DNA of 64,000 nt. Origin: a virus. Position 1 is the stretch's first letter, and the number at the start of each line of letters is the position of its first letter. Below, one piece after another: positions 1 through 64,000 of this stretch. Location: IMG/VR virus record IMGVR_UViG_3300022562_000702; one strand, written 5' to 3'. Under the pieces are notes generated by a model. It saw only the letters and a program-made list of their open reading frames with translations. It had not been told where the DNA came from and ran no database searches. Position numbers and translations under genes: made by a program.

Positions 1-1
1 T

Positions 2-988
2 GAGAAGATCGGAATCAACCCAACAGCACGAGCAACATGTGTCAAGCCAGCCGGAACAACATCATGTATTCTGGGAACGGCTTCTGGCATCCATGCTCAT
101 CATGCGAAGCGTTACATTCGACGTTCGCAGGCCAACTATCTCGAACCGCCGCTGCGACACTTCAAGAAGAGCAATCCAACTGCTGTTGAGAAATCTGTCT
201 GGTCGGCCAACGGTACTGATGAAGTCATTGCTTTCTGCATTGAGGTTCCCAAGGGAGCCAAGACCAAGAATGACATCGACGCCATCACTTTGTTGGAATA
301 TGTGAAGCTCACCCAGCAAAACTGGGTACAAGCTGGCACTGTCCGAGAGCGATGCACGGCTGATTTCTTGGTCCACAACGTCTCCAACACGATCACTGTG
401 CGGGAAGATGAATGGGAAGCTGTCACCGACTTCATCTATGACAACCGCAAGTGGTTCGCTGGTATCTCATTGTTGCCGATCACTGGCGACAAAGATTACC
501 CTCAAGCTCCATTTACGGCGATCTACACGCCAACAGAACTGGTTCGCATGTACGGCGATGGTTCGGTTATGGCGTCGGGGTTGATCGTGGACGGCCTTCA
601 TGCTTTCGAGAGCAATCTCTGGAAGGCGTGCGATGCGGTTTTGGGGCAAGGTGAGCCTGTCGTTGAACCCGCAGAGCCTCGTCCACACAACGGGAGTTCG
701 GTCATCAGCTATGAAGCGACCGAGCAGTACAAACTCCAAATGTTGGATTACGTCTCCAAGAAGGACTGGGTGCGACGAGCACACCAGTTCGCCGAACGCT
801 ACTTCGAAGGCGATGTCAAGAAAATGACGTACTGCCTGAAGGACGTGAACAACTGGAAGATGTGGTGTGATCTGAATCGAGAATACAAGGACGTTGACTA
901 CGCCTTGATGATCGAGGAAGAGGACAACACCAAGCTGGAGCAAACAGTGGCTTGTGCTGGTGGGGCTTGCACACTGAGCTACGCTTAG
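2..988 (+). CDS. nrdJ: adenosylcobalamin-dependent (class II) ribonucleotide reductase, C-terminal fragment (5' end outside window)
   Basis: The frame of ORF 290..988 is open back to the window edge. The upstream translation contains VKPAGTTSCILGTASGIH, which resembles the KPSGT-S region of class II RNR. The gene ends with TAG. Confidence 0.5.
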   Translation, partial: EKIGINPTARATCVKPAGTTSCILGTASGIHAHHAKRYIRRSQANYLEPPLRHFKKSNPTAVEKSVWSANGTDEVIAFCIEVPKGAKTKNDIDAITLLEYVKLTQQNWVQAGTVRERCTADFLVHNVSNTITVREDEWEAVTDFIYDNRKWFAGISLLPITGDKDYPQAPFTAIYTPTELVRMYGDGSVMASGLIVDGLHAFESNLWKACDAVLGQGEPVVEPAEPRPHNGSSVISYEATEQYKLQMLDYVSKKDWVRRAHQFAERYFEGDVKKMTYCLKDVNNWKMWCDLNREYKDVDYALMIEEEDNTKLEQTVACAGGACTLSYA

Positions 989-997
989 TCTTGACGG

Positions 998-1040
998 GAA
1001 ATTCGCCTCCTTGTATTCTTTAAGAGGATACAAGGAGGTA
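998..1040 (+). terminator. hairpin after nrdJ (10-bp perfect stem CCTCCTTGTA / TACAAGGAGG); its 3' arm also supplies the AGGAGG Shine-Dalgarno for the next ORF
   Basis: Inverted repeat read directly in the sequence. No clear T-run follows it. Confidence 0.35.
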
Positions 1041-1044
1041 TTCC

Positions 1045-1269
1045 GTGAATGACGGCTGGGAAGTTTTCGTGATTGTGGTTCTGCTCATTGTGGTATTTGC
1101 CCTCGTTATTTTGGGACCGATATTCACAATTTGGAGCCTAAACACGCTGTTTGGTCTGGGGATTCCCTATACTTTCAAGACGTGGTGTGCTACCATCTGG
1201 ATTCACACGATCCTGCATGGGATTCGCACCAGTTTTAAGCGTTCGGGCAATCAACAAACCACGCAATAA
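1045..1269 (+). CDS. small hydrophobic membrane protein
   Basis: GTG start 6 nt after AGGAGG. There is a strongly hydrophobic segment, VFVIVVLLIVVFALVILGPIFTIW. Confidence 0.4.
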   Translation: MNDGWEVFVIVVLLIVVFALVILGPIFTIWSLNTLFGLGIPYTFKTWCATIWIHTILHGIRTSFKRSGNQQTTQ

Positions 1270-1325
1270 ACCCACCTTTCCTTTACTACATAAGATAGAG
1301 AGATTCGAGAGAAAGGAAGGGACGA

Positions 1326-2948
1326 ATGGCAAAATACATCATTGTGGTCGGCGGCGTTTACAGCGGAACAGGCAAAGGTATCAGTGCCGCCTCTATCGGT
1401 TTGCTCCTCAAAATGCGGGGCTCCGGTGTCACTCTGATCAAGTGCGATCCCTACCTCAACATCAATGCAGGCACAATGAACCCTCGTCAACACGGCGAGG
1501 TTTTCTTATGTGATGACGGCTCGGAAACAGACCTCGACTTGGGGCACTACGAGCGGCTGGCGGGCATTACTGTCTCCCAGTTGAACATCTTCACCAGCGG
1601 AACTTTGTACAAGCAGATCATCGCAGAAGAAGAACAAGGTCAATACCTCGGCGAAACCGTACAAGTTGTGCCGCATGTCACTTGTAAGATTCAGAAGCGA
1701 CTACTTGAGGTGGGCGAGGGACATGATATTGTCATCGCAGAAATCGGCGGAACAGTAGGCGACTTTGAGAGCGGCCCCTTCTATGAAGCCATCTCAGAAT
1801 TCAAACAAAAGAACCCTGAAGATGTCATGGTTGTTATGGTGGCCCCGGTCATCTGGAACAACACCGTCAAGGAGTTCAAGACCAAGCCGCTTCAGAACGC
1901 CGTGCGTTCTCTGCGACATGACGGCCTGATCCCTGAGATGCTTCTCTGTCGTTGTGACAGAAGCATTCCAAAGGAGATACTCGATAAGGTGTCCCGGCTG
2001 AGCCGAGTCCCCCGAGAGGCTGTGTTTGAGGCCCCAGATGCCTCAACGATCTACGAAGTGCCCATCGAGTTTTACAATCGTCATGTTGACGATCTGGTTG
2101 CAGATCGATTCCACCTACCACGCAAAGGGGTGAGAATCCATAAGTATCGAGACCTTGTGGAACGCTACCTCAATGGTTCCGAACTTCCTCAAGTGAGCAT
2201 TGGCATTGTTGGGAAGTACGACAATTGCGATGAAGCCTATCTCAGCTTGAAAGAGGCGTTGATTCATGCCGCTGTCGAGGCCGGGATCAAGGTTCACATC
2301 AAGTGGATCAATGCTGAAGAGTTGGAAGAAGGAACGGACATGCGTTCTGTCTGGCGTCACTTCGATGACATTCATGGCGTGATCGTGCCGGGCGGGTTTG
2401 ATTCTCGTGCCGTGGAAGGCAAGATCAGAGCGATTCAGTATTGTCGTGAGAAACAAATCCCCTTCTTGGGAATCTGTCTGGGGCTGCAATGTGCAGTCAT
2501 CGAATTTGCCAGAAATGTGCTGGGGCTGCAACAAGCCACCAGCCAAGAATTTGACAAGAGTGCAGAAGAATGCGTGGTCCACTTCGTCGAAGGACAAGAA
2601 GAGACCATGAAGAAGTCAGGCACAATGCGTCTGGGAGCCTACGACTGCGAACTGGAGAGAGACAGTATCGCTCGGGAAGTCTATGGCAAGAAACTGATCA
2701 GCGAGCGTCATCGACATCGTTATGAAGTCAATGACGAGTACACCGCACAATATGCTGACCGTGGTTTTCGGGTGAGCGGCAGAAACCCTCAAACCAACCT
2801 TGTCGAAGTGATGGAGTTGGATCGTTCGGTACATCCATACTTTATTGGCACACAGGCGCATCCAGAGTTCAAGAGCCGATTGGGCGAACCCGCTCCATTG
2901 TTTCTTGGTTTGATGAAAGCTGCCGGTGGTCGGCTAAATAAGGTGTAA
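1326..2948 (+). CDS. pyrG: CTP synthase (glutamine-hydrolysing)
   Basis: The N-terminus MAKYIIVVGGVYSGTGKGI and the CDPYLNINAGTM motif match the synthetase domain. GICLGLQ with the HPEF region matches the C-terminal amidotransferase domain. Length 540 aa. Confidence 0.95.
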   Translation: MAKYIIVVGGVYSGTGKGISAASIGLLLKMRGSGVTLIKCDPYLNINAGTMNPRQHGEVFLCDDGSETDLDLGHYERLAGITVSQLNIFTSGTLYKQIIAEEEQGQYLGETVQVVPHVTCKIQKRLLEVGEGHDIVIAEIGGTVGDFESGPFYEAISEFKQKNPEDVMVVMVAPVIWNNTVKEFKTKPLQNAVRSLRHDGLIPEMLLCRCDRSIPKEILDKVSRLSRVPREAVFEAPDASTIYEVPIEFYNRHVDDLVADRFHLPRKGVRIHKYRDLVERYLNGSELPQVSIGIVGKYDNCDEAYLSLKEALIHAAVEAGIKVHIKWINAEELEEGTDMRSVWRHFDDIHGVIVPGGFDSRAVEGKIRAIQYCREKQIPFLGICLGLQCAVIEFARNVLGLQQATSQEFDKSAEECVVHFVEGQEETMKKSGTMRLGAYDCELERDSIAREVYGKKLISERHRHRYEVNDEYTAQYADRGFRVSGRNPQTNLVEVMELDRSVHPYFIGTQAHPEFKSRLGEPAPLFLGLMKAAGGRLNKV

Positions 2949-3460
2949 TGGACAGATTCAAGTATTTTCTTATCAACGAAAGCAAAAGCTATCTCGGGCA
3001 CCGAGTCAATGACGTTCTGACTGCGATCCAAGACGTGCAGAACGACATGCAGAATCTCGGCACACGCCATTTGACACGCCTTGCTGAGAACATCGTCAAC
3101 GAAATCCGCAAGATTCTGCACGGCCAGTGGGAAGTGCAGCATCAGAAGCACCTTCGTCAATTACAGAAGGTCGCCGTTGCAATTATGCGGACCATCGACG
3201 AAAAGGGCGACCTGCGAGAAGTGCTTCCGGCTGCGGCCCAATCCCTCCAGAATGTGGCCGGTCAACTGGGAGTCAAGACCAACAATCTGCAAGCTCCTGA
3301 GATGCCCGGAGAGCCTGTCTCGCAAGCTGATTTCGAAGAGACAGGCGATGGCACGTCCCAGCCGCCGATGTCCCAGCAGGCCCCACAGGGGCCACCAATG
3401 CAAACGCCCATGGCTCAATCTGGAACCATGGGCGGTGCGTCTCCTGCAATGGGAATGTAA
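2948..3460 (+). CDS. hypothetical protein with Q/P/M-rich C-terminal tail
   Basis: ATG overlaps the pyrG stop. The C-terminal ~60 aa are low complexity. Confidence 0.5.
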   Translation: MDRFKYFLINESKSYLGHRVNDVLTAIQDVQNDMQNLGTRHLTRLAENIVNEIRKILHGQWEVQHQKHLRQLQKVAVAIMRTIDEKGDLREVLPAAAQSLQNVAGQLGVKTNNLQAPEMPGEPVSQADFEETGDGTSQPPMSQQAPQGPPMQTPMAQSGTMGGASPAMGM

Positions 3461-3464
3461 AAGC

Positions 3465-4409
3465 TTACTCTGGGTAGTATTCGTACCGCTTGGTGTCGCC
3501 CGGATTCTTCCAGACGTTCGAGTAATTCATGATGCTCGGGTCGTAGCTGGCAGCCAAAGAAAATTCTTCACCGCCGCCCATACCCTGATCTGGCGTTCCA
3601 AAATTTGCATCAGATCCACCAACTGATCCGCCACCCATTGGAATTACGCCGCTCTGGCTGTAATTGTCGGCTGGCTTCTCGAAACCGTATCCTGTGCCAC
3701 CACTTCTGCCACTGGCTGTATCGCCATGATCGCTGCGAGGTGTGACTTCACGATTCTGCATCGTGTAGTTGCCCTGTGGTTGTTGTGGTTTTTGCCAAGG
3801 AGCAGCCTGCTGCGGGCGTTGTTGCATTTGAGGCTGTGGTTGCTGCATCTGCTGCTGTGGCTGAGGTTGAGGTCGTTGTGGTTGCTGCATTTGCTGCATC
3901 TGCTGCTGTGGCTGAGTCGCCTGTTGCATTTGCTGCTGCATTTGGCGATCAACCGCTGCTTGGTTAGCCTGCATCTGCTGTTCTGGTGTGGCAAAGCCCT
4001 CAATGCCCATCTTGCCAGCCCAAATTGGATACATTTTGTTGATGTAATGGGCTGTGGCACGGCGTCCCGGTGCATTGTTCAACCAGACCTTCGATCCATT
4101 GTTGAGTCCGAATGCGGGGCTCACATCCAAGAAGTCATATGAGTTGAACTTCTTACTGTGACCACCGCTATATGTTCTGTGGTGTACGTCGCCTGTGACC
4201 TTGCGGCCATCAACATTGTTCACCTTGAAACGACTGAAATTTCTCAGATTGGCGATTCCATCATTCTTTAAGCCACCCCGTCTGCCGATCACAGAATCCA
4301 TGAACGCTTTAGGATTCGTGATCACAAAATCTCCGGGTTTTGGCTCGGAATCAACGGCTTCTGAGATCGTCCGGGCTTCTGCCCAGTTCTTAAAGGAATA
4401 ATTCTTCAT
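3465..4409 (-). CDS. hypothetical protein with long poly-Q/P low-complexity core
   Basis: 314-aa ORF with a QQQMQQ...PQPQ tract flanked by non-repetitive N- and C-terminal regions. Confidence 0.5.
   Translation of the reverse strand: MKNYSFKNWAEARTISEAVDSEPKPGDFVITNPKAFMDSVIGRRGGLKNDGIANLRNFSRFKVNNVDGRKVTGDVHHRTYSGGHSKKFNSYDFLDVSPAFGLNNGSKVWLNNAPGRRATAHYINKMYPIWAGKMGIEGFATPEQQMQANQAAVDRQMQQQMQQATQPQQQMQQMQQPQRPQPQPQQQMQQPQPQMQQRPQQAAPWQKPQQPQGNYTMQNREVTPRSDHGDTASGRSGGTGYGFEKPADNYSQSGVIPMGGGSVGGSDANFGTPDQGMGGGEEFSLAASYDPSIMNYSNVWKNPGDTKRYEYYPE
3780..3960. repeat. imperfect CTG/CAG-type coding repeats, including a ~20-nt direct repeat (catctgctgctgtggctgag) present twice
   Basis: Direct repeats read in the sequence. 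They encode the Q-rich tract on the minus strand. Confidence 0.5.
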
Positions 4410-4452
4410 GTTCTCCCCTCTGCAAAAACGCCTTTACCTATTTATGTGTCTT

Positions 4453-4486
4453 GATCAGGATTTTCCAAACTGTTATACTCGTCCAG
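4453..4486 (+). promoter_or_regulatory. sigma70-like promoter (TTGATC - 16 nt - TGtTATACT extended -10)
   Basis: Hexamers read in the sequence upstream of the amidotransferase gene. A GAGGAG Shine-Dalgarno follows. Confidence 0.4.
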
Positions 4487-4498
4487 AGGAGAAGAAGT

Positions 4499-5743
4499 AT
4501 GTGTGGAATCGCTGGGTACATCGGAGCTTCTAAGAACCACAAGCTCACCTACGAACTAATAACCAACCTGTTTGACTACCTTGAATTGCGTGGCACGGAT
4601 GCTGCTGGCGTGTGGGGAACCGAGATCGCACCTAAAGGAAGAGTCATCTATCATAAAGAACCCATCCGGTCTTCAGAGTTCATTAAGAAGAAGTTCTGGA
4701 CAAATCGGATTCGTCGAACAAAACTCGACATGATGTTGGTTCATGCTCGGGCCACTTCGAAGGGTAACGGGCACGCCAGCGACAACAGCAATAATCACCC
4801 TTTCGTGAGCAGCGACAAACGAATCGGGATGGTCCACAACGGCACGATTGATGAGGCCAATTACTTAAAGAACAAGTACAAGATCATCTCGAATACAGAC
4901 TCAGAAGTTCTGTTGCGTATGTATGAGCACGCCGCTGAAGGTGATCAAATCGAACTGTCTGATGACATCCCCACACATGTTTCTGATCGACTCCACGGCG
5001 TGCGGGATATCTGGTCCACCATCTTGCACGGCGCAATGGCGGTGGCTTTTGGGGAACGAATCGACGATCACACTCGAATGTTGTGCCTGTTCCACAATGA
5101 GCAACGACCACTGTGGATGGCGGACTTACGAGAAAGCCTCGGCCAACTATTCTTCTTCTCATCGCCCGACATCTGGTATCGGGCACTGGATGTTTCGTCG
5201 AAGACTTTGCAGAACATCTGTTCGCAAGAGTTGAAGCTGCATGAAGTTCCTGTGCGAGAGGCTTGGTTCTTTATGATCGACGAAAAGCGTCCGCATTTCG
5301 AAGATCTGAGTCAGATGTACCCCATGAAGATGAAGGTCAAGAATACCAGTCGTCCTTGGCAGGAAGATTGCGTGCTGGACATCAAAGGCCCGGAAGTAGA
5401 ATTGAGCGTAATTACCGAGCTACAAGATGACAAACCACGCTCTCTTATAGTACACCCAAAAAACCGGCAAGCGGGCACGAGTGGTGCCCGCTGGCGACAG
5501 GATTGGCGAGATGGGCAACAAGATCAATACGAGGAACCATACGCACATGGTTACGAAGGTGGTGGAGTTGAGCACGAACAGGTGTGTCACGAGATCCGTG
5601 GCACCATGGATTCTATCTCTACTGCCATGACCAATGCCTGTCTTGAGGGCTCGATGAGCCCTGTAGACTATCAAGAATTCCTCGAAAACCTTGAGCAGCT
5701 TCGGCTAGACACGGAGGGTCTGCTCAGACTGGTGGAGGGCTAA
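4499..5743 (+). CDS. class-II (Ntn) glutamine amidotransferase domain protein with uncharacterised C-terminal half
   Basis: Starts MCGIAGYIG (Cys2 nucleophile). It has HARATSKGNG...NNHPF and VHNGTIDEANYL motifs, typical of GlmS/PurF/AsnB-type GATase domains. No PP-loop, SIS or PRTase motif is seen downstream. A start at 4499 is preferred over the listed 4451. Confidence 0.55.
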   Translation: MCGIAGYIGASKNHKLTYELITNLFDYLELRGTDAAGVWGTEIAPKGRVIYHKEPIRSSEFIKKKFWTNRIRRTKLDMMLVHARATSKGNGHASDNSNNHPFVSSDKRIGMVHNGTIDEANYLKNKYKIISNTDSEVLLRMYEHAAEGDQIELSDDIPTHVSDRLHGVRDIWSTILHGAMAVAFGERIDDHTRMLCLFHNEQRPLWMADLRESLGQLFFFSSPDIWYRALDVSSKTLQNICSQELKLHEVPVREAWFFMIDEKRPHFEDLSQMYPMKMKVKNTSRPWQEDCVLDIKGPEVELSVITELQDDKPRSLIVHPKNRQAGTSGARWRQDWRDGQQDQYEEPYAHGYEGGGVEHEQVCHEIRGTMDSISTAMTNACLEGSMSPVDYQEFLENLEQLRLDTEGLLRLVEG

Positions 5744-6333
5744 TGGATGAACAGTTTATTGAAGACATCTTAGAGAATCACGAAAAGAAAAAGAACAAGG
5801 TTGACGGCAAAGCCAAAGGAGACCGAACAGAAAGAAATCTCTGCAAGTTTCTGGGCAAGCACTTCGGGGAGGAATTCTCTAAGGCTCCCGGTTCTGGTGC
5901 CCGCACCAGTCAAGTCGCTTATCTGCCCGAGCACGCCAAGAAGACTCTCACCGGTGACATCTGCGTTCCAGAGGGATTCAAGTGGGTCATTGAGTGCAAA
6001 GGCGGGTATGAAGACGATATGAACCTGACAAATGTGTGTGAAGGAGTGGCTTGCCTCGATGAATTCATCGAACAAGTCACCAAAGATTCGGAATACTGCG
6101 GGCGAAAACCGATCATCTTTTGGAAGAGAAATCGGAAACCATGGTTGGCAATCCTTAAGATTGATGATGTGCCTTTCAAAAAACCGGGAGTGGGATATGC
6201 AGCGATTGATCCAACTCCTTGTTTGGAGACGTTCATCTTATACAAAGGTTGGGCCATCCTGCATTTGGAAGCACTTTTTGAAATGACAGAAAAGGAGTTC
6301 TGGTTCAATGAGACAAAGAATGGCATGTGTTGA
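5743..6333 (+). CDS. hypothetical protein, possible PD-(D/E)XK-type nuclease
   Basis: GDICVPEGFKWVIECKGG resembles a D-x(n)-E-x-K nuclease motif. This is otherwise unassigned. Confidence 0.35.
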   Translation: MDEQFIEDILENHEKKKNKVDGKAKGDRTERNLCKFLGKHFGEEFSKAPGSGARTSQVAYLPEHAKKTLTGDICVPEGFKWVIECKGGYEDDMNLTNVCEGVACLDEFIEQVTKDSEYCGRKPIIFWKRNRKPWLAILKIDDVPFKKPGVGYAAIDPTPCLETFILYKGWAILHLEALFEMTEKEFWFNETKNGMC

Positions 6334-6682
6334 TTTTGATGGCACCATCGTCCATCACCGGTTTCCCGCTATTGGAGAACCACTTCCAAACGCTTTCGAA
6401 GTTCTTAAAGAACTCAAGGAAGCTGGTTGGATTCTTATCCTCTGGACATGTCGTGAAAACGACAAACACGACATGAACCATCAGTATCTTCAAGATGCTG
6501 TAGACTTCTGTAAGGAAAACGGCGTCGAGTTTGATGGCATCAACGAGACTCCAATTGAATGTGAGTTCCGAGGCGAAGCTTGCTTCTTCAGACGCAAGGC
6601 TTATGCCGACGTGTATATCGATGATCGTAATCTTGGCGGATTCCCCGGCTGGGCAGCGGTCAGGGAGGAATTGCTGGGATGA
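6308..6682 (+). CDS. small HAD-superfamily phosphatase-like protein
   Basis: Motif I CVDFDGTI (DxDGT) and a C-terminal VYIDDRN (motif IV DD). 124 aa. Confidence 0.5.
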   Translation: MRQRMACVDFDGTIVHHRFPAIGEPLPNAFEVLKELKEAGWILILWTCRENDKHDMNHQYLQDAVDFCKENGVEFDGINETPIECEFRGEACFFRRKAYADVYIDDRNLGGFPGWAAVREELLG

Positions 6683-6963
6683 AACCGAAACTTAAGAGAA
6701 TCCATGTGAACCAACACAAGATTCGCCATAACAAAAAGACTGGCGAGAATGTGCCGGTCTTGACTTGTAAGACAACCAAGTCAAATGACTATGGACACAC
6801 CGTCATCATTTATGATAAAGATGGCAATGAGGCGGCTCGTGTGATCTACAGCTATTGCAAGCCGCTGTCTTGTGGTGCTCACTGCTGGGTTGAAACCTCA
6901 AACGAGGTCGATGTCATTGAGACCAACAAGAACGGAGACCCTCAGAAAACCACCCGTGTTTAG
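6679..6963 (+). CDS. hypothetical protein
   Basis: ORF with start overlapping the upstream stop (ATGA). Confidence 0.35.
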   Translation: MKPKLKRIHVNQHKIRHNKKTGENVPVLTCKTTKSNDYGHTVIIYDKDGNEAARVIYSYCKPLSCGAHCWVETSNEVDVIETNKNGDPQKTTRV

Positions 6964-6971
6964 GAGACGCA

Positions 6972-7187
6972 ATGAAACTTGAATTCACGCAAGCTGAAAT
7001 TGAAGACATGATCCGAAGACAACTGGTCGCTGACGGCTACGAACCCACATCGGCTGTGGAGTTCTCGCCCAAGAAACGATTCATGGGAGCGAAGCTCAAA
7101 GCAACTGTGCTCGTCAAAAAGTATCTCACGCCTGTTCCTGTTGAGGCCGAAGAGCCAACAACTCAGGAATCTGTGAGTTCTGATTGA
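6972..7187 (+). CDS. hypothetical small protein
   Basis: 71-aa ORF. Confidence 0.3.
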   Translation: MKLEFTQAEIEDMIRRQLVADGYEPTSAVEFSPKKRFMGAKLKATVLVKKYLTPVPVEAEEPTTQESVSSD

Positions 7188-7842
7188 CTTTATGAGAACT
7201 GCCTTTCACCCAGTGGAAGGCCACAGGCTTTTCTGGATCACCATAGAAGAGAGATCCCTTCTGGTTCTTGTACTTGAAGGCTTCGACGACATGGCATGGG
7301 ATCTTCTCTTGGATGATCTTTTGTCTCATTCTCCAGCCAGTTTCCTTCCATTCTTCTTCGCCTTCCTTTCTGGTCACAACGAATGTTTCCTGTAAGGCCA
7401 ATTGGCGATCAATGAACATGCCGAAGACGCATGGGGCCAGCCAACCGGCTCGCTCTGGATAGCGATCATTGACTTTAGTGAAGTCCTTGTACCAAAGTTC
7501 TGCGCCATAGCATTTGCAGCCATTGGCGAATTCCCTACGGACATCCTCCATGATGTCCGGTTTGAGCCAGAAGAAATCAGAATCACAGATTCCAATGATA
7601 TCCGACTCAGCTTTACGGACGAGGAAGTCTAGTGCCCCGCCGTGTTTCTCCCCATCAATGCCGCTGTATTCCTGTCGGAACACCAACATGTTTTCTCTAG
7701 TGATCGGGATGGGTTTGTATTCGTTTTTGGGGGTATTGTCACAAATCAAGAACCGGAAGTCGCCTTCGATCTTATCCCAGAACTCAAATTGCAAATCCAG
7801 CAACGCATAGTTGCGATAAATGACGATGCAGATATCAATCAT
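7126..7842 (-). CDS. putative glycosyltransferase (GT-A like)
   Basis: N-terminal IDICIVIYRN...FLICDNTP and a DSD acidic motif. It is the first gene of a co-directional sugar-modification cluster. Confidence 0.4.
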   Translation of the reverse strand: MIDICIVIYRNYALLDLQFEFWDKIEGDFRFLICDNTPKNEYKPIPITRENMLVFRQEYSGIDGEKHGGALDFLVRKAESDIIGICDSDFFWLKPDIMEDVRREFANGCKCYGAELWYKDFTKVNDRYPERAGWLAPCVFGMFIDRQLALQETFVVTRKEGEEEWKETGWRMRQKIIQEKIPCHVVEAFKYKNQKGSLFYGDPEKPVAFHWVKGSSHKVNQNSQIPELLALRPQQEQA

Positions 7843-8630
7843 CGAAGGCTCTCCTTGAACGTGTTGTAGGCTGTTCTATAGATATCCTTCGTAAGAAGAT
7901 CGTAGCTGCGAGTCCATTCTGCCTCGTACATTCTTTCCAGTTTTTCGTCATCAACACAGTAAAGGTCGGCCCAACGCTCTTTTGCTTTTTGGTGCCCGGA
8001 GACCTTGTATTGGATCTGCTTTTTTCTTTCTTTGACATAATCAAACGGAGACCAACCAAACCAACACAATACAAAATTTGGATCGATCTCCTGTGTGAGT
8101 TGATTAGTGTGTCTTCCGGGGCCGTATTTTCCGCTTGGATGATTGTGAATCACTCTGGATCGTGATGGATGGCGAGACCCAACTGTAGAAAGTTGTTTTC
8201 GACAATCTTCCTCCATATATCCAAATGTCTTTGTGAGAATCAATGGTTCTTCATAAGTGCTGCGATTGTCTGGATGATCGACAATTATAACGCCAGTAGC
8301 CCTCATTGCCCTTCGTTGCTGACTTTCAAGAGAAGCGACGTATTGTTTTAAGTTGGGGTGCAAGAGGAATTCTGTGGTATTTAGAACCATCTTCCATCCA
8401 TCAAATTCTCTCTCAATCTCCTCAACCTCTAGTCCAATGTAAGGCTCTTCGAAATACTGGTTCTTGGTGGTGCGAATTTCCCACTCGGGAGCTAGTTCCT
8501 TGATGATCTCAACCGATCTGTCGGTTGAGCGGTAGTCTATCATCACCGCATGGTCAAACAATGGTTTGTGGTGTTTGATCCAGTGAGGAAGTAGGAATTC
8601 TTCGTTGTAGAAATGGCTGATTAGGTACAT
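7839..8630 (-). CDS. putative glycosyltransferase
   Basis: N-terminus HFYNEEFLLPHWIKHH...AVMIDYRSTDRS is typical of nucleotide-sugar transferase folds. Its start overlaps the neighbouring gene. Confidence 0.4.
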   Translation of the reverse strand: MYLISHFYNEEFLLPHWIKHHKPLFDHAVMIDYRSTDRSVEIIKELAPEWEIRTTKNQYFEEPYIGLEVEEIEREFDGWKMVLNTTEFLLHPNLKQYVASLESQQRRAMRATGVIIVDHPDNRSTYEEPLILTKTFGYMEEDCRKQLSTVGSRHPSRSRVIHNHPSGKYGPGRHTNQLTQEIDPNFVLCWFGWSPFDYVKERKKQIQYKVSGHQKAKERWADLYCVDDEKLERMYEAEWTRSYDLLTKDIYRTAYNTFKESLR

Positions 8631-9847
8631 GATACTGCCGGGACGTACTTAATGTAATGGTGCCTTTCTCCGCACATAGCCCCAATGCGATTCACAATTT
8701 CGTCGAAGAAATTCCATGCCAGAATCACAATATACAACTCGCTTTCTTCTTTCATCACTTCCGGTGACTTGATCGGGATGTCCCGGCCCGGAGTCAGATA
8801 ATCCCACTTCATCGGATTGTCATCAACGATGTAGTCCAGATTGAGTTCAAAGAAATTGAGCATCGTGTTGCCTTTGGCGGATGCACCATATCCAATTACC
8901 TTCTTCCCTTGTCCTTTCAAGTCTGAGATCAACTTCTGCATGTCTTTCTTGTTCTGCTGAACCTGCTTGGCGAAGTCCACATATGTCTGCTTGGAAAGCA
9001 AGCCTCGCTTGTGCTCCTGCATAGCCAGATCGAGAGCGTCTGTGCAATGGTGTTTGTCACGACGCAGAAAGAATCGAATGCTTCCGCCGTGGATCGGGGT
9101 TCGCATGATGCGATCAATTCCCAGCTTCTTTCTTTCTACCAGAGCGATCATCGAGTTTACCAAGAAGTACGAAAGGTGCTCGTGATAGATCGTGTCGAAC
9201 TCGAAGTGAGAAATCATTTCGTCGCAGTACGGGAACTCCAAGATGATAACTCCATCATCTTTAAGTACGCTGATGCACTCATCCAGATAAGTGCTGACAT
9301 CATGGACATGGGCAAAGACATTGGTTCCCGTGATGATGTCGAACTTCTTGTCTCTCAATTTGTAGGCCGCACCGCTTCCCCAATAGATGACCTCGACCGG
9401 AATGTCCTTCTCCTTGGTGATCTCTCGAAGGTTTTGGGCCGGGTCCACGCCTTGCACAGAACATCCCATGTCCTTGAAGTTTCCGAGCAACGTGCCGTCA
9501 TTGCAGGCCACATCCAAAACGTAAGGCGGCATCCAACAGTCTATGGTCAAGAAAGGATGTCTGGCATTCCAATAGTTGACCGCATCATGAGCAAGATCCT
9601 TACAATGCTTTCTGAAGGTCTCGGTCGTACCACTAACATAGAGATAGTTCTTAAACATCAATGGCGGATCGACCACAATGCTGAGTTGGCTGTGAAAGCA
9701 GCTTTCGCAGAGATCAACTTGCAGCGGAAACTGCTTAAGCTCTTCTCCTTTGTGATAGCTGTTGGCGAGAGGCTGTTTTCCGAGATCGAGATATCGGTAC
9801 AATTTGTTGCCGCCACAACAGCGACATGCTTTCACATCCTTAAACAT
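8621..9847 (-). CDS. SAM-dependent C-methyltransferase with N-terminal zinc-ribbon domain (NDP-hexose C-methyltransferase-like)
   Basis: N-terminal CRCCGG...CESCFH zinc-binding domain. SAM motif I is LDVACNDGTLL. The architecture resembles TylCIII/NovU-type sugar C-methyltransferases. Confidence 0.65.
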   Translation of the reverse strand: MFKDVKACRCCGGNKLYRYLDLGKQPLANSYHKGEELKQFPLQVDLCESCFHSQLSIVVDPPLMFKNYLYVSGTTETFRKHCKDLAHDAVNYWNARHPFLTIDCWMPPYVLDVACNDGTLLGNFKDMGCSVQGVDPAQNLREITKEKDIPVEVIYWGSGAAYKLRDKKFDIITGTNVFAHVHDVSTYLDECISVLKDDGVIILEFPYCDEMISHFEFDTIYHEHLSYFLVNSMIALVERKKLGIDRIMRTPIHGGSIRFFLRRDKHHCTDALDLAMQEHKRGLLSKQTYVDFAKQVQQNKKDMQKLISDLKGQGKKVIGYGASAKGNTMLNFFELNLDYIVDDNPMKWDYLTPGRDIPIKSPEVMKEESELYIVILAWNFFDEIVNRIGAMCGERHHYIKYVPAVSCT

Positions 9848-10748
9848 ATTCTTTCCTTTCTCTAACTGTCTTGTGTGCTTCGTGCCATCCTCCTATAAGA
9901 GACTTGACAATACTGTCTACTGATTCACGAAACTCGAAATTGTAAGTTTGTTGGAACTTGCTGGTATCGATGCTGAAATTGTAGGCCGGGGCACTCCCCT
10001 TATCGACGATCTCAACCCCTCCCAAAGCCTGACTGATTGACTGGGAGATTTCATCGACTGAAGCATTGAAGCTGGCAAGGTTGTAGATACCTCTGTGATC
10101 GCCACCTTCAAGAATCGCCGCTACGGCTCGACATAGATCTTGGATGCCCAAGATCGGGCGATAGATGTCTTTGTTGAAAACGGAGATTGAACCCTCGTCG
10201 GCGGCGTGTTTGTACATCTTGTTCAACATGATGTCTGCACGCAGGTTTGGCGACCAGCCATTTACTGTGCCGAATCTCAGGCCATAGAACTCTACGCTAC
10301 TCAATCGAGCGTAGTAGTCAATCTCCTGCTTCTGGAGGTCGTAGTACGTCTTAGGATCGTACTGCGACCAGCCTTCAGGAGCGGCGATGTTCTTGGTGTC
10401 GCCATAGATGCTCGAACTGCTGGCGTAGAGGAACTTACAGTTGTGTCTTTCGAGCTTTTCGAGAAGTCTGACGAAGTTGACGACGTTGTTTTCAAACGAT
10501 GGCAGGCAATTGTCCAAGCACATCGGGACGCTGGAGTGACCTGCCAGCAGGACTACAGAATCGTAATCGCCCAGTTGGTAGTATCCGGGCTCGTCGAGCT
10601 TTTTGTAGTCCCACATCTTGTTGTCAGGATTGACAACATTGCCGAACCACTCCAAGTCTACCGTGTCAACTTCATGACCTTGTTCTTTAAGAAACAAGAA
10701 CAGTTTACTGCCGATATAGCCGCAGCCGCCAATGATGAGTATTCGCAT
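9840..10748 (-). CDS. NAD-dependent epimerase/dehydratase (SDR family)
   Basis: MRILIIGGCGYIGSKL Rossmann motif. An internal ATG at 10748 with a GGAGGAG Shine-Dalgarno is preferred over the listed start at 10793. Confidence 0.75.
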   Translation of the reverse strand: MRILIIGGCGYIGSKLFLFLKEQGHEVDTVDLEWFGNVVNPDNKMWDYKKLDEPGYYQLGDYDSVVLLAGHSSVPMCLDNCLPSFENNVVNFVRLLEKLERHNCKFLYASSSSIYGDTKNIAAPEGWSQYDPKTYYDLQKQEIDYYARLSSVEFYGLRFGTVNGWSPNLRADIMLNKMYKHAADEGSISVFNKDIYRPILGIQDLCRAVAAILEGGDHRGIYNLASFNASVDEISQSISQALGGVEIVDKGSAPAYNFSIDTSKFQQTYNFEFRESVDSIVKSLIGGWHEAHKTVRERKEYV

Positions 10749-10789
10749 TAGCTCCTCCGCTCTATATATGAGCGAAGGAGCTTCGATTA

Positions 10790-11539
10790 TCACTTAAGTT
10801 CGAACTCTTGCCCACGGACCACGAACCCCTGAAACCCATCTTCTGTGGGATTCTGAGGAGGATTGGGGCCATAATGGTAGAGCCACATCTTCTCTTTGTG
10901 TTTGTCAGGCAATGTCTTCAGATCATCGTAGTGAGCGTGGACACCGCTTTTGAACGGATACGTTTCGCAGTCATGGAAGACGATATCTGCCATGTCATAG
11001 AATTTCTCGATTTGCCGAGGACAGAACTGAGTGTCTGTGGTGAAGAACGTCTTGTCGTTGATGATCAGACCATAGCTGGGCACAATCCCCAGCCCGTTCA
11101 TTACATGAACTGTCTGGATCGGGCAGAATCGCACGCTCTTCCATGTGAAACAGTTGTTGATCTGAACGGTGGTGACATCGAAGAAACTGTCCAGAGTCAG
11201 CACGATGCCTTCATGCGACTGCATCCCACCCTTCAGGGAATCCCAGAGAGGCTCGACGAGACTGTCCACAATGAAGAGTTTGGGCTTCGATGCTTGGGGA
11301 TCGAAGTAGGTGCAGAATCCCAACCACTCCAAGCCGCCAATATGGTCGGCGTGCAGATGGCTGATGTAAACTGCGTCGATGTCCCTGTGAGACAGACCGA
11401 TCTCGCCGAGGCTGAACCGGGCATCGCTGCCGCAGTCAATTAGGAAGACCTTCCCTGTGTCTGGCCGGATCACGGCATTGCTTTGATAGTAGTCTTGTGT
11501 GGTGAAGGCCGATCCAACACCTGCGAATTGAAGCTTCAT
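10790..11539 (-). CDS. MBL-fold metallo-hydrolase
   Basis: HxHxDH motif (VYISHLHADHIGG). A start at 11539 (MKLQFAGVGSAF, preceded by AAAGGAGGAG) is preferred over 11650. Confidence 0.7.
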   Translation of the reverse strand: MKLQFAGVGSAFTTQDYYQSNAVIRPDTGKVFLIDCGSDARFSLGEIGLSHRDIDAVYISHLHADHIGGLEWLGFCTYFDPQASKPKLFIVDSLVEPLWDSLKGGMQSHEGIVLTLDSFFDVTTVQINNCFTWKSVRFCPIQTVHVMNGLGIVPSYGLIINDKTFFTTDTQFCPRQIEKFYDMADIVFHDCETYPFKSGVHAHYDDLKTLPDKHKEKMWLYHYGPNPPQNPTEDGFQGFVVRGQEFELK

Positions 11540-11621
11540 GGCTCCTCCTTTTTCTGGTTGAATGACTCGCACTTTGCGTGCCACTCTCAGATACCGAAGA
11601 ATACCGCAAACCGGACAAAAT

Positions 11622-12512
11622 TCACAGATCAGTTTGACTACATTGGTCATCAGTTTGATTCGGGATCAGCCCTCGAATGAGGAACTCCCGCATCTGGATC
11701 GTGCGACTATTCTGGGGCGATTGTTCCAGACAGAATAGGGCGACATCAGTTCTTCCGGCCTGATGCAAATTTTGGACCGACCGTAGAAGTTCGTCAGTCT
11801 CGGCGTGATTCACTGGCTGGAAGTTCAGGTCTGGCACCCAATTGAAGATTCGACGGGCGAGTTCTATGGTTTCTTCGTCGAAGTAGGACAGGTATTCTGG
11901 ATCGTCCTGCATGTGTTTGTAACTGTTGAGGGGATCGACCTTTCCGAAGCTGCTGCCGCCGCTATGCTTCCAGCCGTCCTGCGATCCAAATTTTTTGTCC
12001 GTAAATGCGAACCCGAGACGCTCTGATGTGTCTTGACGGTATTCGGGGTTTTTGTACCATTCGTTGAATGAGATGTTGGTGCATAGATACCCATCTAAGA
12101 ATGCTGTGGCATATTGTTTCCACAGATCGATTGCCCGACCGGAAAGGGCGTCGAGACACGAAAAACCAGACGACTTATTCGCATTGAAATTGCGAACCAT
12201 CTTCAGGCGACTTGCGAAGAGATTGAATGGATCTCTCAGCAGCAAGACTTGCCGTGGAGAATCACTCAAATGCTCTCGTAAAAAGCACAACTCGTAGTCC
12301 TCGAAACTCGCAAGAGTGAAGGGACGCTCTCCATAACCAGCACGCTCGACGTGCGTGGTTTCTGCTTGGCCGTTGTGCATGTAGCAGTTGTTGTAATGCA
12401 CCCAACAACTGGCATGGCCGAATATCCAGTCCATCACAGCGTGATTACCGCTGCGCCTTAGACCGAAGAAGGCATTCGTGTCTTTGGGGACTGGCTGTAG
12501 CTCATTTTTCAT
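11622..12512 (-). CDS. sulfotransferase-like protein
   Basis: GLRRSGNHAV resembles the PAPS 5'-PSB loop. LLLRDPFNLFASR resembles the 3'-PB RDP motif. Confidence 0.35.
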   Translation of the reverse strand: MKNELQPVPKDTNAFFGLRRSGNHAVMDWIFGHASCWVHYNNCYMHNGQAETTHVERAGYGERPFTLASFEDYELCFLREHLSDSPRQVLLLRDPFNLFASRLKMVRNFNANKSSGFSCLDALSGRAIDLWKQYATAFLDGYLCTNISFNEWYKNPEYRQDTSERLGFAFTDKKFGSQDGWKHSGGSSFGKVDPLNSYKHMQDDPEYLSYFDEETIELARRIFNWVPDLNFQPVNHAETDELLRSVQNLHQAGRTDVALFCLEQSPQNSRTIQMREFLIRGLIPNQTDDQCSQTDL

Positions 12513-12527
12513 ACTTTAAGAGAGGAA

Positions 12528-13181
12528 ATGACCATGAAATCTTACTGGTCAATTGACGGCCCATCCAAGGGCCATAAAGGTAAGCCGTGTTACGCTTTCG
12601 TCAAATACGATGGGAGCAACATGCGGTTCGAGTGGTCGAAGAAGCGAGGCTGGTACAAATTCGGTACTCGCAAAACCATGATCGACCACACTTCGAAGAT
12701 TTTCGGTCCCTGCATTCCGCTGTTCTTGCAAAAGTACGGGGATGGCTTGGCTGATGTCTTCAAGAAGGAGAAGTATTTCCACGGCGTGCAGTCGGTGGTT
12801 GTGTTTGGCGAGTATTTCGGAGCCAAATCGTTCGCCGGGATGCACCGTCCTTGGGACGATCAGCGGGATATCGTCTTGTTTGATGTGAATGTTCACAAGA
12901 AGGGGATTTTGGGTCCAAAACAATTTTTGGACTTGTTCGGTCATCTGGGGGTGGCTGAGGTTGCTTACCAAGGCAACTTCGGCGTGGAACTCGTAGAGAA
13001 GGTTCGTAAAGAAACCCTCGACATCGAGTCCAAGTATCCAGTAAAATCGGAAATCCCCGAAGGCGTTGTCTGCAAAGGCAGCAGCGGCCACGATCTGTGG
13101 ATGTGCAAGATCAAGACCGAGCGATACAAAGCCAAGCTCAAGGAAGAATATGAAGCCGACTGGGAGAAATACTGGGAATGA
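12528..13181 (+). CDS. minimal covalent nucleotidyltransferase of the RNA/DNA ligase superfamily (RNA-ligase-like)
   Basis: Motif I is FVKYDGSN (KxDG). Motif III is VFGEYFG, motif IV is LFDVNV and motif V is EGVVCKG. 217 aa. Confidence 0.5.
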   Translation: MTMKSYWSIDGPSKGHKGKPCYAFVKYDGSNMRFEWSKKRGWYKFGTRKTMIDHTSKIFGPCIPLFLQKYGDGLADVFKKEKYFHGVQSVVVFGEYFGAKSFAGMHRPWDDQRDIVLFDVNVHKKGILGPKQFLDLFGHLGVAEVAYQGNFGVELVEKVRKETLDIESKYPVKSEIPEGVVCKGSSGHDLWMCKIKTERYKAKLKEEYEADWEKYWE

Positions 13182-13371
13182 GTTGTTAGAGTTCGCCGAG
13201 TGGATTCGACAACAACGCCCACAAACCCCAGAGGAAAAGCAGGTTTTCATTGCTGAGCTTCGCCGTCGCAGGGCGGGGCTCAGCAAATTTTTTACCCCCG
13301 AGGTCAAAGAAGCCGTCAAGCAGGAGTTAATGCGACGGGAAAGGAGCAAGGATGAAAATCACGTCCCGTGA
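13150..13371 (+). CDS. small hypothetical protein (internal start of listed ORF 13066..13371)
   Basis: Only the C-terminal 73 aa avoid heavy overlap with the ligase-like gene. The region is basic and helical. Confidence 0.25.
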   Translation: MKPTGRNTGNELLEFAEWIRQQRPQTPEEKQVFIAELRRRRAGLSKFFTPEVKEAVKQELMRRERSKDENHVP

Positions 13372-14107
13372 GTACAAACTGATGTTGCGGCCCACAGAAG
13401 ATGTGACAGCCGTATGGCAGGATGTTGCGACTCTGGTGCGATCTACAGGAGACCTTGTTCTCCGCAAAACACAGAAGGTGTCCTTTCTCGATACGGCGGA
13501 ACACAGTCTGCGTGAAAATGGCTATGTTCTCAGACGCCGATTCCCGTCTTCTGGAGTGCAGTACACACTCAAGCGACGTTCCCCAGACATCTTCATTGCA
13601 CGAGGGGTGAAGATCAAATCCAAGCACGATCTGAGAACCAAGCTGGAAGAAGACATTTCTTTCCCTTTCCGAAGCAGATTTTCGTATTCAGGGACCATCG
13701 ATCTCAAAAAAGACGTTAAGCGACCGGAAAAACTATTCTCAAACCTGCAAGGGACGGAAAAACTGATTCCCGTCAACGGGGTTGAAGTCTCAGAAGAGGT
13801 CTACGAAGGTGTGATCGTTTTGGACTGCATCCCTGTCTCAGCCGGTGTTCTGCTTTGGAAAAGGGATGGGAAACCTCTTCTCGGCGAGTTTTCTTTCCGT
13901 TACAAAAGTCGTAATGGCAAGTACCCGCTGACTCTGGCCCTCGCTGCCAAGTCGCTTTACGAGGATCTCCAGACCTTGCCAACGGTTGATGCAACTGGTA
14001 TCACTAAAACTCAGTTCGTCTATGAGGAGCCGTCTTGGATGCAGGCAACCATGCTCCAAGCGACGGCCTGCAATTGGAGCATGAATGGACCATCCCAAGG
14101 AACTTGA
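13352..14107 (+). CDS. hypothetical protein, weak CYTH/triphosphate-tunnel-like pattern
   Basis: N-terminal SREYKLML, then VLRRRF and YTLKRR resemble the beta1 ExK, RxR and TxK motifs of CYTH enzymes. The match is degenerate. Confidence 0.4.
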   Translation: MKITSREYKLMLRPTEDVTAVWQDVATLVRSTGDLVLRKTQKVSFLDTAEHSLRENGYVLRRRFPSSGVQYTLKRRSPDIFIARGVKIKSKHDLRTKLEEDISFPFRSRFSYSGTIDLKKDVKRPEKLFSNLQGTEKLIPVNGVEVSEEVYEGVIVLDCIPVSAGVLLWKRDGKPLLGEFSFRYKSRNGKYPLTLALAAKSLYEDLQTLPTVDATGITKTQFVYEEPSWMQATMLQATACNWSMNGPSQGT

Positions 14108-14402
14108 GTGGATTGAGGGCGATCTCCCGCCCGTCGAAGATGTCCCGTACAATTGTTGGGTTCTTGTATGGTTCGTCCATGACATCACACAAGAAGAACA
14201 CGACCGTTGTGCCAAAATGATGTCCAACTATCCCAACATGATAGAGCCCGGCCCAGAGCACAACGGCAAGTTGCGACGGATTGAGATGTGTCATCCATGG
14301 ATGGACAATCTCAATCCTCTCAGATGGTGCGACAGCAGCGGAATGCCTGTAGGATACCACGAAAAGGCTGGATTTTGGGCTTGGCTCAACAAGGGCAGTT
14401 GA
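14085..14402 (+). CDS. hypothetical protein
   Basis: 105-aa ORF, co-directional with neighbours. Confidence 0.35.
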   Translation: MDHPKELEWIEGDLPPVEDVPYNCWVLVWFVHDITQEEHDRCAKMMSNYPNMIEPGPEHNGKLRRIEMCHPWMDNLNPLRWCDSSGMPVGYHEKAGFWAWLNKGS

Positions 14403-14511
14403 TTTTCTCTACAAAATGGGTATCGTGCTTTAACCCGCCCGGTTTCCAGCCTTACAATGTCGGTGTGACCGGTCAGCTTGTACGAAATTCCCAAAGCATG
14501 AGGAGACATGT

Positions 14512-16095
14512 ATGACGACTCGAACTCAAGATCTTGATCGTGAGGAAGACTTCGACGAGATCGAGGACACCGCCGAACAGAACGGCAAGCCCAAAAAGAA
14601 AGTTCGGCGAGTCAACGTCGAATGGGAAGGGGAGCGGATGATTCTCCCCGAAGGAATGGATTACCCGGAAGCGATCAAGGCTCTGGAACTGCGACAGCAG
14701 CAGGACGAGCAAGAGATCTCGATTTCGGAAACGATCCGTGCCTTCCCGCATGACGGTGCCGTCGCTTTCCAGAAGGCGTTGCGTGACATCTATGGCTGGA
14801 CCAACCTGAAGCCGACCTATGGTTTCTGGGGAGACGAACGGCCACCGCAATTGATCTCGGTGCCGATCTCTCACAATGAAACCGTTCAAGTGCCGTGGGG
14901 CAACTGCGCCGTGCCGAAGATCCGGGGCACCCTATCCACCGGTTGGACGGAAGTGGACGGCCTGCCGCAGTTCCGATTGTCGGGTTCGATTCGTCGTGCC
15001 GATGAGAAGGCGTTCCGCCGCATCATCGAACTCACGAAGCAGTACATCGCCGAAGACTCCATCTACAAGGGACAGGCCATCAAGGTCCAGTTCCGTGACA
15101 AAGATGGTGATCCTCGGGATTTCGATCCCGCCTTCTCGCCGAAGTTCATGGACCTGAAGTCGTTCGATCCGACTGAACTGGTTTACCCGGAGACGACGGA
15201 ACGATCCGTGACGACGAATCTGTTCAACCTCATCCAGTACACGGAGAAGTGCCGCTCTCAGAAGATTCCGCTGAAGCGTGGCATCGTGCTGGAGGGGACG
15301 TTCGGCACCGGCAAGACGTTGACGGCCTACCAAACCGCACAACTCTGTGTGGCGAACGGCTGGACCTTCATCCTGCTGGACGATGTGCGTGACCTTCATC
15401 AAGCCCTTCAATTCGCTCGCATGTATGAGCCGTGCGTCGTCTTCGCCGAAGACATCGACCATGCGGCAGGCGGGAAGCGGAATGATGACATGAGCCGCAT
15501 CTTCAACACCATTGACGGCATCGAGGCCAAAGGCCACGAAATCCTGACGGTGCTGACGACGAACCGTGTCAACACGATCCATCCGGGCTTCATTCGTCCC
15601 GGTCGTATCGACGCCGTGATCAACATCGGCCCGCCCGATGCTCCCGCCACAGTCAAGCTGGTTCGCCGGTACGGCCAGTGCGAGAAGCGGGACAGCATCC
15701 TCGACGCCGAATTGACGGACGATCAGATTGTCGAGGCCATGAAGCCGGTCAAGATGGCGAATGCCGCCTTCATCCGGGAAGTGGTCGAGCGAGCCAAACT
15801 GGCGGCTGTGGCGCACTCGGACGAACGGCTCAACATTACGCAAGCCGATCTGTCGGCGGCAGCCGAGTCGATGCAGCAGCACCTCAAGCTGGTCTGCCCG
15901 GAAATCGCCGAGATGAACGAGATGCAGAAGTTGCTCTCCGATGCCGAACAGGTCGATCCGATCCAGTTCGCCATGGAGACGATTTTGGACGAGTTCGTGT
16001 TCAAGATTTTCGACAGCATCGCCGATCCTTCGGTGCTCAAGAAGATCATCCTCAAGCAGAAGAAGCGGCGACCGAGCGGCTTCTCCAACAACTGA
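14512..16095 (+). CDS. AAA+ family ATPase with ~250-aa uncharacterised N-terminal domain
   Basis: Walker A GTFGTGKT and Walker B VVFAEDID. Sensor/arginine-finger region TTNRVNTIHPGFIRPGRID. Confidence 0.85.
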   Translation: MTTRTQDLDREEDFDEIEDTAEQNGKPKKKVRRVNVEWEGERMILPEGMDYPEAIKALELRQQQDEQEISISETIRAFPHDGAVAFQKALRDIYGWTNLKPTYGFWGDERPPQLISVPISHNETVQVPWGNCAVPKIRGTLSTGWTEVDGLPQFRLSGSIRRADEKAFRRIIELTKQYIAEDSIYKGQAIKVQFRDKDGDPRDFDPAFSPKFMDLKSFDPTELVYPETTERSVTTNLFNLIQYTEKCRSQKIPLKRGIVLEGTFGTGKTLTAYQTAQLCVANGWTFILLDDVRDLHQALQFARMYEPCVVFAEDIDHAAGGKRNDDMSRIFNTIDGIEAKGHEILTVLTTNRVNTIHPGFIRPGRIDAVINIGPPDAPATVKLVRRYGQCEKRDSILDAELTDDQIVEAMKPVKMANAAFIREVVERAKLAAVAHSDERLNITQADLSAAAESMQQHLKLVCPEIAEMNEMQKLLSDAEQVDPIQFAMETILDEFVFKIFDSIADPSVLKKIILKQKKRRPSGFSNN

Positions 16096-16123
16096 TCCCG
16101 TCTCATCTTCATGCGGGAAGAGA

Positions 16124-16153
16124 AAGGCCGGGGAGGCAACTCCCCGGCCTTTG
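16124..16153. terminator. bidirectional rho-independent terminator (13-bp stem AAAGGCCGGGGAG/CTCCCCGGCCTTT, GCAA loop, T-rich tail)
   Basis: Read in the sequence between convergent genes. Confidence 0.65.
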
Positions 16154-16158
16154 TCGTT

Positions 16159-17160
16159 TTACTCCTGTTGGAGTTCTTCAAGCTCTTTCTTCAGCTTCTC
16201 ATTTGTCTCTTGGAGAAGCTTCTCCTTGTCCTCACGCTGCTTCTTGCGCCTCTTCTCGGACTTGAGCCGGTCGATCTCCTGACGAAGCTGATCGTTCTCA
16301 TCCTCCAGATTGTCAATGATCTGGTCCTTGTTGGTCTTCCGCTTCTTTGTTGCCTTGACGACGGCAACCTCTTCAACCTCTTCCTCGACGCCCTGAAGGA
16401 AGATCTTCAAAGACGTGAACGTGCTTTCGGTATCACAGAAGACGGTGCGGAAGTTCTGACCTGTCAGATTGCCTTCGACCGTGCAACCATCCTGAGTCAC
16501 AGGCTCTTCGTTGAACGATAGGTTCTGTGTCTTGACGGTTCTCGACTTGGCTGATCTCAGCGGCCCGCTGCTCATGCTTGTGCCGCCACCAGTGCTACAC
16601 TGGATGCTGTTTGAGGCATAGAGATCGCCGCCACCGCTGCTCATACCATAGCTGACACCGCCGCCACCTTTGGAGGCTTCGCCAGCGTCACAGGTCCACG
16701 TCGGGCCGTTGTACCATGGGTACGGCTGGGGCTTGGGCATCGGCACAGGCCGAGGATAGTAGTGGTCGTGGTGATGATGAACATCACGGTAGATCACCTG
16801 CGGCTGTTCCTTCTCAAGATAGAAGCGAGCTTCGATGGTTCCCTTCACCTTGTCAGGATTCGGGCCGTTCTTACCGTGCTCGATGGCGTCTTCGCTGTCC
16901 AGACTGACGAACTTGAACGCACGATCCACATCGTGGTGGCGTTTGATGTCCGTGTAGTCGTTGGCATTGACGATATAACCGGCTCCAGAGACGTTTTCGC
17001 CGTCGATATAGATCTGGACGACGGCTCTCCGGTTATTCTTGTTGCGGAACCTGAGAACGTATTCGGTTCCAAAAGGAAGGGTGACTACGCCGTTGGCGAG
17101 TTCTTTTTGTGGGCGTCCGTTGACGAGAACGCACATGACAAACTTATTAGAGTACACCAT
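16159..17160 (-). CDS. hypothetical protein with Gly/Ser-rich middle and Lys/Glu-rich C-terminal coiled coil
   Basis: 333-aa ORF. The C-terminus is KKRKTNKDQIIDNLEDENDQLRQEIDRLKSEKRRKKQREDKEK. Confidence 0.5.
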   Translation of the reverse strand: MVYSNKFVMCVLVNGRPQKELANGVVTLPFGTEYVLRFRNKNNRRAVVQIYIDGENVSGAGYIVNANDYTDIKRHHDVDRAFKFVSLDSEDAIEHGKNGPNPDKVKGTIEARFYLEKEQPQVIYRDVHHHHDHYYPRPVPMPKPQPYPWYNGPTWTCDAGEASKGGGGVSYGMSSGGGDLYASNSIQCSTGGGTSMSSGPLRSAKSRTVKTQNLSFNEEPVTQDGCTVEGNLTGQNFRTVFCDTESTFTSLKIFLQGVEEEVEEVAVVKATKKRKTNKDQIIDNLEDENDQLRQEIDRLKSEKRRKKQREDKEKLLQETNEKLKKELEELQQE

Positions 17161-17320
17161 TGTACCTCCTAGCTGAGCTAACCCTCATCCTCTGTTGGGC
17201 AATGCGAAAGTGCTTTGGGGCTAAGTCAAACCCCGAGGAATGCTGCTCAATGTCTTATAGTATTGTTTGCGTCTTAAAAAATCAACCTGAATCCTAAATA
17301 GTTTAAGATAGGAGAAAGCC

Positions 17321-17821
17321 ATGGCAGTTCGAACATTTGATGATTTTTTGGCCGAGCAGGCGTTGAATGAGAATATCGGGGCGATTTTGGGGAACGTCTT
17401 CAAGATGGCTGGCCCCGCTATGAAAGGTCTGTTGCAGAAAGCCGGTCCAATGTTGACGAAAGCCGCCGAGCAATATGGCCCTCAAATGGTGCAATCCGCC
17501 GCTCAACAAGTGATTACTCAGATGGGTAATGGTGGTGCTCAGCAGGGCCAGCCGGGACAAGTCCCACAGCAAACTCAGGCTGGGCAGGCCCCTCAGACGA
17601 CGCAGCAGCGTCAAACAACTCAGCAATCTCAGATGCCCCAGACGCCAGATCCTCAGAACTCTAAAGCCTTCGAGGACTTACTTCAGGCATCTCTCAATCA
17701 GTTGGCGATCAAAGGCACTCAGGCCGGTATGAATGCTCTGGGCAGCATGTTTCAGGGAAGACAGACTGCCGGGGCACCAACATCGACGGGAGCAATGCCA
17801 GCGGCCCCAGCAGCCGTTTAA
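17321..17821 (+). CDS. hypothetical Q-rich low-complexity protein
   Basis: QQGQPGQVPQQTQAGQAPQTTQQRQTTQQSQ tract after a helical N-terminus. Confidence 0.45.
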   Translation: MAVRTFDDFLAEQALNENIGAILGNVFKMAGPAMKGLLQKAGPMLTKAAEQYGPQMVQSAAQQVITQMGNGGAQQGQPGQVPQQTQAGQAPQTTQQRQTTQQSQMPQTPDPQNSKAFEDLLQASLNQLAIKGTQAGMNALGSMFQGRQTAGAPTSTGAMPAAPAAV

Positions 17822-18388
17822 TCAGACTTGCACAGTCTGCCACTCTTCGTCCATGGCTTTCTGTTCGTCCATGGATGCAGCCGCTTCTGCCTCTGCGTGT
17901 TGAATTGGCAACACCTTGTGGTCCGCATACTGGATCACGATCTTGTGTGATACATGATCGCATGGCGCACCAGCACCGAAAGTGTCACAGTCCGTTCTCA
18001 GCGGACATTCGTGGCTAAGTAGCTTCAGGTTCTTGAACTTGAAGCAGGCCACTTCCCTTGACTGTTGATCGAGGAAATATAGTTTCAGGCTGTCTTGCTC
18101 GAAGTCCACAAAGGAACTCTTCTGGCCTTCAGCGTAACGATCATTGATGGTGCTGAACCAAGCGAATGCTTCGAAGTTCGGCGTCTCAAGAATCTTCACT
18201 TCCAGTGTCTTTTCCACGCAGTTCCATTCAACTCGGGTGACGAACTTTTCGAGTTGAGGCAAGAACTTGGGAATCAAGCGAAACGTGTTGGTTGACGGAT
18301 ACAAATTTCTCGCCTTCTTCAGCTTCATAGGCGGGTCGCAAGCCCGGCCTTCGCTGAGGTCAATCCTGACCTTCTCGTGTTTGTTCAT
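17822..18388 (-). CDS. hypothetical protein
   Basis: 188-aa ORF. Confidence 0.45.
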   Translation of the reverse strand: MNKHEKVRIDLSEGRACDPPMKLKKARNLYPSTNTFRLIPKFLPQLEKFVTRVEWNCVEKTLEVKILETPNFEAFAWFSTINDRYAEGQKSSFVDFEQDSLKLYFLDQQSREVACFKFKNLKLLSHECPLRTDCDTFGAGAPCDHVSHKIVIQYADHKVLPIQHAEAEAAASMDEQKAMDEEWQTVQV

Positions 18389-18397
18389 TCATTCTCC

Positions 18398-19138
18398 TTA
18401 ATCGTAGATCTGAAATTGGTGACGGTCGCTGATGTAGCGGTTTCCGCCAAAGTCCAATTGGAACCAGATATCATAGATGCCGCAGTCCAAATCTTCGGTG
18501 TCGAACTGGTAGAAGCCAAATCGCTTCTCTCGGTAATCAACCAATTCCTTGTCAACGATCAATCTAAGATCTTGTTCGGCGGGCAAACAATCACCACATT
18601 TCTGCTCGATTGAAATCTTGAGGTCTGACACGATTGCCAGATTCTCATAGTAGGCTCTGAGATCGCTGGCCGTAGGCACGTTCGGTAGGATCTCGATGAT
18701 GATGTATTGTTTTGATCCCTGTCGGAGTTTGTTCGGCTGAAAGCGGAACTGGAAGTCATAGACAATAGGAATCGGAGTGGTGTACCACAGATTCGGATAA
18801 ACCTCGAAGCATTGCTCGACGCTTGCATCCGGCTCATCTGTGGAAAAACTTACGGTCCACACATCAAGGTATCGACCGATGGTGTAGACATTCTGGCCCA
18901 GTGGCAGAGTTAGAAGATGTGTGCCTGTATCCTCCAACGTGACTGCTGTGCCATCAATAGTTTCGACAAGTCTGCGGCCATCTGGGTTGGCAGCCGAGGC
19001 GTTGTCTCTTTCGAGGACATAGATGTCAACCTTGCTGATCGCTTGAAGATCGGCTAGGTTGTTGCTGTTGTAAGTGAATAACCGAAGATTTACGGTGTCC
19101 CCTACGGCTGGGTTTTGATACCGTTCTTTTGTCGCCAC
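18398..19138 (-). CDS. hypothetical protein
   Basis: 246-aa ORF. Confidence 0.45.
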   Translation of the reverse strand: MATKERYQNPAVGDTVNLRLFTYNSNNLADLQAISKVDIYVLERDNASAANPDGRRLVETIDGTAVTLEDTGTHLLTLPLGQNVYTIGRYLDVWTVSFSTDEPDASVEQCFEVYPNLWYTTPIPIVYDFQFRFQPNKLRQGSKQYIIIEILPNVPTASDLRAYYENLAIVSDLKISIEQKCGDCLPAEQDLRLIVDKELVDYREKRFGFYQFDTEDLDCGIYDIWFQLDFGGNRYISDRHQFQIYD

Positions 19139-19443
19139 GACTTGCCTCCTCCTTTGAGCTTGTTGATCTTCTGGTTGATGACACCTTGGACAATGGAGTT
19201 GATTTGATTAACTCTTTCGTGCATTTTTCTTGAGTTGTGTCGTCTTAACCAGAAGTTTTTCATGGGCTTATTTCCTTTGTTTCTTCATCTTATCTATGGC
19301 CTCTTGCTCCTTTCTTTTCTGTTCAATGAACCGCTGAATGAGCCACTTGCGTTCATGCACTGGCAGCGTCATGCAGTCCTGTTTCGACATGTGCATGTGA
19401 TATTGGAAGAAGAATAGCTCCTCCATGAGCGTCTGCCATAGCT

Positions 19444-20664
19444 CTACGCTGGGACTTCGCTTACCATCTTCTTCCTTGGGAAGAAAAAAGATGTCTCCAA
19501 CGGAAGATCGATTGTGAATTCTTCCGTGCAAGAGGGACAAAGCATTCCAATTTCAGTGTCCACCCCGAAAGGAGGAACGCTGATTTCGTTTCTCAGATGA
19601 GCAACATCGGCAATCGGCAATCTCTTCAATAGATGCTGGATTTCCTTAATCATCGTGACGCCTTCAAGCTCTTCCAGAAGCAACGCAGTTCGGTACAAGA
19701 GAGTGTCGTCTTCGCTCTGATCACCCCACTTAGAGATGCGTCGGTCTCGGTACTGCGAGATGGCTTGTTCGTCAGTACCAGTAGACAAGCGATAGCGATA
19801 GCTGAAGCCGCTCACTGGCAGGATGCCAGAAAGCTGATCTTGTCCGAAGTCTTCGGGACAGTCTTCCACGTCGAGCATGTTCAAGTCGATGACGGTCGAG
19901 AACTTGATACCACACTCTGGGCATTTGATTTCCACGTCGTATTCCGGCGTATAGGAAATACCACGCAGATAGATCAAAAGGTGCGTTCGGTCTGCCGACA
20001 GGAGATTTTCGGTGATGATGTTTTCCTGAATGCACCGCTGGAAGATCATGTCGATGGCCTTCCCTCTCTTGACAAATCGAGGGGTCGCCAAAATCTGCTC
20101 TTCTTCACCGGTCATCGGTCGCACATGAACCGTCTCAGGGATGTCGTCATAGAACTTCGCTCGGGACGGCCAAGTGAAGGTTTCCCAGTGATGCTGTCCA
20201 GCAAGCTTCTGCAAAGCCGCTTCCAGATTGTCAGTTCCGGTAACTCGGTAGGCTTGGCTGTCAGGAGTGGGAGTCTTTCCTGTGGCCGCACGGCGTTCTT
20301 GAAACTTGTTCTGGGCCTTGGGTCGCATCTGAGATGATTCATTCATCGGACGATTCTCAATATCGTCCATGTGCTGGCGTGCCCTCATAGCTGCTTGGAA
20401 CTGTGGCGGTACATTGCCAGAGATCTCAAAAGGGGCATCCTTGGGAGTGAAAGGAGTCGGCGGTTCTCTGCCAGTTTCTCTGGCAACTGCCTGCTGCACA
20501 TTTCTGATTTGGGCCAAGGGGTCGCCTTCCTGCGACTCTGGGACATTTCCCAAATCGTTCTCTGAAGCCTGATCAATTTCTTCACGACTGATCTTCTTCT
20601 GTTGTCTGTAGACATTATCGTCTGCCATATTCGTCTCCTTCACACTATGATGATTCAGATCCAT
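19444..20664 (-). CDS. hypothetical protein with two CxxC zinc-ribbon motifs
   Basis: CPECGIKFS and CPSCTEEF motifs in a 406-aa ORF. Confidence 0.5.
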   Translation of the reverse strand: MDLNHHSVKETNMADDNVYRQQKKISREEIDQASENDLGNVPESQEGDPLAQIRNVQQAVARETGREPPTPFTPKDAPFEISGNVPPQFQAAMRARQHMDDIENRPMNESSQMRPKAQNKFQERRAATGKTPTPDSQAYRVTGTDNLEAALQKLAGQHHWETFTWPSRAKFYDDIPETVHVRPMTGEEEQILATPRFVKRGKAIDMIFQRCIQENIITENLLSADRTHLLIYLRGISYTPEYDVEIKCPECGIKFSTVIDLNMLDVEDCPEDFGQDQLSGILPVSGFSYRYRLSTGTDEQAISQYRDRRISKWGDQSEDDTLLYRTALLLEELEGVTMIKEIQHLLKRLPIADVAHLRNEISVPPFGVDTEIGMLCPSCTEEFTIDLPLETSFFFPRKKMVSEVPA

Positions 20665-20683
20665 CAGGTGTGAGTATTACAGT

Positions 20684-21061
20684 ATGATCCTCTTGAATTT
20701 TTCCACCGTCGAGGAGCTTCTCTTTTACGACCGAGAGGCCCAGAAGTATTTGCCGACCCACATGTTCAGTCTGTTCGAACAGTGGCGGTTGGCTAAACGC
20801 CTACCAATGCTCCGTGATCTGGGAAAGGCGGCTGTGTTGGATGTCCTTAATGGACTCACCGACAGTGACGTTGCTTCATTGGAAGAGTATTTTGGTGACA
20901 GAATCTTCTTAGAGAAGCTCAATTATAGCATAGTGAGGAACATTAAGGTTCCGCTCAAAGATCAACAGGAGATCTGTAAAATTCTGTGCGAATTGGATGG
21001 GTTCAATTACTTCAGCACATGGCGGGACAGTGATTTCCTGTATGTAAGCTTCTGGCGATAG
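20684..21061 (+). CDS. hypothetical protein
   Basis: 125-aa ORF. Confidence 0.4.
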   Translation: MILLNFSTVEELLFYDREAQKYLPTHMFSLFEQWRLAKRLPMLRDLGKAAVLDVLNGLTDSDVASLEEYFGDRIFLEKLNYSIVRNIKVPLKDQQEICKILCELDGFNYFSTWRDSDFLYVSFWR

Positions 21062-21074
21062 AAATGGAGGTCAA

Positions 21075-21365
21075 ATGAAAGGCATCATCACATTCTACAT
21101 CAACGTAGAAACGGCAGAGGAGGGCAAGAAACTGGAGTTTCTTTCCCTCATGAAACAAGCAAACACGGAACTGATCCAAAAATTGGAACAGCACGGGTAC
21201 TGGGTTATGGTCGTTCCCGTTGAGAAGGAATCCAGCCGAATTGAGAAGGTTGACTTCGATCTGCCCTTCCCACGATATGTTCTGCCGCACATTGATCTGG
21301 CGGAACAAGAGAAGATCATGGACGAGATCAAAACCAAGGCCCTCAAAGATGTGGAGAACGAATGA
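21075..21365 (+). CDS. hypothetical protein
   Basis: 96-aa ORF. Confidence 0.4.
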   Translation: MKGIITFYINVETAEEGKKLEFLSLMKQANTELIQKLEQHGYWVMVVPVEKESSRIEKVDFDLPFPRYVLPHIDLAEQEKIMDEIKTKALKDVENE

Positions 21366-21706
21366 TTACACTAACAATGTTTATCTTGGCGACAATTGGC
21401 CTCACCAACATCCTTGTACACGGAAAGGTCTTGGATCTGATCAAGATCGGGGACAAGTCTCTGAGAGGTTGGATGAAAACTCCCAGCTTTCTCGGCGAAA
21501 TGTTGGATTGCTACGAATGCACCGGCTTCTGGGCCGGGTTGCTCATGGGCCTGATTTTCTTCTGGGGATCATGGCTTTTTGTTCTGACAGCCGCTTTTGC
21601 TGGCAGCGTGGTCGCTCAAACTTACACCGATCTGATGTACCTACTACGGAGCAAGATTGATTTTGTAGTGGAGGATTCAGATGCCCAAGAAGAGAGAAAC
21701 GGTTAA
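21362..21706 (+). CDS. hypothetical membrane protein
   Basis: Hydrophobic segments (ITLTMFILATIGLTNILV, WAGLLMGLIFFWGSWLFVLTAAF). Confidence 0.4.
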   Translation: MITLTMFILATIGLTNILVHGKVLDLIKIGDKSLRGWMKTPSFLGEMLDCYECTGFWAGLLMGLIFFWGSWLFVLTAAFAGSVVAQTYTDLMYLLRSKIDFVVEDSDAQEERNG

Positions 21707-22055
21707 ACGATACCTGATCTTTTGCGAACCCTGTTCGTTTAAGAAGGTGGTTGAAAGCGACAAGCCCGAGGATATGGTGTTGATCAAACGCAGTCCTGTG
21801 CCGGGCGGATCGCCACGTCTTGATGCGGCTACCAAACAGATTAAGGGACGACCCGTACAAGAACAAAAGACAATGTGCAAGTGCCCTCAATGTGGCCGTG
21901 GCGCAACACTCAAAGATCTACCGTCTGTGTACAAGATGACGTTTGAACAACTTGATGAGCAGGCACGATTGCGTGAAGAAGAACTCGAAAAACAACGACG
22001 CCTTGAAGATGGTCGGCCTCACGAAAGAAGGCCAGACCCAGACTTCATTGGATAA
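21681..22055 (+). CDS. hypothetical zinc-ribbon protein
   Basis: CEPCSF...CKCPQCGRG four-cysteine pattern. Confidence 0.4.
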   Translation: MPKKRETVKRYLIFCEPCSFKKVVESDKPEDMVLIKRSPVPGGSPRLDAATKQIKGRPVQEQKTMCKCPQCGRGATLKDLPSVYKMTFEQLDEQARLREEELEKQRRLEDGRPHERRPDPDFIG

Positions 22056-22063
22056 GGAGAAGC

Positions 22064-22396
22064 ATGAAGAATTTTTGGTTGAATAGGAAGAAAGTGGAAC
22101 CCATCGTGAATTTCGATTCGAGTGATTTGAAGATTTGGGGGACTACCTCAGCATTGGATCGTGTCTCTCTCAGAAGAGCCATTATCGTTGTGAAGAAAGA
22201 GGTCCAGCGGCTCGTTCGAGAGAATTTGTTCGAGCCAGAAGGGAAGCTGATCGCTGTAGTCTCAGACTATCTGTTCTCAATCATCGGCAGCAAATACATT
22301 CGTTCCTACCAAGTTTGTTCCGACTATACTCTGGTAATCTTTGCAGATGATGTAAGATTAAGGGTAACGTATGAAAAAACGAATCAGCATTCATGA
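22064..22396 (+). CDS. hypothetical protein
   Basis: 110-aa ORF. Confidence 0.35.
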   Translation: MKNFWLNRKKVEPIVNFDSSDLKIWGTTSALDRVSLRRAIIVVKKEVQRLVRENLFEPEGKLIAVVSDYLFSIIGSKYIRSYQVCSDYTLVIFADDVRLRVTYEKTNQHS

Positions 22397-22763
22397 TGTG
22401 AAGCAGGCACTTCTCGATGAACGGTTTCGATCTAAACTACCAGAAAACCTACGAGAAGACGTTCAGAAGTTTCTGAAGAATCCGGGTTGTGCCTGCAATC
22501 ATCCTATATACATCAGGGTGATGCAGAACGCACGCCCTCAACTGGTGGAATACTTCCCGACGAAGGAAACACCAACCGAAGAGGAAGCCAAGAAGGAGTT
22601 TGAAAGCCTCTCCAAGAACAATTGGCAAGTCATCAACTGTTCTGTCCACGAATTGGCAGGGGAGTTGAAGAAACTTGGTCCGGGGCGAAAGCAACTCGAC
22701 ATTGCACGATTCGAAGACCAAGTGACAGTAGTAGTGAATCACTTGGACGAAATCTATGGCTAA
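22371..22763 (+). CDS. hypothetical protein
   Basis: 130-aa ORF. Confidence 0.35.
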   Translation: MKKRISIHDVKQALLDERFRSKLPENLREDVQKFLKNPGCACNHPIYIRVMQNARPQLVEYFPTKETPTEEEAKKEFESLSKNNWQVINCSVHELAGELKKLGPGRKQLDIARFEDQVTVVVNHLDEIYG

Positions 22764-23037
22764 CTTTTGGATTGCTCAGCGACATAAGATCATCTTATAC
22801 ATTGAAGCCATGCTGGCTAAGGATTCGATGTCCGTGCCGATGAGGTACATCCAGTTTGCCATCAACCACAATCGACAATTCCTTCAAGCCGACAACATCC
22901 AGTATGATCGTCAGGAGTTGATTGAGGGATGCTTCCTTCACTGTCGGTATCTCTTCTACTCCGATGCCAACGATCAGGCCAAGATGGATTCCGCTGCCCA
23001 GCGATACAACCGCTGGAAGAAGTCTATGACCGGGTAG
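22756..23037 (+). CDS. hypothetical protein
   Basis: 93-aa ORF. Confidence 0.35.
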   Translation: MANFWIAQRHKIILYIEAMLAKDSMSVPMRYIQFAINHNRQFLQADNIQYDRQELIEGCFLHCRYLFYSDANDQAKMDSAAQRYNRWKKSMTG

Positions 23038-23962
23038 GAGCATAGAAGGCGGCTGTCTGGAGCTTCTGGCAGGATTCGATCATCTTCTCGGGATATGCCC
23101 GGTACTTCGTCAGATCCATCGGCCACTTGTCTGTTCTGAGCCGTCTGGCCCCTAATTTCATAGCATCCCCGTAGAACGTCTGTGCTCGCTTGAAATCCCT
23201 TGACAGGTGATAGAAGGCATCTCCCATCAAACACCAGAACTCGGCCATCAGGGGCCTTTCTGAGAGGCATAGAGTGAGATTCTGAAGGGCTGGCCGGATC
23301 TTCTTGGAATACACAATGCTCGCCATGGCGTAATAGTACCGATTCATGATCGCCGACATCGAATTTGAGGGGTCCAGAGCCATGTAATGCTCCGAGATCG
23401 GCATGAACCTAGCCCAATTCCCTTGCGCCAGCAAGGTGCAGGCTTCATAGTACCACGGCGAAATGGCTGTTGGCTTGTCTTTCTTCCAACTCTCAATCCT
23501 GCGGAGAACATCATCGTAGTCCGTTCGGCCACTGGAATAGAAGACAGTGCCCACTTCCTCGTCACAATCTGAAATTAACCTCTCATAGACGGGATTTTGG
23601 AACTTGTGATTACGGCCCTTCCAGAATCGAACCTCTTTTGACACAACCTTGTTATTAACAATTGTTGCATATCGGTGGACGCCATCGCAGGAATCAATGA
23701 GATGGTGCCCTTGAACCAATGCTTCCCACGGTTCGATGAAGAAGTTCCAGCCCTCTGATCCCATAGAGATCAGATGATTTCGTGCTTCGTGGCGTGGTCG
23801 GTCGAGTTGTTCCACGAGGGCACCGTGATTCTGGCAAATGGCAACGGTGTCATCTGTGCTGCCGAGATCGGCGACCAAGATTTGATCCACGAACGAGATC
23901 GACTCAAGGGTTTTGAGGATTGTCTGGCTGTTGTTCTTGGTCAGAATGTGTGCGACGGCCAT
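23024..23962 (-). CDS. glycosyltransferase family 2-like protein
   Basis: N-terminal VAHILTKNN...VADLGSTDDT (GT2 DxSxD-type motif). Confidence 0.65.
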   Translation of the reverse strand: MAVAHILTKNNSQTILKTLESISFVDQILVADLGSTDDTVAICQNHGALVEQLDRPRHEARNHLISMGSEGWNFFIEPWEALVQGHHLIDSCDGVHRYATIVNNKVVSKEVRFWKGRNHKFQNPVYERLISDCDEEVGTVFYSSGRTDYDDVLRRIESWKKDKPTAISPWYYEACTLLAQGNWARFMPISEHYMALDPSNSMSAIMNRYYYAMASIVYSKKIRPALQNLTLCLSERPLMAEFWCLMGDAFYHLSRDFKRAQTFYGDAMKLGARRLRTDKWPMDLTKYRAYPEKMIESCQKLQTAAFYAPTRS

Positions 23963-24098
23963 ATTTCTCCTTGATCAACTCTTCGAAGGCTTCCGCTTCG
24001 TTGGTCCGATTACAATTTTTGTAATAGGCGGCGATGCGTTCATACGCCATCTTGGTCGGGCTGGCCTGCAAATCCGCATAGAGCCTTACTATGTTCAT

Positions 24099-24200
24099 GT
24101 AAGTAAATGAGTTGCGGGGAAAAAGGATTTTCCTTCGGAAAAAGATTGCCGTGGTGCAGATATATAGATACCCATTTAGCACCCTGTTTCGGAGGACATC
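24099..24200. promoter_or_regulatory. intergenic control region upstream of the sigma-factor gene
   Basis: Contains the GGAAAA...TTTTCC inverted repeat within GGAAAAAGGATTTTCCTTCGGAAAAAG, and a GATATATAGATA element ~60 nt upstream of the ATG. Confidence 0.3.
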
Positions 24201-24761
24201 TTGGCAAGCGAATATCTGAACAACAAGAACTTCGAAGCGATCATCCAGTCGTTTCAATACCACAAGCGAGAGAAGTCTCGCTACGAATTGATCCTGAAAG
24301 ATTTTGCAGAGACCCACCAACGCCGCCTTAAGAAATACAAAGATGATCTGAGGAAAGCCCAGCTTGAGCAAGCTTTGGGAGACTACCAAGAGTCGCTCTC
24401 AAACTTTAAGGGATTCCAAGATCAGTTGGCCTATGCGTTCTACTTGCTTTCTGAGAACATCGCCAACTACGCCAAGTTCAGCGGAATCGATGTAGACGAC
24501 GCCGTACAAGAGGGCGTCCTTATTTGCTTTGAGAAGATCGACCGATTTGATCCTCGAAAGGGCAAAGCGTTCAACTACATGACGACTTGCATCTTAAACC
24601 ATTACCGGCAGTTGTACCGAAGTGCTCGAAATTACAATGAATTGAAGAAGCGATATCACGTCTTTCTACAAGACAAGTTCGAAAGCGTGGTTTTCAGAAA
24701 TGGCAAAGAACATTCGGGTCAATTCAAAAGTTATGTTGACCAAACTTCTTCTTCGTGGTAA
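24201..24761 (+). CDS. small sigma factor containing only sigma70 region 2 (T4 gp55-like late sigma factor)
   Basis: DDAVQEGVLICFEKIDRFDPRKGKAFNYMTTCILNHYRQ fits the sigma70 region 2.1-2.3 pattern. 186 aa with no region 4. Confidence 0.7.
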   Translation: MASEYLNNKNFEAIIQSFQYHKREKSRYELILKDFAETHQRRLKKYKDDLRKAQLEQALGDYQESLSNFKGFQDQLAYAFYLLSENIANYAKFSGIDVDDAVQEGVLICFEKIDRFDPRKGKAFNYMTTCILNHYRQLYRSARNYNELKKRYHVFLQDKFESVVFRNGKEHSGQFKSYVDQTSSSW

Positions 24762-24767
24762 ACTTCT

Positions 24768-25055
24768 ATGGATATGACAAATACCAGCGTAGCCAATCCG
24801 GTACACGCAATCGAAATGCAAGAAATTATACAGAAGCTCAAGGACAACGGGTATGGGGAGCTTGTCACCTGTCTCTTGGAAAACGAGACTGACTGCTACA
24901 CCAAACGGGGTCGCCTTAATAAGAGTGCCACTTCTAGGAAGATGGGCTGGAAGTCCAAGCAACTAGAAGATGCTCTTCAGGGCATGAGAGAGATTCTCGG
25001 CAACGAGTTCTGTGATTTCATAGAAGAACAAGAAGAGGATGGCGACGAGGATTAG
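24768..25055 (+). CDS. hypothetical acidic protein, possible late-transcription co-factor (gp33-like?)
   Basis: 95 aa with a strongly acidic C-terminus EEQEEDGDED. It lies immediately downstream of the sigma gene. The gene ends with TAG. Confidence 0.3.
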   Translation: MDMTNTSVANPVHAIEMQEIIQKLKDNGYGELVTCLLENETDCYTKRGRLNKSATSRKMGWKSKQLEDALQGMREILGNEFCDFIEEQEEDGDED

Positions 25056-25609
25056 GCCCCGGCCCCAAGTCCATCGCCAGCCGCATCTTGTTCGATATAT
25101 GCTCTTGCATAGCGAATCGTGATCTCGGCCATCAATACATCTGCTTGTGCGTAGTCCAGTGTTTGGAAGTTGAGTTGCTGAGGCCAGCAATCCTCAAAGA
25201 TCCAGCTTTCGACTGTTCTACCGCACCCGTCAAGCATTCGTAACGAACACTCACGGATAAACCCGACTTGAGGGCCTTTCTCCGTGTTGGGCGGTCGAAA
25301 TATGCCATCTTTGGGTTCGTACAGATTCTTGATCCATTCCCACAGTTTGTTTTCGTTCTTCTTGAGATCGAACACCGTGACTGTGATGGGCTTCCAATCC
25401 GGCTTGCCGGGGATGGCTACATCCTCGATCAAATGGCGGACGGGGATTTCTGTAAACGTCAGATGAGGACGTGCGGCTTTGGATGGCGGCAAAGCATTGA
25501 TCGCATTCTTCTCGTCCCCAATGATGTTGTTGACCACGAAGATCCAGCGGTTCTGTCTCTTGCAGTATTGTCCGCTCTCAAGTCCAAATTGTAGTCCCAT
25601 CTTAGCCAT
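25052..25609 (-). CDS. tail tube protein paralog (gp19-like)
   Basis: Shares IPGKPDW, MLDGCG and W.QDCWPQ.LNF..LDY...D....EITIRY blocks with the three upstream paralogs. Confidence 0.6.
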   Translation of the reverse strand: MAKMGLQFGLESGQYCKRQNRWIFVVNNIIGDEKNAINALPPSKAARPHLTFTEIPVRHLIEDVAIPGKPDWKPITVTVFDLKKNENKLWEWIKNLYEPKDGIFRPPNTEKGPQVGFIRECSLRMLDGCGRTVESWIFEDCWPQQLNFQTLDYAQADVLMAEITIRYARAYIEQDAAGDGLGAGA

Positions 25610-25624
25610 CGGCGCATCTCCATG

Positions 25625-25655
25625 AAAAAAGGCGGCGGCACAGAGTACCGCCGCC
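25625..25655 (-). terminator. rho-independent terminator on minus strand (GGCGGCGG/CCGCCGCC stem followed by T6 on the minus strand)
   Basis: Read in the sequence between tube paralogs. Confidence 0.55.
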
Positions 25656-25687
25656 TTATATGATAGTATCGGGCACTGTCAGGATTC

Positions 25688-26228
25688 TTACGAACCACAC
25701 GGCGTGCAGCAGTTCTCGATAGCAAAACTCGGGCAAATAGGTGTGTATCTGACACTGGAGTAACGGAGTGTCAAATCAATCGTGGCTTCGTCCGAAGTTG
25801 CATAATCCAAGTCACCAAAATTAACCGAGGTCGGCCACAGGTCCGCAAGCTCCCATACTTCGAGGAGCCCACCGCAACCATCGTACATTCTAAGGATTCC
25901 CACCGCTGCGTAATTATTCCTCGATGCCCCCATTGGAAGCTCTGTTTGGCTTGCTGAATGATACGTTGGTTGGGTCGATGGCATCGATGTAAGTTACATT
26001 GATGGTTTCCCATGCGGCCTTCCCCGGAATCCAAGTCTTGGCGTTCAAGAAGTTGATTTCCGTTTCTTCGATACTGAGATTTGGGCGAGCAGCCACCTTG
26101 ACAAAGTGCGGCGGCACTGACCGGCTGGAATCGCCACAAATCCCCTGTACCTCGAAGGTAAATCGGAACTTCCTCTTGAAAATGAGGTTTCTGAAGCCCA
26201 AAGGCCCAATACCCATATTTTGTGCCAT
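25688..26228 (-). pseudogene. tail tube protein paralog interrupted by a frameshift (two overlapping ORF halves, 25914..26228 and 25688..25984)
   Basis: The N-terminal half aligns with paralogs up to TYID. The C-terminal half (RMYDGCGGLLEVWELADLWPTSVNFGDLDYATSDEATIDLTLRY) continues the alignment in another frame. A short direct repeat, tcgatggcatcgatg, lies at the junction. Confidence 0.5.
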
Positions 26229-26255
26229 ACTTGATCTCCTTCAACTCCAGTTCGA

Positions 26256-26858
26256 TTAGAACTGGAGGGCCTGTCCTCCCTGAGACGTAGAACCACAACC
26301 ATTGCAGCAAGGCGTTGGCTGGAAGTCCGGGCAGAAGCTTCGGTAAACAACGTCCCAGTAACGGAGCGTCAATTCGATTGTTGCTTCGTCAGAAGCAGAG
26401 TAATCGAGATCGCCGAAGTTGATCGCTGTCGGCCAGAGGTGTTGCATCTGCCATTGTTCAAGCAGAACACCACAGCCGTCGTACATGCTCAGAACACCAG
26501 TAGCATCCCAGTCACGACGTGTGCCTTGTGTCAGGCGAATCGGGTCTGTGAAGTCATACATGGTAGCCAGCCAGTTCCATAACTGCTGCATTTCTGAGTG
26601 TGCTACGTCGATGTAGGTCACGGTGATGGTTTCCCAAGACGCTTTGCCGGGAATCCACATCTTACCGTTCAAGTGGTTGATTTCTGTTTCCTCAATACTG
26701 AGGTTTGGTCGTGAAGCTACCTTCACGAAGTGTTCGGGAATGACGTTTTTCTCGTTATTGCAGAACCCGAACACCTCGAAAGTCCAACGGAACTTTCTCT
26801 TAAAGGTGATATCGGGTTGGCCGATAACGCCAATACCCATCGGTTTTCTTTCAGCCAT
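26256..26858 (-). CDS. tail tube protein paralog (gp19-like)
   Basis: 200 aa with conserved blocks FVKVASRPNLSIEETEI, WIPGK, YDGCG and NFGDLDYSASDEATIELTLRY. Confidence 0.65.
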   Translation of the reverse strand: MAERKPMGIGVIGQPDITFKRKFRWTFEVFGFCNNEKNVIPEHFVKVASRPNLSIEETEINHLNGKMWIPGKASWETITVTYIDVAHSEMQQLWNWLATMYDFTDPIRLTQGTRRDWDATGVLSMYDGCGVLLEQWQMQHLWPTAINFGDLDYSASDEATIELTLRYWDVVYRSFCPDFQPTPCCNGCGSTSQGGQALQF

Positions 26859-26884
26859 TGTTACTCCTGAATTTGATTAGATCT

Positions 26885-27466
26885 TTAGGATTCGCAGCCT
26901 TGGCAGGTTCCCTGTGGGTTTGCCATACATGCCACACCTTCGATCTTCGCTTTGCTGAATCTAAAGGTTACGTCGATTGTGCATTCATCGGACGATGAAT
27001 AGTCCAAGTCGCCAAAGTTGACCGACTGGGGCCACGCATCTTGAAATGTCCATCGTTCCATTACTGTTCCGCAGCCGTCGAGCATCTCTAAGGTGCCCGT
27101 ACCAGCCCATCCTCTCTTTTCTGACTGCGGCAAATCTCCACTTCCACTGGAGCCTGCTTCACCAACAGCTTTGTTGAAGTCGTAAACACTAAGAATCCAA
27201 TCATAAAGCGGCCCTAGTTTTGAGTCGGCCACGTCATAATAGGTCACTGTAAGGGGTTGCCAGCGACCCTTGCCCGGAATCCAAGTGATTGCGTTCAGAA
27301 AATGGAGTTCTGTTTCATCGATATCCAACTGAGGACGACTCGCCACCTTAACAAACTGCTTTTCAACAGATTGCCCGTTGGGAGTGATCCACTCCATCAA
27401 ATATCGAAATTTGCGTTTGAGGATGATGTTGGGTTGCCCTAGCTCCCCAATTCCCATATTTGCCAT
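26885..27466 (-). CDS. tail tube protein paralog (gp19-like), first after the sheath
   Basis: 193 aa with the same conserved blocks. It lies immediately downstream of the sheath gene. Confidence 0.65.
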   Translation of the reverse strand: MANMGIGELGQPNIILKRKFRYLMEWITPNGQSVEKQFVKVASRPQLDIDETELHFLNAITWIPGKGRWQPLTVTYYDVADSKLGPLYDWILSVYDFNKAVGEAGSSGSGDLPQSEKRGWAGTGTLEMLDGCGTVMERWTFQDAWPQSVNFGDLDYSSSDECTIDVTFRFSKAKIEGVACMANPQGTCQGCES

Positions 27467-27497
27467 CTAACTACCTCTTCCTGAGAATCAAAGGTTT

Positions 27498-27518
27498 GGG
27501 GCTGGCGGGACCAGCCCC
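27498..27518 (-). terminator. GC-rich hairpin (GGGGCTGG/CCAGCCCC) between sheath and tube genes, possible partial terminator or attenuator
   Basis: Inverted repeat read in the 66-nt intergenic gap. Confidence 0.35.
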
Positions 27519-27532
27519 GGAACCTTATTTGA

Positions 27533-29887
27533 TTAGAATGTATCTGCGTTCTCAGCGAAGCTTCCTGTTCGGTGGACTGAGAACTCGATGAAGATGAACT
27601 CCGCAGCCCGGATCGGGATGACGCCAACTCGTGCTCGCATTTCATTGCGGTCGATAACGTCTGGAGTATTCAGTTCTTCATCACACTTGACTCGGAAGTC
27701 ATCTACGCCTCGTCCAACCTGAATCTCTGTGAGAATGGCGGTTGCGATTCTGATGAACTTCTGTCGCAAGATCTCGTCATGCGGATCGAAGAGCAACTGG
27801 CGAGAGGCCGCACGGATTCGTTTCTCGATCACGAACATGAGTCGTCTCACATTCACACGGTCGAGAGCCGTTGGGCGTCGTTGCAGTGTCTTCTGGCCCC
27901 AGACAAGGAAGCCGTCGAAGTCCACGAACTGCACAATCGGGTTGATTGCGTTTCTGTAGCCGTACATCAGGTCACGTTCTTCAAGCGTTGGTCGGCTGAA
28001 GACATCTGTGATCTGCGGGACGATACCTCGGGTCACACCGGCTGGTGCGAACCACGGGGCCGACAACTGATCGCTTCGAGCGATGGTAGCCATGATCGAT
28101 CCCGAAGGAGGACACCACACGTCTACTCTGTTGAAGTTGTCACGCAGCTTGACCCACGGCCAGTACAGAGCACCGAAGTCGCTGTCGAATCGAGTGGTGT
28201 TCAGCGGGTGAGCACCATTCTGCCAATCGATGATTTCCTGAACGGTCAAACCGAACGGAGGATCGATGATTGCCAAGCAGTCCATACGCACGTTCTGGCA
28301 CAGATCCAACAGGGCTGTAACAACAGTTGTGCTGCTGTGGCCCGGAACTGCGATCAGGTCGATGTCGATCTGCTCGGGTTCGCTGAGAGCGAAGATGCCT
28401 GTAAAGGCAAGTTGATTTCCGACGATCAGAGCATCTTGCAAGTCAGGATCAGATGGGATACCGTCCGAGCCCCCAGAGAGGGAGTAGGTGCCATCCAGCG
28501 GCGGTGCCGAAATCGAGGTGTTGTCTTCGATACGGAGCCAATCACTCACGAGTGAGATGAAGGTCTCAACATAGAAGCGAGAGTTCTGATCTTTCGTCAG
28601 ACCACCCCAAGATTCGACCTGCACACCGTTGTTATAAACCTGAATGATGAAGTTGCCTTCTCGTACATTGTTTTCAACGACGATCTGAGTCTGGTTGCCG
28701 TCGATACCCGCCGAGTCTGCCATAGCCGTGAAGGTGATGGCCCCGAGGGCATTCGCCGAACCGTTGATTCGACCGTAAGTTGCAATTGCTGCATCGCCCG
28801 ATGTTCCGATTGGGCTCAGACCAGCCTTGGTAACGGACTCGAAACCAAAGATGTCCAATGCAGTGCTGTCAGGCTTGAGAAGCATTCGGGCGTCTCGACC
28901 ATGGTGGTCGGTCGTGAATGTCAGGTTGTCACCAGTTGCACTGGCTGTCCAACCGCCCGGCAGAGTTCCGCCGTTCTCAACCTTCTGCGAGTTGATTTCT
29001 GTAACGACTTCAGCAATCGTTACCTCTGTTCCTTCCAAAGCGGCCAGATCGATTGTCTGAACCACGTTGTCGATCAGAACATTGTCCGTACCGTCGATGA
29101 CGATCAGGATGTTCTGGTCAGTCAGACCTGCGAAGTCGTACTCGCCTGCGACCTGATACGAAGCTGGGTATCTGTCTTTGCTACCAGTGATTGTGGCTTG
29201 CGTCATACCAGTACCAAGACCGGTGACGTTGCCGTCCACAACCAAACCGCCATAGATGGCGTCTTGAACAGAGACGAATTCCAGTTCGGCATCAGGACCA
29301 AAGGCCCATGTTGTTCGCACGCCGATCTTGGTGTCCGTGGTGTGGCTGAAGAACTCGATACCATCAATGCTACCGTCAAGCTGTAGGTTCAGGTCTTCTG
29401 CCAATTGTGCCGCAGTGTATGTTCCGGCCAACACCACCAATGTCTTCGAGTGAAGAACGCTGTTCAGTCTCCATCGGAAGAAGGAGTCATCAGCGAAGGT
29501 GTATGGTCCAGCGGTGTCAGATTCAACACTGATCTGCCCACCAGCAGAAGGAACATCTACTGATGCCGTTTGTGCTGCTTCGTCACTTACGGCGTCCTCA
29601 TCAGCAACACGGACAACATAAAGTTCGTTTGCAATGAGGAGGTATTGTTCTGCTGCATAGATGAGGTAAGGATCGCCAGATTCAGGATGTGGGTATCCAA
29701 ACACTGTGTTCAGTTGTCTCTGGGTGGCGATCAATGTGGGAACATTAACCGGACCCTTGCTGGCGAAGCCAACAAGACCTGCACGGTGGAAGGATTGCTC
29801 CGGTGCAACGAAGCTGAGATCCTTTTCGGTGATTCTTACGCTCGGTGAAATTGTGTTCGACGGTGGAAATCCCCTTAAAATAGCCAT
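27533..29887 (-). CDS. contractile tail sheath protein
   Basis: 784 aa. The C-terminal region (…FDPHDEILRQKFIRIATAILTEIQVGRGVDDFRVKCDEELNTPDVIDRNEMRARVGVIPIRAAEFIFIEF) has the conserved sheath C-terminal domain pattern. Tube genes follow. Confidence 0.85.
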   Translation of the reverse strand: MAILRGFPPSNTISPSVRITEKDLSFVAPEQSFHRAGLVGFASKGPVNVPTLIATQRQLNTVFGYPHPESGDPYLIYAAEQYLLIANELYVVRVADEDAVSDEAAQTASVDVPSAGGQISVESDTAGPYTFADDSFFRWRLNSVLHSKTLVVLAGTYTAAQLAEDLNLQLDGSIDGIEFFSHTTDTKIGVRTTWAFGPDAELEFVSVQDAIYGGLVVDGNVTGLGTGMTQATITGSKDRYPASYQVAGEYDFAGLTDQNILIVIDGTDNVLIDNVVQTIDLAALEGTEVTIAEVVTEINSQKVENGGTLPGGWTASATGDNLTFTTDHHGRDARMLLKPDSTALDIFGFESVTKAGLSPIGTSGDAAIATYGRINGSANALGAITFTAMADSAGIDGNQTQIVVENNVREGNFIIQVYNNGVQVESWGGLTKDQNSRFYVETFISLVSDWLRIEDNTSISAPPLDGTYSLSGGSDGIPSDPDLQDALIVGNQLAFTGIFALSEPEQIDIDLIAVPGHSSTTVVTALLDLCQNVRMDCLAIIDPPFGLTVQEIIDWQNGAHPLNTTRFDSDFGALYWPWVKLRDNFNRVDVWCPPSGSIMATIARSDQLSAPWFAPAGVTRGIVPQITDVFSRPTLEERDLMYGYRNAINPIVQFVDFDGFLVWGQKTLQRRPTALDRVNVRRLMFVIEKRIRAASRQLLFDPHDEILRQKFIRIATAILTEIQVGRGVDDFRVKCDEELNTPDVIDRNEMRARVGVIPIRAAEFIFIEFSVHRTGSFAENADTF

Positions 29888-29890
29888 CTG

Positions 29891-30115
29891 TTAATCTCCC
29901 TTGCGAATTTCTTGGTTAGGAATGTATCTAGTGGAGATGAAGCCATCTTTCTCCAGCCTATCGATGTATTCCGTGTGTAATTCGTCTTCGATACGCCTGA
30001 CGTTTTGATTCTTGCCGACTCCCGGAATGTTTAAGGTCGTGAACTGGCGAGGGGCCGTCCTTGATCTCACAATCACTTGGATAGGGCTCTTGAGTTTGTT
30101 TTTGATCTCAATCAT
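29891..30115 (-). CDS. hypothetical small protein upstream of sheath
   Basis: 74-aa ORF with start/stop overlaps to neighbours. Confidence 0.35.
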   Translation of the reverse strand: MIEIKNKLKSPIQVIVRSRTAPRQFTTLNIPGVGKNQNVRRIEDELHTEYIDRLEKDGFISTRYIPNQEIRKGD

Positions 30116-31128
30116 TCTTCCAATTCCTTTACTGCTTGTTCCAACCTTGCCAAGACTTCGGTAATGTCGTCGTCGTTTGGATGATCGGTGATTTCCACTC
30201 TGGTTTTCAGAACAGCCTTTTTTCTAACAATCGGTTGAGCGACGAATGTTTCAGCCGTCACTCCGAATTGATACTTAAAGACTCTTACTGCTTGATCCCC
30301 CGGTTCAACGTCCACGTTATTAGCGATGGAATCAATTTTTACACCTATCTCCCAAGCGATGCCTCTTACCCGTATGTATGCCAACGGGCTAAATTTTGTG
30401 ACGATTTGAGTGAGAATCTGATTCATGTCCTCTTCGTACAAAGTCCATGCGTAAAGCGTGTAGCCAATGTCGATTGGGATACCTCTCGAAACACCGAAAA
30501 TTGTGTCCCGTTCATACTTCTCACTGACTGTGAAGCCCGGCTTCCAGTCATTTTTCATCGTCCTTAAATAATCGATGGCCTTGTGGTAGGTGTAGCGGTT
30601 CTGGTTGTAGTTGTACTGAGTGGCATTGATCGCCAACATTGGCAATCGAACACGATCAACTACAAGGCTTTCGTCTTTTCTGACGTTCTCTTGAAGGATG
30701 TAGGCTGCGGCCTTCTCCTGAGTTGCCCAAATGATGGGGATCTGATGAGCCTTCCCTGATTCATCTAAGACTACAATATCACGAAACAAATCCATCACGG
30801 CTTCATCAGTCCCTCGAATCGATTTGGCGTATCGGTAGACTGTGTTACGATTGGGTTTACTTAAACCTTGTTCGTTAATGATGTGACCGGTCTGTTGTGG
30901 ATCGCAAAGAGCACTTGCCCCTTGCCCGAGTTTGCTTTGGGTCGCTTGCTCCAGCCACGACATGTCACGTCCTGTAACGTCCTTCTGACTATCAAGAAAT
31001 GGCTTATGATCCAACGTGCCTGAATCTTTGTCCGTTTCGCCATCCCGACAATAGGGTGGCGGCGTGTCGATGTTCAAGCTCGGGATCTGGCCCGGTTCGT
31101 TACAAGGATTGAGATCTGGTTCTGACAT
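30112..31128 (-). CDS. hypothetical protein, possibly tail/neck-associated by position
   Basis: 338-aa ORF immediately upstream of the sheath module. Confidence 0.4.
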   Translation of the reverse strand: MSEPDLNPCNEPGQIPSLNIDTPPPYCRDGETDKDSGTLDHKPFLDSQKDVTGRDMSWLEQATQSKLGQGASALCDPQQTGHIINEQGLSKPNRNTVYRYAKSIRGTDEAVMDLFRDIVVLDESGKAHQIPIIWATQEKAAAYILQENVRKDESLVVDRVRLPMLAINATQYNYNQNRYTYHKAIDYLRTMKNDWKPGFTVSEKYERDTIFGVSRGIPIDIGYTLYAWTLYEEDMNQILTQIVTKFSPLAYIRVRGIAWEIGVKIDSIANNVDVEPGDQAVRVFKYQFGVTAETFVAQPIVRKKAVLKTRVEITDHPNDDDITEVLARLEQAVKELEE

Positions 31129-31192
31129 TTATGCCTCTGCTTATTTATGCGGTTCTGGTGTGTTTCTGACTCTAATAAGATGGTGCCCCATC

Positions 31193-31333
31193 ATGAAACC
31201 ATACAAGATAATTAAGACACAACATTCCAAGAAGAAGCCGGTTATCATCAACAAGCTTCATGCGCCCAGAATTCCTCTGCGGTTCTTTAAGGCAAAGAAG
31301 CCGTATCTCAAGAAGTACGAAATCGAGTGGTAG
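31193..31333 (+). CDS. very basic 46-aa ORF on opposite strand inside a minus-strand intergenic gap
   Basis: MKPYKIIKTQHSKKKPVIINKLHAPRIPLRFFKAKKPYLKKYEIEW. No clear Shine-Dalgarno. Confidence 0.15.
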   Translation: MKPYKIIKTQHSKKKPVIINKLHAPRIPLRFFKAKKPYLKKYEIEW

Positions 31334-31334
31334 G

Positions 31335-31934
31335 TTATTGAGGCCCCTGCTGCCCGCCAGCCAAACCCAAGTCTGTGCCGCTTCCCAGATCCTTGACGCT
31401 GTTGATCTTGAAGTCCGGTTCCCTCTGTGTGACTTTGCCTTCGCCAGTCGTAAGCGACTCCTGAAAGCGTTGGCACATGACCTGAAGTCGGAGTTCTCCC
31501 CAAAGCTTGAAGACCTCGACGTTACGCTGAATGATCACCCAGTTCTCCCGCTTGTGCGGCGTGAAGATGCGCCCTCCAATTTTTGGAGCGTGACCAATCT
31601 GAGCAAGGACGTGGCGATAGTTGAACTCAAACATCATCTCGTCTGGTGAGTCGATACCGAAAGCCGTCATGGCATTCTGAGAATGGATCGGCTCGTAGTA
31701 TCCTGTGATGCAGATCGGATGCTGAGACCAAAGCTTGTCACGAGCTTCAACATACAAGTTGTCGATGTTGTTGACGTTGATGAACAAGTCGTAATAGAAG
31801 AGTGGCGAGCCGCCGATCTCAATCACTTCTTGGTCCCAAATGTTGAAGAGATCGTGCTCGGGATTCTCCGGGTCAAACTGTTGCAGTGTGCCCGTTACGT
31901 TGTACTTTGATCCGTCTGGGTTGAATATCGCCAT
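31335..31934 (-). CDS. hypothetical protein
   Basis: 199-aa ORF. Confidence 0.45.
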   Translation of the reverse strand: MAIFNPDGSKYNVTGTLQQFDPENPEHDLFNIWDQEVIEIGGSPLFYYDLFINVNNIDNLYVEARDKLWSQHPICITGYYEPIHSQNAMTAFGIDSPDEMMFEFNYRHVLAQIGHAPKIGGRIFTPHKRENWVIIQRNVEVFKLWGELRLQVMCQRFQESLTTGEGKVTQREPDFKINSVKDLGSGTDLGLAGGQQGPQ

Positions 31935-32026
31935 GCCATTATGTAGGTGTTCTTAACTCAGTTTCCGGTTATTGAGGGATACATAAGACAGATCGAGAGA
32001 ATTGTCTCGCAAACAGGAGGTTTCAA

Positions 32027-32203
32027 ATGCCGAAGAAAGTTGAATTGTTCGGGTGGATTTTTGGCAGCGACAAAAAGTACACCGTCGAAGACGTGAAGTA
32101 TCTCATTGAACGTGTCAAGGAATTCAATGCTGGTTGTATTGACGAGTACCTTTCCAAGCACGTCGATGAGGTATTCAAAAAGTGGCTTGAAGAACACAAT
32201 TAA
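32027..32203 (+). CDS. small hypothetical protein (58 aa) not in the supplied ORF track
   Basis: AGGAGG Shine-Dalgarno 8 nt upstream of the ATG. Translates as MPKKVELFGWIFGSDKKYTVEDVKYLIERVKEFNAGCIDEYLSKHVDEVFKKWLEEHN. Followed directly by the Shine-Dalgarno and ATG of the next gene. Confidence 0.5.
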   Translation: MPKKVELFGWIFGSDKKYTVEDVKYLIERVKEFNAGCIDEYLSKHVDEVFKKWLEEHN

Positions 32204-32214
32204 GGAGGACCATC

Positions 32215-32709
32215 ATGGATATCCAACTCAAAGACGCATCGAATCCAGTAGGTGCGGTAATCGCAGATGAAGGTATCGACAACTTCATCACAGTCATGTC
32301 ATCCGTTTGGGACTCAGAGAAGGAAGATGTTCCTTGGTACAAGCCATGGAAGAGAATCAGCTTCACTAGAGTCACCGACTTCTTGATGAAGTCTCTGGAT
32401 GACCTCATCGCATACGTCGATGATTATGTCGATGCAAATGGTGCAGATAAGAAGGCCACAGTGCTCGATGCCATCAGCCGTCTCTATGACTATGTTGTCG
32501 TCGAAGCCATGCCCATCTTCCTGAAACCATTTGCTGGTTCCATCAAGAACTACATCATCAATGACTTGATTTCCACAGCCATCGACTGGATCGTGGACAA
32601 GTATCGCAATGGGGAGTGGAGAAAGAAGGACAGTGCCGAACTGAAAGCACTGTGGGCCGCTGAAGTCGCAGCACTGAGTGCTGTGCCCGGTGGCATGTTG
32701 CCTAACTAA
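32215..32709 (+). CDS. hypothetical protein
   Basis: 164-aa ORF with a GGAGG Shine-Dalgarno. Confidence 0.5.
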   Translation: MDIQLKDASNPVGAVIADEGIDNFITVMSSVWDSEKEDVPWYKPWKRISFTRVTDFLMKSLDDLIAYVDDYVDANGADKKATVLDAISRLYDYVVVEAMPIFLKPFAGSIKNYIINDLISTAIDWIVDKYRNGEWRKKDSAELKALWAAEVAALSAVPGGMLPN

Positions 32710-32727
32710 CAACAACAAAAAAGAAAA

Positions 32728-32754
32728 GCCCATGTGTCTCACATGGGCTTTTTT
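32728..32754. terminator. bidirectional rho-independent terminator (9-bp stem GCCCATGTG/CACATGGGC, T6 downstream, A-run upstream)
   Basis: Read in the sequence between convergent genes. Confidence 0.7.
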
Positions 32755-32755
32755 G

Positions 32756-33031
32756 TTAGCCTCGATATTCAAGTCCGAAGAACTTGTGGAATTCCTCGTC
32801 CGACATGGGCTTCCCCAACTTCGTCGGGTTATGCCCTGAATCCTTCATCTGCTGGAAGTAATTTTGCATGTCGTCAGCAGCCACTTGCCCCATATCCTCA
32901 TCAGATAGAGGCCGTAGCTCCGCACCCGATCCCGAGTAACCCATTGTCTGTAGTTTGTACTCGGTGGGAGGCGGGACATCAGCATAGGGCTCACCATTGA
33001 GCCTGTTCCAAAATTGACAGAAGTTATCCAT
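32756..33031 (-). CDS. hypothetical protein
   Basis: 91-aa ORF. Confidence 0.4.
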   Translation of the reverse strand: MDNFCQFWNRLNGEPYADVPPPTEYKLQTMGYSGSGAELRPLSDEDMGQVAADDMQNYFQQMKDSGHNPTKLGKPMSDEEFHKFFGLEYRG

Positions 33032-33033
33032 GC

Positions 33034-33435
33034 TTAGCTCAATGTCAGTTTCGCTGTGATCGAAATCGTTCCACCGCCATCCGGGATATCGAACGGAGCA
33101 CCCGAGAATCGCTCCAACCAGAGAAGCTGGCCTGTCTCGTTGGTCACATAGTAGCCATAAGACGTGGCGTTCGTCGTGAATGTGAAGGTTTGCTCGGAGT
33201 AGACGGCTGTGGTCACACCACCAGATTGAGTCGTGGTCCAGTTGGCCGACAACAGGGTGATGGAAGCATAGCCCGTCGAACCAGCCACTTCTGTCAGATC
33301 ACCAACCACCGTGGAATCGGATGGGGTCACATCGTTCGAGAATAGGTGAATTACTGGGTTGTCGGCATTGACCATGCCGACGATGTATTGGAGAAGTAGA
33401 ATCTCTCCATGAACGTCAGGACATACAAGAGTCAT
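33034..33435 (-). CDS. hypothetical protein (Thr/Ser/Gly-rich, beta-rich)
   Basis: 133-aa ORF. Confidence 0.4.
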   Translation of the reverse strand: MTLVCPDVHGEILLLQYIVGMVNADNPVIHLFSNDVTPSDSTVVGDLTEVAGSTGYASITLLSANWTTTQSGGVTTAVYSEQTFTFTTNATSYGYYVTNETGQLLWLERFSGAPFDIPDGGGTISITAKLTLS

Positions 33436-33483
33436 TTCTTTCTCCCTTTTCGTTTCTTGTGTGGGTTCTTCTTATATAGAAAC

Positions 33484-33514
33484 GGGAGAGTGAATTTCCG
33501 AAGGGAGAGTGAAT
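33484..33514 (+). promoter_or_regulatory. two 12-bp direct repeats, GGGAGAGTGAAT, 7 nt apart; the second overlaps the RBS of the HTH gene
   Basis: Read in the sequence. TTATATAG lies just upstream. Confidence 0.4.
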
Positions 33515-33515
33515 A

Positions 33516-33731
33516 ATGGCCCGGCCCAAGCAGATTGCCCAAGAAACCGTCTATGAAATTCGACGATTGTATGCCGAAGGTAGTCAGACTCAGACTGAGT
33601 TGGCTAAGTCATTTGGGCTCAGCCAGAGCACGATTTGTAAGATTGTGAACAACTACATACACAAGACCACCGCTAACCTAATCATGGGAGGCGAAGCCGA
33701 AGTTAGGGTAGGATACAGACATGGCGATTAA
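33516..33731 (+). CDS. small helix-turn-helix DNA-binding protein
   Basis: ELAKSFGLSQSTICKIVNN is an HTH pattern. 71 aa. Confidence 0.5.
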   Translation: MARPKQIAQETVYEIRRLYAEGSQTQTELAKSFGLSQSTICKIVNNYIHKTTANLIMGGEAEVRVGYRHGD

Positions 33732-34398
33732 AGACAAAGACGGTAATGTCTACAAATTGAGGGGCGTCAATCCAATCATGCGGGATCAAGCAGATTGGGA
33801 TAAGAAGCGGATGCAACTCATCAACATGAAAGAGTGGAAGTCAGAAGTCATCAACGACGAACGGAATCCCGTCGAGAAGTTTAAGACAGACTTCAATGTC
33901 GTCGAGATTGGCGAAGAACTGGGATTGTTTGAAGGCCCTGAGCCGCCCGAAACCGAAGTCATCAAGGCCAAAGATTTCATTGACGACATCAACTCGGTGG
34001 CCGTCGAAGAACCACCAGCCCCGCCCGTAGAACCAAAGGTCGAAGAGCCTGTCGTGCTGAATTTGGACGCCCGTATGGCTCGACTCATCCGTGAGCGAGG
34101 GGCCGAGTATTACTGCGCCCCCGCCATTGGCGTCAAAGAATATCGAGATGATCTCTATGGCACGTCTTACAACACTGTGCAGTACGGCGATCAGTTTGTC
34201 TTCGATGCTGTGGTCATCGACCAGTCTGATTTGGAATTGCAGTTCTGGTGCGTGCGGCCAGTCACCATCAATTCGGTGATCTATAAGAAGCACCGACAGG
34301 GCGGCGAACGCTGGTGGAGAGTGCGAGACTTAGAACCCAAGACGGGCGGATATCTGGTATCCGCTATTGTGTCGGATTCGAATCCTGACTTTTCATAG
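33721..34398 (+). CDS. hypothetical protein with acidic Pro-rich central linker
   Basis: 225-aa ORF. Confidence 0.45.
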   Translation: MAIKDKDGNVYKLRGVNPIMRDQADWDKKRMQLINMKEWKSEVINDERNPVEKFKTDFNVVEIGEELGLFEGPEPPETEVIKAKDFIDDINSVAVEEPPAPPVEPKVEEPVVLNLDARMARLIRERGAEYYCAPAIGVKEYRDDLYGTSYNTVQYGDQFVFDAVVIDQSDLELQFWCVRPVTINSVIYKKHRQGGERWWRVRDLEPKTGGYLVSAIVSDSNPDFS

Positions 34399-34675
34399 GC
34401 TTGTGGGTGATCTTTACTTTGATCCCCAGCTTCTCGGCTTCCTCTTTGTAGTCGCTGATTGCTTTACGATACGCCTTGTCATAAACATGGGCGATCATGG
34501 CTCCCAGTTCTTGAAGATCTGAGTCGGTCTGCAAAGATGCCGAGATACGATCCACGATGGGATCGTACTTGGCGTAGTCTTCTTGGAGAATCTCAAGTAT
34601 CCACTTTTTTAGAGTGAACGCCCTTGGATTCGCCATGTAGCTGATGAAGTTCTTTCGCTTGGTGTTGTCTTCCAC
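34364..34675 (-). CDS. hypothetical protein
   Basis: 103-aa ORF. Confidence 0.4.
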   Translation of the reverse strand: MEDNTKRKNFISYMANPRAFTLKKWILEILQEDYAKYDPIVDRISASLQTDSDLQELGAMIAHVYDKAYRKAISDYKEEAEKLGIKVKITHKPMKSQDSNPTQ

Positions 34676-37600
34676 TATCGAATTCCTTTCTTTCCTGTTG
34701 GATCTTCCTTGGCTGTGTCAGCCTCGCCATCAATGCTTTTTTGGGGAACCCTACCTTGCGGTGGTGCGCCCCACACATTGAACGTGCGACCCTTCTTCTT
34801 TGCCGCTTTGGGATCATAGACAACTTCTGTCTCGGCCAGCCATTGCGAGTAGCTCTTCATCAAGACGTGATCGAATAATCCACTCTTCGGTTTCTTGACC
34901 ACGGGCTCATCGTCATCAAAACTGCTGACAGGTCGTTTCTGCGGTGCTGGAGCAGAAGGAGCAATCTGTTGAGGTCTGGCCTGAGATGCGGCACCACCAA
35001 TCTGAGGCAACTGGTTTTGCACCTTGTGAGGAGCAAAGACCGGTACTGTTCGGCCAGCCAAGTCGTCAGTTCGCTTGCGGCCAATGATTGGACCTTCTTC
35101 GTCGCCGCCGATGTTACCGCCAGCCGATGTTCCCAAATTGAATTGCTTGCCCTTCGACAAGTCGCTTCTCTTGCGTCCACGTCGCAGCTTCTCATATTCC
35201 TGCGACACATCTTCGCCCTTGTCTTTTCTGGCCTGAAGCTGTGCGATGAGCTTGTCCACATCGTCATCATAGCTACCGCCAGCAGACGAAAGGTCGTCGA
35301 TCTGGAACCCAGATCCATATTCGTCATCAGTATCGTCGTGACGGCCAATTTTCTCGTCGTCATCGTACCCGATGTCCTGAAGATATCCCATCTCTTCATC
35401 TTCTTCAGGAGCTTGGATCATGCTCATTGGATCGAATTCTTCTTCGTCGCTGCCAGCACTTCCGCCTTGGCCTCGACCAACTTGTCGGGCATCATATTCA
35501 CGACGTGCATCGGATCGAATTGCACTTGCCGCTGCTCGTTTTCTCCACAACCAACCATTTCTCAAGATGGCTTGGAAAACATCTTGACGGAACATGTTGG
35601 GAGCAACAAACAACTCTTGTCCGGTGTGTGGCTCGGCCCACTGCTGGTTGTTGAAGATCGACTCTTGGATCGCCGGGATAACCTGTTCGATTTCTTCGGG
35701 CTTGAGACCAGCTTCAGCCAGCAGTTTGTAGATGTCTTCGCCCGATCTCTTTTTCAAATCACCATGGCGGAATCGAATGTCCGCAATTCTATCGGCAACA
35801 GCCATCGTGGCTGAGGAAAGGTAGTCTTCGGCTCTCTGACCACGGCCAACTTCAACGCCCTGATATCCAGCCGTCACGGAGACGGGCAGGTCTGGGTACT
35901 TGGTGCTGCGGCGATCACCGTAGTCCTCCAAGTTGTTCATGAAGGCTTCCCACTCGGCTTGATTCTTCTGAGAACTGTAGCCGATACGCATGGTCTGGCC
36001 TTGCCCTGTGTTGACTGTGGCAAAAAGACCGGTGATGTATGGGTTTGTCAAGCTGGACTTCTTCGGCGGCGTGACATACATCCATACGTCTTTGCCGTCA
36101 ACAATCTTTCTCTTGAGAATCTTTTCGTCACCCAGTTCTGGATGGTAAAGTCTCAGGAACTTCTCGTGTTCGCCGAGGTATGAAGCCTCATAGCCTTGCT
36201 CGATGTAATTCTTCACATTGGCGACATGCGATCCTTCTGGAACCACCTCGACCCATGGTGTGTCGGGCGACATGCGGGCGATCTTCTTTACGATGTTCGC
36301 ACCGGGCAATACAATTTTTGTAACCATGACATCATCTGGAATCTGATCCATGGTTTCAGCTTGGTATCGCTTGTCGTGTGGCACCCAGCCCTGTTGCAAC
36401 AGTTTGTCGAATTCCAACGGTTTTTCGCTGGTTGGAGCGAAGTGCGAAACTTGAACGCCGGGAGTCGTGAAGATGTGCTTCTTAGATTGCTCCATTCGTT
36501 CGAAGAGTTCGCTTCGAGGAACAGAAATCTTCTGCCCCTTGTATTTGACCGCAACATCGTTGCCTTGCTCTTGAACCTTGTACCACTCTCCGTTCTTAGC
36601 GTTGCGACGAAGGTGCATGATCTTGCCATCGGGATGACTCAGGGTGAGCAACTTGCCAGCCTTCTTTGGGTCTTCGTTGGGCATCCACCCCGAATCCAAC
36701 AACTTCTGAAACACATCTGGCGTAATCGCCGATGTTGTTTGAGCCGAAGTGACGGCCAAACCGCTCGACCTTGCTGTCGAGAGCATGGATGGAACTGTGC
36801 GATCTTTGTAGTAGCTTCTGCCTCCACGAGTCCAACTGATCTTTCGAGCGATGGTTCCATCTTTCTCATTGAAGATCAGATCGGTCAGGATGTCAGCGGC
36901 CATTTCCTGCTTTGCAGGATTGTCGTTCAAATCTTCCCACTGAGGATCGGCCAAATTCAGCTTGCCTCTTTTGCCAGAGACGGTGATCTCGGCTGGCATG
37001 AACTTGCCGGTCTTCGAATTGCCCAAAGCGTTTGTTGTTGTTTCGCTGGGCTGTTGCGATTCTGGATCGATTTCTGCCGGGAAGGACAACATGTACATCA
37101 AGTTGGCTTTCACAGCGGCCTTGGCGTTGATCCAGTCGTTGGCATCTCCACCAGCTTGCTGCACCTCACCGCCCGAAACGCCTCTGTCGATGATATTCAG
37201 AACATCTTTCAGCAGTGCATCACGAGAAGTCAAAGACTCTTTTGTAATCTGGCCGTCATCAACAAGCTGTCGCAGCCATTCGATTTCTGGAAGTTCCAAG
37301 TCATCAATGCTGCCTCCTTGTGAAACCACATCGACAACTTGCTTCAACATCTCAGAACTTACCTTTTCTGAAAAGTCAAGACGCTTCGACCAATGTGACG
37401 AATACATCGGTGGCTGGAAGCTGCAAGGAGATCTGGTCTCTCCGCTTCCTTGTGGGTCAGCATCAAGTCCAAAGCAGAAGAACTTTCTGCCAGTCTCGGG
37501 ATCTTCTCGCAAACCATCAGAGCCTTCGTCCAAAGACAGGTTGATGCCCTGTTTGCCGAATTCTGGATTCTTGTGAATTGGGTGCTCTCGCCAGTTGCCC

Positions 37601-38127
37601 TGCTCGATGTATTCGATCAGGCCATTGCGTCCACCGAAATACAAAGGGGTCTTCCCTTGTCGAAGTAGCAAGGCATTGATGTCACGAAGATCGATGGCAA
37701 CGATCTGTGCAGCGTTTCCGCTACGACCCGGCAGGGTGATCGTTCTGGGTTCGTATCGCACCAGCCATTCTTTTTCTAGCTCGTCGATGATGTTGGCGAG
37801 TCCGGGGATTTGCTCTAAGGCCGCTTCTGAGAAAACACCGTCTTGGGGCACATCCACTGGTTGGCCTGATTGCTTGGAAAGATAGGCAGAAACGTATTTG
37901 GCGAACTCACGTCGCTTGACCAGCGTTTGTCTCAGACCTTCAGTAAAAATCCACGCCAACACTCGTCCGTGCAGGCTCGGAGAAATCATGTTCAAGACAT
38001 TCATAACTGGCATCGGGATCGGAAAGGTGTCGTTCGGGATCGACGAATACCGCATGTAATGTCGTCGCTCGGACAGCAGCCCTCTGAAAAAATGCTTGCC
38101 AGACTTGAAGAACTTTCTGAATTCCAT
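34675..38127 (-). CDS. large hypothetical protein (1150 aa) with acidic/Gly-rich disordered C-terminal ~300 aa; possibly virion-associated
   Basis: Long uninterrupted ORF. The C-terminus is rich in D/E/G/K. No P-loop or other catalytic motif was recognised. Confidence 0.55.
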   Translation of the reverse strand: MEFRKFFKSGKHFFRGLLSERRHYMRYSSIPNDTFPIPMPVMNVLNMISPSLHGRVLAWIFTEGLRQTLVKRREFAKYVSAYLSKQSGQPVDVPQDGVFSEAALEQIPGLANIIDELEKEWLVRYEPRTITLPGRSGNAAQIVAIDLRDINALLLRQGKTPLYFGGRNGLIEYIEQGNWREHPIHKNPEFGKQGINLSLDEGSDGLREDPETGRKFFCFGLDADPQGSGETRSPCSFQPPMYSSHWSKRLDFSEKVSSEMLKQVVDVVSQGGSIDDLELPEIEWLRQLVDDGQITKESLTSRDALLKDVLNIIDRGVSGGEVQQAGGDANDWINAKAAVKANLMYMLSFPAEIDPESQQPSETTTNALGNSKTGKFMPAEITVSGKRGKLNLADPQWEDLNDNPAKQEMAADILTDLIFNEKDGTIARKISWTRGGRSYYKDRTVPSMLSTARSSGLAVTSAQTTSAITPDVFQKLLDSGWMPNEDPKKAGKLLTLSHPDGKIMHLRRNAKNGEWYKVQEQGNDVAVKYKGQKISVPRSELFERMEQSKKHIFTTPGVQVSHFAPTSEKPLEFDKLLQQGWVPHDKRYQAETMDQIPDDVMVTKIVLPGANIVKKIARMSPDTPWVEVVPEGSHVANVKNYIEQGYEASYLGEHEKFLRLYHPELGDEKILKRKIVDGKDVWMYVTPPKKSSLTNPYITGLFATVNTGQGQTMRIGYSSQKNQAEWEAFMNNLEDYGDRRSTKYPDLPVSVTAGYQGVEVGRGQRAEDYLSSATMAVADRIADIRFRHGDLKKRSGEDIYKLLAEAGLKPEEIEQVIPAIQESIFNNQQWAEPHTGQELFVAPNMFRQDVFQAILRNGWLWRKRAAASAIRSDARREYDARQVGRGQGGSAGSDEEEFDPMSMIQAPEEDEEMGYLQDIGYDDDEKIGRHDDTDDEYGSGFQIDDLSSAGGSYDDDVDKLIAQLQARKDKGEDVSQEYEKLRRGRKRSDLSKGKQFNLGTSAGGNIGGDEEGPIIGRKRTDDLAGRTVPVFAPHKVQNQLPQIGGAASQARPQQIAPSAPAPQKRPVSSFDDDEPVVKKPKSGLFDHVLMKSYSQWLAETEVVYDPKAAKKKGRTFNVWGAPPQGRVPQKSIDGEADTAKEDPTGKKGIR

Positions 38128-38195
38128 CGTGATTCAAATACCTCTCTGTTAACCGTATATACCCTGTTACAACATCTTTTGGAGAGGCAAATAAC

Positions 38196-39122
38196 ATGGC
38201 ATGTGGCGGTTCGCAGACTCTCGTGATTGGAAGACCATCCCAGCAGCAATACAACTCTTTGTGCTCAGGCAATGGAAGCGGCACAGTTGCTACGGCAGCC
38301 GGGTGCAATGGCACAGATGCCTGCAAATATGTAGGACCACATGACAAAAAGATTGGTCCTCGGAAGCATCGAGAAAAAGTTCGTGAAGACATCAAGGACT
38401 ATGTTCTTCTGATGCTTGGTGCTCCTGTTGTTAAAGTAGAACTCAACGAGCAAAATTTAGACCTTGCTGTCAATCAGGCCCTCAAAGTCTTCGAAGACTA
38501 CGCTGGCCGGGAATACTACGACTATTACACGTTCTACACATCGCCCGGCAAGAGCGTCTACAAGATGCCCGATGACGTGGGCATGATTCGCAACGTCTTC
38601 TATAAAGAACAGGGGACATTTGCCTTTCAGGCAAGCGATCTCGACGGAGCGATCCCCATCGAATACTTCTATCCCGGTGGTGCTTATTCCAGCATTCAGG
38701 GTGGTTTGATCGACCCTGTGCAACCCATCTGGGGACGCATGGGCGAGTGGGTGCTTTACAAGCAATACGAACAGATGTACTCTCGTGTGTCCTCCAACCT
38801 CGGGGGATGGGAGTGGGTTTCGGACATGGGCTGGATCAAGCTCTACCCGATTCCATGCAAACATCAAAAGGTGATTGTGCATTACCTGCAAAAGTGCAAG
38901 GACTGGAAAGAAGTTACGCAGGCTATGCAGGAAGGTGCATTGGCGCACGCTATGATCATGCTGGGTCACATCAGAGGCAAATACGCCCAGCCGCCCGGAC
39001 CCGGTGGCGGAATGCAACTCGACGGAGATTACATGCGCCAAAAGGGCTGGGAACTCAAGGAGAAGTGGCAAGAAGAACTCATTTACAAGTTCGGCGACAT
39101 TCCTCCTATTACCATGGACTGA
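38196..39122 (+). CDS. hypothetical protein with Cys-rich N-terminus
   Basis: 308-aa ORF. Confidence 0.45.
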   Translation: MACGGSQTLVIGRPSQQQYNSLCSGNGSGTVATAAGCNGTDACKYVGPHDKKIGPRKHREKVREDIKDYVLLMLGAPVVKVELNEQNLDLAVNQALKVFEDYAGREYYDYYTFYTSPGKSVYKMPDDVGMIRNVFYKEQGTFAFQASDLDGAIPIEYFYPGGAYSSIQGGLIDPVQPIWGRMGEWVLYKQYEQMYSRVSSNLGGWEWVSDMGWIKLYPIPCKHQKVIVHYLQKCKDWKEVTQAMQEGALAHAMIMLGHIRGKYAQPPGPGGGMQLDGDYMRQKGWELKEKWQEELIYKFGDIPPITMD

Positions 39123-39125
39123 TCT

Positions 39126-39500
39126 ATGAAAAAACTTTTGTGTCTGGCAGTGCTTCTGTTTTGCTCTGCTCCAGCAATGGCCGCTGACTTTGTTTATGAA
39201 GGTCAATGGAAAACCACAGGTCGTCGGAAGCTCGATGGCATCATGACGGCAGAGGTCGATATGGTCGGCAAAGAGAAATGGAAGGCTCGCTTCTACGGAG
39301 TCTGGCAGGGGGTTGACTACGATTACACGGTCAACTTTACTGGCCCCGCCGACAATCTCAAGGGAACCGCTGTCATCGACGGTGCGGATTATCAATGGAC
39401 TGGCAAAATTGACCAAGAGTCACCCGGCTGGTTCTCTGGAGATTTTACAGGAAGTCGATACGACGGCTGGTTCAAACTGAAGCAGAAAACGCCAAAGTAA
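39126..39500 (+). CDS. secreted or lipoprotein-like hypothetical protein
   Basis: N-terminal signal peptide MKKLLCLAVLLFCSAPAMA. Confidence 0.5.
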   Translation: MKKLLCLAVLLFCSAPAMAADFVYEGQWKTTGRRKLDGIMTAEVDMVGKEKWKARFYGVWQGVDYDYTVNFTGPADNLKGTAVIDGADYQWTGKIDQESPGWFSGDFTGSRYDGWFKLKQKTPK

Positions 39501-40118
39501 ATGCAACATCAGCAGGTCGAACATTTGGAAGAATTTGTCCAAAGCGGCGAATTCAAGAAATCCATCTATGGTTACGTCTGGGGACACCCTCTGATTCATC
39601 GCCAGCTAGTCCACCAGTGGATCATTCCTGCTGTTCGAAAATACAAAAGAATTGTTGAGGTAGGCGTCGGCGGTGGACGATGGATTTTGACATACCTTTC
39701 CGCCATCGACCATGCTTATCTGGTTGATGGTACAACTTGTGCGGAAACAGCCGTTAGGCACTGGCATTCTGGGCCGTTCGATTTCATTGTCTCGACAGAT
39801 GGATTGATGAATCAGATTCCATCCGAGACAGAGCCATACATCTTCAGCTATGACGCTTTTGTTCATTTTGACAAAGAATTATTTGATAGCTACCTCTCAG
39901 AAGTGTCTAGGATTTTGACGCCAACCGGCGTCTTCCACTTCAATTTCGCCTACAAGCCCAACTCGAAAACAGACGACTCGTCGAACAACTTTGTCTATCG
40001 AGACTTAGATGAACTCAAGTCTGTGTTGGCGTCCAATGGATTGATGACGACGGACAGACAAATCAACATGGGCGGCTACGGTTCGCTGGTAATTGAGGTT
40101 CAGAAATGTCCTCGATGA
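39501..40118 (+). CDS. class I SAM-dependent methyltransferase
   Basis: Motif I VEVGVGGGRW. LVDG acidic loop. Motif II FDFIVS. Confidence 0.55.
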   Translation: MQHQQVEHLEEFVQSGEFKKSIYGYVWGHPLIHRQLVHQWIIPAVRKYKRIVEVGVGGGRWILTYLSAIDHAYLVDGTTCAETAVRHWHSGPFDFIVSTDGLMNQIPSETEPYIFSYDAFVHFDKELFDSYLSEVSRILTPTGVFHFNFAYKPNSKTDDSSNNFVYRDLDELKSVLASNGLMTTDRQINMGGYGSLVIEVQKCPR

Positions 40119-40131
40119 TCTCTAATAAGGT

Positions 40132-40920
40132 ATGGACGAGATCATCTGCTGCAATTGCATAGACGGAATGTCAGATCTGGAGGCCGACTCCATCGATCTC
40201 ACCGTGACATCGCCGCCCTTTGGAAAATTACGCACCTATAAGGGCTATGAGTTCAATCACGAGGCTGTTCTGGACGGCCTCTTCAGAGTCACCAAACCCG
40301 GTGGCGTGGTTGTCTGGGTCGTTGCTGACCAAACCGACAATGGCAGTGAGAGCGGCGACAGCTTTCGACAAGCCCTCTATGCTAAAGAGATTGGGTTCAA
40401 GTTGCACGACACCATGATTTACATGCGGAACTCAGTCACCAACCCTTCACCCATTCGATACTACAGTTGCTTTCAATACATGTTTGTCTTCTCGAAGGGC
40501 GTTCCGAAGACCACCAATCTTATCAAAGACCACAAGAACAAGACAGCCGGTCGCAAAGCCACAGACAAACATCAGCGTGAGCCAGATGGCACTTGGCGAG
40601 AGCGGTCCTGTTACAAGCAAGGCAAGGTGCGACCCGAGTATTCTGTTCGCTGGAATGTCTGGACCTATGATGTGGGATCAAAGTGCATGGCCGATGACAG
40701 AGAATGGGTCGGCCACCCTGCCATCTTCCCCCTCAAATTGGCAGAGGATCACATCAAATCGTGGAGCAATGAAGGAGATGTCGTCTTCGATCCCATGGCC
40801 GGGAGCGGTCAGACTCTTTGTGCTGCGAAAAAGCTGGGCAGACGATATGTGGGCATGGATATCTCGGAAGAGTATTGCGATTTGATCCGGCGAAGATTGA
40901 AGCTTTACGGGCCTATATAA
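40132..40920 (+). CDS. DNA methyltransferase (N6-adenine/N4-cytosine, beta class)
   Basis: Motif IV TSPPF, followed later by motif I FDPMAGSGQT. Confidence 0.85.
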   Translation: MDEIICCNCIDGMSDLEADSIDLTVTSPPFGKLRTYKGYEFNHEAVLDGLFRVTKPGGVVVWVVADQTDNGSESGDSFRQALYAKEIGFKLHDTMIYMRNSVTNPSPIRYYSCFQYMFVFSKGVPKTTNLIKDHKNKTAGRKATDKHQREPDGTWRERSCYKQGKVRPEYSVRWNVWTYDVGSKCMADDREWVGHPAIFPLKLAEDHIKSWSNEGDVVFDPMAGSGQTLCAAKKLGRRYVGMDISEEYCDLIRRRLKLYGPI

Positions 40921-40926
40921 AGTGAC

Positions 40927-41394
40927 ATGAAAGACTTCATTGCTTGGATCAAAGATCAGAACCAGTTGAGCGAGGCCGACACACGGTACAGCGTTGAGGT
41001 GAACTTTCGCACAAATCTTGACGAAGTGCTGAACCAGTCTGCCAAAATCACACTGGGATACGCCTCAGCCGCTCTGAAAAAGTCGGACTTCCATGTGAAG
41101 CAGGTCTTCGAGGAAAACCCGATGCGAATCCTCATTTCTTCCCGAAACTGGGACGATGGAGAGTGGGTTTCGCTGGCATCATGGAACCCCCATCACAGAG
41201 CCTATGTGCTCTCCAAGGGCTTCTACAACAAAGATCGCAAGACTGTCTCCATTCAGGATTCCAAAATTTGTAACGCCACCAACGCCTCACAGCTTGTGTC
41301 TGAGATCAAGAACCTGATGCACGATTTGAAGGACAAACCCGACCGAAAGATCGAGAAATTGAAGAAGGTGCCCCTCAAGCGTGGCCCTAAGTGA
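40927..41394 (+). CDS. hypothetical protein
   Basis: 155-aa ORF. Confidence 0.4.
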   Translation: MKDFIAWIKDQNQLSEADTRYSVEVNFRTNLDEVLNQSAKITLGYASAALKKSDFHVKQVFEENPMRILISSRNWDDGEWVSLASWNPHHRAYVLSKGFYNKDRKTVSIQDSKICNATNASQLVSEIKNLMHDLKDKPDRKIEKLKKVPLKRGPK

Positions 41395-41442
41395 TGATTT
41401 TTTAACAAGCCCCTTGTAGACAAGGGAGTGTGAGGCGATACA

Positions 41443-41934
41443 ATGAGGGATAGACGATTGGGTAGTGGCGGCACGAAAGTCAAAGGACAGAGTGGCGCAG
41501 CAATCTTTTTCACGGATGGTACGTCCGTGCTCCTACTCAAGCGTTCTGATAGTGGGGACAACCCTGACACATGGGCACTCCCCGGAGGGACGGCCAAGCA
41601 AGGTGAATCGGCCATCGGTACAGCAATCCGAGAGACTAAGGAAGAGACTGGGTTGGATTCAATCCCCGGCTATAGGATTGAGTCTCTCGACACAAAGAAT
41701 GGTCGTCAGAAATTCACTGTCTTCATCTATCGTGTCGGCAAGCAGTTCGACATCGATCTCTCCCACGAGCACACCGATTGGGCGTGGGTCAGCTTTGCCG
41801 ATCTTTCTGGCAAAGATTTGCACCCCAAATTTGAGGAACATGTTGATCGCTACCTTCGGGTTGTCCGTCGCAAAATGGGGAGCTTCCAAGAGTGGGTGGA
41901 TCTGACTACCCTGATCGAGCACCGATCTTTATGA
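41443..41934 (+). CDS. NUDIX hydrolase
   Basis: Nudix box GGTAKQGESAIGTAIRETKEETGL. Confidence 0.8.
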   Translation: MRDRRLGSGGTKVKGQSGAAIFFTDGTSVLLLKRSDSGDNPDTWALPGGTAKQGESAIGTAIRETKEETGLDSIPGYRIESLDTKNGRQKFTVFIYRVGKQFDIDLSHEHTDWAWVSFADLSGKDLHPKFEEHVDRYLRVVRRKMGSFQEWVDLTTLIEHRSL

Positions 41935-42296
41935 TCAAAAATCTGCCAGCAATCACACCAAAATCACGTTTCTTTCCTGTGGCGCACGATTTGCACCATA
42001 CCACACAGGACAAACTACACCTACCCTCAAGAAAGGCCGATGATGTGAAAGACGTATTCTACAGTGAACAACTTGGTGACTACGTTGTGGATGAACTGTG
42101 CAAGTGTGGACACTTGAAGTCAGAGCATGGAAGTAAGCTTACGAAAATCAATGAGAAGGCCACTCTTCGTGAGCCTCACAATGGCAGTTGTTGCACAGGC
42201 GGATGTGCGTGTGCTCAATTTGCGTTCGCTCGATATGTGACCGTAGAGGAAGCGGCTGGCGTTGTGGTGGCGAAACGAGGTCTGATGCCTGCATGA
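41892..42296 (+). CDS. hypothetical Cys-rich protein
   Basis: CKCGH...CCTGGCACAQF. Confidence 0.35.
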   Translation: MGGSDYPDRAPIFMIKNLPAITPKSRFFPVAHDLHHTTQDKLHLPSRKADDVKDVFYSEQLGDYVVDELCKCGHLKSEHGSKLTKINEKATLREPHNGSCCTGGCACAQFAFARYVTVEEAAGVVVAKRGLMPA

Positions 42297-42300
42297 AAAA

Positions 42301-42327
42301 AGCCGACTTGGCTGGGCCAAGTCGGCT
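42301..42327. terminator. bidirectional terminator hairpin (12-bp perfect stem AGCCGACTTGGC/GCCAAGTCGGCT, A6 upstream)
   Basis: Read in the sequence between convergent genes. Confidence 0.65.
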
Positions 42328-42348
42328 TGATTCTCGTAGCACTGACGC

Positions 42349-43956
42349 CTATTTCTGCGGCAAAGGCGTAGCAGGCTTGTTGTCGAGAGGGATCTGGACC
42401 CTTGCGCCCAGATTGTTCATGTCTGTCCACAAGGTTCCCTGCCCGGCGTACAACAACTTGAGATCGACGTTCTCGGGAAGCCCCGTTGCGAAGATCCAGT
42501 TGTTGTAGGCTTGTGGGGTTCCGAAGGCTTGCACTGCCAAACGGAAACGATCCGACTTGGCTTCTTCCTGCAACTGAATGCCGGATTGCTCAGCCTGTCC
42601 CAAGATCTCCTTGGCTTGCGCCTTGAAGGTTGCCGTCTCTTTTTCAATGGCAGCGACAAGCTTGGTGGTTTCGGCACGGATTCCTTCTGCCTCACGGTCG
42701 CCAGCGGCGAGACGTGTCTGAACAAGCTTCTTGGTTTCGGCTTCGACAGTCTTGGATGCCAACTCGACCTTTTGCTCAGCCTCACGCAACGACCCTTCTT
42801 CTTTGGCCGTCAATTGCTCTTGAGCACGGGTCAGCTTCAATTCATCAGCGATGAATGAATTCTGGATTGGCTCACGAACAGTGCGAGGAATGTAGACGTG
42901 TCTCACAAGGCCGTAGAGCAATGTGATCTGCTTTTCATCGAGCACCTGATGAAACTCAGCCAAGCTCTCGCTTTGGTACTTCTCTCGGTCGTTTCCGACC
43001 AGTAGTTGCACAGCCTTGTACTCCGATCCATTGTTGCGACAGATTGACTCAATCTGCGGCAACACAATCTTCTGTTCAACCATTTCGACATTGCCAATGG
43101 TACGCACTGCGTGCGGGGCTTGGTTGGGCATCAGTCCCCAGATCGCCGTGAAGTCCATGTGAATCGAGAACCCGTCGCTTGAAGGGAATTCGATGCCACT
43201 GTTGTCATCAGCGATTTGTGGTTCCCCGGTTTCGGCGTCAACCAGTGGTCTGCCATCCGGTCCACGCTTCACATCCATCTGGATTGTGCTCTGGCGAAAC
43301 CCAATCTCCACGATGTCGATGTTTTGCTCACGTCCGTTGACAGGGTAAATGCCGGGTGGCAACACGTTGTCTTGAATGCCTGTCTTAGCACCAGTCGCAG
43401 GATTTGGAGCCAAATTGGTGACGACGCCAACGTATCCTGTCGGAATCGAGACCCAACCAGCAACCTTCTTCTGATTGCCAGATTCGAACTCCTGAGTTTG
43501 GACGATCTCAACATCGTAGCCGTAAGGGTTGATTCGATATCGTCCGGGATGAAGAACCTTACGCAAGATTCCCTTGTGTTCGGTCTTCCCAATATCGCCT
43601 TCAACCAGATATTCTCCTGCCGGTAGATCTTTCCCCAATTTGCAGGTGACGACTCCAACTTCTCCGGGTTTGATCACAATGTCGGGGACGACTGTGCGTT
43701 CATACCAGATCGGGCAGTAGAAGTGTCTTCCGGGGCCTCGTAGATTGGCGAGGACGCCCATCTGGCCTTCCTCGGCCCACATGCCGGTTTCCGCTTGTGT
43801 GCGAGATCCGAAGATCAGCGGGCCTTTGTAGCGGAGCATCAGGCTTTCACCATCCTCCACATACACACGGTTCACGATCCAATGGAATCCGAGCCCCAAG
43901 AGGAGCAACATGACTCCAAGGACTCCAACGATACTCAACATTGTCTTGCGGTTCAT
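42349..43956 (-). CDS. SPFH/band-7 family membrane protein (HflK/C- or flotillin-like)
   Basis: N-terminal transmembrane helix. GPGRHFYCPIWYER-type SPFH start. C-terminal Ala/Glu-rich coiled coil (EAEGIRAETTKLVAAIEKETATFKAQAKE). Confidence 0.6.
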   Translation of the reverse strand: MNRKTMLSIVGVLGVMLLLLGLGFHWIVNRVYVEDGESLMLRYKGPLIFGSRTQAETGMWAEEGQMGVLANLRGPGRHFYCPIWYERTVVPDIVIKPGEVGVVTCKLGKDLPAGEYLVEGDIGKTEHKGILRKVLHPGRYRINPYGYDVEIVQTQEFESGNQKKVAGWVSIPTGYVGVVTNLAPNPATGAKTGIQDNVLPPGIYPVNGREQNIDIVEIGFRQSTIQMDVKRGPDGRPLVDAETGEPQIADDNSGIEFPSSDGFSIHMDFTAIWGLMPNQAPHAVRTIGNVEMVEQKIVLPQIESICRNNGSEYKAVQLLVGNDREKYQSESLAEFHQVLDEKQITLLYGLVRHVYIPRTVREPIQNSFIADELKLTRAQEQLTAKEEGSLREAEQKVELASKTVEAETKKLVQTRLAAGDREAEGIRAETTKLVAAIEKETATFKAQAKEILGQAEQSGIQLQEEAKSDRFRLAVQAFGTPQAYNNWIFATGLPENVDLKLLYAGQGTLWTDMNNLGARVQIPLDNKPATPLPQK

Positions 43957-43993
43957 TCTGTGTCTCCTGTTCTATGTTCTGAGCCGGTGAGGC

Positions 43994-45589
43994 TTAGTTG
44001 TTGGGTTGAGGTTGAGGCTGAGTTGGCTGCTGAGTCGGCACAAACCCTTCAAACACCCGCATCAACGGAGAGTCAGCGGTGTTCGTCATGATCTGCCGAT
44101 AGCCGGGAGCGAGCTTCTGATACAACACATAGCGAGCAAACGCCTCACCATCGTTCCCCAGAGCTTCCACAGCTTTCTTCCAGCCTGCGGCCTGAGCGAC
44201 GTTCTCGAAGCCGATGATTGCGGCTTCTGCCTTCGCTTTGGCGAGAATTGCTTCAGCTTGATCTTTGGCCGCTGCCAACTCTTTCTCTGCAACTTCTTTG
44301 TCACGGTTGGCGTTTTCCAAAGCCACGCTTTGCTCTTCGTTGGCCTTCGTCACAGACTCCACAACGCTCTTGTCAGCACCGACGAGTTCTTGCCGTTGTT
44401 TGATCATGGCCTGTTCGGTCGCCAGCTTCGCTTCTTCGCTTTGCTGGAGAATCTGTTGTGTGTACTGTTTCAATTCCTGAGCAGCCACTTCTCGATCTCT
44501 CAGCGGGCCAGCGATGGCTTCCGGTGGTTTGATCTTCGTGATCAGGGCTTGGATGATCTCGATGCCTTGTGCGTCACAGGTCTCCGTAATGGACTTTTGG
44601 AACGCTTGTTGGAAGGCAGTACGAGTATCGCCGCCGATGAACTCACGAGCGGACGAGTTGGCTCCTTGCAAACGACAGAAGGCCCGAGCGTTCGGCATGA
44701 TCACCTTGGAGATGATTTCGTCTGCAATCGCACTGGAATCCCCCTTGTCATTGCTTATATCGTTGTAAGTAACGTATGTGTTGGCGGCGGTATCAGGCTT
44801 CACTCGAAATTCGATGATGCCATCCAGTGTAATTGGAAAGCCGTCCTTCGATGGGAACATCATGTCCCCGCCTTCGGCCAAGTTGAATCGCTGTGAGCGA
44901 GTATCGATGGCGTTGATGCGGTACATGTATGGATTCAGATAGTATGTCCCTTCATCGAGGGTCTTTTCCTGTGGCCCACGTTCGCCCGCCCCGACAAGCA
45001 GGACATTGGGTTCTTTCGGCATTGGGCCAGCAAGATTCGTGACGATTCCTTTGTAACCAGCGGGAATGATCTTCGGCTCCCACAGTTCAATCACTTCAAC
45101 ATAGTCCGATTTCTTTCGGGGCGTCCCCACTTCTTGCTTCGTCTCTTTGTCGATCACGATGGCATTGATGGCGTAACGACCGGGGCGAAGCACTTCTTCG
45201 ATGATCCCTTTTTGGTCCTCTGTCTTGGCAAGGAAATCGCCGGGCGGAAGGTCTTCGCCATACATGCGGATGCGAACGCCCATTTTGTCCCGAGGGATCT
45301 CGATCATCGGATAGACCGACCAGTCCCATGTCCAGCAATTGCGGAAGTAACGCCCTTCTGGCAGGACTGCGAGTTGGAGACCTTTGTGCTTGGCATCCGG
45401 GGCCACTTCTTGTTCGTTGTCGATGTTATCGCCAGTCTTGCGAGTCAAGACGGCGAAGTGCTTTGCGGGCACATCAATGCGGAACTGCTTGTAGACGATG
45501 TATGCTCCGAAGGTCAGCAAAATCACCATCACGCTGAGGGCCATCAGGCCGATTCTTCGCACACTTCGTTGTGTGTCACGATAAGTCAT
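43994..45589 (-). CDS. SPFH/band-7 family membrane protein, paralog of the preceding gene
   Basis: Same architecture: N-terminal transmembrane helix, LPEGRYFRNCW, C-terminal coiled coil AKLATEQAMIKQRQEL...AAAKDQAEAILAKAKAEAA. Confidence 0.6.
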   Translation of the reverse strand: MTYRDTQRSVRRIGLMALSVMVILLTFGAYIVYKQFRIDVPAKHFAVLTRKTGDNIDNEQEVAPDAKHKGLQLAVLPEGRYFRNCWTWDWSVYPMIEIPRDKMGVRIRMYGEDLPPGDFLAKTEDQKGIIEEVLRPGRYAINAIVIDKETKQEVGTPRKKSDYVEVIELWEPKIIPAGYKGIVTNLAGPMPKEPNVLLVGAGERGPQEKTLDEGTYYLNPYMYRINAIDTRSQRFNLAEGGDMMFPSKDGFPITLDGIIEFRVKPDTAANTYVTYNDISNDKGDSSAIADEIISKVIMPNARAFCRLQGANSSAREFIGGDTRTAFQQAFQKSITETCDAQGIEIIQALITKIKPPEAIAGPLRDREVAAQELKQYTQQILQQSEEAKLATEQAMIKQRQELVGADKSVVESVTKANEEQSVALENANRDKEVAEKELAAAKDQAEAILAKAKAEAAIIGFENVAQAAGWKKAVEALGNDGEAFARYVLYQKLAPGYRQIMTNTADSPLMRVFEGFVPTQQPTQPQPQPNN

Positions 45590-45667
45590 GGAATTCTCCT
45601 TGGGTTTTGTTCTGTGTTCGGTTTCAGTTTATCTCTTTCGACATGGGTTGCTGCGGCAGCCTCCTTT

Positions 45668-47416
45668 CTACTTGAACTTGATTCTGTAGAGTTTGCTACC
45701 ACGAGCAAAACGAGCTTCCGTGCCAACGTGACACAGCCGCATGTCTGATTCGATGGCGGGGTCATCAACCGATTTGATGTCGGGACGATCTTTCTTCGCC
45801 GAGAAGACCTCGATCTTTTCGTCTTCGGTGAGAGAAATAACGATTCCATTCTCCAACACGGTAAAGTTGATACCGGTGGGTGCGATGTTCTCCAGCTTGC
45901 GGAGATCATGGCTCGCCCAGTCCGTGGCGAATCTGTACACAAAGCGGTCATACTGACCAGATTCTTTGTGCATGGCAACAATCATTAAGACGTTGCCTTC
46001 GTACTTGGCCTCAGTTATACGGTATTCTTTAATTTCGTCAAGACGAATCTGGCGGTGGTGGCCTGCTGCGGGGAAGATCGACGCAACGTAATTGCCCATC
46101 ATGTCTTGGATCGCCACCCCCTGATACATCTCGGTGGCGTTCGGCAAGATGGTGGCGACCGACTTAGGCGCAGCTATCACCGTTGACCCCGCTTCGATGA
46201 AGTCAATCTCAAAGATGTGGTCGTTGCTCTGAACATACACTCGGCCTTCGCTGCTCATTAAAGTCTTGCCGAGCAGACCAACTTTGATGGGGGAGTCGCT
46301 GTCCAGATCTTGCAGGTGCAAAACTTCATCGTCGAGCCATGCAGCATAAGGAATGTTCCTGCTGGGCGTGAACCCAACACGGAACCTCTCAGCCGGGCGG
46401 TTCAGTTGTTTGCCACCGATATGCAACTTCTCACGAGTCACAACAACTTCTCGGCCATTGTGAGCATAGAAGCCAATGATCTGTTCGGCAAATTGCTTCA
46501 GTTCTGTGATGTCGAAGTTGTTGCTGCCGATGATCTCTTTCACCTTTGCCACGAAGGTCAGAATGGCTTGGAAGTCCTTCGGCGCAGCCGCACGTCGATT
46601 TTCGTTGAAGACGGCTCGATACCACTGCATGTAAGCACCGTCTTTGCCGCCCGGAATGTAATCCTCGAACGGACAGTAGACAGCACCTTTTGGATAATCG
46701 ACTTCAGGAAGCAAGACGGATTTGCAGTGTTGCATGTTGTCCGTCAACATCGTCTTCATGTTTGTGTAGTCCGGGTGGAACCCTTTGAAGGGGTGGATGC
46801 CGGTGAACATGTAGAAGCTGATGATGGCGAACGAGTACCAGTCCGAGAGTTCTGTAAACAGATAGCGGCCTGTCCCATCTTTGGCGACATGCCAATCTCG
46901 GATCGACGGCATGATGACTTCGGCGGGATAACTGGGTGTTTGGTAGCTGTTGGTGTCGATGCCATAGACATCATCGAAGGTGTCGGGCACCATGTAGTTG
47001 AACTCGTTCCCGTCCACTTGGAGGTAGCCTTTGTGGCTGTGGATGAATCGCACGATGCCAGCGATCTTCTGAACCAGCTTCATCATGTGATCTGGGGTAA
47101 CGCCTTCACGTTCACGGAAGGTCTTTGTGAGAATTTGGGCGAGCGGTTTGGGGTTGCCGGGGACGGCTCGCATGGTGTAGCCAGTGGGCTTCTTGCGATA
47201 AAGCAGCGTCTCTTGTGGAACGATGATGTTGGGGTGATCCAACACTCGAAGTTCTTGGAATTTGCCGGGCGGAATCATCTTCCCGTCTTCGCAAACCTTG
47301 TAGACAACATCACCGATGATGTAGATCGACCCTTCGCCACCCTTCGCTTTGAAGTGGGTATCATTGAGTTCAACTTTATCGCCGGTTCGTTCAATCGTAT
47401 AAGTAGGCATCACCAC
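45668..47416 (-). CDS. protein kinase-like domain protein (atypical)
   Basis: Gly-rich loop KGGEGSIY, followed by VYKV. Catalytic-loop-like VDGNEFN (D-x4-N). 582 aa. Confidence 0.4.
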   Translation of the reverse strand: MVMPTYTIERTGDKVELNDTHFKAKGGEGSIYIIGDVVYKVCEDGKMIPPGKFQELRVLDHPNIIVPQETLLYRKKPTGYTMRAVPGNPKPLAQILTKTFREREGVTPDHMMKLVQKIAGIVRFIHSHKGYLQVDGNEFNYMVPDTFDDVYGIDTNSYQTPSYPAEVIMPSIRDWHVAKDGTGRYLFTELSDWYSFAIISFYMFTGIHPFKGFHPDYTNMKTMLTDNMQHCKSVLLPEVDYPKGAVYCPFEDYIPGGKDGAYMQWYRAVFNENRRAAAPKDFQAILTFVAKVKEIIGSNNFDITELKQFAEQIIGFYAHNGREVVVTREKLHIGGKQLNRPAERFRVGFTPSRNIPYAAWLDDEVLHLQDLDSDSPIKVGLLGKTLMSSEGRVYVQSNDHIFEIDFIEAGSTVIAAPKSVATILPNATEMYQGVAIQDMMGNYVASIFPAAGHHRQIRLDEIKEYRITEAKYEGNVLMIVAMHKESGQYDRFVYRFATDWASHDLRKLENIAPTGINFTVLENGIVISLTEDEKIEVFSAKKDRPDIKSVDDPAIESDMRLCHVGTEARFARGSKLYRIKFK

Positions 47417-47545
47417 GCCCTTTCCGACACTTTGTCAGGTAGAAACCGTTTCCACAACCAGTAGTCCAACGCCTTATTCAAGGTGGACTTTTTCCAAGGC
47501 GGCTTCTTCCCGTCAGGCAAGAAGAGCCACCGTTTGTAGATCTTC

Positions 47546-48160
47546 TTAGCCTGTCTCCGTTTCATGATATCCGTAGAGTCCTCCGTTCTTGATGTAATCC
47601 CACACCTTGGAGTCAAGGTGCGCCGCAGCGAAGTCGTTGCGGCCTTCCCGGATCGCTGTACGAATATCGGTGGAACTGGCGTCGTTCTCGAAATCGAAGA
47701 CCTGATGTGGCTCGTGATTGAACCAGTCTGCCGTTTCGGGACAGCCATCCCGCCTGAGAACGATGAAGGGGAACTCTTGGATCAACAGATTTCCGTGAAT
47801 CCACTTCGTTTCGATGATGTTGGCATTGTCCATGCCAATGACGATGTGGAACTTGACATCTGGATACTCTTGCACGAGTTGCTGCATGGTCGAATACATC
47901 GACCCGTCGTGCCGGTGTGCGATCTCCCAGTCGAAGGCTCGCATGATCTCCCAGTCTTCACATGCCAAGGTGAGCATATTCCAACGATGGGATGATTCGA
48001 TGAGTTCAGAGTCCTTGCTGAAGAGGTGGCGATAGCAAGGCATGATCCATGTGGGGAGGCCGGTCTTTTGAAAGACCAAGCGTGCCATCAGTTCGTGGTG
48101 CAGTCCCGTGGGGTTGCATCCGCTGCCGAAGATCGCCGCCTCACCCTGTCGGATTCTCAT
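47546..48160 (-). CDS. nadD: nicotinate/nicotinamide mononucleotide adenylyltransferase
   Basis: FGSGCNPTGLHH (GxFxPxHxxH nucleotidyltransferase motif) and the SSTDIR motif (ISSTxIR of NadD). Confidence 0.6.
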   Translation of the reverse strand: MRIRQGEAAIFGSGCNPTGLHHELMARLVFQKTGLPTWIMPCYRHLFSKDSELIESSHRWNMLTLACEDWEIMRAFDWEIAHRHDGSMYSTMQQLVQEYPDVKFHIVIGMDNANIIETKWIHGNLLIQEFPFIVLRRDGCPETADWFNHEPHQVFDFENDASSTDIRTAIREGRNDFAAAHLDSKVWDYIKNGGLYGYHETETG

Positions 48161-49172
48161 GGATCACTCCTACTGCCACATCGTCTCCATTGAGCCAGTT
48201 GCGGCGGCGGAAAGTTCCCGCCTTGTCTTGTCGAAAGACCCAGTTCGATTGCAGTCTGGCGAAACCGGGCCGCACCGTCACAAAGTCCAGTAAGACACGC
48301 AACACGTCCAGCACACAGACAGGCTCGTTGTATTTGCGTCGAGGCGACTTCACGGGAATGTAAAACGCCTCGGGGCCATCCGAGCAGATGAACGTGAATT
48401 CGTAGTCATCTGCTGGGAAGACAAACTCATTGTATGGCTTGATTACTGAGAAGTTTTGCTCTTGGGTCGAAAATGTTACATGATTCGACCAAGCTCCCAT
48501 ACGCTCCTTAGAAGACGGCGGCTGGTCGGCCCATTCTGGAAATTCCATCTCCGGGCTGCGGATGTTCCCGAAGTAGGTGTGAATCTTGTATGTCTGCCCG
48601 AACTGCTCAATCCATTTCGGTGTTTCGCCGAACATCTGGTACTTGAGGTAGTATGGCCCACCGGGAAACTCAACGACATGAATCTTCCAGCGGCCATCAC
48701 GACGCCTTCCGCCGACAACACCATCGCCAACCAACAGGGCTCTATGGGAGTCGCCGACTTTGCGAAGAGTCCCCAGCGTGGCCGTCAGGCAAGCATCAGG
48801 AAGATTGGGGAATGCTCTCTGTTGGGTGCGGGACGTTGCCGACACGCCTTGCAGGAAGGCTTCTACGTTGTCTTGATAGATGTGCTCTTCTGCGGCCTTC
48901 GTCAAGATGCGTGACCCGAAGTCGGTGTGAATGCGAGGGCCACCAGCATTGGAACAACCATCTGAGATGATCGCATAGTCGCCACCATGAACAGCATAAT
49001 CTTCGCACACTTCGTGCGTTGTGCCTTGAACAAAAAACGAGTCTGTCAACATGGTAGTTTCTCCTCGACATACGGGGCAGAGCCAATCGCTCTCCCCGCT
49101 GTCCGTTCCATCAGAGATGAGTTTGAGATCGCTGAACGTCAGTCCGCAGGAATCGCACTGATCAGTCTTCAT
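48141..49172 (-). CDS. hypothetical protein with N-terminal zinc ribbon; possible PP2C-type phosphatase
   Basis: CDSCG...CPVCRG zinc ribbon. ISDGCSNAGG and KVGDSHRAL resemble PP2C DGHGG and GDSRA motifs. Confidence 0.3.
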   Translation of the reverse strand: MKTDQCDSCGLTFSDLKLISDGTDSGESDWLCPVCRGETTMLTDSFFVQGTTHEVCEDYAVHGGDYAIISDGCSNAGGPRIHTDFGSRILTKAAEEHIYQDNVEAFLQGVSATSRTQQRAFPNLPDACLTATLGTLRKVGDSHRALLVGDGVVGGRRRDGRWKIHVVEFPGGPYYLKYQMFGETPKWIEQFGQTYKIHTYFGNIRSPEMEFPEWADQPPSSKERMGAWSNHVTFSTQEQNFSVIKPYNEFVFPADDYEFTFICSDGPEAFYIPVKSPRRKYNEPVCVLDVLRVLLDFVTVRPGFARLQSNWVFRQDKAGTFRRRNWLNGDDVAVGVIHENPTG

Positions 49173-51234
49173 GGTCGTCCAGTGTCCTTAGCCAAGCAGC
49201 CGGGGACGCATCAGACGGCATTCTCCAGTCGCCACGAGGCGACAGGCTGACTGTTCCGACTTTTGGTCCATCAGGCACATCGTTCCGCTTGTATTGCTGA
49301 GCAAAGGCACGTTTGATGTTGACTCGCAACCAATGCTCCAGAGTGTGTTCGTCGTACTCACCTTCCCATCCCTCGGCTTGGAGACCGAGGTAGAGAATCT
49401 TCGCTGGGCTGAATCCGTTGCGGACGAAGTAGAACATCACGAAGTCATGGATCTCATAAGGTCCGATGGTCTCTTCGGTCGATTGTTCGATTTCGCCATC
49501 CGTACCGGCAGGCAGCAATTCGGGAGAGATTGTGGTGTGGGCGATGTCCATCAGCGTGACATATACTGGGTCGCCATCGAATCCCTGATGCGGCGGTTCG
49601 CCACCCTCTGTCTCGGCGATGTATTCGACGAGGAACTTCACCAGCGTCTTTGGCACAGAGCAGTTCACGTTGTACATGGATTGGTGGTCGCCGTTGAATG
49701 TACACCAACCCAACCACAATTCCGACATGTCGCCGGTGCCCAAAACGAAACCGTGGGACATCAGCACCAGCGTCCGTTGTCTTGCTTGCACATTCTCGAA
49801 GACGAGATCCCCTTTGTCCTTCTGCTCTTGCGAGAGATGGGCTAGAGCATCCACGAGGCATTCGACAGTGAAGTTTTCGAGATCGACGCTGGCATCAAAC
49901 ATGCCCATGCCGAACGGGTCGTGTCCAATGTCTTTGAAGACCTGCAAGCACGCCGGGCGAATATCGATTTCCTTCTGGGAGATTTCCAGAACATCCATCA
50001 GTCGCTTGGCGTTCTCCAGAGTCTTGTTGGTTGTGCCGAAGCCGGGCATGGTGATGCCCAGAATGTTCTTGCGAGGCAGGCCAAGCATGTCGAACGTCTT
50101 CACGGCAACCATGAGAGACAACGTGGAATCGAGTCCGCCCGAGATGCCAATTACAACTTTTGGATCAGGGCCGAGTTGTTCGAGCCGTTTCGCCAGAGCA
50201 CAAGTCTGGATGCCGAAGATCTCTGCACAACGAGAGTGCAACGTCTTCGGATCTTTGGGCACAAATGGCCGGGCATCGATCTTTCGCAACAATGGCGAAT
50301 CCATGTGATTCAACTTGAAGCTGACGTTCCGCTGTGAGTGCCCGGCCAGATATCGACGACCCTCGTTATAGCTGGTTGTGGTTCGTCGCTCTGTGTGGAG
50401 CTTCTCAACATCCACATCGGTTGAGGTCCAATAAGAGCCTCGATTTGGTGTCTTGCCGTTGCCTACTCGGTCGCTCTCGACCAACATGTGCCCGCCTTCT
50501 GCGATCAAACAGTGCCCGCCGAAGACAAGATCAGAGGTGCTCTCTGTGGGGCCGCAGCTTGCGTAGGCATAGGCGGCAACGCAACGGCCCGACTGCCCAA
50601 TCACCAGATTGCGGCGATAGTCGGGCTTGCCGATGGTTTCGTTGGACGCCGATGGATTCAAGAGAATGTTCGCCCCGGCGATGGCACTGAAGCTGGATGG
50701 CGGGATTGGCATCCAGATCGCTTCGCAGATCTCGATAGAGACGACGGCTTCGTGGGCATCCCCGACCGGGGCACGGAACAAAAGGTCTGTCCCAAACGGG
50801 ACGCTCCACTCTCCGAACTGAACACGAGTGTTTCGGTCGTTACGAGCCGAAGCAAACCAACGACCTTCGTAGAACTCGTTGTAAGTCGGGATGAATTCTT
50901 TCGGAACAAGGCCGATCACCCTGCCATCATGAAGCACGGCGGCACAGTTGTAGAGGGCGTTCTCGACTCGGAAGGGAAGTCCAACAACCACCAGTTCGTT
51001 GTTGACGTGTGACGCCAATTCGATGACGTTCTCGACGGCGGAATCGAGCAGTGCCTTCTGGTGAAACAGCTTGCCGCATGTGTAACCGGTGATGTTCAGT
51101 TCCGGGAACAGCACAATATCAGATTGAAGCTGCTCCAAGATGCGTGCCACTTCCGCCGTATTGGCGTCAGGATCGGCAACGACGATCTTGTTTGAGACAG
51201 TGGTTACTCGGACAAAGCTGTGGTTGGAGTTCAT
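49162..51234 (-). CDS. nadE: glutamine-dependent NAD+ synthetase (nitrilase domain + PP-loop synthetase)
   Basis: N-terminal carbon-nitrogen hydrolase domain (IVLFPELNITGY). C-terminal GISGGLDSTLSL PP-loop. A start at 51234 is preferred. Confidence 0.8.
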   Translation of the reverse strand: MNSNHSFVRVTTVSNKIVVADPDANTAEVARILEQLQSDIVLFPELNITGYTCGKLFHQKALLDSAVENVIELASHVNNELVVVGLPFRVENALYNCAAVLHDGRVIGLVPKEFIPTYNEFYEGRWFASARNDRNTRVQFGEWSVPFGTDLLFRAPVGDAHEAVVSIEICEAIWMPIPPSSFSAIAGANILLNPSASNETIGKPDYRRNLVIGQSGRCVAAYAYASCGPTESTSDLVFGGHCLIAEGGHMLVESDRVGNGKTPNRGSYWTSTDVDVEKLHTERRTTTSYNEGRRYLAGHSQRNVSFKLNHMDSPLLRKIDARPFVPKDPKTLHSRCAEIFGIQTCALAKRLEQLGPDPKVVIGISGGLDSTLSLMVAVKTFDMLGLPRKNILGITMPGFGTTNKTLENAKRLMDVLEISQKEIDIRPACLQVFKDIGHDPFGMGMFDASVDLENFTVECLVDALAHLSQEQKDKGDLVFENVQARQRTLVLMSHGFVLGTGDMSELWLGWCTFNGDHQSMYNVNCSVPKTLVKFLVEYIAETEGGEPPHQGFDGDPVYVTLMDIAHTTISPELLPAGTDGEIEQSTEETIGPYEIHDFVMFYFVRNGFSPAKILYLGLQAEGWEGEYDEHTLEHWLRVNIKRAFAQQYKRNDVPDGPKVGTVSLSPRGDWRMPSDASPAAWLRTLDDHED

Positions 51235-51247
51235 TGGGGTTCCTCTC

Positions 51248-51796
51248 TTAACCGTATGTGGGTTCGCCAAGATCGTATTCTGGTTCGTCGTCGTCGTCGT
51301 CGTCGTGATGGCCGAGTTCGCCGAACCGTTGTTCGAGTTCGGCACGCAATTCAGCAGGCAGGTCTTCCGGGTTGATCGGGATCATTCCGCCCCGACCTTC
51401 ACGAATGGCTTGTTGGATATGAGGCGGCAGCATGTGGAAGGGTGGAATCCCCATCACCGCTGTCATGATTCGTCCCCAGCGACCGGTCTGCGTGTGGATG
51501 GTGTCGAGGTCATCGACACGCACATAGAACTCGATCTCGCTTGCTTCCCATTCGTCGGTTGCCAACATCACCTTGAACGTCACAAGAGGGAAGACCCCTT
51601 CAATGACTTTTAGGTTGCTGGTAATCAGGCCGTCAAACCCCCGTCCCTTGATCCGCTGCGAAGTGCGACCATCTTCGAACATATCAACGGCGTTGTACAT
51701 GAGGATGTCACAGACTCGTGGAGTCAATGGCTTCCCAGTGTTGATCATGCAGTAAATGCCACCATGTCGTTCGGGGTCAGGGGTGAAGCCGCTCAT
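51248..51796 (-). CDS. hypothetical protein with poly-Asp C-terminus
   Basis: ORF between nadE and the Nudix gene. Internal start chosen to avoid overlap. Confidence 0.4.
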   Translation of the reverse strand: MSGFTPDPERHGGIYCMINTGKPLTPRVCDILMYNAVDMFEDGRTSQRIKGRGFDGLITSNLKVIEGVFPLVTFKVMLATDEWEASEIEFYVRVDDLDTIHTQTGRWGRIMTAVMGIPPFHMLPPHIQQAIREGRGGMIPINPEDLPAELRAELEQRFGELGHHDDDDDDEPEYDLGEPTYG

Positions 51797-52311
51797 TAGT
51801 CTCGTCTCCAAAGCTGTTTGAGGTAAAACAACACCTGATGGATCGGAATCCATGTCCGTTGATCTTCCGATTGTACCAGTGCTGCTAACTCATCCAAGGA
51901 AACCCATCGCCATCCTTTGCATTTCTTGGGCTCAAGTGGTTCGATCATTTCTTCGTCACCCTTCTTCTTCAGGGTGCCGCCGTGAAGGTAGTCGGCGATC
52001 AGGTAACATGTCACATAGATCGCCGAACCATCTGTTGATTTCTTCAGAATGTCATACGTCGTGAACAGGTCTTGGCGGTAGTGGTCGGGACTGAAGACCC
52101 GACACACCATGCCCGTCTCTTCTAAGACTTCACGTTCGCCGCAGTGAGCGAGGGTCGCATCAGTTGGATCGATATGCCCACCGGGAAAGGCATAGAGGCC
52201 AGCACCATGACTGCCTTGTCGCTCTCCAATCAAAACCTTCTGGCCTTTGACGACAATGACGCCGACACCGGCTTTGACTTGTGGTTCGACTTCTTTCTTC
52301 TTCTTCGTCAT
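51796..52311 (-). CDS. NUDIX hydrolase (candidate ADP-ribose or NADH pyrophosphatase)
   Basis: Nudix box GGHIDPTDATLAHCGEREVLEETGM. Confidence 0.8.
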   Translation of the reverse strand: MTKKKKEVEPQVKAGVGVIVVKGQKVLIGERQGSHGAGLYAFPGGHIDPTDATLAHCGEREVLEETGMVCRVFSPDHYRQDLFTTYDILKKSTDGSAIYVTCYLIADYLHGGTLKKKGDEEMIEPLEPKKCKGWRWVSLDELAALVQSEDQRTWIPIHQVLFYLKQLWRRD

Positions 52312-52613
52312 GGCAGCACCAATCTAATCAAGCTGAAAGCGACAATGTAGACGATTACAGGGAACAGAACGTGCATCGCCACAACGTGTTTGATTCCGGG
52401 GAATTGTCGAGCCCAATCTTCGTCGCCGTTCACGGCCCGCAGTCGTCTCTGCCAACCTCCGGGCGAGTTGAACCTGATGTCGTCCCACAGACACCGGAAA
52501 GGCAGTTCCCAGCCGCCCATGCCGCCGTTGATGAAGCATTCCAGTCCGTAGACCAGATACCACACTCCGAAGGCGATGATTGCTGCAAAGGCGACTGACA
52601 TTGTTACCACCAT
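52308..52613 (-). CDS. small membrane protein
   Basis: Two hydrophobic helices. Confidence 0.3.
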   Translation of the reverse strand: MVVTMSVAFAAIIAFGVWYLVYGLECFINGGMGGWELPFRCLWDDIRFNSPGGWQRRLRAVNGDEDWARQFPGIKHVVAMHVLFPVIVYIVAFSLIRLVLP

Positions 52614-52807
52614 AAAAGTTTCCAGAGGAATTTGATCGCAACGAGCATAGCCAACAAGACGATTACGACCAGCAGGCAACCGAAGCAACCGCTACCATCG
52701 CCGTCGCCGTCGTCATCTTTGTCTTCCTGCGCCGGTGGCGGTGGGGCCATCGTGGCAGTGCTCTTTCCATTTCCGTTGAATCGGTTTAGTCGAGGGTCAG
52801 GCTGCAT
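52604..52807 (-). CDS. small membrane protein
   Basis: C-terminal hydrophobic helix CLLVVIVLLAMLVAIKFLW. Confidence 0.3.
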   Translation of the reverse strand: MQPDPRLNRFNGNGKSTATMAPPPPAQEDKDDDGDGDGSGCFGCLLVVIVLLAMLVAIKFLWKLLWW

Positions 52808-54035
52808 GGTCTAACGGTGTCCCAAAGAAAGTCCAGTTCGCCACTCGTCGTGCATCGGGATCGCCGATTTGTTTGCCGGGCACATCGCTGAGCTTCACCA
52901 CCGGCACGCCCATGACCGACCACAATTTGATGACCATGTTGAGTGCCTTGCACTCGGGGAAGTCATTGGTCAGATGTGTGCCGATGCCGAAGGCTGTTTT
53001 GATCTTGCCTCGGAAATACTTCTCGATTTTCGCCGCCAACTCAGAGTCCAATCCGTCGCTGAACACAATTGTCTTCCCAAGCGGATCGATTCTCTGGCTG
53101 ATGTAGTGGTCAATGACCTGATCGCCGAACTTGTATGGGTCAGCGGAATCATGTCGCACACCGTCGAAAGCCCGTGCCAGCATTCCGACGAAATCGCCGA
53201 AGAATGCTTTGGTTCCAAAGGTGTCGGTCAGTGCGATACCCACTTCGCCGTTGAATGTTTCCATCCAGTCTTCGAGGACATAGCGGTTGGCATGACGCAA
53301 ACCACGCAGAACCGAATAGCCCATGAACATCTCGTGTGCCATCGTGCCGATGGGTTTCAGGCCATGTTTCATCGCCATGTGAACATTGCTGACGCCGACA
53401 AACTTGGGGTGGCACTCCTTGAGGGTGCGAACCACCAAATCCTGAACGTCATAGCTGTGTCGCCGACGCAGGCCAAACTCTGCCAAGATGCACGCTTGGA
53501 GGATCTCAGCTTTTGCCTTTGTCCGCTCCATGTAGCGGGTGGCCCAGTCGCCTTGTCGCCAGCTTGTCTCGCAGTGCTCGAAGAACAGTTCTGAGATCAA
53601 AGCCATGACGGGGACTTCCCACATCATGGCTGTTTCCCATGGACCTTTGAAGAAAGCCTCAAGCTCGCCTTCTGGTGTCAGTCGTGCTTCGACCTGTGAG
53701 GGGTCGTAACGAAAGTTCTTGATGAACTGGAGGAAGTGTGGACGGAGCCACGGCATTTCCTGATGGATGAAGTCCACTTCATCGTCACGAGTTCGCAGTT
53801 CTCCCATCGCCCGGATTTCCCGGTTGAAGGCATTCATGAATCCTTCGTTGAACTTCCCTTCGGGCCGACGATTGTTGAACCGGAACTCGACGGGCACTCC
53901 CGGATGGTGGCGAAGGATATTCGCACACATGTTGTACTTGTAAACATCTTGTTCAAGATTTGACCGGATAATGCTCATCATGTCTCCATCCCAAAATTTG
54001 TACTGAAGCGTCCCCGGAGGGACTCGAACCCTCAC
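52797..54035 (-). CDS. pncB: nicotinate phosphoribosyltransferase
   Basis: QDVYKYNM (PncB TDAYK..M motif) and GPWETAMMWEVPVMALISE (PncB GPWRE..LWEVPLLAVISE). 412 aa. Confidence 0.75.
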   Translation of the reverse strand: MRVRVPPGTLQYKFWDGDMMSIIRSNLEQDVYKYNMCANILRHHPGVPVEFRFNNRRPEGKFNEGFMNAFNREIRAMGELRTRDDEVDFIHQEMPWLRPHFLQFIKNFRYDPSQVEARLTPEGELEAFFKGPWETAMMWEVPVMALISELFFEHCETSWRQGDWATRYMERTKAKAEILQACILAEFGLRRRHSYDVQDLVVRTLKECHPKFVGVSNVHMAMKHGLKPIGTMAHEMFMGYSVLRGLRHANRYVLEDWMETFNGEVGIALTDTFGTKAFFGDFVGMLARAFDGVRHDSADPYKFGDQVIDHYISQRIDPLGKTIVFSDGLDSELAAKIEKYFRGKIKTAFGIGTHLTNDFPECKALNMVIKLWSVMGVPVVKLSDVPGKQIGDPDARRVANWTFFGTPLDHAA

Positions 54036-54083
54036 TCAGAGATTTAGAATCCCTTGCTCTAACCAATTGAGGCATACGGGGAC
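54009..54083 (-). tRNA. tRNA with anticodon CUA (amber-suppressor type); D-arm slightly non-canonical
   Basis: Folds by hand into a cloverleaf. Acceptor stem GTCCCCG/CGGGGAC, with U8. T-arm GAGGG-TTCGAGT-CCCTC. Anticodon stem AGGGA/TCTCT with loop TTCTAAA. D-arm GC(C)TC-AATTGGTTA-GAGC with one bulged C. No encoded CCA. Confidence 0.5.
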
Positions 54084-54086
54084 GTT

Positions 54087-54110
54087 GGTGGGGGCTGTTG
54101 CCAACCCCCG
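54087..54110 (-). terminator. GC hairpin (GGGGG...CCCCC) between the upstream gene and the tRNA
   Basis: Inverted repeat read in the sequence. Confidence 0.3.
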
Positions 54111-54115
54111 ACCTA

Positions 54116-54844
54116 TCAAAACGTCAGCGATTGCGAAGGGCCACCGCTGCCGAGGGCTTGCGACTGACTCTGAACGCTGGCACTGATGAAGTTCGCCAGC
54201 TTGGCGAGCGTCTTCTCGTTGGCGTCCGAGAGCGGAACGTACTGCGTGTACCCCACGGCCTGTGCGTGCCGCTTGAGTTCGGCTTGCACTCGGGCATCGT
54301 CGTTGACGCCGATGAGGATCGACATCACCGATTCGAGGGCTTCGCAGGACACCGCATCAGCCATCGCCTGAACGGCGGCGTCTTCCACGATGTTCTGTCC
54401 CGGAGTGTAGTGGGCACCGTCTGTGATTCCGTAGATGATCCCGTTGACCATATACCGCTTCGCAGCTTGCTGCTCGGCGTAGTCGATCATCGCACGGAGC
54501 ACGTTCTCTTCGCACCCGTACAAGTTGGTGCAACCACCGCCAGCCCAGCAACCGTCGTAGTCGTCTTCGTGACAATCGACTTGCGGCTTGTAGCCGTGGA
54601 ACTCACGGACCTGATCGTCGAAGTGGACTTGCCGATAGAGCAGTTTGTCGGCGACCGGCGAGTGTCGGAGGGACTTGACCACTTCCTTGATGCAGAGTTC
54701 CATCTGGCGAGCGTATCTGCGGGTTGAACCGCTCTCGTCGAAGAACGCCGTGGCGATGGTGTTGTCCACGTTGGTCAGGTCGTCAATGGGCGTCCCGGTG
54801 TAACCGAATCCGCCGCCCGGAATTGTGAAACTTTGCGAAGTCAT
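54116..54844 (-). CDS. von Willebrand factor A (vWA)-like domain protein
   Basis: MIDAS-like FFDESGST (DxSxS) and a later GITDGAHY. Confidence 0.4.
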   Translation of the reverse strand: MTSQSFTIPGGGFGYTGTPIDDLTNVDNTIATAFFDESGSTRRYARQMELCIKEVVKSLRHSPVADKLLYRQVHFDDQVREFHGYKPQVDCHEDDYDGCWAGGGCTNLYGCEENVLRAMIDYAEQQAAKRYMVNGIIYGITDGAHYTPGQNIVEDAAVQAMADAVSCEALESVMSILIGVNDDARVQAELKRHAQAVGYTQYVPLSDANEKTLAKLANFISASVQSQSQALGSGGPSQSLTF

Positions 54845-54903
54845 GGTTTGGATCTCCCTCTGAGTTGTAGGCTAACCGAAGTGCGGGCCGCTGTGCTGCC
54901 CGC

Positions 54904-55881
54904 TTACGCCTTCAGTTCACGGATCAGGTCGTTGGTCTTCATCACCCGAGCACCTCGGTTGACCATCTCGTCCAAGAAGTCGAGACGCCACTGTCCGAAG
55001 TCGGGACCACCGGGCACGTTGCCCACAGGAGCCGAGGCATCTTCGACGAAGACACACTTGGTGATGAATTCGTTCTTCTTGCCTTTCGCTTTGTCTTCGT
55101 CGGTCGGCTCGAAGAAGTCCACGGCGTCGAGGCCGGTCCACTTCAGGCAGTGGCTCCCTGCCCAGCCGGTCCAGATAACGAGGTCTGCCCGCATCACGTT
55201 CTGGACGCACGGAGCATTCATCTGGGTTGCCGGAACGGTCGGATCGGGCACGTCGGCCTTCAGGGCGGAATAGTGTTCCGTCCACTGGAACTGGCCTTTG
55301 GTGATCCAGTCGATCCAGCCGCCAGTGCGACGAGTCCAACGACTGTACGCATCCATGAGCGGCTTGTAGACCTGATTGCCCCATGTGCCGATCAGGCAGT
55401 GGGCGGGCCACAAGCAGAGTGGGTTGCGACCGAAATCTTCGAGGGCCTTCGTGTACTTGAGAGCCCATTCGAGCGGAGCGACCTTCTTGCCTTCCCACAC
55501 GCCGTAGGCGAAGTTCGGCACGAAGTTCTGAGCCACCACGTCGGCGTGAGTGACGATCTGGAACGGGTTCGCCATGTTCCCGGCTCGATCTTGCCAGACG
55601 TTGTTGTGGGCACCATCGTTCTCGTGGTGGCAGTCGAGCGACGGGTGGATCTGATCGATCCGATGGCGACGGGAATCGGCAGGGTCGGCGAGTTCGTCGA
55701 TCAGGCGGGCGACGTTGAACGCTTCCTGATCTGCACCAACGACTTGTAAGGCCCCCGGTCTTGGTCCATTACCCGGCGAAGGCCAATCTGCGGGTTCGTT
55801 GCCACTGGCACAGAAGTCGTTCTGTCCGTCAATGACGAACATATCGACTCGTTTCGCATTGCGAAAGAAGCTGTCCGACAT
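54904..55881 (-). CDS. pncA: isochorismatase-family hydrolase, likely nicotinamidase
   Basis: VDMFVIDGQNDFC (D-x-QNDFC motif of the PncA/isochorismatase family). A candidate catalytic Cys in GSHCLKW. 325 aa, longer than canonical PncA. Confidence 0.5.
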   Translation of the reverse strand: MSDSFFRNAKRVDMFVIDGQNDFCASGNEPADWPSPGNGPRPGALQVVGADQEAFNVARLIDELADPADSRRHRIDQIHPSLDCHHENDGAHNNVWQDRAGNMANPFQIVTHADVVAQNFVPNFAYGVWEGKKVAPLEWALKYTKALEDFGRNPLCLWPAHCLIGTWGNQVYKPLMDAYSRWTRRTGGWIDWITKGQFQWTEHYSALKADVPDPTVPATQMNAPCVQNVMRADLVIWTGWAGSHCLKWTGLDAVDFFEPTDEDKAKGKKNEFITKCVFVEDASAPVGNVPGGPDFGQWRLDFLDEMVNRGARVMKTNDLIRELKA

Positions 55882-55943
55882 GTCTCAATCTCCTGAAAAG
55901 GTTTCGGTTTCCGGCCCATCCACAAACATGATATGGCACGTTT

Positions 55944-56522
55944 TCAGGAGCGTAAAGCAGAAATGGCAGGTTGCAGATCGTCCCAGACGCTCTTTTTAGC
56001 GGAGGGCTGCCTCAGAAGGTAAGATGGGTGATATGTGCATGTGACCTTTCGGCCTTCGTATTCGTGGGTTTTCCCTCGCAAAGAGCCGATTGTGGTGTCT
56101 GGTTCTTGCCCTAGTAGGAAAACCGAAGCGATCCGCCCAAAACAGATGATCCATTTGGGATCAACGCATTTGATCTGCATATCAAGAAATTTTCGGCAGT
56201 TTGCGGCTTCCTCGGGTTTGGGGTCTCGATTCCCCGGTGGGCGGCATTTCAGGATGTTGGCGATGAACACGTCATCTCTTGTCCACCCTGCCGCCGCAAG
56301 AATGTTGGTGAGAAGCTGACCAGCTTTCCCCACAAATGGGACGCCTTGCTCAGCCTCATTCTGGCCGGGAGCCTCACCAAGCACGAACAGGTCGGCGTTA
56401 GCATTGCCGACTCCGGGAACTGTTTTCCAGCCGCTTGCAACCCTCAGTTCTGAGAGTTCTTGGCACAATGTACAGTTCGCAATCTTTTGGTCCAAAATTT
56501 GTAATGCTTCGCTTTTCAGCAT
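55944..56522 (-). CDS. family-4 uracil-DNA glycosylase
   Basis: GEAPGQNEAEQGVPFVGKAG and HPSYLLR motifs. Confidence 0.85.
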   Translation of the reverse strand: MLKSEALQILDQKIANCTLCQELSELRVASGWKTVPGVGNANADLFVLGEAPGQNEAEQGVPFVGKAGQLLTNILAAAGWTRDDVFIANILKCRPPGNRDPKPEEAANCRKFLDMQIKCVDPKWIICFGRIASVFLLGQEPDTTIGSLRGKTHEYEGRKVTCTYHPSYLLRQPSAKKSVWDDLQPAISALRS

Positions 56523-56543
56523 CCTTGCTCTCCAAATGAAAAC

Positions 56544-56561
56544 GGCCCTCCGAAGAGGGCC
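56544..56561 (-). terminator. rho-independent terminator on minus strand (GGCCCTC/GAGGGCC stem, T-run on the minus strand)
   Basis: Read in the sequence. Confidence 0.5.
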
Positions 56562-56567
56562 ATTGTA

Positions 56568-56819
56568 TTAGTCGGAATCAACGTAATCAATCCCGAATGG
56601 ATCGTCGTCGCCGTCCTTCCACCAGTCGGCGGGGTCACGGTTTTTTCGTTTGCGTTCTTTTTGTTCTTCCTTGAGTTCTCTGAAAGCCGCTCGAAGAGCA
56701 CATGCGTTGACGACGTGTCCCAACAGTAAGCCGATGCAAATTCCAATGATCAAAAACAAAAATCCGTCAGACATCCTTGTCCCCTTCTTTCCTATAGAGC
56801 TTCCGGCACTCCTTTGCAA
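56568..56819 (-). CDS. small membrane protein
   Basis: Hydrophobic segment FLFLIIGICIGLLLGHVV. Confidence 0.3.
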   Translation of the reverse strand: MQRSAGSSIGKKGTRMSDGFLFLIIGICIGLLLGHVVNACALRAAFRELKEEQKERKRKNRDPADWWKDGDDDPFGIDYVDSD

Positions 56820-57634
56820 AGGTCGCTGGTGATGACAACAAGTGGCTTCTTGCCTTCGAAGATCACCTCTTCTCGGTTGTGAATGCGAGACATTGGAACA
56901 AAGTCCTCTTCAACCACTGCTGTTCGCTTGATGGTCAAATTGGGGTTTTGGTGAGCGTGGTGCTTCGGCGGAAGAGCAGAAAGTTCTTCTGTCGTGAACG
57001 CACGCTCGACATCCCGGCGTCTCACATAAGTTCCTCGCTTGAAGAAGCGGGGATACTCTGCCCACTTGACTCCTTTTTGGAACAGCAGTTCGTGCAAAGC
57101 CGACGTGTCTTTGCCGTGCAGTTCTTCATGTGAGTAGTAGGCCCTCGCCGCCATTTGCAATGAGTTTCGAGTGGCGTCGTTCTCTCGCCAGATGAAGTAG
57201 TTACACGCTTCATACAAGACAGGCACTTCCCAGACACGGTTGTCGAAGAGAGCCATCTTGTCGGCGTGACTGGGGATATAGTCTGGCAACAGCTTGTTGA
57301 AGAAGTAGGTTGCCAGCGATCCCACGACAGAACACATCTTCGACAACTTGCCTCCGAAGAAGATTTCTGAGTCGGGATCTTCAGTCAGCCAGACCAACGA
57401 AATTTCATCGCTTTGCGTGTATCCGCAGCGAGCGTTCGTCTCTTCAACAAGAAACTTGGTCGTCTCGATCATCAGTCGAGACAGACGGTCATCGTAAGGT
57501 CGCTCCAGACCTTTCGTGAAGCTGTGAAAGGCTCGTCCGTCCACCCGTGCCAACACGGGGACCATCGGCATCATTTCATGGGCGTACCGTTTCTCGTACC
57601 ATTTCATCCGGTCGCCAAGCGAAGTTGTGTCCAT
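56792..57634 (-). CDS. Thg1-like protein (tRNA-His guanylyltransferase family 3'-5' nucleotidyltransferase)
   Basis: N-terminal MKWYEKRYAHEMMPMVPVLARVDGRAFHSFTKGLERPYDDRLSRLMIETTKFLV...GYTQSDEISLVWL. This fits the Thg1 pattern KFEYV...RIDGxxFxxFS...xxSDExS. Confidence 0.6.
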   Translation of the reverse strand: MDTTSLGDRMKWYEKRYAHEMMPMVPVLARVDGRAFHSFTKGLERPYDDRLSRLMIETTKFLVEETNARCGYTQSDEISLVWLTEDPDSEIFFGGKLSKMCSVVGSLATYFFNKLLPDYIPSHADKMALFDNRVWEVPVLYEACNYFIWRENDATRNSLQMAARAYYSHEELHGKDTSALHELLFQKGVKWAEYPRFFKRGTYVRRRDVERAFTTEELSALPPKHHAHQNPNLTIKRTAVVEEDFVPMSRIHNREEVIFEGKKPLVVITSDLCKGVPEAL

Positions 57635-57675
57635 GATTTACCTCCATGTAAAGGACACGAGTGAACCGTTTAGGT

Positions 57676-58575
57676 TCAGTCGTCGAATCCGCCGCCGCTG
57701 TCCCAGCCGCCACCATCATCGTAGCTGCTTCCGCCATCGTCGTAGGACGGCGGATCAGGGTCGGGGATATAGGTGTCTCGTTTGGTGTCATCCTCGAAGT
57801 CGAAGCTCTCATCGGTTACTTCCGCAGGAGCCTCATCGGGAACGTCTTCGACGATGGGTTGAGTCAAAATCGGTTCGGGCTCGGGTTCCGGTATTGGTGC
57901 CGGTTCAGGCTCGGGTGCCGGTGTTGGATCAGCCGTCACATCGTCGAAGATTCGCTCGTCGATAGGTGGACGATCATCAGGGAACTCGTAGGCTGGCATC
58001 TCGTAGTTGTCGTAGTAGTCGAACGGTTCATGGAACCCATCGAAGATGAAGTAGTAGAACAACAGAGCATCGAGCATGTCGTCATCGCCGAACATACTTT
58101 CTTCACGCAGCCAATCTCGATTGGCCCGCTTGTCTCTGTCGCTGTAGTGATCGAAGGCGTTGCTGCCGATGATGCGTTCTACGAAACCGATACGCCAGAC
58201 GCCGGTGTGTCCGCCATACCTTGTTGCCATTTCAGGGCTGAAGTAATCGCCTTCAAAGCAAGCTTGGCCCACGAAATCAGCATTCTGCAAGTTGACACAA
58301 CGTGGGTCGGCATCAACCACCATCGTCACCCGAAAGTTCTGAGGGCCAAATGGCGTGAGTGCCCACACCATGTCGTTGACGTTGAGATCGTATGCGAGTT
58401 GTTTGCGACCCTCATTGTTTAAGAAGAGAGGTGCCCCCAACCCGGTGCCGTTCTCGCCGATGTCTGATTCGGGCTCTGTGGTCTCTTCGCTGCTGCTCGA
58501 TCTTGTGCCAATTAGGATGGCGACAATCACAGCAATGATGGACAACACAATCAGGAAGATGAGGGCATTGGTCAT
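57676..58575 (-). CDS. membrane-anchored protein with acidic Pro-rich C-terminal tail
   Basis: N-terminal transmembrane helix. C-terminal PEPEPAPIPEPEPEP and D/G/S-rich tail. Confidence 0.45.
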   Translation of the reverse strand: MTNALIFLIVLSIIAVIVAILIGTRSSSSEETTEPESDIGENGTGLGAPLFLNNEGRKQLAYDLNVNDMVWALTPFGPQNFRVTMVVDADPRCVNLQNADFVGQACFEGDYFSPEMATRYGGHTGVWRIGFVERIIGSNAFDHYSDRDKRANRDWLREESMFGDDDMLDALLFYYFIFDGFHEPFDYYDNYEMPAYEFPDDRPPIDERIFDDVTADPTPAPEPEPAPIPEPEPEPILTQPIVEDVPDEAPAEVTDESFDFEDDTKRDTYIPDPDPPSYDDGGSSYDDGGGWDSGGGFDD

Positions 58576-58578
58576 CTC

Positions 58579-59115
58579 TTACTCCTCTGTGGGCGGCGTT
58601 GGTGGTTGTTCGGATTCTTCCTCTTCTGCCCCGGCCTGTTGCAACAGATCGCCAAGAGCCGTGAATCCTTCTCCGAGTCCTTTCAGACCACGAAGGCCGA
58701 GACTGCGAACTTGACCAATGGCCTTTTCGCCGTTTTCTCGTGCCATTTTCAAGACCTCATCGGCGTTCCCAGCCAAGTCGATCTCTTCGAGTCGCTTCAA
58801 GACTTCATCGAGTCTCGATGGACCTTCTTCCTCAACACAACTTTTGGGTTGTGTGTTGTTCTGATGTGACGTGAGTGCAGCAGAGAGTTCCGCCAGCGTT
58901 GTCACAGTAGACATGGTGGCACCGGACTTTGAGTCCAAAACATTGAGTGCCGCCTCTCGATCTGCTCCCAAGAAGTGGATCGAGCCTTCTGCCAAGACTG
59001 CGTACATGAAAGTAGCCTCCGTGAATGAAAGGAGTTTCCTTAGTTCCCAGAGGCTACGATACGCTTTTTGCGAATGTTGGTCAAGCTTAATCGCCGACGA
59101 TGACAAAACCATCAT
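58579..59115 (-). CDS. hypothetical protein
   Basis: 178-aa ORF. Confidence 0.4.
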   Translation of the reverse strand: MMVLSSSAIKLDQHSQKAYRSLWELRKLLSFTEATFMYAVLAEGSIHFLGADREAALNVLDSKSGATMSTVTTLAELSAALTSHQNNTQPKSCVEEEGPSRLDEVLKRLEEIDLAGNADEVLKMARENGEKAIGQVRSLGLRGLKGLGEGFTALGDLLQQAGAEEEESEQPPTPPTEE

Positions 59116-59563
59116 CGACCGGGCTTTCGTTGATCAGCACATCTGGCTTCGGCTGATTGCCGCCCTCGTGAAGAGGTTGAGCCGGTGTCTGTGCTTGAAC
59201 GTGCTCGACATGTCCGTGTTCTGTGATCGTGTCGGGCTGATCAAGGATCAGTTTCGGTTGTTCTGATGTCATAATCTCCTCGTTGGTTGCAGCCTCTTGC
59301 AAGGCTTTCTCTTGTGCAGGTGATTGCAATTCTTGAATCAATCTCAGATGACCCACTCGGACCATCTGCATGTAGTAATTGTCACCCTGAAACCGTTGTC
59401 TCGGACCCACTGTTCTGAGACCGCTCTTTGTGGGCCTCGGCAGAGTCATGTCAGCATTGGTGTTGTTTTCATACAAATACAACCCCTCGCCATGCAAGGC
59501 TTTTGTGACTTGTGCTCTGTTGATTTCTTTTCGTTCGTACTTATTGAATTTTCGGTACTTCAT
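59087..59563 (-). CDS. hypothetical protein
   Basis: 158-aa ORF. Confidence 0.4.
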   Translation of the reverse strand: MKYRKFNKYERKEINRAQVTKALHGEGLYLYENNTNADMTLPRPTKSGLRTVGPRQRFQGDNYYMQMVRVGHLRLIQELQSPAQEKALQEAATNEEIMTSEQPKLILDQPDTITEHGHVEHVQAQTPAQPLHEGGNQPKPDVLINESPVDDGFVIVGD

Positions 59564-59574
59564 GAAAGACTCCC

Positions 59575-59603
59575 TTTGACTTAACTAAACTACCTCAGTA
59601 TAA
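59575..59603 (+). promoter_or_regulatory. consensus sigma70-type promoter (TTGACT - 17 nt - TATAAT)
   Basis: Exact hexamers with a 17-nt spacer, 38 nt upstream of the ATG at 59641. A GGAGG Shine-Dalgarno follows. Confidence 0.6.
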
Positions 59604-59640
59604 TAGTCGCCAGCTATTAGTTTTTTGGAGGAAAACTCAT

Positions 59641-60036
59641 ATGACAACTCCCAAGAAGTGGCACGAAGTCTACCCGTATGGGACCAAAGAAGGTGATGAA
59701 GAGGCCAAAGTTTTTCGGTCTCTCTCTCGACATTCCAAGTTCGAATACCGAAGCACCGGGGCAATCATTAAGGCAACCGGGTTGCCTCGTGAGCGTGTCG
59801 AAGAAATCATCGACAAGTACGCCGAGCAAATCGACCCGCCCTTAATCTATCCACATCCAAATCAAGACGATCACTGGGGATACTGGGAAAGATGCGGCCT
59901 TCCCAAGACTTCTAAGAAGTCAATCTCCGGGCAAGATCAGCAAAACCGAATCGACAAGCATCTTGTAACGACGCCAGACATGGTTGTTTCCAAGGGCGAC
60001 GATGCTGTGGCGGCTGAGTGGGTTTGCGACCTGTAA
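59641..60036 (+). CDS. hypothetical protein
   Basis: 131-aa ORF downstream of the consensus promoter. Confidence 0.5.
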   Translation: MTTPKKWHEVYPYGTKEGDEEAKVFRSLSRHSKFEYRSTGAIIKATGLPRERVEEIIDKYAEQIDPPLIYPHPNQDDHWGYWERCGLPKTSKKSISGQDQQNRIDKHLVTTPDMVVSKGDDAVAAEWVCDL

Positions 60037-60096
60037 ACAGAAAAACCCCGTATCACTACGGGGCCTTTCCGCCTTTATCCAAGTGACTCACATCAC

Positions 60097-60318
60097 TTAA
60101 AGAGGTGTGTTTCCAGCGTCCTTCCTGTCCTTCATCTTCTTGGCATTTTTGAGATCCAAGTAGGATGTAGCCACGATTGGCGAAAAGTACGCATCGGGGT
60201 ACTGATTGCGGATGTATCCTGATGGATATTCCTGACTCAGACCTGCACGCTTTGTGTTTTCGTCCGTCGTAGGAAGAGGAAGCTTCTTGCTCTGGCACCA
60301 GTTGACAAAATCGATCAT
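60097..60318 (-). CDS. hypothetical small protein (internal start of listed ORF)
   Basis: A start at 60318 avoids overlap with the divergent promoter. Confidence 0.3.
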   Translation of the reverse strand: MIDFVNWCQSKKLPLPTTDENTKRAGLSQEYPSGYIRNQYPDAYFSPIVATSYLDLKNAKKMKDRKDAGNTPL

Positions 60319-60378
60319 GGCTTTTCCTCTCTTGTATTGAGTGTTGAGTAAGCTTACTGAGGTTATATAGGATTCCCG

Positions 60379-60407
60379 TTGCCAAATTTCCCGGCAACTA
60401 TTAAAAT
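60379..60407 (+). promoter_or_regulatory. sigma70-type promoter (TTGCCA - 17 nt - TAAAAT)
   Basis: Read in the sequence. An ATG at 60415 and a GGAGG + ATG at 60430 both follow. Confidence 0.45.
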
Positions 60408-60429
60408 CGACGGCATGGAGGTCTCGATT

Positions 60430-61104
60430 ATGCAAGTTCACGACGTGGACGTGATTCCGGTAGAAAACGAATCGGGGGAGCTTTCAGACACCTTCTATCG
60501 AAACTGCCACTTCTGTAAGAAAATCGTCAGAATCACACCTTCCAACCTCAAATCCTGCCTGCAACTGGGTGGCCCCAACTTCTACTGCCCGTTTTGCTTA
60601 AGAAACAACCACCACTACAAATCGGCCCAAAATATCCTGATCATGTCGTACCGGGGAATCATCGGTTACTACTATCTGGAGTTTTATCAAGGGACCAATC
60701 CAAGACAGAAGGTCTGGTACTCGGAGATTGTGCGAACCATCGAACGCCATGTGTCTGTGGGACTTCAGAGCCCCGTCTTCACTTATGATCCGGGCACGTT
60801 CTTATGGTTCGTTGACTTCAACAGAATTGGCGCAGGGCGAAAGAAAGCCCCCATTGAGGAAGTCAAACAAGTCTCCGAAGCGATCCTCAAGGAGTTTGAT
60901 CTCCAACGCTACATCAGCACATTCGCCGAGACTGACGTTTGGGATCGGTTCGACAAAGCCATCGATGCCTTCTATTCGCAACGCAAGCGACCCAAAGACA
61001 GAAGAATGCTGATCCCAACTCTGAAGGGATTCAACAACTTCCAGAAGGACGGCTTCTGGGAGAGGACGAGAGATTTCCGGCCAGCCAACATGGTCCTCAA
61101 ATAA
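60430..61104 (+). CDS. hypothetical protein with CxxC...CxxC zinc-binding pattern
   Basis: A start at 60430 (Shine-Dalgarno GGAGG 8 nt upstream) is preferred over the TTG at 60379. An alternative leaderless ATG lies at 60415. Confidence 0.45.
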   Translation: MQVHDVDVIPVENESGELSDTFYRNCHFCKKIVRITPSNLKSCLQLGGPNFYCPFCLRNNHHYKSAQNILIMSYRGIIGYYYLEFYQGTNPRQKVWYSEIVRTIERHVSVGLQSPVFTYDPGTFLWFVDFNRIGAGRKKAPIEEVKQVSEAILKEFDLQRYISTFAETDVWDRFDKAIDAFYSQRKRPKDRRMLIPTLKGFNNFQKDGFWERTRDFRPANMVLK

Positions 61105-61105
61105 A

Positions 61106-61134
61106 AACACCGTCGAAGTTCATTCGACGGTGTT
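61106..61134. terminator. bidirectional terminator hairpin (12-bp perfect stem AACACCGTCGAA/TTCGACGGTGTT)
   Basis: Read in the sequence between convergent genes. A-run upstream. Confidence 0.6.
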
Positions 61135-61163
61135 CTCACTCGTTGTGGCACAAAAGAAGTAGT

Positions 61164-61541
61164 TCACTTCTTCTTCGACTTGGACTTGGCCGTTGTCGGC
61201 TTGGAAGTCTTTGAAGTCTTGGCCTTGGTTGTGGTCGGCTTGGAAGTCTTCGTGGCCGTAGTAGTCGGCTTGATGCTCTTCTTTGCCTTGGCGGTTGTCG
61301 TCTTTGACTTGACGCTCTTCTTGGCAGCCTGCTTGACAGGTTCGTCGTAGCTGACTTCCAAACCGAGGCGTTGCCCGAAGGCACGAGCCGACGACTTGAG
61401 GGCACTTGTTGTCGGAAAGAGGGTCGTGCCATCCTTGCGTGTCAGCTTGGTTGGCTTTGCTCCCTGCAATGCGACTGTCCCTTCGAAGCGATCACCTTGT
61501 TCGGTGGTACGCTGCTTCACTGTTACTGTTACTGTGCTCAT
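61164..61541 (-). CDS. lysine-rich histone H1-like DNA-binding protein
   Basis: C-terminal KPTTT/KTSK/AKKS repeats (KAKKSIKPTTTATKTSKPTTTKAKTSKTSKPTTAKSKSKKK). Confidence 0.45.
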   Translation of the reverse strand: MSTVTVTVKQRTTEQGDRFEGTVALQGAKPTKLTRKDGTTLFPTTSALKSSARAFGQRLGLEVSYDEPVKQAAKKSVKSKTTTAKAKKSIKPTTTATKTSKPTTTKAKTSKTSKPTTAKSKSKKK

Positions 61542-61611
61542 CTCTTTCGTTTCCTTTCTTTGAGGTTCTCCGAACACAAGGTGGCCTTTGTACTAAAAAC
61601 ACGCTTCAAGG

Positions 61612-62469
61612 TCAAGCTCGAAGCTGTGTCGCCAGTGCATCAAGTGCCACCAACTTATCCCACCCCTTACGCTCTGCGAGCAACTTATCTCGCATCGCTT
61701 GGAAGTGGATCTCTGAAGCGGCCTCATGGCCGTCCAGTTGATTCGTCAATTCATCGATCATCAGATCAATGGCCCAAGGCTCCATCAACATGTGATGGAT
61801 GTGCCCTGAGAAGGTCAGGTCTGTATGACATGCCACGCCGGGAATGCACAGAGCCAACCTGCGTTGTTTCTCTTCATGTAACTGCGTGAAGATTTTGTGG
61901 TCATGCGGATGAGTTTCACTGGTGAACTCCTTCCAGATGTCCAAGTCTTTCCGCAGCGTTCCAATTTTTGTACCGAACGTCATGCAAGTGCTGGCGGTGT
62001 ATCTCCAATGGCTGGAAGGGGTTTTGATCACCTTGGAGATCTCCCCTCCGTTGTAGTACCGTGTGTACTTGTCTGGGTGATCGTAGAGCGTCACATAGTC
62101 GGCCCGCTTGATCCCTTCCTCCAGCAACTTCGGCGCAGAACCCAAATGGAGATAGTCGTCCTCGCAGAAGTAGACAAGTTCATCGTCCTCGCACTCTTCC
62201 AAAGCCACGTTCAGCGTCTTCCACAATGAGCCAGCATTTCCTTCTGCTGTTGCTGTGTATGGCAATCCCGTATCATGAATCATCTTGATCGTTTTGCGTT
62301 GGCAGTTATCACAAACGATTTTGATCGGCGGCACATCCTCTTCGGATTTTGGGAAGATGACTTCTGCGAAAGCCTTGCAAAAGTTCATCAGGCAAACTTC
62401 TTTGGTTGCCCCCGGCAGCTTTTGCTTTTCGTAGCTGTTATCGCTGATTCGATAGTAGAGTTTCATCAA
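61612..62469 (-). CDS. putative nucleotide-sugar glycosyltransferase (GT-A like)
   Basis: YFCEDDYLHLG acidic DxD-type motif. 285 aa. Confidence 0.35.
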   Translation of the reverse strand: MMKLYYRISDNSYEKQKLPGATKEVCLMNFCKAFAEVIFPKSEEDVPPIKIVCDNCQRKTIKMIHDTGLPYTATAEGNAGSLWKTLNVALEECEDDELVYFCEDDYLHLGSAPKLLEEGIKRADYVTLYDHPDKYTRYYNGGEISKVIKTPSSHWRYTASTCMTFGTKIGTLRKDLDIWKEFTSETHPHDHKIFTQLHEEKQRRLALCIPGVACHTDLTFSGHIHHMLMEPWAIDLMIDELTNQLDGHEAASEIHFQAMRDKLLAERKGWDKLVALDALATQLRA

Positions 62470-63991
62470 GCTCCTTCTTTACCCGTTCGAAGACGCCTTC
62501 CCAGTCGCCTCGCTTTGATTGACGGAAGATTCTTACAGAATCATACCAATCTGTAGTATCTCCTTCAATACCCCATCGCCAGTCTGGATTATATGGGAGA
62601 CACATCCAACATGGAATGCCCATTGCTCCCGCCAAGTGGATGATGGCGGTGTCGCATGAGATCACCAAATCAAGACCCGCTAGAATAGTACAGGTATCTT
62701 CTAAACTCTGAATCATTGTCGTCAAATCAACAAGTTGCATATCTTCGCAACCCTCGGCCAGATCTACGATCTTTCCGTCGCTGCCGGGTCTCATTTCAAA
62801 TCCGTTCCCATACTTTCTGGGTCGAGTATCGAACTGGAGACTGAACAGCTTAACGCCGGGAGTTTCATAGATTGCCTTGAAGTGCTTTAAGGGAATTGAA
62901 CGACGTTGATCGTGCGGATGGGCCGGGCTCCCGGCCCAAACAATTCCCACCTTCATGTCTTCCTTGCCATACTCATCTTCAACAAACTGACGGAAGTTCT
63001 GGGTGACTGGCTTGATGTAAGGCTTCCCACACAACTCGTAATCTTTCAACAGATGTGGTAAGCTCATCATGGAACACTGATAGTCATACTCAGGGAACTC
63101 GTCTCCCTTGTTGTTCACGATGTCACGGTTGACAGTCTCGTCTACCCCTTCACATCTCTTAAGGATGGCGTCCAAATTGGGACTACAGTGAACAATGACG
63201 TGTGCTCCTCGTTCTTTAAGTTGAGGGACGTAGCGAATGAACTGGATTGCGTCTCCCAATCCTTGTTCAGCATAGACCAACAATCGCTTGCCTTCCAGTG
63301 GGTTTCGGCCATTCCAACGCTTCGTCTGATCGTATGACTGTTTGTAGTAGTCCATCTGGTTGAAGTAATCAAATCGCCATTCGTATTCTTCGAAGCCGGT
63401 TTTCCAGTGACCCAGAAGATGATGGGCAAATGCCAAGTCAACATGAGCCGCAGGATATCCCGGTTCATGCTTCAAAGCTGTCTCAAAACAACGAAGTGAT
63501 TCTTCAACATCCTTGAGTTCTCCATACAATCCACCGAGGTTAGTCCACATCTGAGGGCTGTCAGGGCAAAGCTCCAAGGCTTTCCTTAAGGTTGCAATGG
63601 CGGCTTCGTAGTCTCCGATAATTCGGTACTGGAGAGCAAGATTGTTTGAGAAAAGATACTGTTGAGGGTTCAGTTCGATGGCCTTCTTGATGTTCTCGAT
63701 GGCTCGCTCGTGGTTCTCCAAGCCTCCGTAAGCCAAGCCGATGTTATTGTAGTTGTCGGCGTTGGTGGGATCGATATCGAGTGCTGTCTGAATGATCTCG
63801 ATAGCCTCGGCATTTTTGCCCATGCGATGCTTGGCAAGGCCGAGCAATTGCAGACCAGCGAGATGTTCTGGATCGCATCGAAGAAGTTGCTTCAGGATGA
63901 TTTCGGCGATCTCTGGCTTCTTCTCTAAGTATTCGCCAGCCGTATCGACGGCATCATCCATAATGCTCTTTGCTTTGTCTGCCGTCATCAA
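62438..63991 (-). CDS. TPR-repeat protein fused to a glycosyltransferase family 9-like (heptosyltransferase-like) domain
   Basis: ~6 N-terminal TPR repeats (AEAIEIIQTALDIDPTNADNYNNIGLAY...). C-terminal LLVYAEQGLGDAIQFIRYVP and later IIHLAGAMGIPCWMCLP are typical of GT9 (GT-B) enzymes. Confidence 0.55.
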   Translation of the reverse strand: MMTADKAKSIMDDAVDTAGEYLEKKPEIAEIILKQLLRCDPEHLAGLQLLGLAKHRMGKNAEAIEIIQTALDIDPTNADNYNNIGLAYGGLENHERAIENIKKAIELNPQQYLFSNNLALQYRIIGDYEAAIATLRKALELCPDSPQMWTNLGGLYGELKDVEESLRCFETALKHEPGYPAAHVDLAFAHHLLGHWKTGFEEYEWRFDYFNQMDYYKQSYDQTKRWNGRNPLEGKRLLVYAEQGLGDAIQFIRYVPQLKERGAHVIVHCSPNLDAILKRCEGVDETVNRDIVNNKGDEFPEYDYQCSMMSLPHLLKDYELCGKPYIKPVTQNFRQFVEDEYGKEDMKVGIVWAGSPAHPHDQRRSIPLKHFKAIYETPGVKLFSLQFDTRPRKYGNGFEMRPGSDGKIVDLAEGCEDMQLVDLTTMIQSLEDTCTILAGLDLVISCDTAIIHLAGAMGIPCWMCLPYNPDWRWGIEGDTTDWYDSVRIFRQSKRGDWEGVFERVKKELDETLLSNQR

Positions 63992-64000
63992 TCCAGCAGA

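Follow-up and report, generated by a model that had tools for sequence, protein, structure and literature searches.

The tRNA gene and its genomic environment

The window analysed here, i.e., the whole 64,000-nt stretch of viral DNA (IMG/VR record IMGVR_UViG_3300022562_000702), is T4-like myovirus DNA without a close cultured relative, and among its structural genes are those for the tail sheath, a gp15-like sheath stabiliser, gp19-like tube proteins, a baseplate hub and a gp13-like protein. Within a long minus-strand gene block, which runs from 59563 to 42349, a 134-nt gap separates the gene of a 242-aa hypothetical protein from pncB, and a tRNA gene is located in this gap (Table 1). The upstream gene ends with a TGA stop codon (54118-54116) that is directly followed by an in-frame TAG, and between this stop and the tRNA a hairpin with a GCAA tetraloop was identified, which is probably not a terminator, as no T-run follows it; the terminator scan did not report this hairpin. 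Downstream, the ATG of pncB is found 27 nt from the tRNA 3' end and is preceded by GGAG. Pfam assignments document that pncB is followed by a NUDIX gene, a gene for glutamine-dependent NadE and a cytidylyltransferase-like (NadD-type) gene, which together constitute a Preiss-Handler route to NAD+. The genome furthermore possesses genes of the RNA-repair type, i.e., those for a Thg1-like protein and an RNA ligase. Scanning for sigma-70 promoters revealed none close to the tRNA, the terminator scan revealed none for the tRNA itself, and neither a ribozyme nor another Rfam family was found beside it, even at relaxed thresholds. In two related phages (L026 and L134, see below) a motif resembling a promoter precedes the tRNA; it was discarded, since comparison with an ORF translation from the relative L002 suggests that it belongs to the coding region of a small conserved ORF, or to what is left of one.

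Table 1. Positions of the tRNA gene, its parts and its neighbours in the window.
Feature	Position	Strand	Description and basis
Upstream gene, 242-aa hypothetical protein	54116..54844	-	kept in relatives
8-bp hairpin, GCAA tetraloop	54090..54109	-	between upstream ORF stop and tRNA; sequence reading
tRNA gene	54009..54083	-	75 nt, G1 to discriminator G73, anticodon CUA; ARAGORN, Rfam, orthologue covariation
Irregular D arm	54056..54076	-	two nt more than any orthologue; sequence reading, ARAGORN, alignment
D-arm connector TAT	54076-54074	-	
D-arm 5' strand GCCTC with bulged C	54073-54069	-	
D loop AATTGGTTA, 9 nt	54068-54060	-	
D-arm 3' strand GAGC	54059-54056	-	
Anticodon C34-U35-A36	54045..54047	-	inside 7-nt loop TTCTAAA, 54043-54049; ARAGORN and sequence reading
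pncB, nicotinate phosphoribosyltransferase	52797..53981	-	Pfam PF04095 and PF17767

The original prediction had proposed a minus-strand cloverleaf with CUA at positions 34-36, and ARAGORN and Rfam agree on it, with no predictor giving another anticodon. ARAGORN identified a single tRNA within the 64-kb window (54008-54083, minus strand, anticodon cta), and the Rfam model RF00005 matched 54011-54081 on the same strand with 38.8 bits (E = 1.2e-4 for the whole 64-kb window), which exceeds the gathering score of 29. Sequence reading and the ARAGORN drawing further revealed that the acceptor stem GTCCCCG/CGGGGAC, described as near-perfect before, is in fact perfect, with seven of seven pairs formed, and both likewise contain the canonical T arm and the loop TTCTAAA that had been reported. 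The anticodon stem (AGGGA/TCTCT) comprises 5 bp and closes the 7-nt loop UUCUAAA, in which U33 precedes C34-U35-A36 and in which A36-A37-A38 is present. Position 26 is an A, the variable loop GAGT has 4 nt, G18-G19 is canonical and the T arm (GAGGG-TTCGAGT-CCCTC) combines a 5-bp stem with a canonical T loop of the TTCRANY type. The discriminator G at 54009 is followed by CTT, hence CCA is not encoded. The exact sequence of this tRNA is absent from IMG/VR. Taken together, the phage encodes a genuine tRNA here, with CUA as its anticodon and pncB as its neighbour.

Orthologues and the irregular D arm

Relatives of the window phage were recovered by a metagenome scan with pncB and by subsequent look-ups of pncB homologues. 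They share the gene order of the window, their pncB genes are 77-85% identical to the window pncB, and one syntenic relative resides on the contig ctg84252 of ENA ERZ26692762, which has a length of 693,098 bp. Just upstream of pncB, a CUA tRNA was identified in four other distinct relatives (L026, L128, L129 and L134), whereby the L026 tRNA locus was found identical in a second sample (L130) and that of L134 in L135. With RF00005 the three orthologues that were scored, i.e., all except L134, reached 55.6 (L129), 48.5 (L026) and 34.2 bits (L128). Aligning the window tRNA, from which the two extra D-arm nucleotides described below were removed, with the four orthologues gave standard pairs in 96.2% of the stem cells and changes on both sides in 13 of 21 pairs. 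These pairing values were reached in none of 500 shuffles, and sliding the 3' partners by 1-3 columns left a pairing of only 35-57%. Invariant across the five sequences are U33, C34-U35-A36, the discriminator G73, the pairs G1-C72, C4-G69 and C5-G68, and the T loop; position 37 is A in the window copy and G in L128 and L129, and none of the orthologues encodes CCA. Compensatory changes in the stems together with fixed U33-CUA and G73 point to a selected, structured tRNA rather than a chance fold, and conservation of CUA along with compensatory stem changes in four relatives argues that the anticodon is functional. As related phages have retained the tRNA, it appears to be of importance to them.

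The D arm of the window copy departs from this picture. A canonical D arm, i.e., a 2-nt connector and an uninterrupted stem of 3-4 bp, is present in L026, L128, L129 and L134 and is missing from the window copy, which as compared to the four orthologues carries two additional nucleotides (bracketed in TA[T] and GC[C]TC). The arm can be read either with a 3-nt connector and one bulged C or, as in the ARAGORN drawing, with a 4-nt connector and a 3-bp stem. Hence the irregularity earlier described as one bulged C is real but slightly larger than assumed, as it amounts to two extra nucleotides. They are not an accident of assembly, since the identical tRNA is present in a separate assembly (L001), whose comparison with the window over 11.9 kb revealed 7 SNPs. 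The two nucleotides account for the decrease of the Rfam score to 38.8 bits, the best relative reaching 55.6. The proposed covariance check of the irregular arm leaves the tRNA above the Rfam threshold (38.8 vs. 29 bits). The two D-arm nucleotides are lineage-specific, and the window copy may be a weakened version.

Usage of TAG in the window and in related phages

As initially noted, TAG is used as a stop codon in the window, with the nrdJ fragment (290-988) and the ORF at 24768-25055 both ending in TAG. Among 83 ORFs chosen by a greedy procedure, TAG terminates 15, TGA 32 and TAA 36, so that TAG is the rarest of the three stops, as had been supposed, yet with a share of 18% it is not rare. 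Non-redundant loci of the clade gave a comparable count, with TAG ending 36 of 205 ORFs. The coding density of the window, again derived from greedy ORFs, is 94.9% with the standard code and 93.7% when TAG is treated as a sense codon. In alignments of orthologues the stops are interchangeable: where a 582-aa protein and the Thg1-like protein of the window stop with TAG, the orthologues have TAA or TGA, and the TGA stop of a PP2C-like protein in the window aligns with TAG in L129. Extensions that would follow from reading through TAG stops have a median length of 18 codons as compared to 20.5 for TAA and 23.5 for TGA, which was judged no shorter; none of the extensions of the 15 TAG-terminated ORFs in the window fills non-coding DNA, and back-up stops following TAG are not enriched.

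It had further been proposed to look for conserved in-frame TAG codons in late or structural genes, and this search, which covered the window and approximately 200 kb of the clade, returned none. In the window, the genes for the sheath, the tube, the gp15-like protein, the baseplate hub and a 1150-aa protein are devoid of in-frame TAG, and tblastn across the clade loci identified nothing genuine, its first two passes being swamped by antisense shadow ORFs. A TAG at position 61348 of the window, which aligned with Tyr, was rejected, as the frame that contains it runs antisense to a Lys-rich gene. No Pfam match among the ORFs scanned and the precomputed lists named a release factor, a synthetase or a CCA-adding enzyme. 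The GC content is approximately 51%. For the phage genome the survey of the code covered about 75 kb, and for the clade about 200 kb; the genome may approach 0.7 Mb, and the part covered would then represent about 10% of it. Similar CUA tRNAs were identified at 18 IMG/VR loci, which are too short for calling recoding. In the available sequence of the genome and the clade, TAG is still an ordinary stop codon and there is no sign of its reassignment.

Amino acid identity and origin of the tRNA

BLAST searches against annotated phage tRNAs led from the window copy to tRNAs for Lys, Met, Trp and Arg and from L026 to those for Arg, Glu and Trp, and a search with the window tRNA against E. coli genomes gave no match. 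A nearest-neighbour test with an unbiased set of 208 phage tRNAs, carried out with masked anticodons, returned a different best isotype for each orthologue. Because both approaches gave mixed isotypes, no isotype was assigned. In E. coli tRNA-Glu the acceptor reads GUCCCCx...xGGGGACG, which the window acceptor resembles. A tRNA-Glu origin, for which U11-A24 and U13-G22 of L026 were considered, was dropped, as L129 and L134 lack both and as the exact acceptor is found almost only in phage tRNA-Arg. Pattern scans of IMG/VR documented that GTCCCCG/CGGGGAC with G73 is the acceptor of many phage tRNA-Arg genes. Two scans recovered mostly tRNA-Arg, but the Arg determinants A20 and C35 are absent from the tRNA studied here, and a tRNA-Arg(UCU) origin was therefore set aside as an explanation; since both search patterns were biased towards tRNA-Arg, descent from it was retained only as a lead. 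With regard to charging, a CUA anticodon with U35 tends in E. coli to attract GlnRS or LysRS, with G73 suiting Gln better. By this precedent, U35 and G73 would favour glutamine, or else lysine, as the amino acid carried. Recoded phages decode TAG as Gln (bioRxiv 10.1101/2021.08.26.457843).

A side observation concerns the anticodon arm of L026 and L128, in which positions 28-42 and 29-41 form non-Watson-Crick pairs and U14 is found in place of A14. For these two sequences an alternative register can be drawn in which the stem has 4 bp, nucleotide 42 is bulged and the loop comprises 8 nt. The slipped register explains all three substitutions between L026 and L128, namely as a U-A to C-G exchange at 28-41 and a bulge that is free to vary, and for L128 it is energetically better. 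It displays U33-UCU-A37 as in tRNA-Arg(UCU). To the window copy it is inapplicable, as the 5-bp stem and the 7-nt loop are unambiguous there. The slipped register may be a trace of the origin of the suppressor, or it may be a coincidence; taken as the former, it hints at derivation of the suppressor from a phage tRNA-Arg(UCU) through a one-base shift of the loop register and not through a point mutation of the anticodon.

Proposed function and alternative explanations

Judged by its sequence and by that of its orthologues, the locus probably represents a functional amber-suppressor-type (Sup-CUA) tRNA gene, carried by a lineage of marine myoviruses of very large size in which the standard code applies. 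A possible sequence of events starts with transcription, whereby the tRNA would be transcribed together with the minus-strand block and would be excised from the transcript by host RNase P and 3'-end enzymes. As CCA is not encoded, a CCA-adding enzyme would be needed to append it after transcription, and charging of the CUA tRNA would then be carried out by a host synthetase. The charged tRNA would be expected to compete with release factor 1 at UAG, so that a fraction of the ribosomes would pass amber stops. Since the phage itself terminates about 18% of its genes with TAG and provides them with no back-up stops, suppression is probably partial or is directed at targets outside the window; these may be genes elsewhere in the genome or messages of the host or of rival phages. 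Several observations stand against the suppressor reading: (i) no UAG that requires decoding was found in the sequence covered, (ii) the D arm of the window copy departs from the canonical form and the Rfam score is only 38.8 bits, (iii) several close relatives (L002, L027, L028, L029 and L030) lack the tRNA at this site and (iv) L026 and L128 possess two non-Watson-Crick pairs in the anticodon stem as well as U14.

The main rival explanation assumes that the tRNA is a former suppressor which became dispensable and whose window version is heading for loss via the two D-arm insertions. It owes its position to these insertions, to the lower covariance score and to repeated loss in sister lineages, and it is a possible but unlikely explanation. 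The extra nucleotides are confined to the window copy, all four orthologues having a canonical D arm, and the Rfam score differs accordingly (38.8 bits vs. 55.6 for L129). Moreover, the tRNA is precisely missing from its site in L002, L027, L029 and L030, and in L028 the site is occupied by other small ORFs, from which it follows that the tRNA is dispensable. The site furthermore is a hot spot of insertion and deletion, as in L134 an HNH endonuclease ORF was inserted between the tRNA and pncB and in L002 the site harbours a Zn-ribbon ORF. However, the remainder of the molecule is intact (i.e., the acceptor, the 5-bp anticodon and T stems, the T loop, G18-G19 and A36-A37-A38), the score still lies above the Rfam threshold, and two near-identical strains hold the identical sequence; one bulge and one additional connector nucleotide, moreover, need not destroy function.

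Next to decay, a role other than genome-wide recoding was considered, for which the CUA tRNA would be under selection: it would either gate the expression of a small number of genes that contain UAG and are located in other parts of the genome, or cause read-through of UAG stops in the host or in rival phages. Stated in this specific form, the role appears rather unlikely. The two roles suggested initially, i.e., modulation of read-through late in infection and adaptation to a host with partial TAG reassignment, are speculative.

Partial recoding, in which TAG encodes an amino acid within a block of genes outside the window (e.g., lysis or late genes) that is served by the tRNA, is improbable. 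The idea gains from the conserved anticodon, from the fact that known recoded phages carry the suppressor tRNA in a standard-code region with recoding mostly in late genes, and from the extent of sequence read so far, as this amounts to about 75 kb for the genome and to about 200 kb for the clade, with one relative residing on a 693-kb contig. It is opposed by the late structural genes of the window, which are free of in-frame TAG, and by TAG stops that are undepleted (18%) and are exchanged with TAA and TGA among orthologues. The GC content of approximately 51% likewise contrasts with the low GC that is tied to recoding, and a release factor was not named by Pfam among the ORFs scanned or the precomputed lists.

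Very improbable is a tRNA-shaped RNA without decoding function, which would serve either as a processing site at which the transcript is cut between the upstream gene and the pncB-NAD operon, or as a decoy for an anticodon nuclease of the host. Its constant position directly 5' of pncB, from which it departs only where the HNH ORF was inserted, would suit such a role, as would the presence of RNA-repair-type genes (Thg1-like, RNA ligase) and the odd features of L026 and L128, i.e., the mismatched anticodon stem and U14. However, a processing signal requires neither an invariant U33-CUA loop nor a conserved discriminator nor a perfect acceptor, and we know of no anticodon nuclease that targets a CUA tRNA. 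A link between the tRNA and the neighbouring Thg1-like gene was considered and rejected, because they do not strictly co-occur: L027 and L029 possess the Thg1-like gene without the tRNA, and L134 possesses the tRNA without the Thg1-like gene.

A pyrrolysine tRNA, which ARAGORN's label "tRNA-Pyl" (printed for any CUA anticodon) would imply, can be dismissed, as in tRNA-Pyl the anticodon stem has 6 bp, the variable loop 3 nt and the connector a single nucleotide, and the D loop is small and lacks GG, whereas the window tRNA has a 5-bp anticodon stem, a 4-nt variable loop, a 9-nt D loop, G18-G19 and the T loop TTCGAGT, and as no Pfam match in the window ORFs scanned or in the precomputed lists named a pyl gene.

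Significance and comparison with known suppressor tRNAs

Suppressor tRNAs are usually read as a sign or precursor of recoding in gut phages of low GC in which TAG is depleted. Phage suppressor tRNAs in standard-code genomes are already known, and the functional suppressor favoured here adds an instance, which is modestly unusual in that it is conserved across a clade of marine megaphages with a GC content of about 51% and undepleted TAG. About one gene in five of the clade still terminates with TAG despite the conserved suppressor, and since conservation of the suppressor goes along with undepleted TAG, the path from a rare stop via a suppressor to recoding does not fit. If active, the tRNA would imply that partial read-through of amber stops, both in the phage's genes and in those of the host, is either tolerated by the phage or used to its advantage, and it would represent a natural case for the role of a suppressor before, or without, recoding. 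On the practical side, a Sup-CTA tRNA alone is no reason for gene callers to apply code 15 here.

Sup-CTA tRNAs are known from TAG-recoded crAss-like, Lak and jumbo phages, in which the suppressor tRNA is encoded in a standard-code region, recoding is concentrated in late genes, structural genes contain in-frame TAG and GC is low (bioRxiv 10.1101/2021.08.26.457843). What the window phage has in common with these code-15 phages is a class I CUA tRNA that a large phage encodes amid genes of the standard code and that a host synthetase presumably charges. In the code-15 phages, structural and lysis genes contain in-frame TAG, TAG is depleted as a stop and GC is low, whereas in the window phage TAG ends 18% of the ORFs, the structural genes are uninterrupted and GC is about 51%. 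Among phages with the standard code, a TGA suppressor was reported from a standard-code relative of the recoded Agate phages and a Sup-UUA from phage G (bioRxiv 10.1101/2021.08.26.457843; PMC12484599). As in these two cases, the window tRNA is a suppressor tRNA under code 11, and phage G is likewise a giant myovirus; anticodon and lineage are different, however, and here covariation across a clade, one syntenic site and an undepleted cognate stop come in addition.

With the classical amber suppressors the window tRNA shares a CUA anticodon that would compete with RF1. E. coli supE, supF and su7 as well as T4 psu1+ are laboratory mutants, each separated by a single base from a sense tRNA whose identity is known, whereas the window tRNA is a natural gene that was held over long divergence. 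Efficient classical suppressors possess A36-A37-A38 with an isopentenyl-A37 modification, and the same A36-A37-A38 is found in the window tRNA. Finally, the phage tRNA-Arg(UCU) genes of IMG/VR have the same acceptor (GTCCCCG/CGGGGAC), G73, the TTCTAA loop motif and the lack of an encoded CCA in common with the window tRNA, but they read U34-C35-U36-A37 and carry A20, whereas the register of the window tRNA is one base off, with C34-U35-A36 as anticodon and U20 in the D loop.

NAD+ salvage operon and its surroundings

In the window, the minus-strand stretch 47546-53981 was identified as a single operon holding a complete Preiss-Handler NAD+ salvage set, whose members are listed in the table together with the other genes considered here. 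This set was also found to be kept in L128 and L129, two relatives with the CUA tRNA upstream of pncB, in L002, which lacks the tRNA at that site, and in L137, and it plausibly serves to counter host defences that deplete NAD. Cellular pncB genes were also compared (L132/L133; ENA ERZ27288191, Logan ERR4691846). The closest shares 59% identity and is surrounded by genes for RND efflux, MFS and glycoside hydrolase proteins, in the setting of a bacterial chromosome, and the second-closest, at 57% identity, comes from a source labelled as a Deltaproteobacteria MAG; these two genes give a weak hint as to either the source of the phage pncB or the host.

Genes of the window considered in this part
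Gene or product	Position	Strand	Remark
Metallo-beta-lactamase-fold protein	10790-11650	-	precomputed match to PF23023 (anti-Pycsar Apyc1)
RNA ligase	12528-13181	+	PF09414
Small protein	24201-24761	+	among tail genes; precomputed Sigma70_r2 match
Cytidylyltransferase-like, NadD-type	47546-48160	-	
PP2C-like	48141-49172	-	among NAD+ salvage genes
NadE with CN-hydrolase domain	49162-51345	-	
NUDIX	51796-52311	-	
pncB	52797-53981	-	
Thg1-like 3'-5' nucleotidyltransferase	56792-57634	-	PF04446, E = 6e-28

The gap separating pncB from the conserved gene for a 242-aa protein (window 53982-54115) is a hot spot of insertion and deletion, whereby comparison with its equivalents in L002, L026, L028, L128, L129 and L134 revealed differing contents: the tRNA alone, a small ORF plus the tRNA, the tRNA plus an HNH endonuclease ORF that overlaps the start of pncB, a Zn-ribbon ORF plus a small ORF without tRNA, or a LexA-like ORF. 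Three genes upstream of the CUA tRNA resides the Thg1-like gene, which together with the RNA ligase constitutes a phage-borne toolkit of the tRNA or RNA repair type; strict co-occurrence of the Thg1-like gene with the CUA tRNA was not found among the relatives. Elsewhere, the metallo-beta-lactamase-fold protein may be an anti-defence protein degrading cyclic nucleotides, and the small protein encoded among the tail genes is possibly a late sigma factor of the phage.

Phage lineage and probable co-existing strains

A syntenic relative of the window (L129) is carried by a contig of 693,098 bp (ENA ERZ26692762 ctg84252), and the window therefore probably derives from a megaphage lineage close to the top of the known phage genome size range. 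Among 50,697 GenBank phage records no close relative was found, the tail sheath reaching at most 38.5% identity over partial coverage. Three observations point to co-existing strains: the near-identical JGI contig L023 has 41 nt inserted at window position 25946/25947, the second assembly L001 differs from the window by 7 SNPs over 11.9 kb, and two contigs assembled from JGI sample 3300015263 share an overlap of about 1.1 kb (window ~52105-53266), one of them stopping inside pncB.

Related tRNAs and the anticodon arm

A canonical CUA tRNA was also observed at 2887-2960 of L156 (IMGVR_UViG_3300020172_001601, 340 kb), its D arm being identical to that of L129; pncB does not occur within the 3.9-kb locus around it, and this tRNA is possibly another member of the same family in a different large phage. 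For the orthologous tRNAs of L026 (87-159) and L128 (9899-9971), both of which possess U14 instead of A14, the anticodon arm was found to fit better in a slipped register, which combines a bulged stem of 4 bp with a loop of 8 nt and shows covariation from U-A to C-G. In this slipped register both tRNAs present UCU, as tRNA-Arg(UCU) does.

Follow-up and report, generated by a model that had tools for sequence, protein, structure and literature searches.

The locus studied here raises the question of what a Thg1-like 3'-5' nucleotidyltransferase would do for a phage. The initial annotation, made from the letters of the window only (i.e., of the whole 64,000-nucleotide stretch of IMG/VR record IMGVR_UViG_3300022562_000702), pointed to such a gene in a phage context. 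From the occurrence in the same stretch of a tRNA gene, an RNA-ligase-like nucleotidyltransferase and a HAD phosphatase, it proposed a tRNA end-repair toolkit, possibly directed against host tRNA-targeting nucleases. An RNA-repair role of Thg1 in jumbo phages is a published view and not a new one (PMC2904730, 2010; PMC7824862, 2021). The features considered in the analysis are summarized in Table 1.

Table 1. Features of the 64-kb window considered in this work, with their positions and strands
Feature	Coordinates	Strand	Remarks
Thg1-like protein (TLP) CDS, bacterial type	56792..57634	minus	280 aa, intact; ATG start at 57634, TAG stop at 56794-56792
Shine-Dalgarno GGAGG	57645-57641	minus	6 nt 5' of the TLP ATG, read from the sequence
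Gene of a 68-aa single-pass membrane protein	56568..56774	minus	begins 17 nt past the TLP stop
Strong intrinsic-terminator-like hairpin	56541..56564	minus	10-bp stem with 6 G-C pairs, followed by a T-rich tail
Gene of a 299-aa protein, upstream of TLP	57676..58575	minus	N-terminal TM helix; acidic, Pro/Gly-rich tail
tRNA, anticodon CUA (amber-suppressor type)	54008..54083	minus	only tRNA gene in the window; Rfam tRNA 38.8 bits
Minimal RNA-ligase-family nucleotidyltransferase	12528..13181	plus	217 aa; motif I VKYDGSN; PF09414
HAD-like ORF	6308..6682	plus	124 aa; motif I VDFDGT; 50 kb from TLP

Identification of the Gene Product as a Bacterial-Type Thg1-Like Protein

The gene of the Thg1-like protein (TLP) was confirmed as an exact open reading frame at the position proposed, its strand having been left unstated in the initial annotation. 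The peptides from which the Thg1/TLP signature had been recognized are all present in the product: MKWYEKRYAHE (residues 10–20), ARVDGRAFHSFTKG (residues 29–42) and SDEISLVWL (residues 75–83). The profile search that had been called for gave 97.7 bits (E = 6.3e-28) with Pfam PF04446 (Thg1), far above its gathering cut-off of 29.2 bits and covering profile positions 2–130 of 130, while PF14413 (Thg1 C-terminal domain, Thg1_C) reached 18.7 bits, under its cut-off of 26.3. PHROG 4717, named 'tRNA-His guanylyltransferase', matched with E = 3.4e-83. Among proteins of known structure, the best match by both sequence and structure was the TLP of B. thuringiensis (BtTLP, PDB 4KGK/4KGM; Hyde et al. 2013, PMC3701042). 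The sequence match to 4kgk (E = 7.8e-39) covered TLP residues 5–210 and extended to BtTLP residue 208 of 245; archaeal and eukaryotic members matched with E of 4.7e-13 or weaker.

The AlphaFold2 model of the TLP (pLDDT 91.3, pTM 0.87) was compared with the PDB by Foldseek, and 32/32 hits at E ≤ 1e-3 were Thg1/TLP structures. BtTLP chains occupied ranks 1–8, the best of them with E 1.6e-20 and a TM-score of 0.82 on the target, and the superpositions on BtTLP chains had 247–262 alignment columns (TM 0.80–0.83 on the target). Palm domains of GGDEF, cyclase and Cas10 proteins appeared far below the Thg1/TLP structures. The model thus predicts a polymerase-palm-like (RRM-type) fold and, despite the sub-cut-off PF14413 score, the presence of the Thg1 C-terminal domain. 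The palm/Thg1 N-domain would span residues ~5–140 and the C-domain residues ~140–225. Archaeal TLP (PDB 5AXK-5AXN) and eukaryotic Thg1 (human 3OTB, Candida 3WBZ) share the palm-like fold and the two-metal carboxylates, but their sequence similarity to the phage protein is far weaker (E 5e-13 to 1e-5). By sequence and structure, the TLP is of the bacterial type, nearer to bacterial TLPs than to the archaeal or eukaryotic proteins.

The phage protein is 35 aa longer than BtTLP. Its C-terminal segment (residues ~220–270) is conserved in the phage clade, with the consensus LPPKH...NPDL..RT.V.EE.FPP....NR.EV at residues ~220–265, and the structure prediction gives it an additional beta-hairpin plus a helix. 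Length and C-terminal segment are common to this TLP and the jumbo-phage members of PHROG 4717, a family that includes Pseudomonas phage 201phi2-1 gp319, Caulobacter phage CcrColossus/CcrPW, Cronobacter phage GAP32 gp147 and Bacillus phage Bc431v3 gp143.

Active Site and Conservation

The residue numbering of BtTLP (PMC3701042) was carried over to the phage protein through the 4kgk alignment. The catalytic carboxylates D32, D76 and E77 correspond to BtTLP D30, D75 and E76 (D29/D76/E77 in hTHG1). Other equivalent pairs (TLP = BtTLP) are E14 = E12, R30 = R28, H37 = H35, S75 = S74, K99 = K99, R133 = R131, R150 = R147 and M161 = M158, BtTLP K99 being presumably the counterpart of ScThg1 K96. In alignments of 18 and of 46 sequences, E14, R30, D32, S75, D76, E77, K99, R133 and R150 were invariant; H37 and M161 vary across the TLP clade. 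Across the 46 homologues, at 55–76% identity, 44 columns were invariant, those of all catalytic residues among them, a pattern of purifying conservation. With the PF04446 match and the invariant carboxylates, the ORF product was confirmed as a member of the Thg1/TLP family of 3'-5' nucleotidyltransferases, with an intact active site. Neither of the two outcomes that the initial annotation had named as refuting it, a lack of profile hits or of the carboxylates, was obtained.

The phage protein is like BtTLP in the three carboxylates, in the NTP-contacting Arg, Lys and Ser, in a Met that takes the place of the eukaryotic Asn, and in having no HINNLYN. It differs in that it is phage-encoded rather than bacterial, in an identity of only ~36% and in having Arg45 for Lys43. 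The HINNLYN motif separates Thg1 from TLPs. In the alignment, the HINNLYN of Candida Thg1 falls on TRNSLQM of the phage TLP and on SKNSISM of BtTLP, and Met161 (BtTLP M158) is at the position of the eukaryotic Asn (hTHG1 158/ScThg1 161). Eukaryotic Thg1, where HINNLYN is present, adds an untemplated G-1 opposite A73. Concerning Arg45, the corresponding residue is the ATP-positioning lysine of ScThg1 (K44) and BtTLP (K43), and this position is either R or K across the clade, so the nucleotide preference for the activation step may differ. In BtTLP, mutation K43A diminished ATP-dependent activation about 8-fold and left GTP-dependent activation unaltered (PMC3701042).

The Carrier Phage and the Distribution of TLP

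The phage context was borne out by the T4-like tail sheath, tube and baseplate genes found in the window, and the carrier of the TLP is a very large myovirus-like phage. By synteny, its nearest relative is a contig of 693 kb. The nearest TLP homologues (74–76% identity) come from metagenomic contigs that are unannotated and reach 693 kb, and synteny around TLP is kept in relatives at 62–74% identity. In deposited phages, the best TLP identity was 52%, and no nucleotide-level match of this DNA was found in them. The number of homologues at E ≤ 1e-10 exceeds 7,600. This TLP is thus one more divergent member of a family already present in 164 phage records, mostly genomes of 150–630 kb, and already read as jumbo-phage RNA repair. 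Annotated phage homologues are all named 'tRNA-His guanylyltransferase'. In the literature searched, no biochemistry of any phage TLP was found, these proteins being known from annotation alone.

Gene Arrangement around TLP

The TLP gene and the gene of the 68-aa membrane protein are probably on one transcript, and the terminator-like hairpin beyond them would, from its sequence, mark the end of the transcription unit. No Pfam or PHROG assignment was obtained for the 68-aa protein. An ORF of 65–70 aa, matched by position, fills the same slot in three relatives (L007, L009 and L010; L numbers designate TLP loci of other phages). Neither did the Pfam and PHROG searches give a family for the 299-aa protein encoded upstream, which is 35% identical (E 5e-34) to a 297-aa protein encoded at the same position in L007. 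This slot is occupied by an Rnl5-like RNA ligase in L008, L010 and L011. That the 299-aa protein could be a degenerate ligase was ruled out, as it has no similarity to those ligases.

Recoding of stop codons, suggested by the tRNA with anticodon CUA, was also rejected for the 64-kb window, as standard-code ORFs tile it densely. When TAG was read as sense, the ORFs became hardly longer. TAG is the stop codon of 15 of the 81 window ORFs, including the TLP gene, where readthrough would yield just 13 extra residues.

Candidate RNA-Repair Genes in the Window

The neighbours of the TLP gene comprise a UDG gene, NAD-salvage genes and genes of TPR proteins and of membrane or acidic proteins without family; none of the genes next to TLP in this window is RNA-related. 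With neighbours of this sort (UDG, NAD salvage and proteins without assigned function), the window holds no repair cassette. A PHROG comparison of 20 ORFs without function gave one head-tail adaptor match and nothing RNA-related, and the 64-kb window yielded no polynucleotide kinase.

The tRNA(CUA) gene has a perfectly paired acceptor stem (GUCCCCG/CGGGGAC), a discriminator G, an irregular D-arm and an intact 5' end. A tRNA(CUA) gene lies downstream of TLP at a similar or shorter distance also in L005-L008 and L011, as well as in L081, and nothing links it specifically to TLP. As a substrate for 5' editing it was rejected, because the acceptor stems pair properly both here and in four relatives, and because positions -1 and 73 displayed no consistent pattern.

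The minimal ligase-family protein, the product of the only gene of this family in the window, matched PF09414 with E 1e-9 and 39.2 bits (cut-off 27). It gave weak co-linear tblastn matches, and in L061 a homologue is located between tRNA genes. Two other ORFs with ligase-like motifs were discarded as RNA ligases: that of 314 aa at 3465-4409 ('LKNDG'), with neither Pfam support nor a PDB match, and that of 241 aa at 60379-61104 ('IKIDG'), also unsupported by Pfam. The cytidylyltransferase-like gene at 47546-48160 was discarded as an RNA nucleotidyltransferase, since it corresponds to NadD, the NaMN adenylyltransferase (PDB 8aih, 3.6e-20). The HAD identity of the ORF at 6308..6682 is weak: all its matches to Pfam HAD families were below cut-off (E 0.018–0.32), and its PDB match was 2obb, a 'hypothetical protein' (E 1.5e-23). 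Just beyond the window end, 7.5 kb from TLP, there is a gene of a 753-aa class-II nucleotidyltransferase of the CCA-adding/poly(A)-polymerase family (PolyA_pol head domain, E 1.9e-19).

TLP Loci in Other Phages

Loci of 20 kb around TLP genes were surveyed, with the TLPs clustered at 60% identity (36 clusters). An Rnl5-like RNA ligase gene on the same strand and within 1.1 kb of TLP was present in 9/90 loci (L008, L010, L011, L023, L028, L053, L063, L070 and L078), belonging to 7/36 TLP clusters. Considering the 13 loci with a ligase in the flank, 9 had it within 1.1 kb, against 2.07 expected (simulation P = 2e-5). So, TLP genes are recurrently linked to RNA ligases in relatives of this phage. 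Ligases of the NgrRnl-like (Rnl5) type seal 3'-OH/5'-PO4 nicks in duplex RNA. Those adjoining TLP have PF09414 plus the PHA02142 OB domain, and match NgrRnl (5cot) with E 4e-14.

An unbiased census of neighbours gave UDG (in 12 loci, from 4 clusters), DNA methylase and NAMPT/NAPRTase about as often as the ligase, so that TLP may just belong to a general module of auxiliary functions and nucleotide metabolism. The census revealed no recurrent P-loop kinase or polynucleotide kinase beside phage TLP genes, and in four isolated jumbo phages no RNA-repair genes neighbour TLP. Genes of tRNA were found within 10 kb of TLP in 27/91 loci, directly beside it in L018, L063 and L047. The class-II nucleotidyltransferase is found 7.4–7.5 kb upstream of TLP in this phage, L007 and L008, and ~9.4 kb upstream in L010, where it is cut at the locus edge.

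Proposed Function and Alternatives

The reading that we prefer, with a probability of about 0.7, is that the TLP is catalytically competent and would repair 5'-shortened tRNAs, as one scattered part of the RNA-repair capacity of a jumbo phage. By homology to BtTLP, its substrate would be a tRNA with a shortened 5' strand, which it would extend from the 5'-monophosphate end by 3'-5' nucleotide addition. ATP or GTP would activate the 5' phosphate, giving a 5'-App/Gpp-RNA intermediate; the incoming NTP would pair with the acceptor stem's 3' strand and its 3'-OH would attack the activated end; pyrophosphate would then be released from the new 5' end, and the cycle would be repeated until no gap is left in the stem. 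During infection, host and/or phage tRNAs would stay usable, with the TLP acting beside the class-II enzyme encoded 7.5 kb off and the minimal RNA ligase encoded elsewhere. What we infer here is the biochemical activity, the RNA acted on and any role in counter-defence. Several points were counted against the repair reading. Besides the gene context in this window and in the four isolated jumbo phages, the census and the Arg45 replacement, no host nuclease trimming tRNA 5' ends was identified in this analysis, and the window gave no polynucleotide kinase, the protein with which bacterial Thg1 is most persistently associated (PMC2904730).

A maturation of tRNA-His is a rather unlikely alternative, in which the TLP would add G-1 opposite C73 to phage or host tRNA-His that has lost or never retained it, thus restoring recognition by histidyl-tRNA synthetase. 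The database name carried by every annotated phage homologue suggests it, and BtTLP with GTP does activate and extend full-length tRNA-His without G-1. However, BtTLP strongly favours 5'-truncated substrates: truncated tRNA was activated at 0.91 per min with ATP, and full-length tRNA-His without G-1 at 0.046 per min with GTP and ~0.0007 per min with ATP (PMC3701042). In L018, TLP has a tRNA-His gene 312 nt upstream, but tRNA-His accounts for just 2/174 tRNAs in TLP flanks, and no tRNA-His gene occurs in the 64-kb window. Both tRNA-His genes near TLP already encode G-1 opposite C73, like those of bacteria in which RNase P leaves this base in place, and the replacement of HINNLYN by TRNSLQM, like SKNSISM in BtTLP, also argues against this activity. 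The preference of BtTLP for truncated tRNA, together with the G-1 encoded in both phage tRNA-His genes, points to repair rather than to G-1 addition.

Somewhat less probable is the toolkit in its strict form, i.e., a dedicated cassette of TLP, tRNA, RNA ligase and HAD phosphatase evolved against a host tRNA-targeting nuclease. The four elements can all be found in the 64-kb window, and their cooperation is made plausible by the ligase-TLP adjacency in relatives and by the jumbo-phage RNA-repair view (PMC7824862). What the initial annotation had said of each element stood in part. The tRNA gene is there, 2.7 kb away, but it is of the suppressor type and its intact 5' end needs no repair. The ligase-like gene is real, but it is 44 kb from TLP on the opposite strand and forms no cassette with it, the slot filled by a ligase in relatives being held here by the unrelated 299-aa protein. 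The HAD-like ORF, presumably the one meant, is also on the opposite strand, and its match is sub-threshold. Structural, NAD-pathway or defence-evasion genes lie in between, and no kinase was found. As for the toolkit as a whole, it finds some backing in the ligases beside TLP in relatives and in the CCA-like gene near TLP, but not in a cassette within the window.

A non-tRNA substrate appears still more doubtful. The TLP would then extend or rebuild the 5' end of a structured RNA other than tRNA, be it a small RNA, a transcript of the phage or a duplex with a nick or gap, and possibly pass the 5'-monophosphate end to a nick-sealing Rnl5-type ligase. The NgrRnl-like character of the ligases beside TLP genes is consistent with this, as are the 64/91 TLP loci without a tRNA gene inside 10 kb, and small-RNA repair and 5'-App ligation were raised by Anantharaman et al. 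2010 (PMC2904730). On the other hand, the characterised bacterial and archaeal TLPs all act on tRNA acceptor stems, templated 3'-5' addition there having been described for the tRNA-bound archaeal structures 5AXM/5AXN (PMC4820378). The fold and the tRNA-contacting C-domain are kept in the predicted structure of the phage protein, and Rfam detected no candidate non-tRNA substrate RNA in the window.

The sporadic distribution of TLP in jumbo phages (PMC7824862) and its variable neighbourhoods would fit a functionally irrelevant passenger, be it a moron picked up recently or a copy in decay, but this is very improbable in view of the invariant columns with all catalytic residues in 46 homologues, the strong Shine-Dalgarno, the synteny conserved in relatives and the thousands of homologues.

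A further, tentative and rather improbable proposal couples phage TLP with an Rnl5-type nick-sealing ligase in a '3'-5' fill-and-seal' pathway of two enzymes, TLP filling the gap. Where a duplex RNA region, e.g., the tRNA acceptor stem, has been broken, the TLP would restore the nucleotides lost on the 5' side and leave a 5'-monophosphate, which the ligase would then join to the upstream 3'-OH. The pathway would counter an undescribed class of host defence nucleases by which the tRNA 5' strand is excised or trimmed. In this phage, where another gene replaces the adjoining ligase, the minimal ligase at 12.5 kb would be the partner.

Relation to Known RNA-Repair Systems

The logic proposed is the same as that of T4 Pnkp and Rnl1, phage enzymes that restore tRNAs damaged by host abortive-infection nucleases. 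The difference is that T4 heals and seals the ends of breaks in the anticodon loop, and the TLP would instead rebuild the 5' strand of the acceptor stem; moreover, T4 has Pnkp, and no Pnkp-type kinase-phosphatase was found in this window. If a host nuclease attacking tRNA 5' ends exists, the antidote would be expected in these phages.

Thg1, the CCA-adding enzyme, RNA ligases, HAD phosphatases and phage tRNAs were listed together by Iyer et al. 2021 (PMC7824862). Compared to that repertoire, the components in this window are dispersed and form no operon. The bacterial Thg1-PNK-Macro-ligase operons (PMC2904730) have an adjoining co-oriented ligase and kinase, absent beside TLP in this window. 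The nine relative loci agree with the T4 Pnkp-Rnl1 and bacterial operon types in the adjoining co-oriented ligase only, and they provide a concrete enzyme pair, with defined loci, for expression and assay.

Family, Fold and Active Site of the Phage Thg1-Like Protein

The gene annotated initially as a Thg1-like 3'-5' nucleotidyltransferase (TLP) is real: ORF reading placed it on the minus strand, which is the coding strand there, and the three peptide strings quoted in the initial annotation were all found in its translation. As it is followed by a 68-aa membrane-protein gene and then by a terminator, it is located close to the 3' end of a transcription unit on this strand. The features considered are summarized in the table below.

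Features of the window and of related TLP contig loci (L005 to L081)
Feature	Location	Strand	Remarks
TLP gene	56792-57634	-	ORF, 280 aa; ATG start, TAG stop
Shine-Dalgarno GGAGG			6 nt 5' of TLP ATG; read from the sequence
68-aa membrane-protein gene	56774-56568	-	begins 17 nt past TLP stop
Strong hairpin-plus-T terminator	56564-56541		3' of 68-aa membrane-protein gene
UDG, family-4-type superfamily	55944-56522	-	downstream of 68-aa membrane-protein gene
Weakly nicotinamidase-like ORF	54904-55881	-	PDB 2h0r, E 0.0018
tRNA(CUA), amber-suppressor type	54008-54083	-	sole tRNA of the window; 2.7 kb from TLP
NAPRTase	52797-53972	-
NUDIX	51796-52311	-
Glutamine-dependent NAD synthase	49162-51345	-
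NadD	47546-48160	-	PDB 8aih, 3.6e-20
Minimal RNA-ligase-like ORF	12528-13181	+	217 aa; KYDG motif I; PF09414, 39.2 bits (cut-off 27)
Apyc1 anti-Pycsar homologue	10790-11650	-	PF23023, 105.5 bits (cut-off 50)
HAD candidate	6308-6682
Class-II nucleotidyltransferase, 753 aa	L005 254-2515 (window-equivalent 65120-67381)	TLP strand	past window end
tRNA(CUA) in other TLP loci	L007 14314-14388; L008 13311-13384; L011 7429-7503; L081 16187-16261

Membership of the Thg1 family was borne out by the profile PF04446 (Thg1), which was matched over its entire length far above its cut-off (97.7 bits versus 29.2, E 6.3e-28), while the C-terminal domain model PF14413, proposed alongside it as a check, stayed under its cut-off at only 18.7 bits. 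The protein also matched PHROG 4717, 'tRNA-His guanylyltransferase' (E 3.4e-83). By sequence comparison, the nearest solved structure by far was the TLP of Bacillus thuringiensis (BtTLP, PDB 4kgk; E 7.8e-39, residues 5-210), followed by weaker matches to an archaeal TLP (4.7e-13) and to Candida (2.3e-12), yeast (8.4e-11) and human Thg1 (1.4e-5). An AlphaFold2 model computed with 46 homologues as input was confident up to about residue 270 (pLDDT 91.3, pTM 0.87). When it was compared to the PDB with Foldseek, all 32 matches with E<=1e-3 were Thg1/TLP structures, headed by BtTLP (E 1.6e-20, TM 0.82 on the target), and other palm-domain proteins (GGDEF, cyclases, Cas10) appeared only with E>6e-3. 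The family assignment is thus as secure as sequence analysis allows. Conservation within the phage clade extends to a C-terminal segment (approximately residues 220-265), for which a folded structure is predicted.

The active site was mapped through the alignment with BtTLP, with the residue roles as given by Hyde et al. 2013 (PMC3701042). The metal-binding and third carboxylates of BtTLP, D30, D75 and E76, whose absence would speak against a Thg1 protein, aligned with D32, D76 and E77 of the phage TLP, and the triphosphate-contacting and supporting residues E12, R28, S74, K99, R131 and R147 with E14, R30, S75, K99, R133 and R150. Both clade alignments, of 18 and of 46 members, showed no variation at these nine phage residues. 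The ScThg1 equivalent of BtTLP K99 is presumably K96. In the alignment, Met161 occupies the position of BtTLP M158, which is Asn in eukaryotic Thg1, and TRNSLQM stands where eukaryotic Thg1 has HINNLYN. The sole departure from the BtTLP active site was Arg45 (codon 57502-57500) instead of the ATP-positioning Lys43; this residue is Arg or Lys across the clade, and Arg in most phage-clade members. In BtTLP, the mutation K43A makes ATP-dependent activation about 8-fold slower and leaves GTP-dependent activation unaffected (PMC3701042). With Arg45, the phage TLP may make more use of GTP to activate 5' ends. The conservation of the mapped residues, with Arg45 as the only departure, indicates a TLP of the bacterial type which is predicted to be catalytically intact.

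Putative Mechanism and Substrate

The best-supported activity, by analogy with BtTLP, would be the templated 3'-5' repair of 5'-shortened tRNAs. The 5' phosphate would be activated in an NTP-dependent step, the activated end would be attacked by a template-paired NTP through its 3'-OH, and pyrophosphate would be taken off. BtTLP activates 5'-truncated tRNA at 0.91 per min, versus <=0.046 per min for full-length tRNA-His without G-1 (PMC3701042). In the two tRNA-His genes that were found close to TLP genes, G-1 is itself encoded, opposite C73, so a role in tRNA-His maturation is not required.

Annotation of Thg1 homologues in phages goes back to 201phi2-1 ('putative Thg1'), and 164 deposited phage records carry a TLP homologue. 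Those of Bacillus phage Bc431v3 were described in 2013 as 'highly unusual genes' and suggested to modify phage or host tRNAs (PMC3601020). Anantharaman, Iyer and Aravind (2010) covered the 201phi2-1 protein and proposed a role in tRNA repair from bacterial Thg1-PNK-Macro-RNA-ligase operons (PMC2904730). Iyer et al. (2021), who found Thg1 sporadically in their groups 2 and 3, interpreted Thg1, together with RNA ligases, HAD phosphatases, CCA-adding enzyme and phage tRNAs, as a jumbo-phage answer to tRNA-targeting host nucleases (PMC7824862). So, the tRNA-repair interpretation is already published in general form; our literature search found no experimental study of any phage TLP. The present protein, too, may have a counter-defence role. 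New here are the quantified adjacency of TLP and Rnl5-like ligase genes in related phages and the conserved CCA/PAP-family gene nearby.

Genomic Neighborhood in the Window

The tRNA end-repair toolkit of the initial annotation (TLP, tRNA, RNA-ligase-like gene and HAD phosphatase) does not exist as a physical cassette in the window. None of the immediate neighbors of the TLP gene is RNA-related, the one directly upstream encoding a 299-aa membrane/acidic protein; the proposed members are dispersed, and no polynucleotide kinase was found in the window. The tRNA gene is indeed present, but it is of the CUA type with a perfectly paired acceptor stem; the RNA-ligase-like gene exists, but 44 kb from the TLP gene and on the opposite strand; and the HAD candidate, 50 kb away, is under the cut-off of every Pfam family. 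The functional reading is nevertheless reasonable, though the gene organization of the window does not support it.

The tRNA(CUA) has surplus D-arm nucleotides and scores modestly in Rfam (38.8 bits), and its ARAGORN label 'Pyl' is owed only to the anticodon. Its acceptor stem resembles that of tRNA-Glu. L005-L008 and L011 likewise have a tRNA(CUA) downstream of the TLP gene, at similar or shorter distance, and one is present in L081; the tRNA sequences are strongly different between contigs. No sign of TAG recoding was seen in the window, where TAG ends 15 of 81 ORFs.

The 217-aa ligase ORF is hidden by a longer, spurious antisense ORF (12549-13349), and the gene after it (13352-14107, plus strand) gave a weak CYTH-domain match (E 0.012). 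A homologue of this short ligase is found in L061 (1905-2555), between tRNA-Cys and two tRNA-Tyr genes.

Beyond the UDG gene come two unknown ORFs (one of them weakly nicotinamidase-like), the tRNA, and genes for NAPRTase, NUDIX, NAD synthase, PP2C-like and NadD proteins. Within 47546-55881, all on one strand, the genes for NadD, NAD synthase, NUDIX and NAPRTase and the weakly nicotinamidase-like ORF make up a full Preiss-Handler set for NAD+ salvage. This set is also conserved in L007 and L008; it may serve to replenish NAD+ when host defences deplete this cofactor.

Comparison of TLP Loci

The context in relatives gives the toolkit idea some ground. In L008, L010 and L011, a 372-381-aa RNA ligase fills the slot held by the 299-aa protein in the window; those of L008 and L010 were confirmed by PF09414 plus the PHA02142 OB domain, and that of L010 resembles the Naegleria Rnl5 ligase (PDB 5cot, E 4e-14). 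Among 90 TLP loci (80 from IMG/VR) with flanks of up to 10 kb, a PF09414/Rnl5-like ligase occurred in 12, always on the TLP strand. It was within 1.1 kb of the TLP gene, on either side, in nine loci, versus 2.07 expected from the available flank lengths (simulation P=2e-5), and these nine were spread over 7 of 36 TLP clusters (60% identity). Genes for tRNA were found within 10 kb in 27/91 loci, directly flanking the TLP gene in several.

The 753-aa class-II nucleotidyltransferase has a PolyA_pol head domain (E 1.9e-19), an RNA-binding domain and a weak N-terminal HD-like region, and resembles poly(A) polymerase and CCA-adding enzymes alike. Its gene lies upstream of the TLP gene by 7.5 kb in L005, 7.4-7.5 kb in L007 and L008, and about 9.4 kb in L010, where it is cut at the locus edge.

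The support from ligase adjacency is tempered by further observations. Only hypothetical neighbors were found beside the TLP genes of four isolated jumbo phages. Moreover, when the ORFs lying up to 3 kb from a TLP gene were all clustered in an unbiased manner, UDG, DNA methylase, HD and calcineurin-type phosphoesterases, a PF10127-type nucleotidyltransferase and NAMPT/NAPRTase recurred at rates comparable to the ligase, and no kinase family recurred. UDG was on the TLP strand, no more than 3 kb away, in 12 loci from four TLP clusters (the window, L005-L008, L023, L028, L032, L040, L055, L067 and L080).

Two individual loci deserve mention. In L078, on a 379-kb viral contig, the TLP gene is immediately followed by that of a 711-aa RNA ligase (10840-12975), which contains an insertion resembling LAGLIDADG homing endonucleases/inteins (I-SceI-like, E 1e-14). 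In L080, UDG is fused to an apparent DNA-polymerase exonuclease region.

The Phage Genome and Its Relatives

T4-like genes in the window code for the baseplate, the tail sheath and its stabiliser, and the tail tube (three paralogues); a head-tail adaptor and a sigma-factor-like gene are present too. Among the many auxiliary genes are those for CTP synthase, sugar-modifying enzymes, DNA methylases, two SPFH and two NUDIX proteins. The window also encodes a homologue of Apyc1, an anti-Pycsar cyclic-nucleotide phosphodiesterase of metallo-beta-lactamase fold. A nucleotide-level search of deposited phages gave no match to the window. The identical TLP is present on JGI and Logan metagenome contigs, and the nearest non-identical homologues (74-76% identity) are metagenomic. 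One relative, L007 (ENA ERZ26692762 ctg84252), is on a contig of 693,098 bp whose fetched neighborhood is syntenic with the window. Taken together, these data indicate that the phage is huge and belongs to an uncultured lineage. Another of the closest TLP relatives is on a contig of 691,316 bp (P0061); if these two contigs are complete phage genomes, they would be among the largest known.

Finally, two tandem SPFH/Band-7 paralogues of 535 and 531 aa are encoded in the minus-strand region 42349-49172, followed by a faintly protein-kinase-like protein of 582 aa and by the PP2C-like phosphatase. The latter two, which may form a phage Ser/Thr signalling pair, also occur in the L008 and L010 loci, and the PP2C-like gene in L007.
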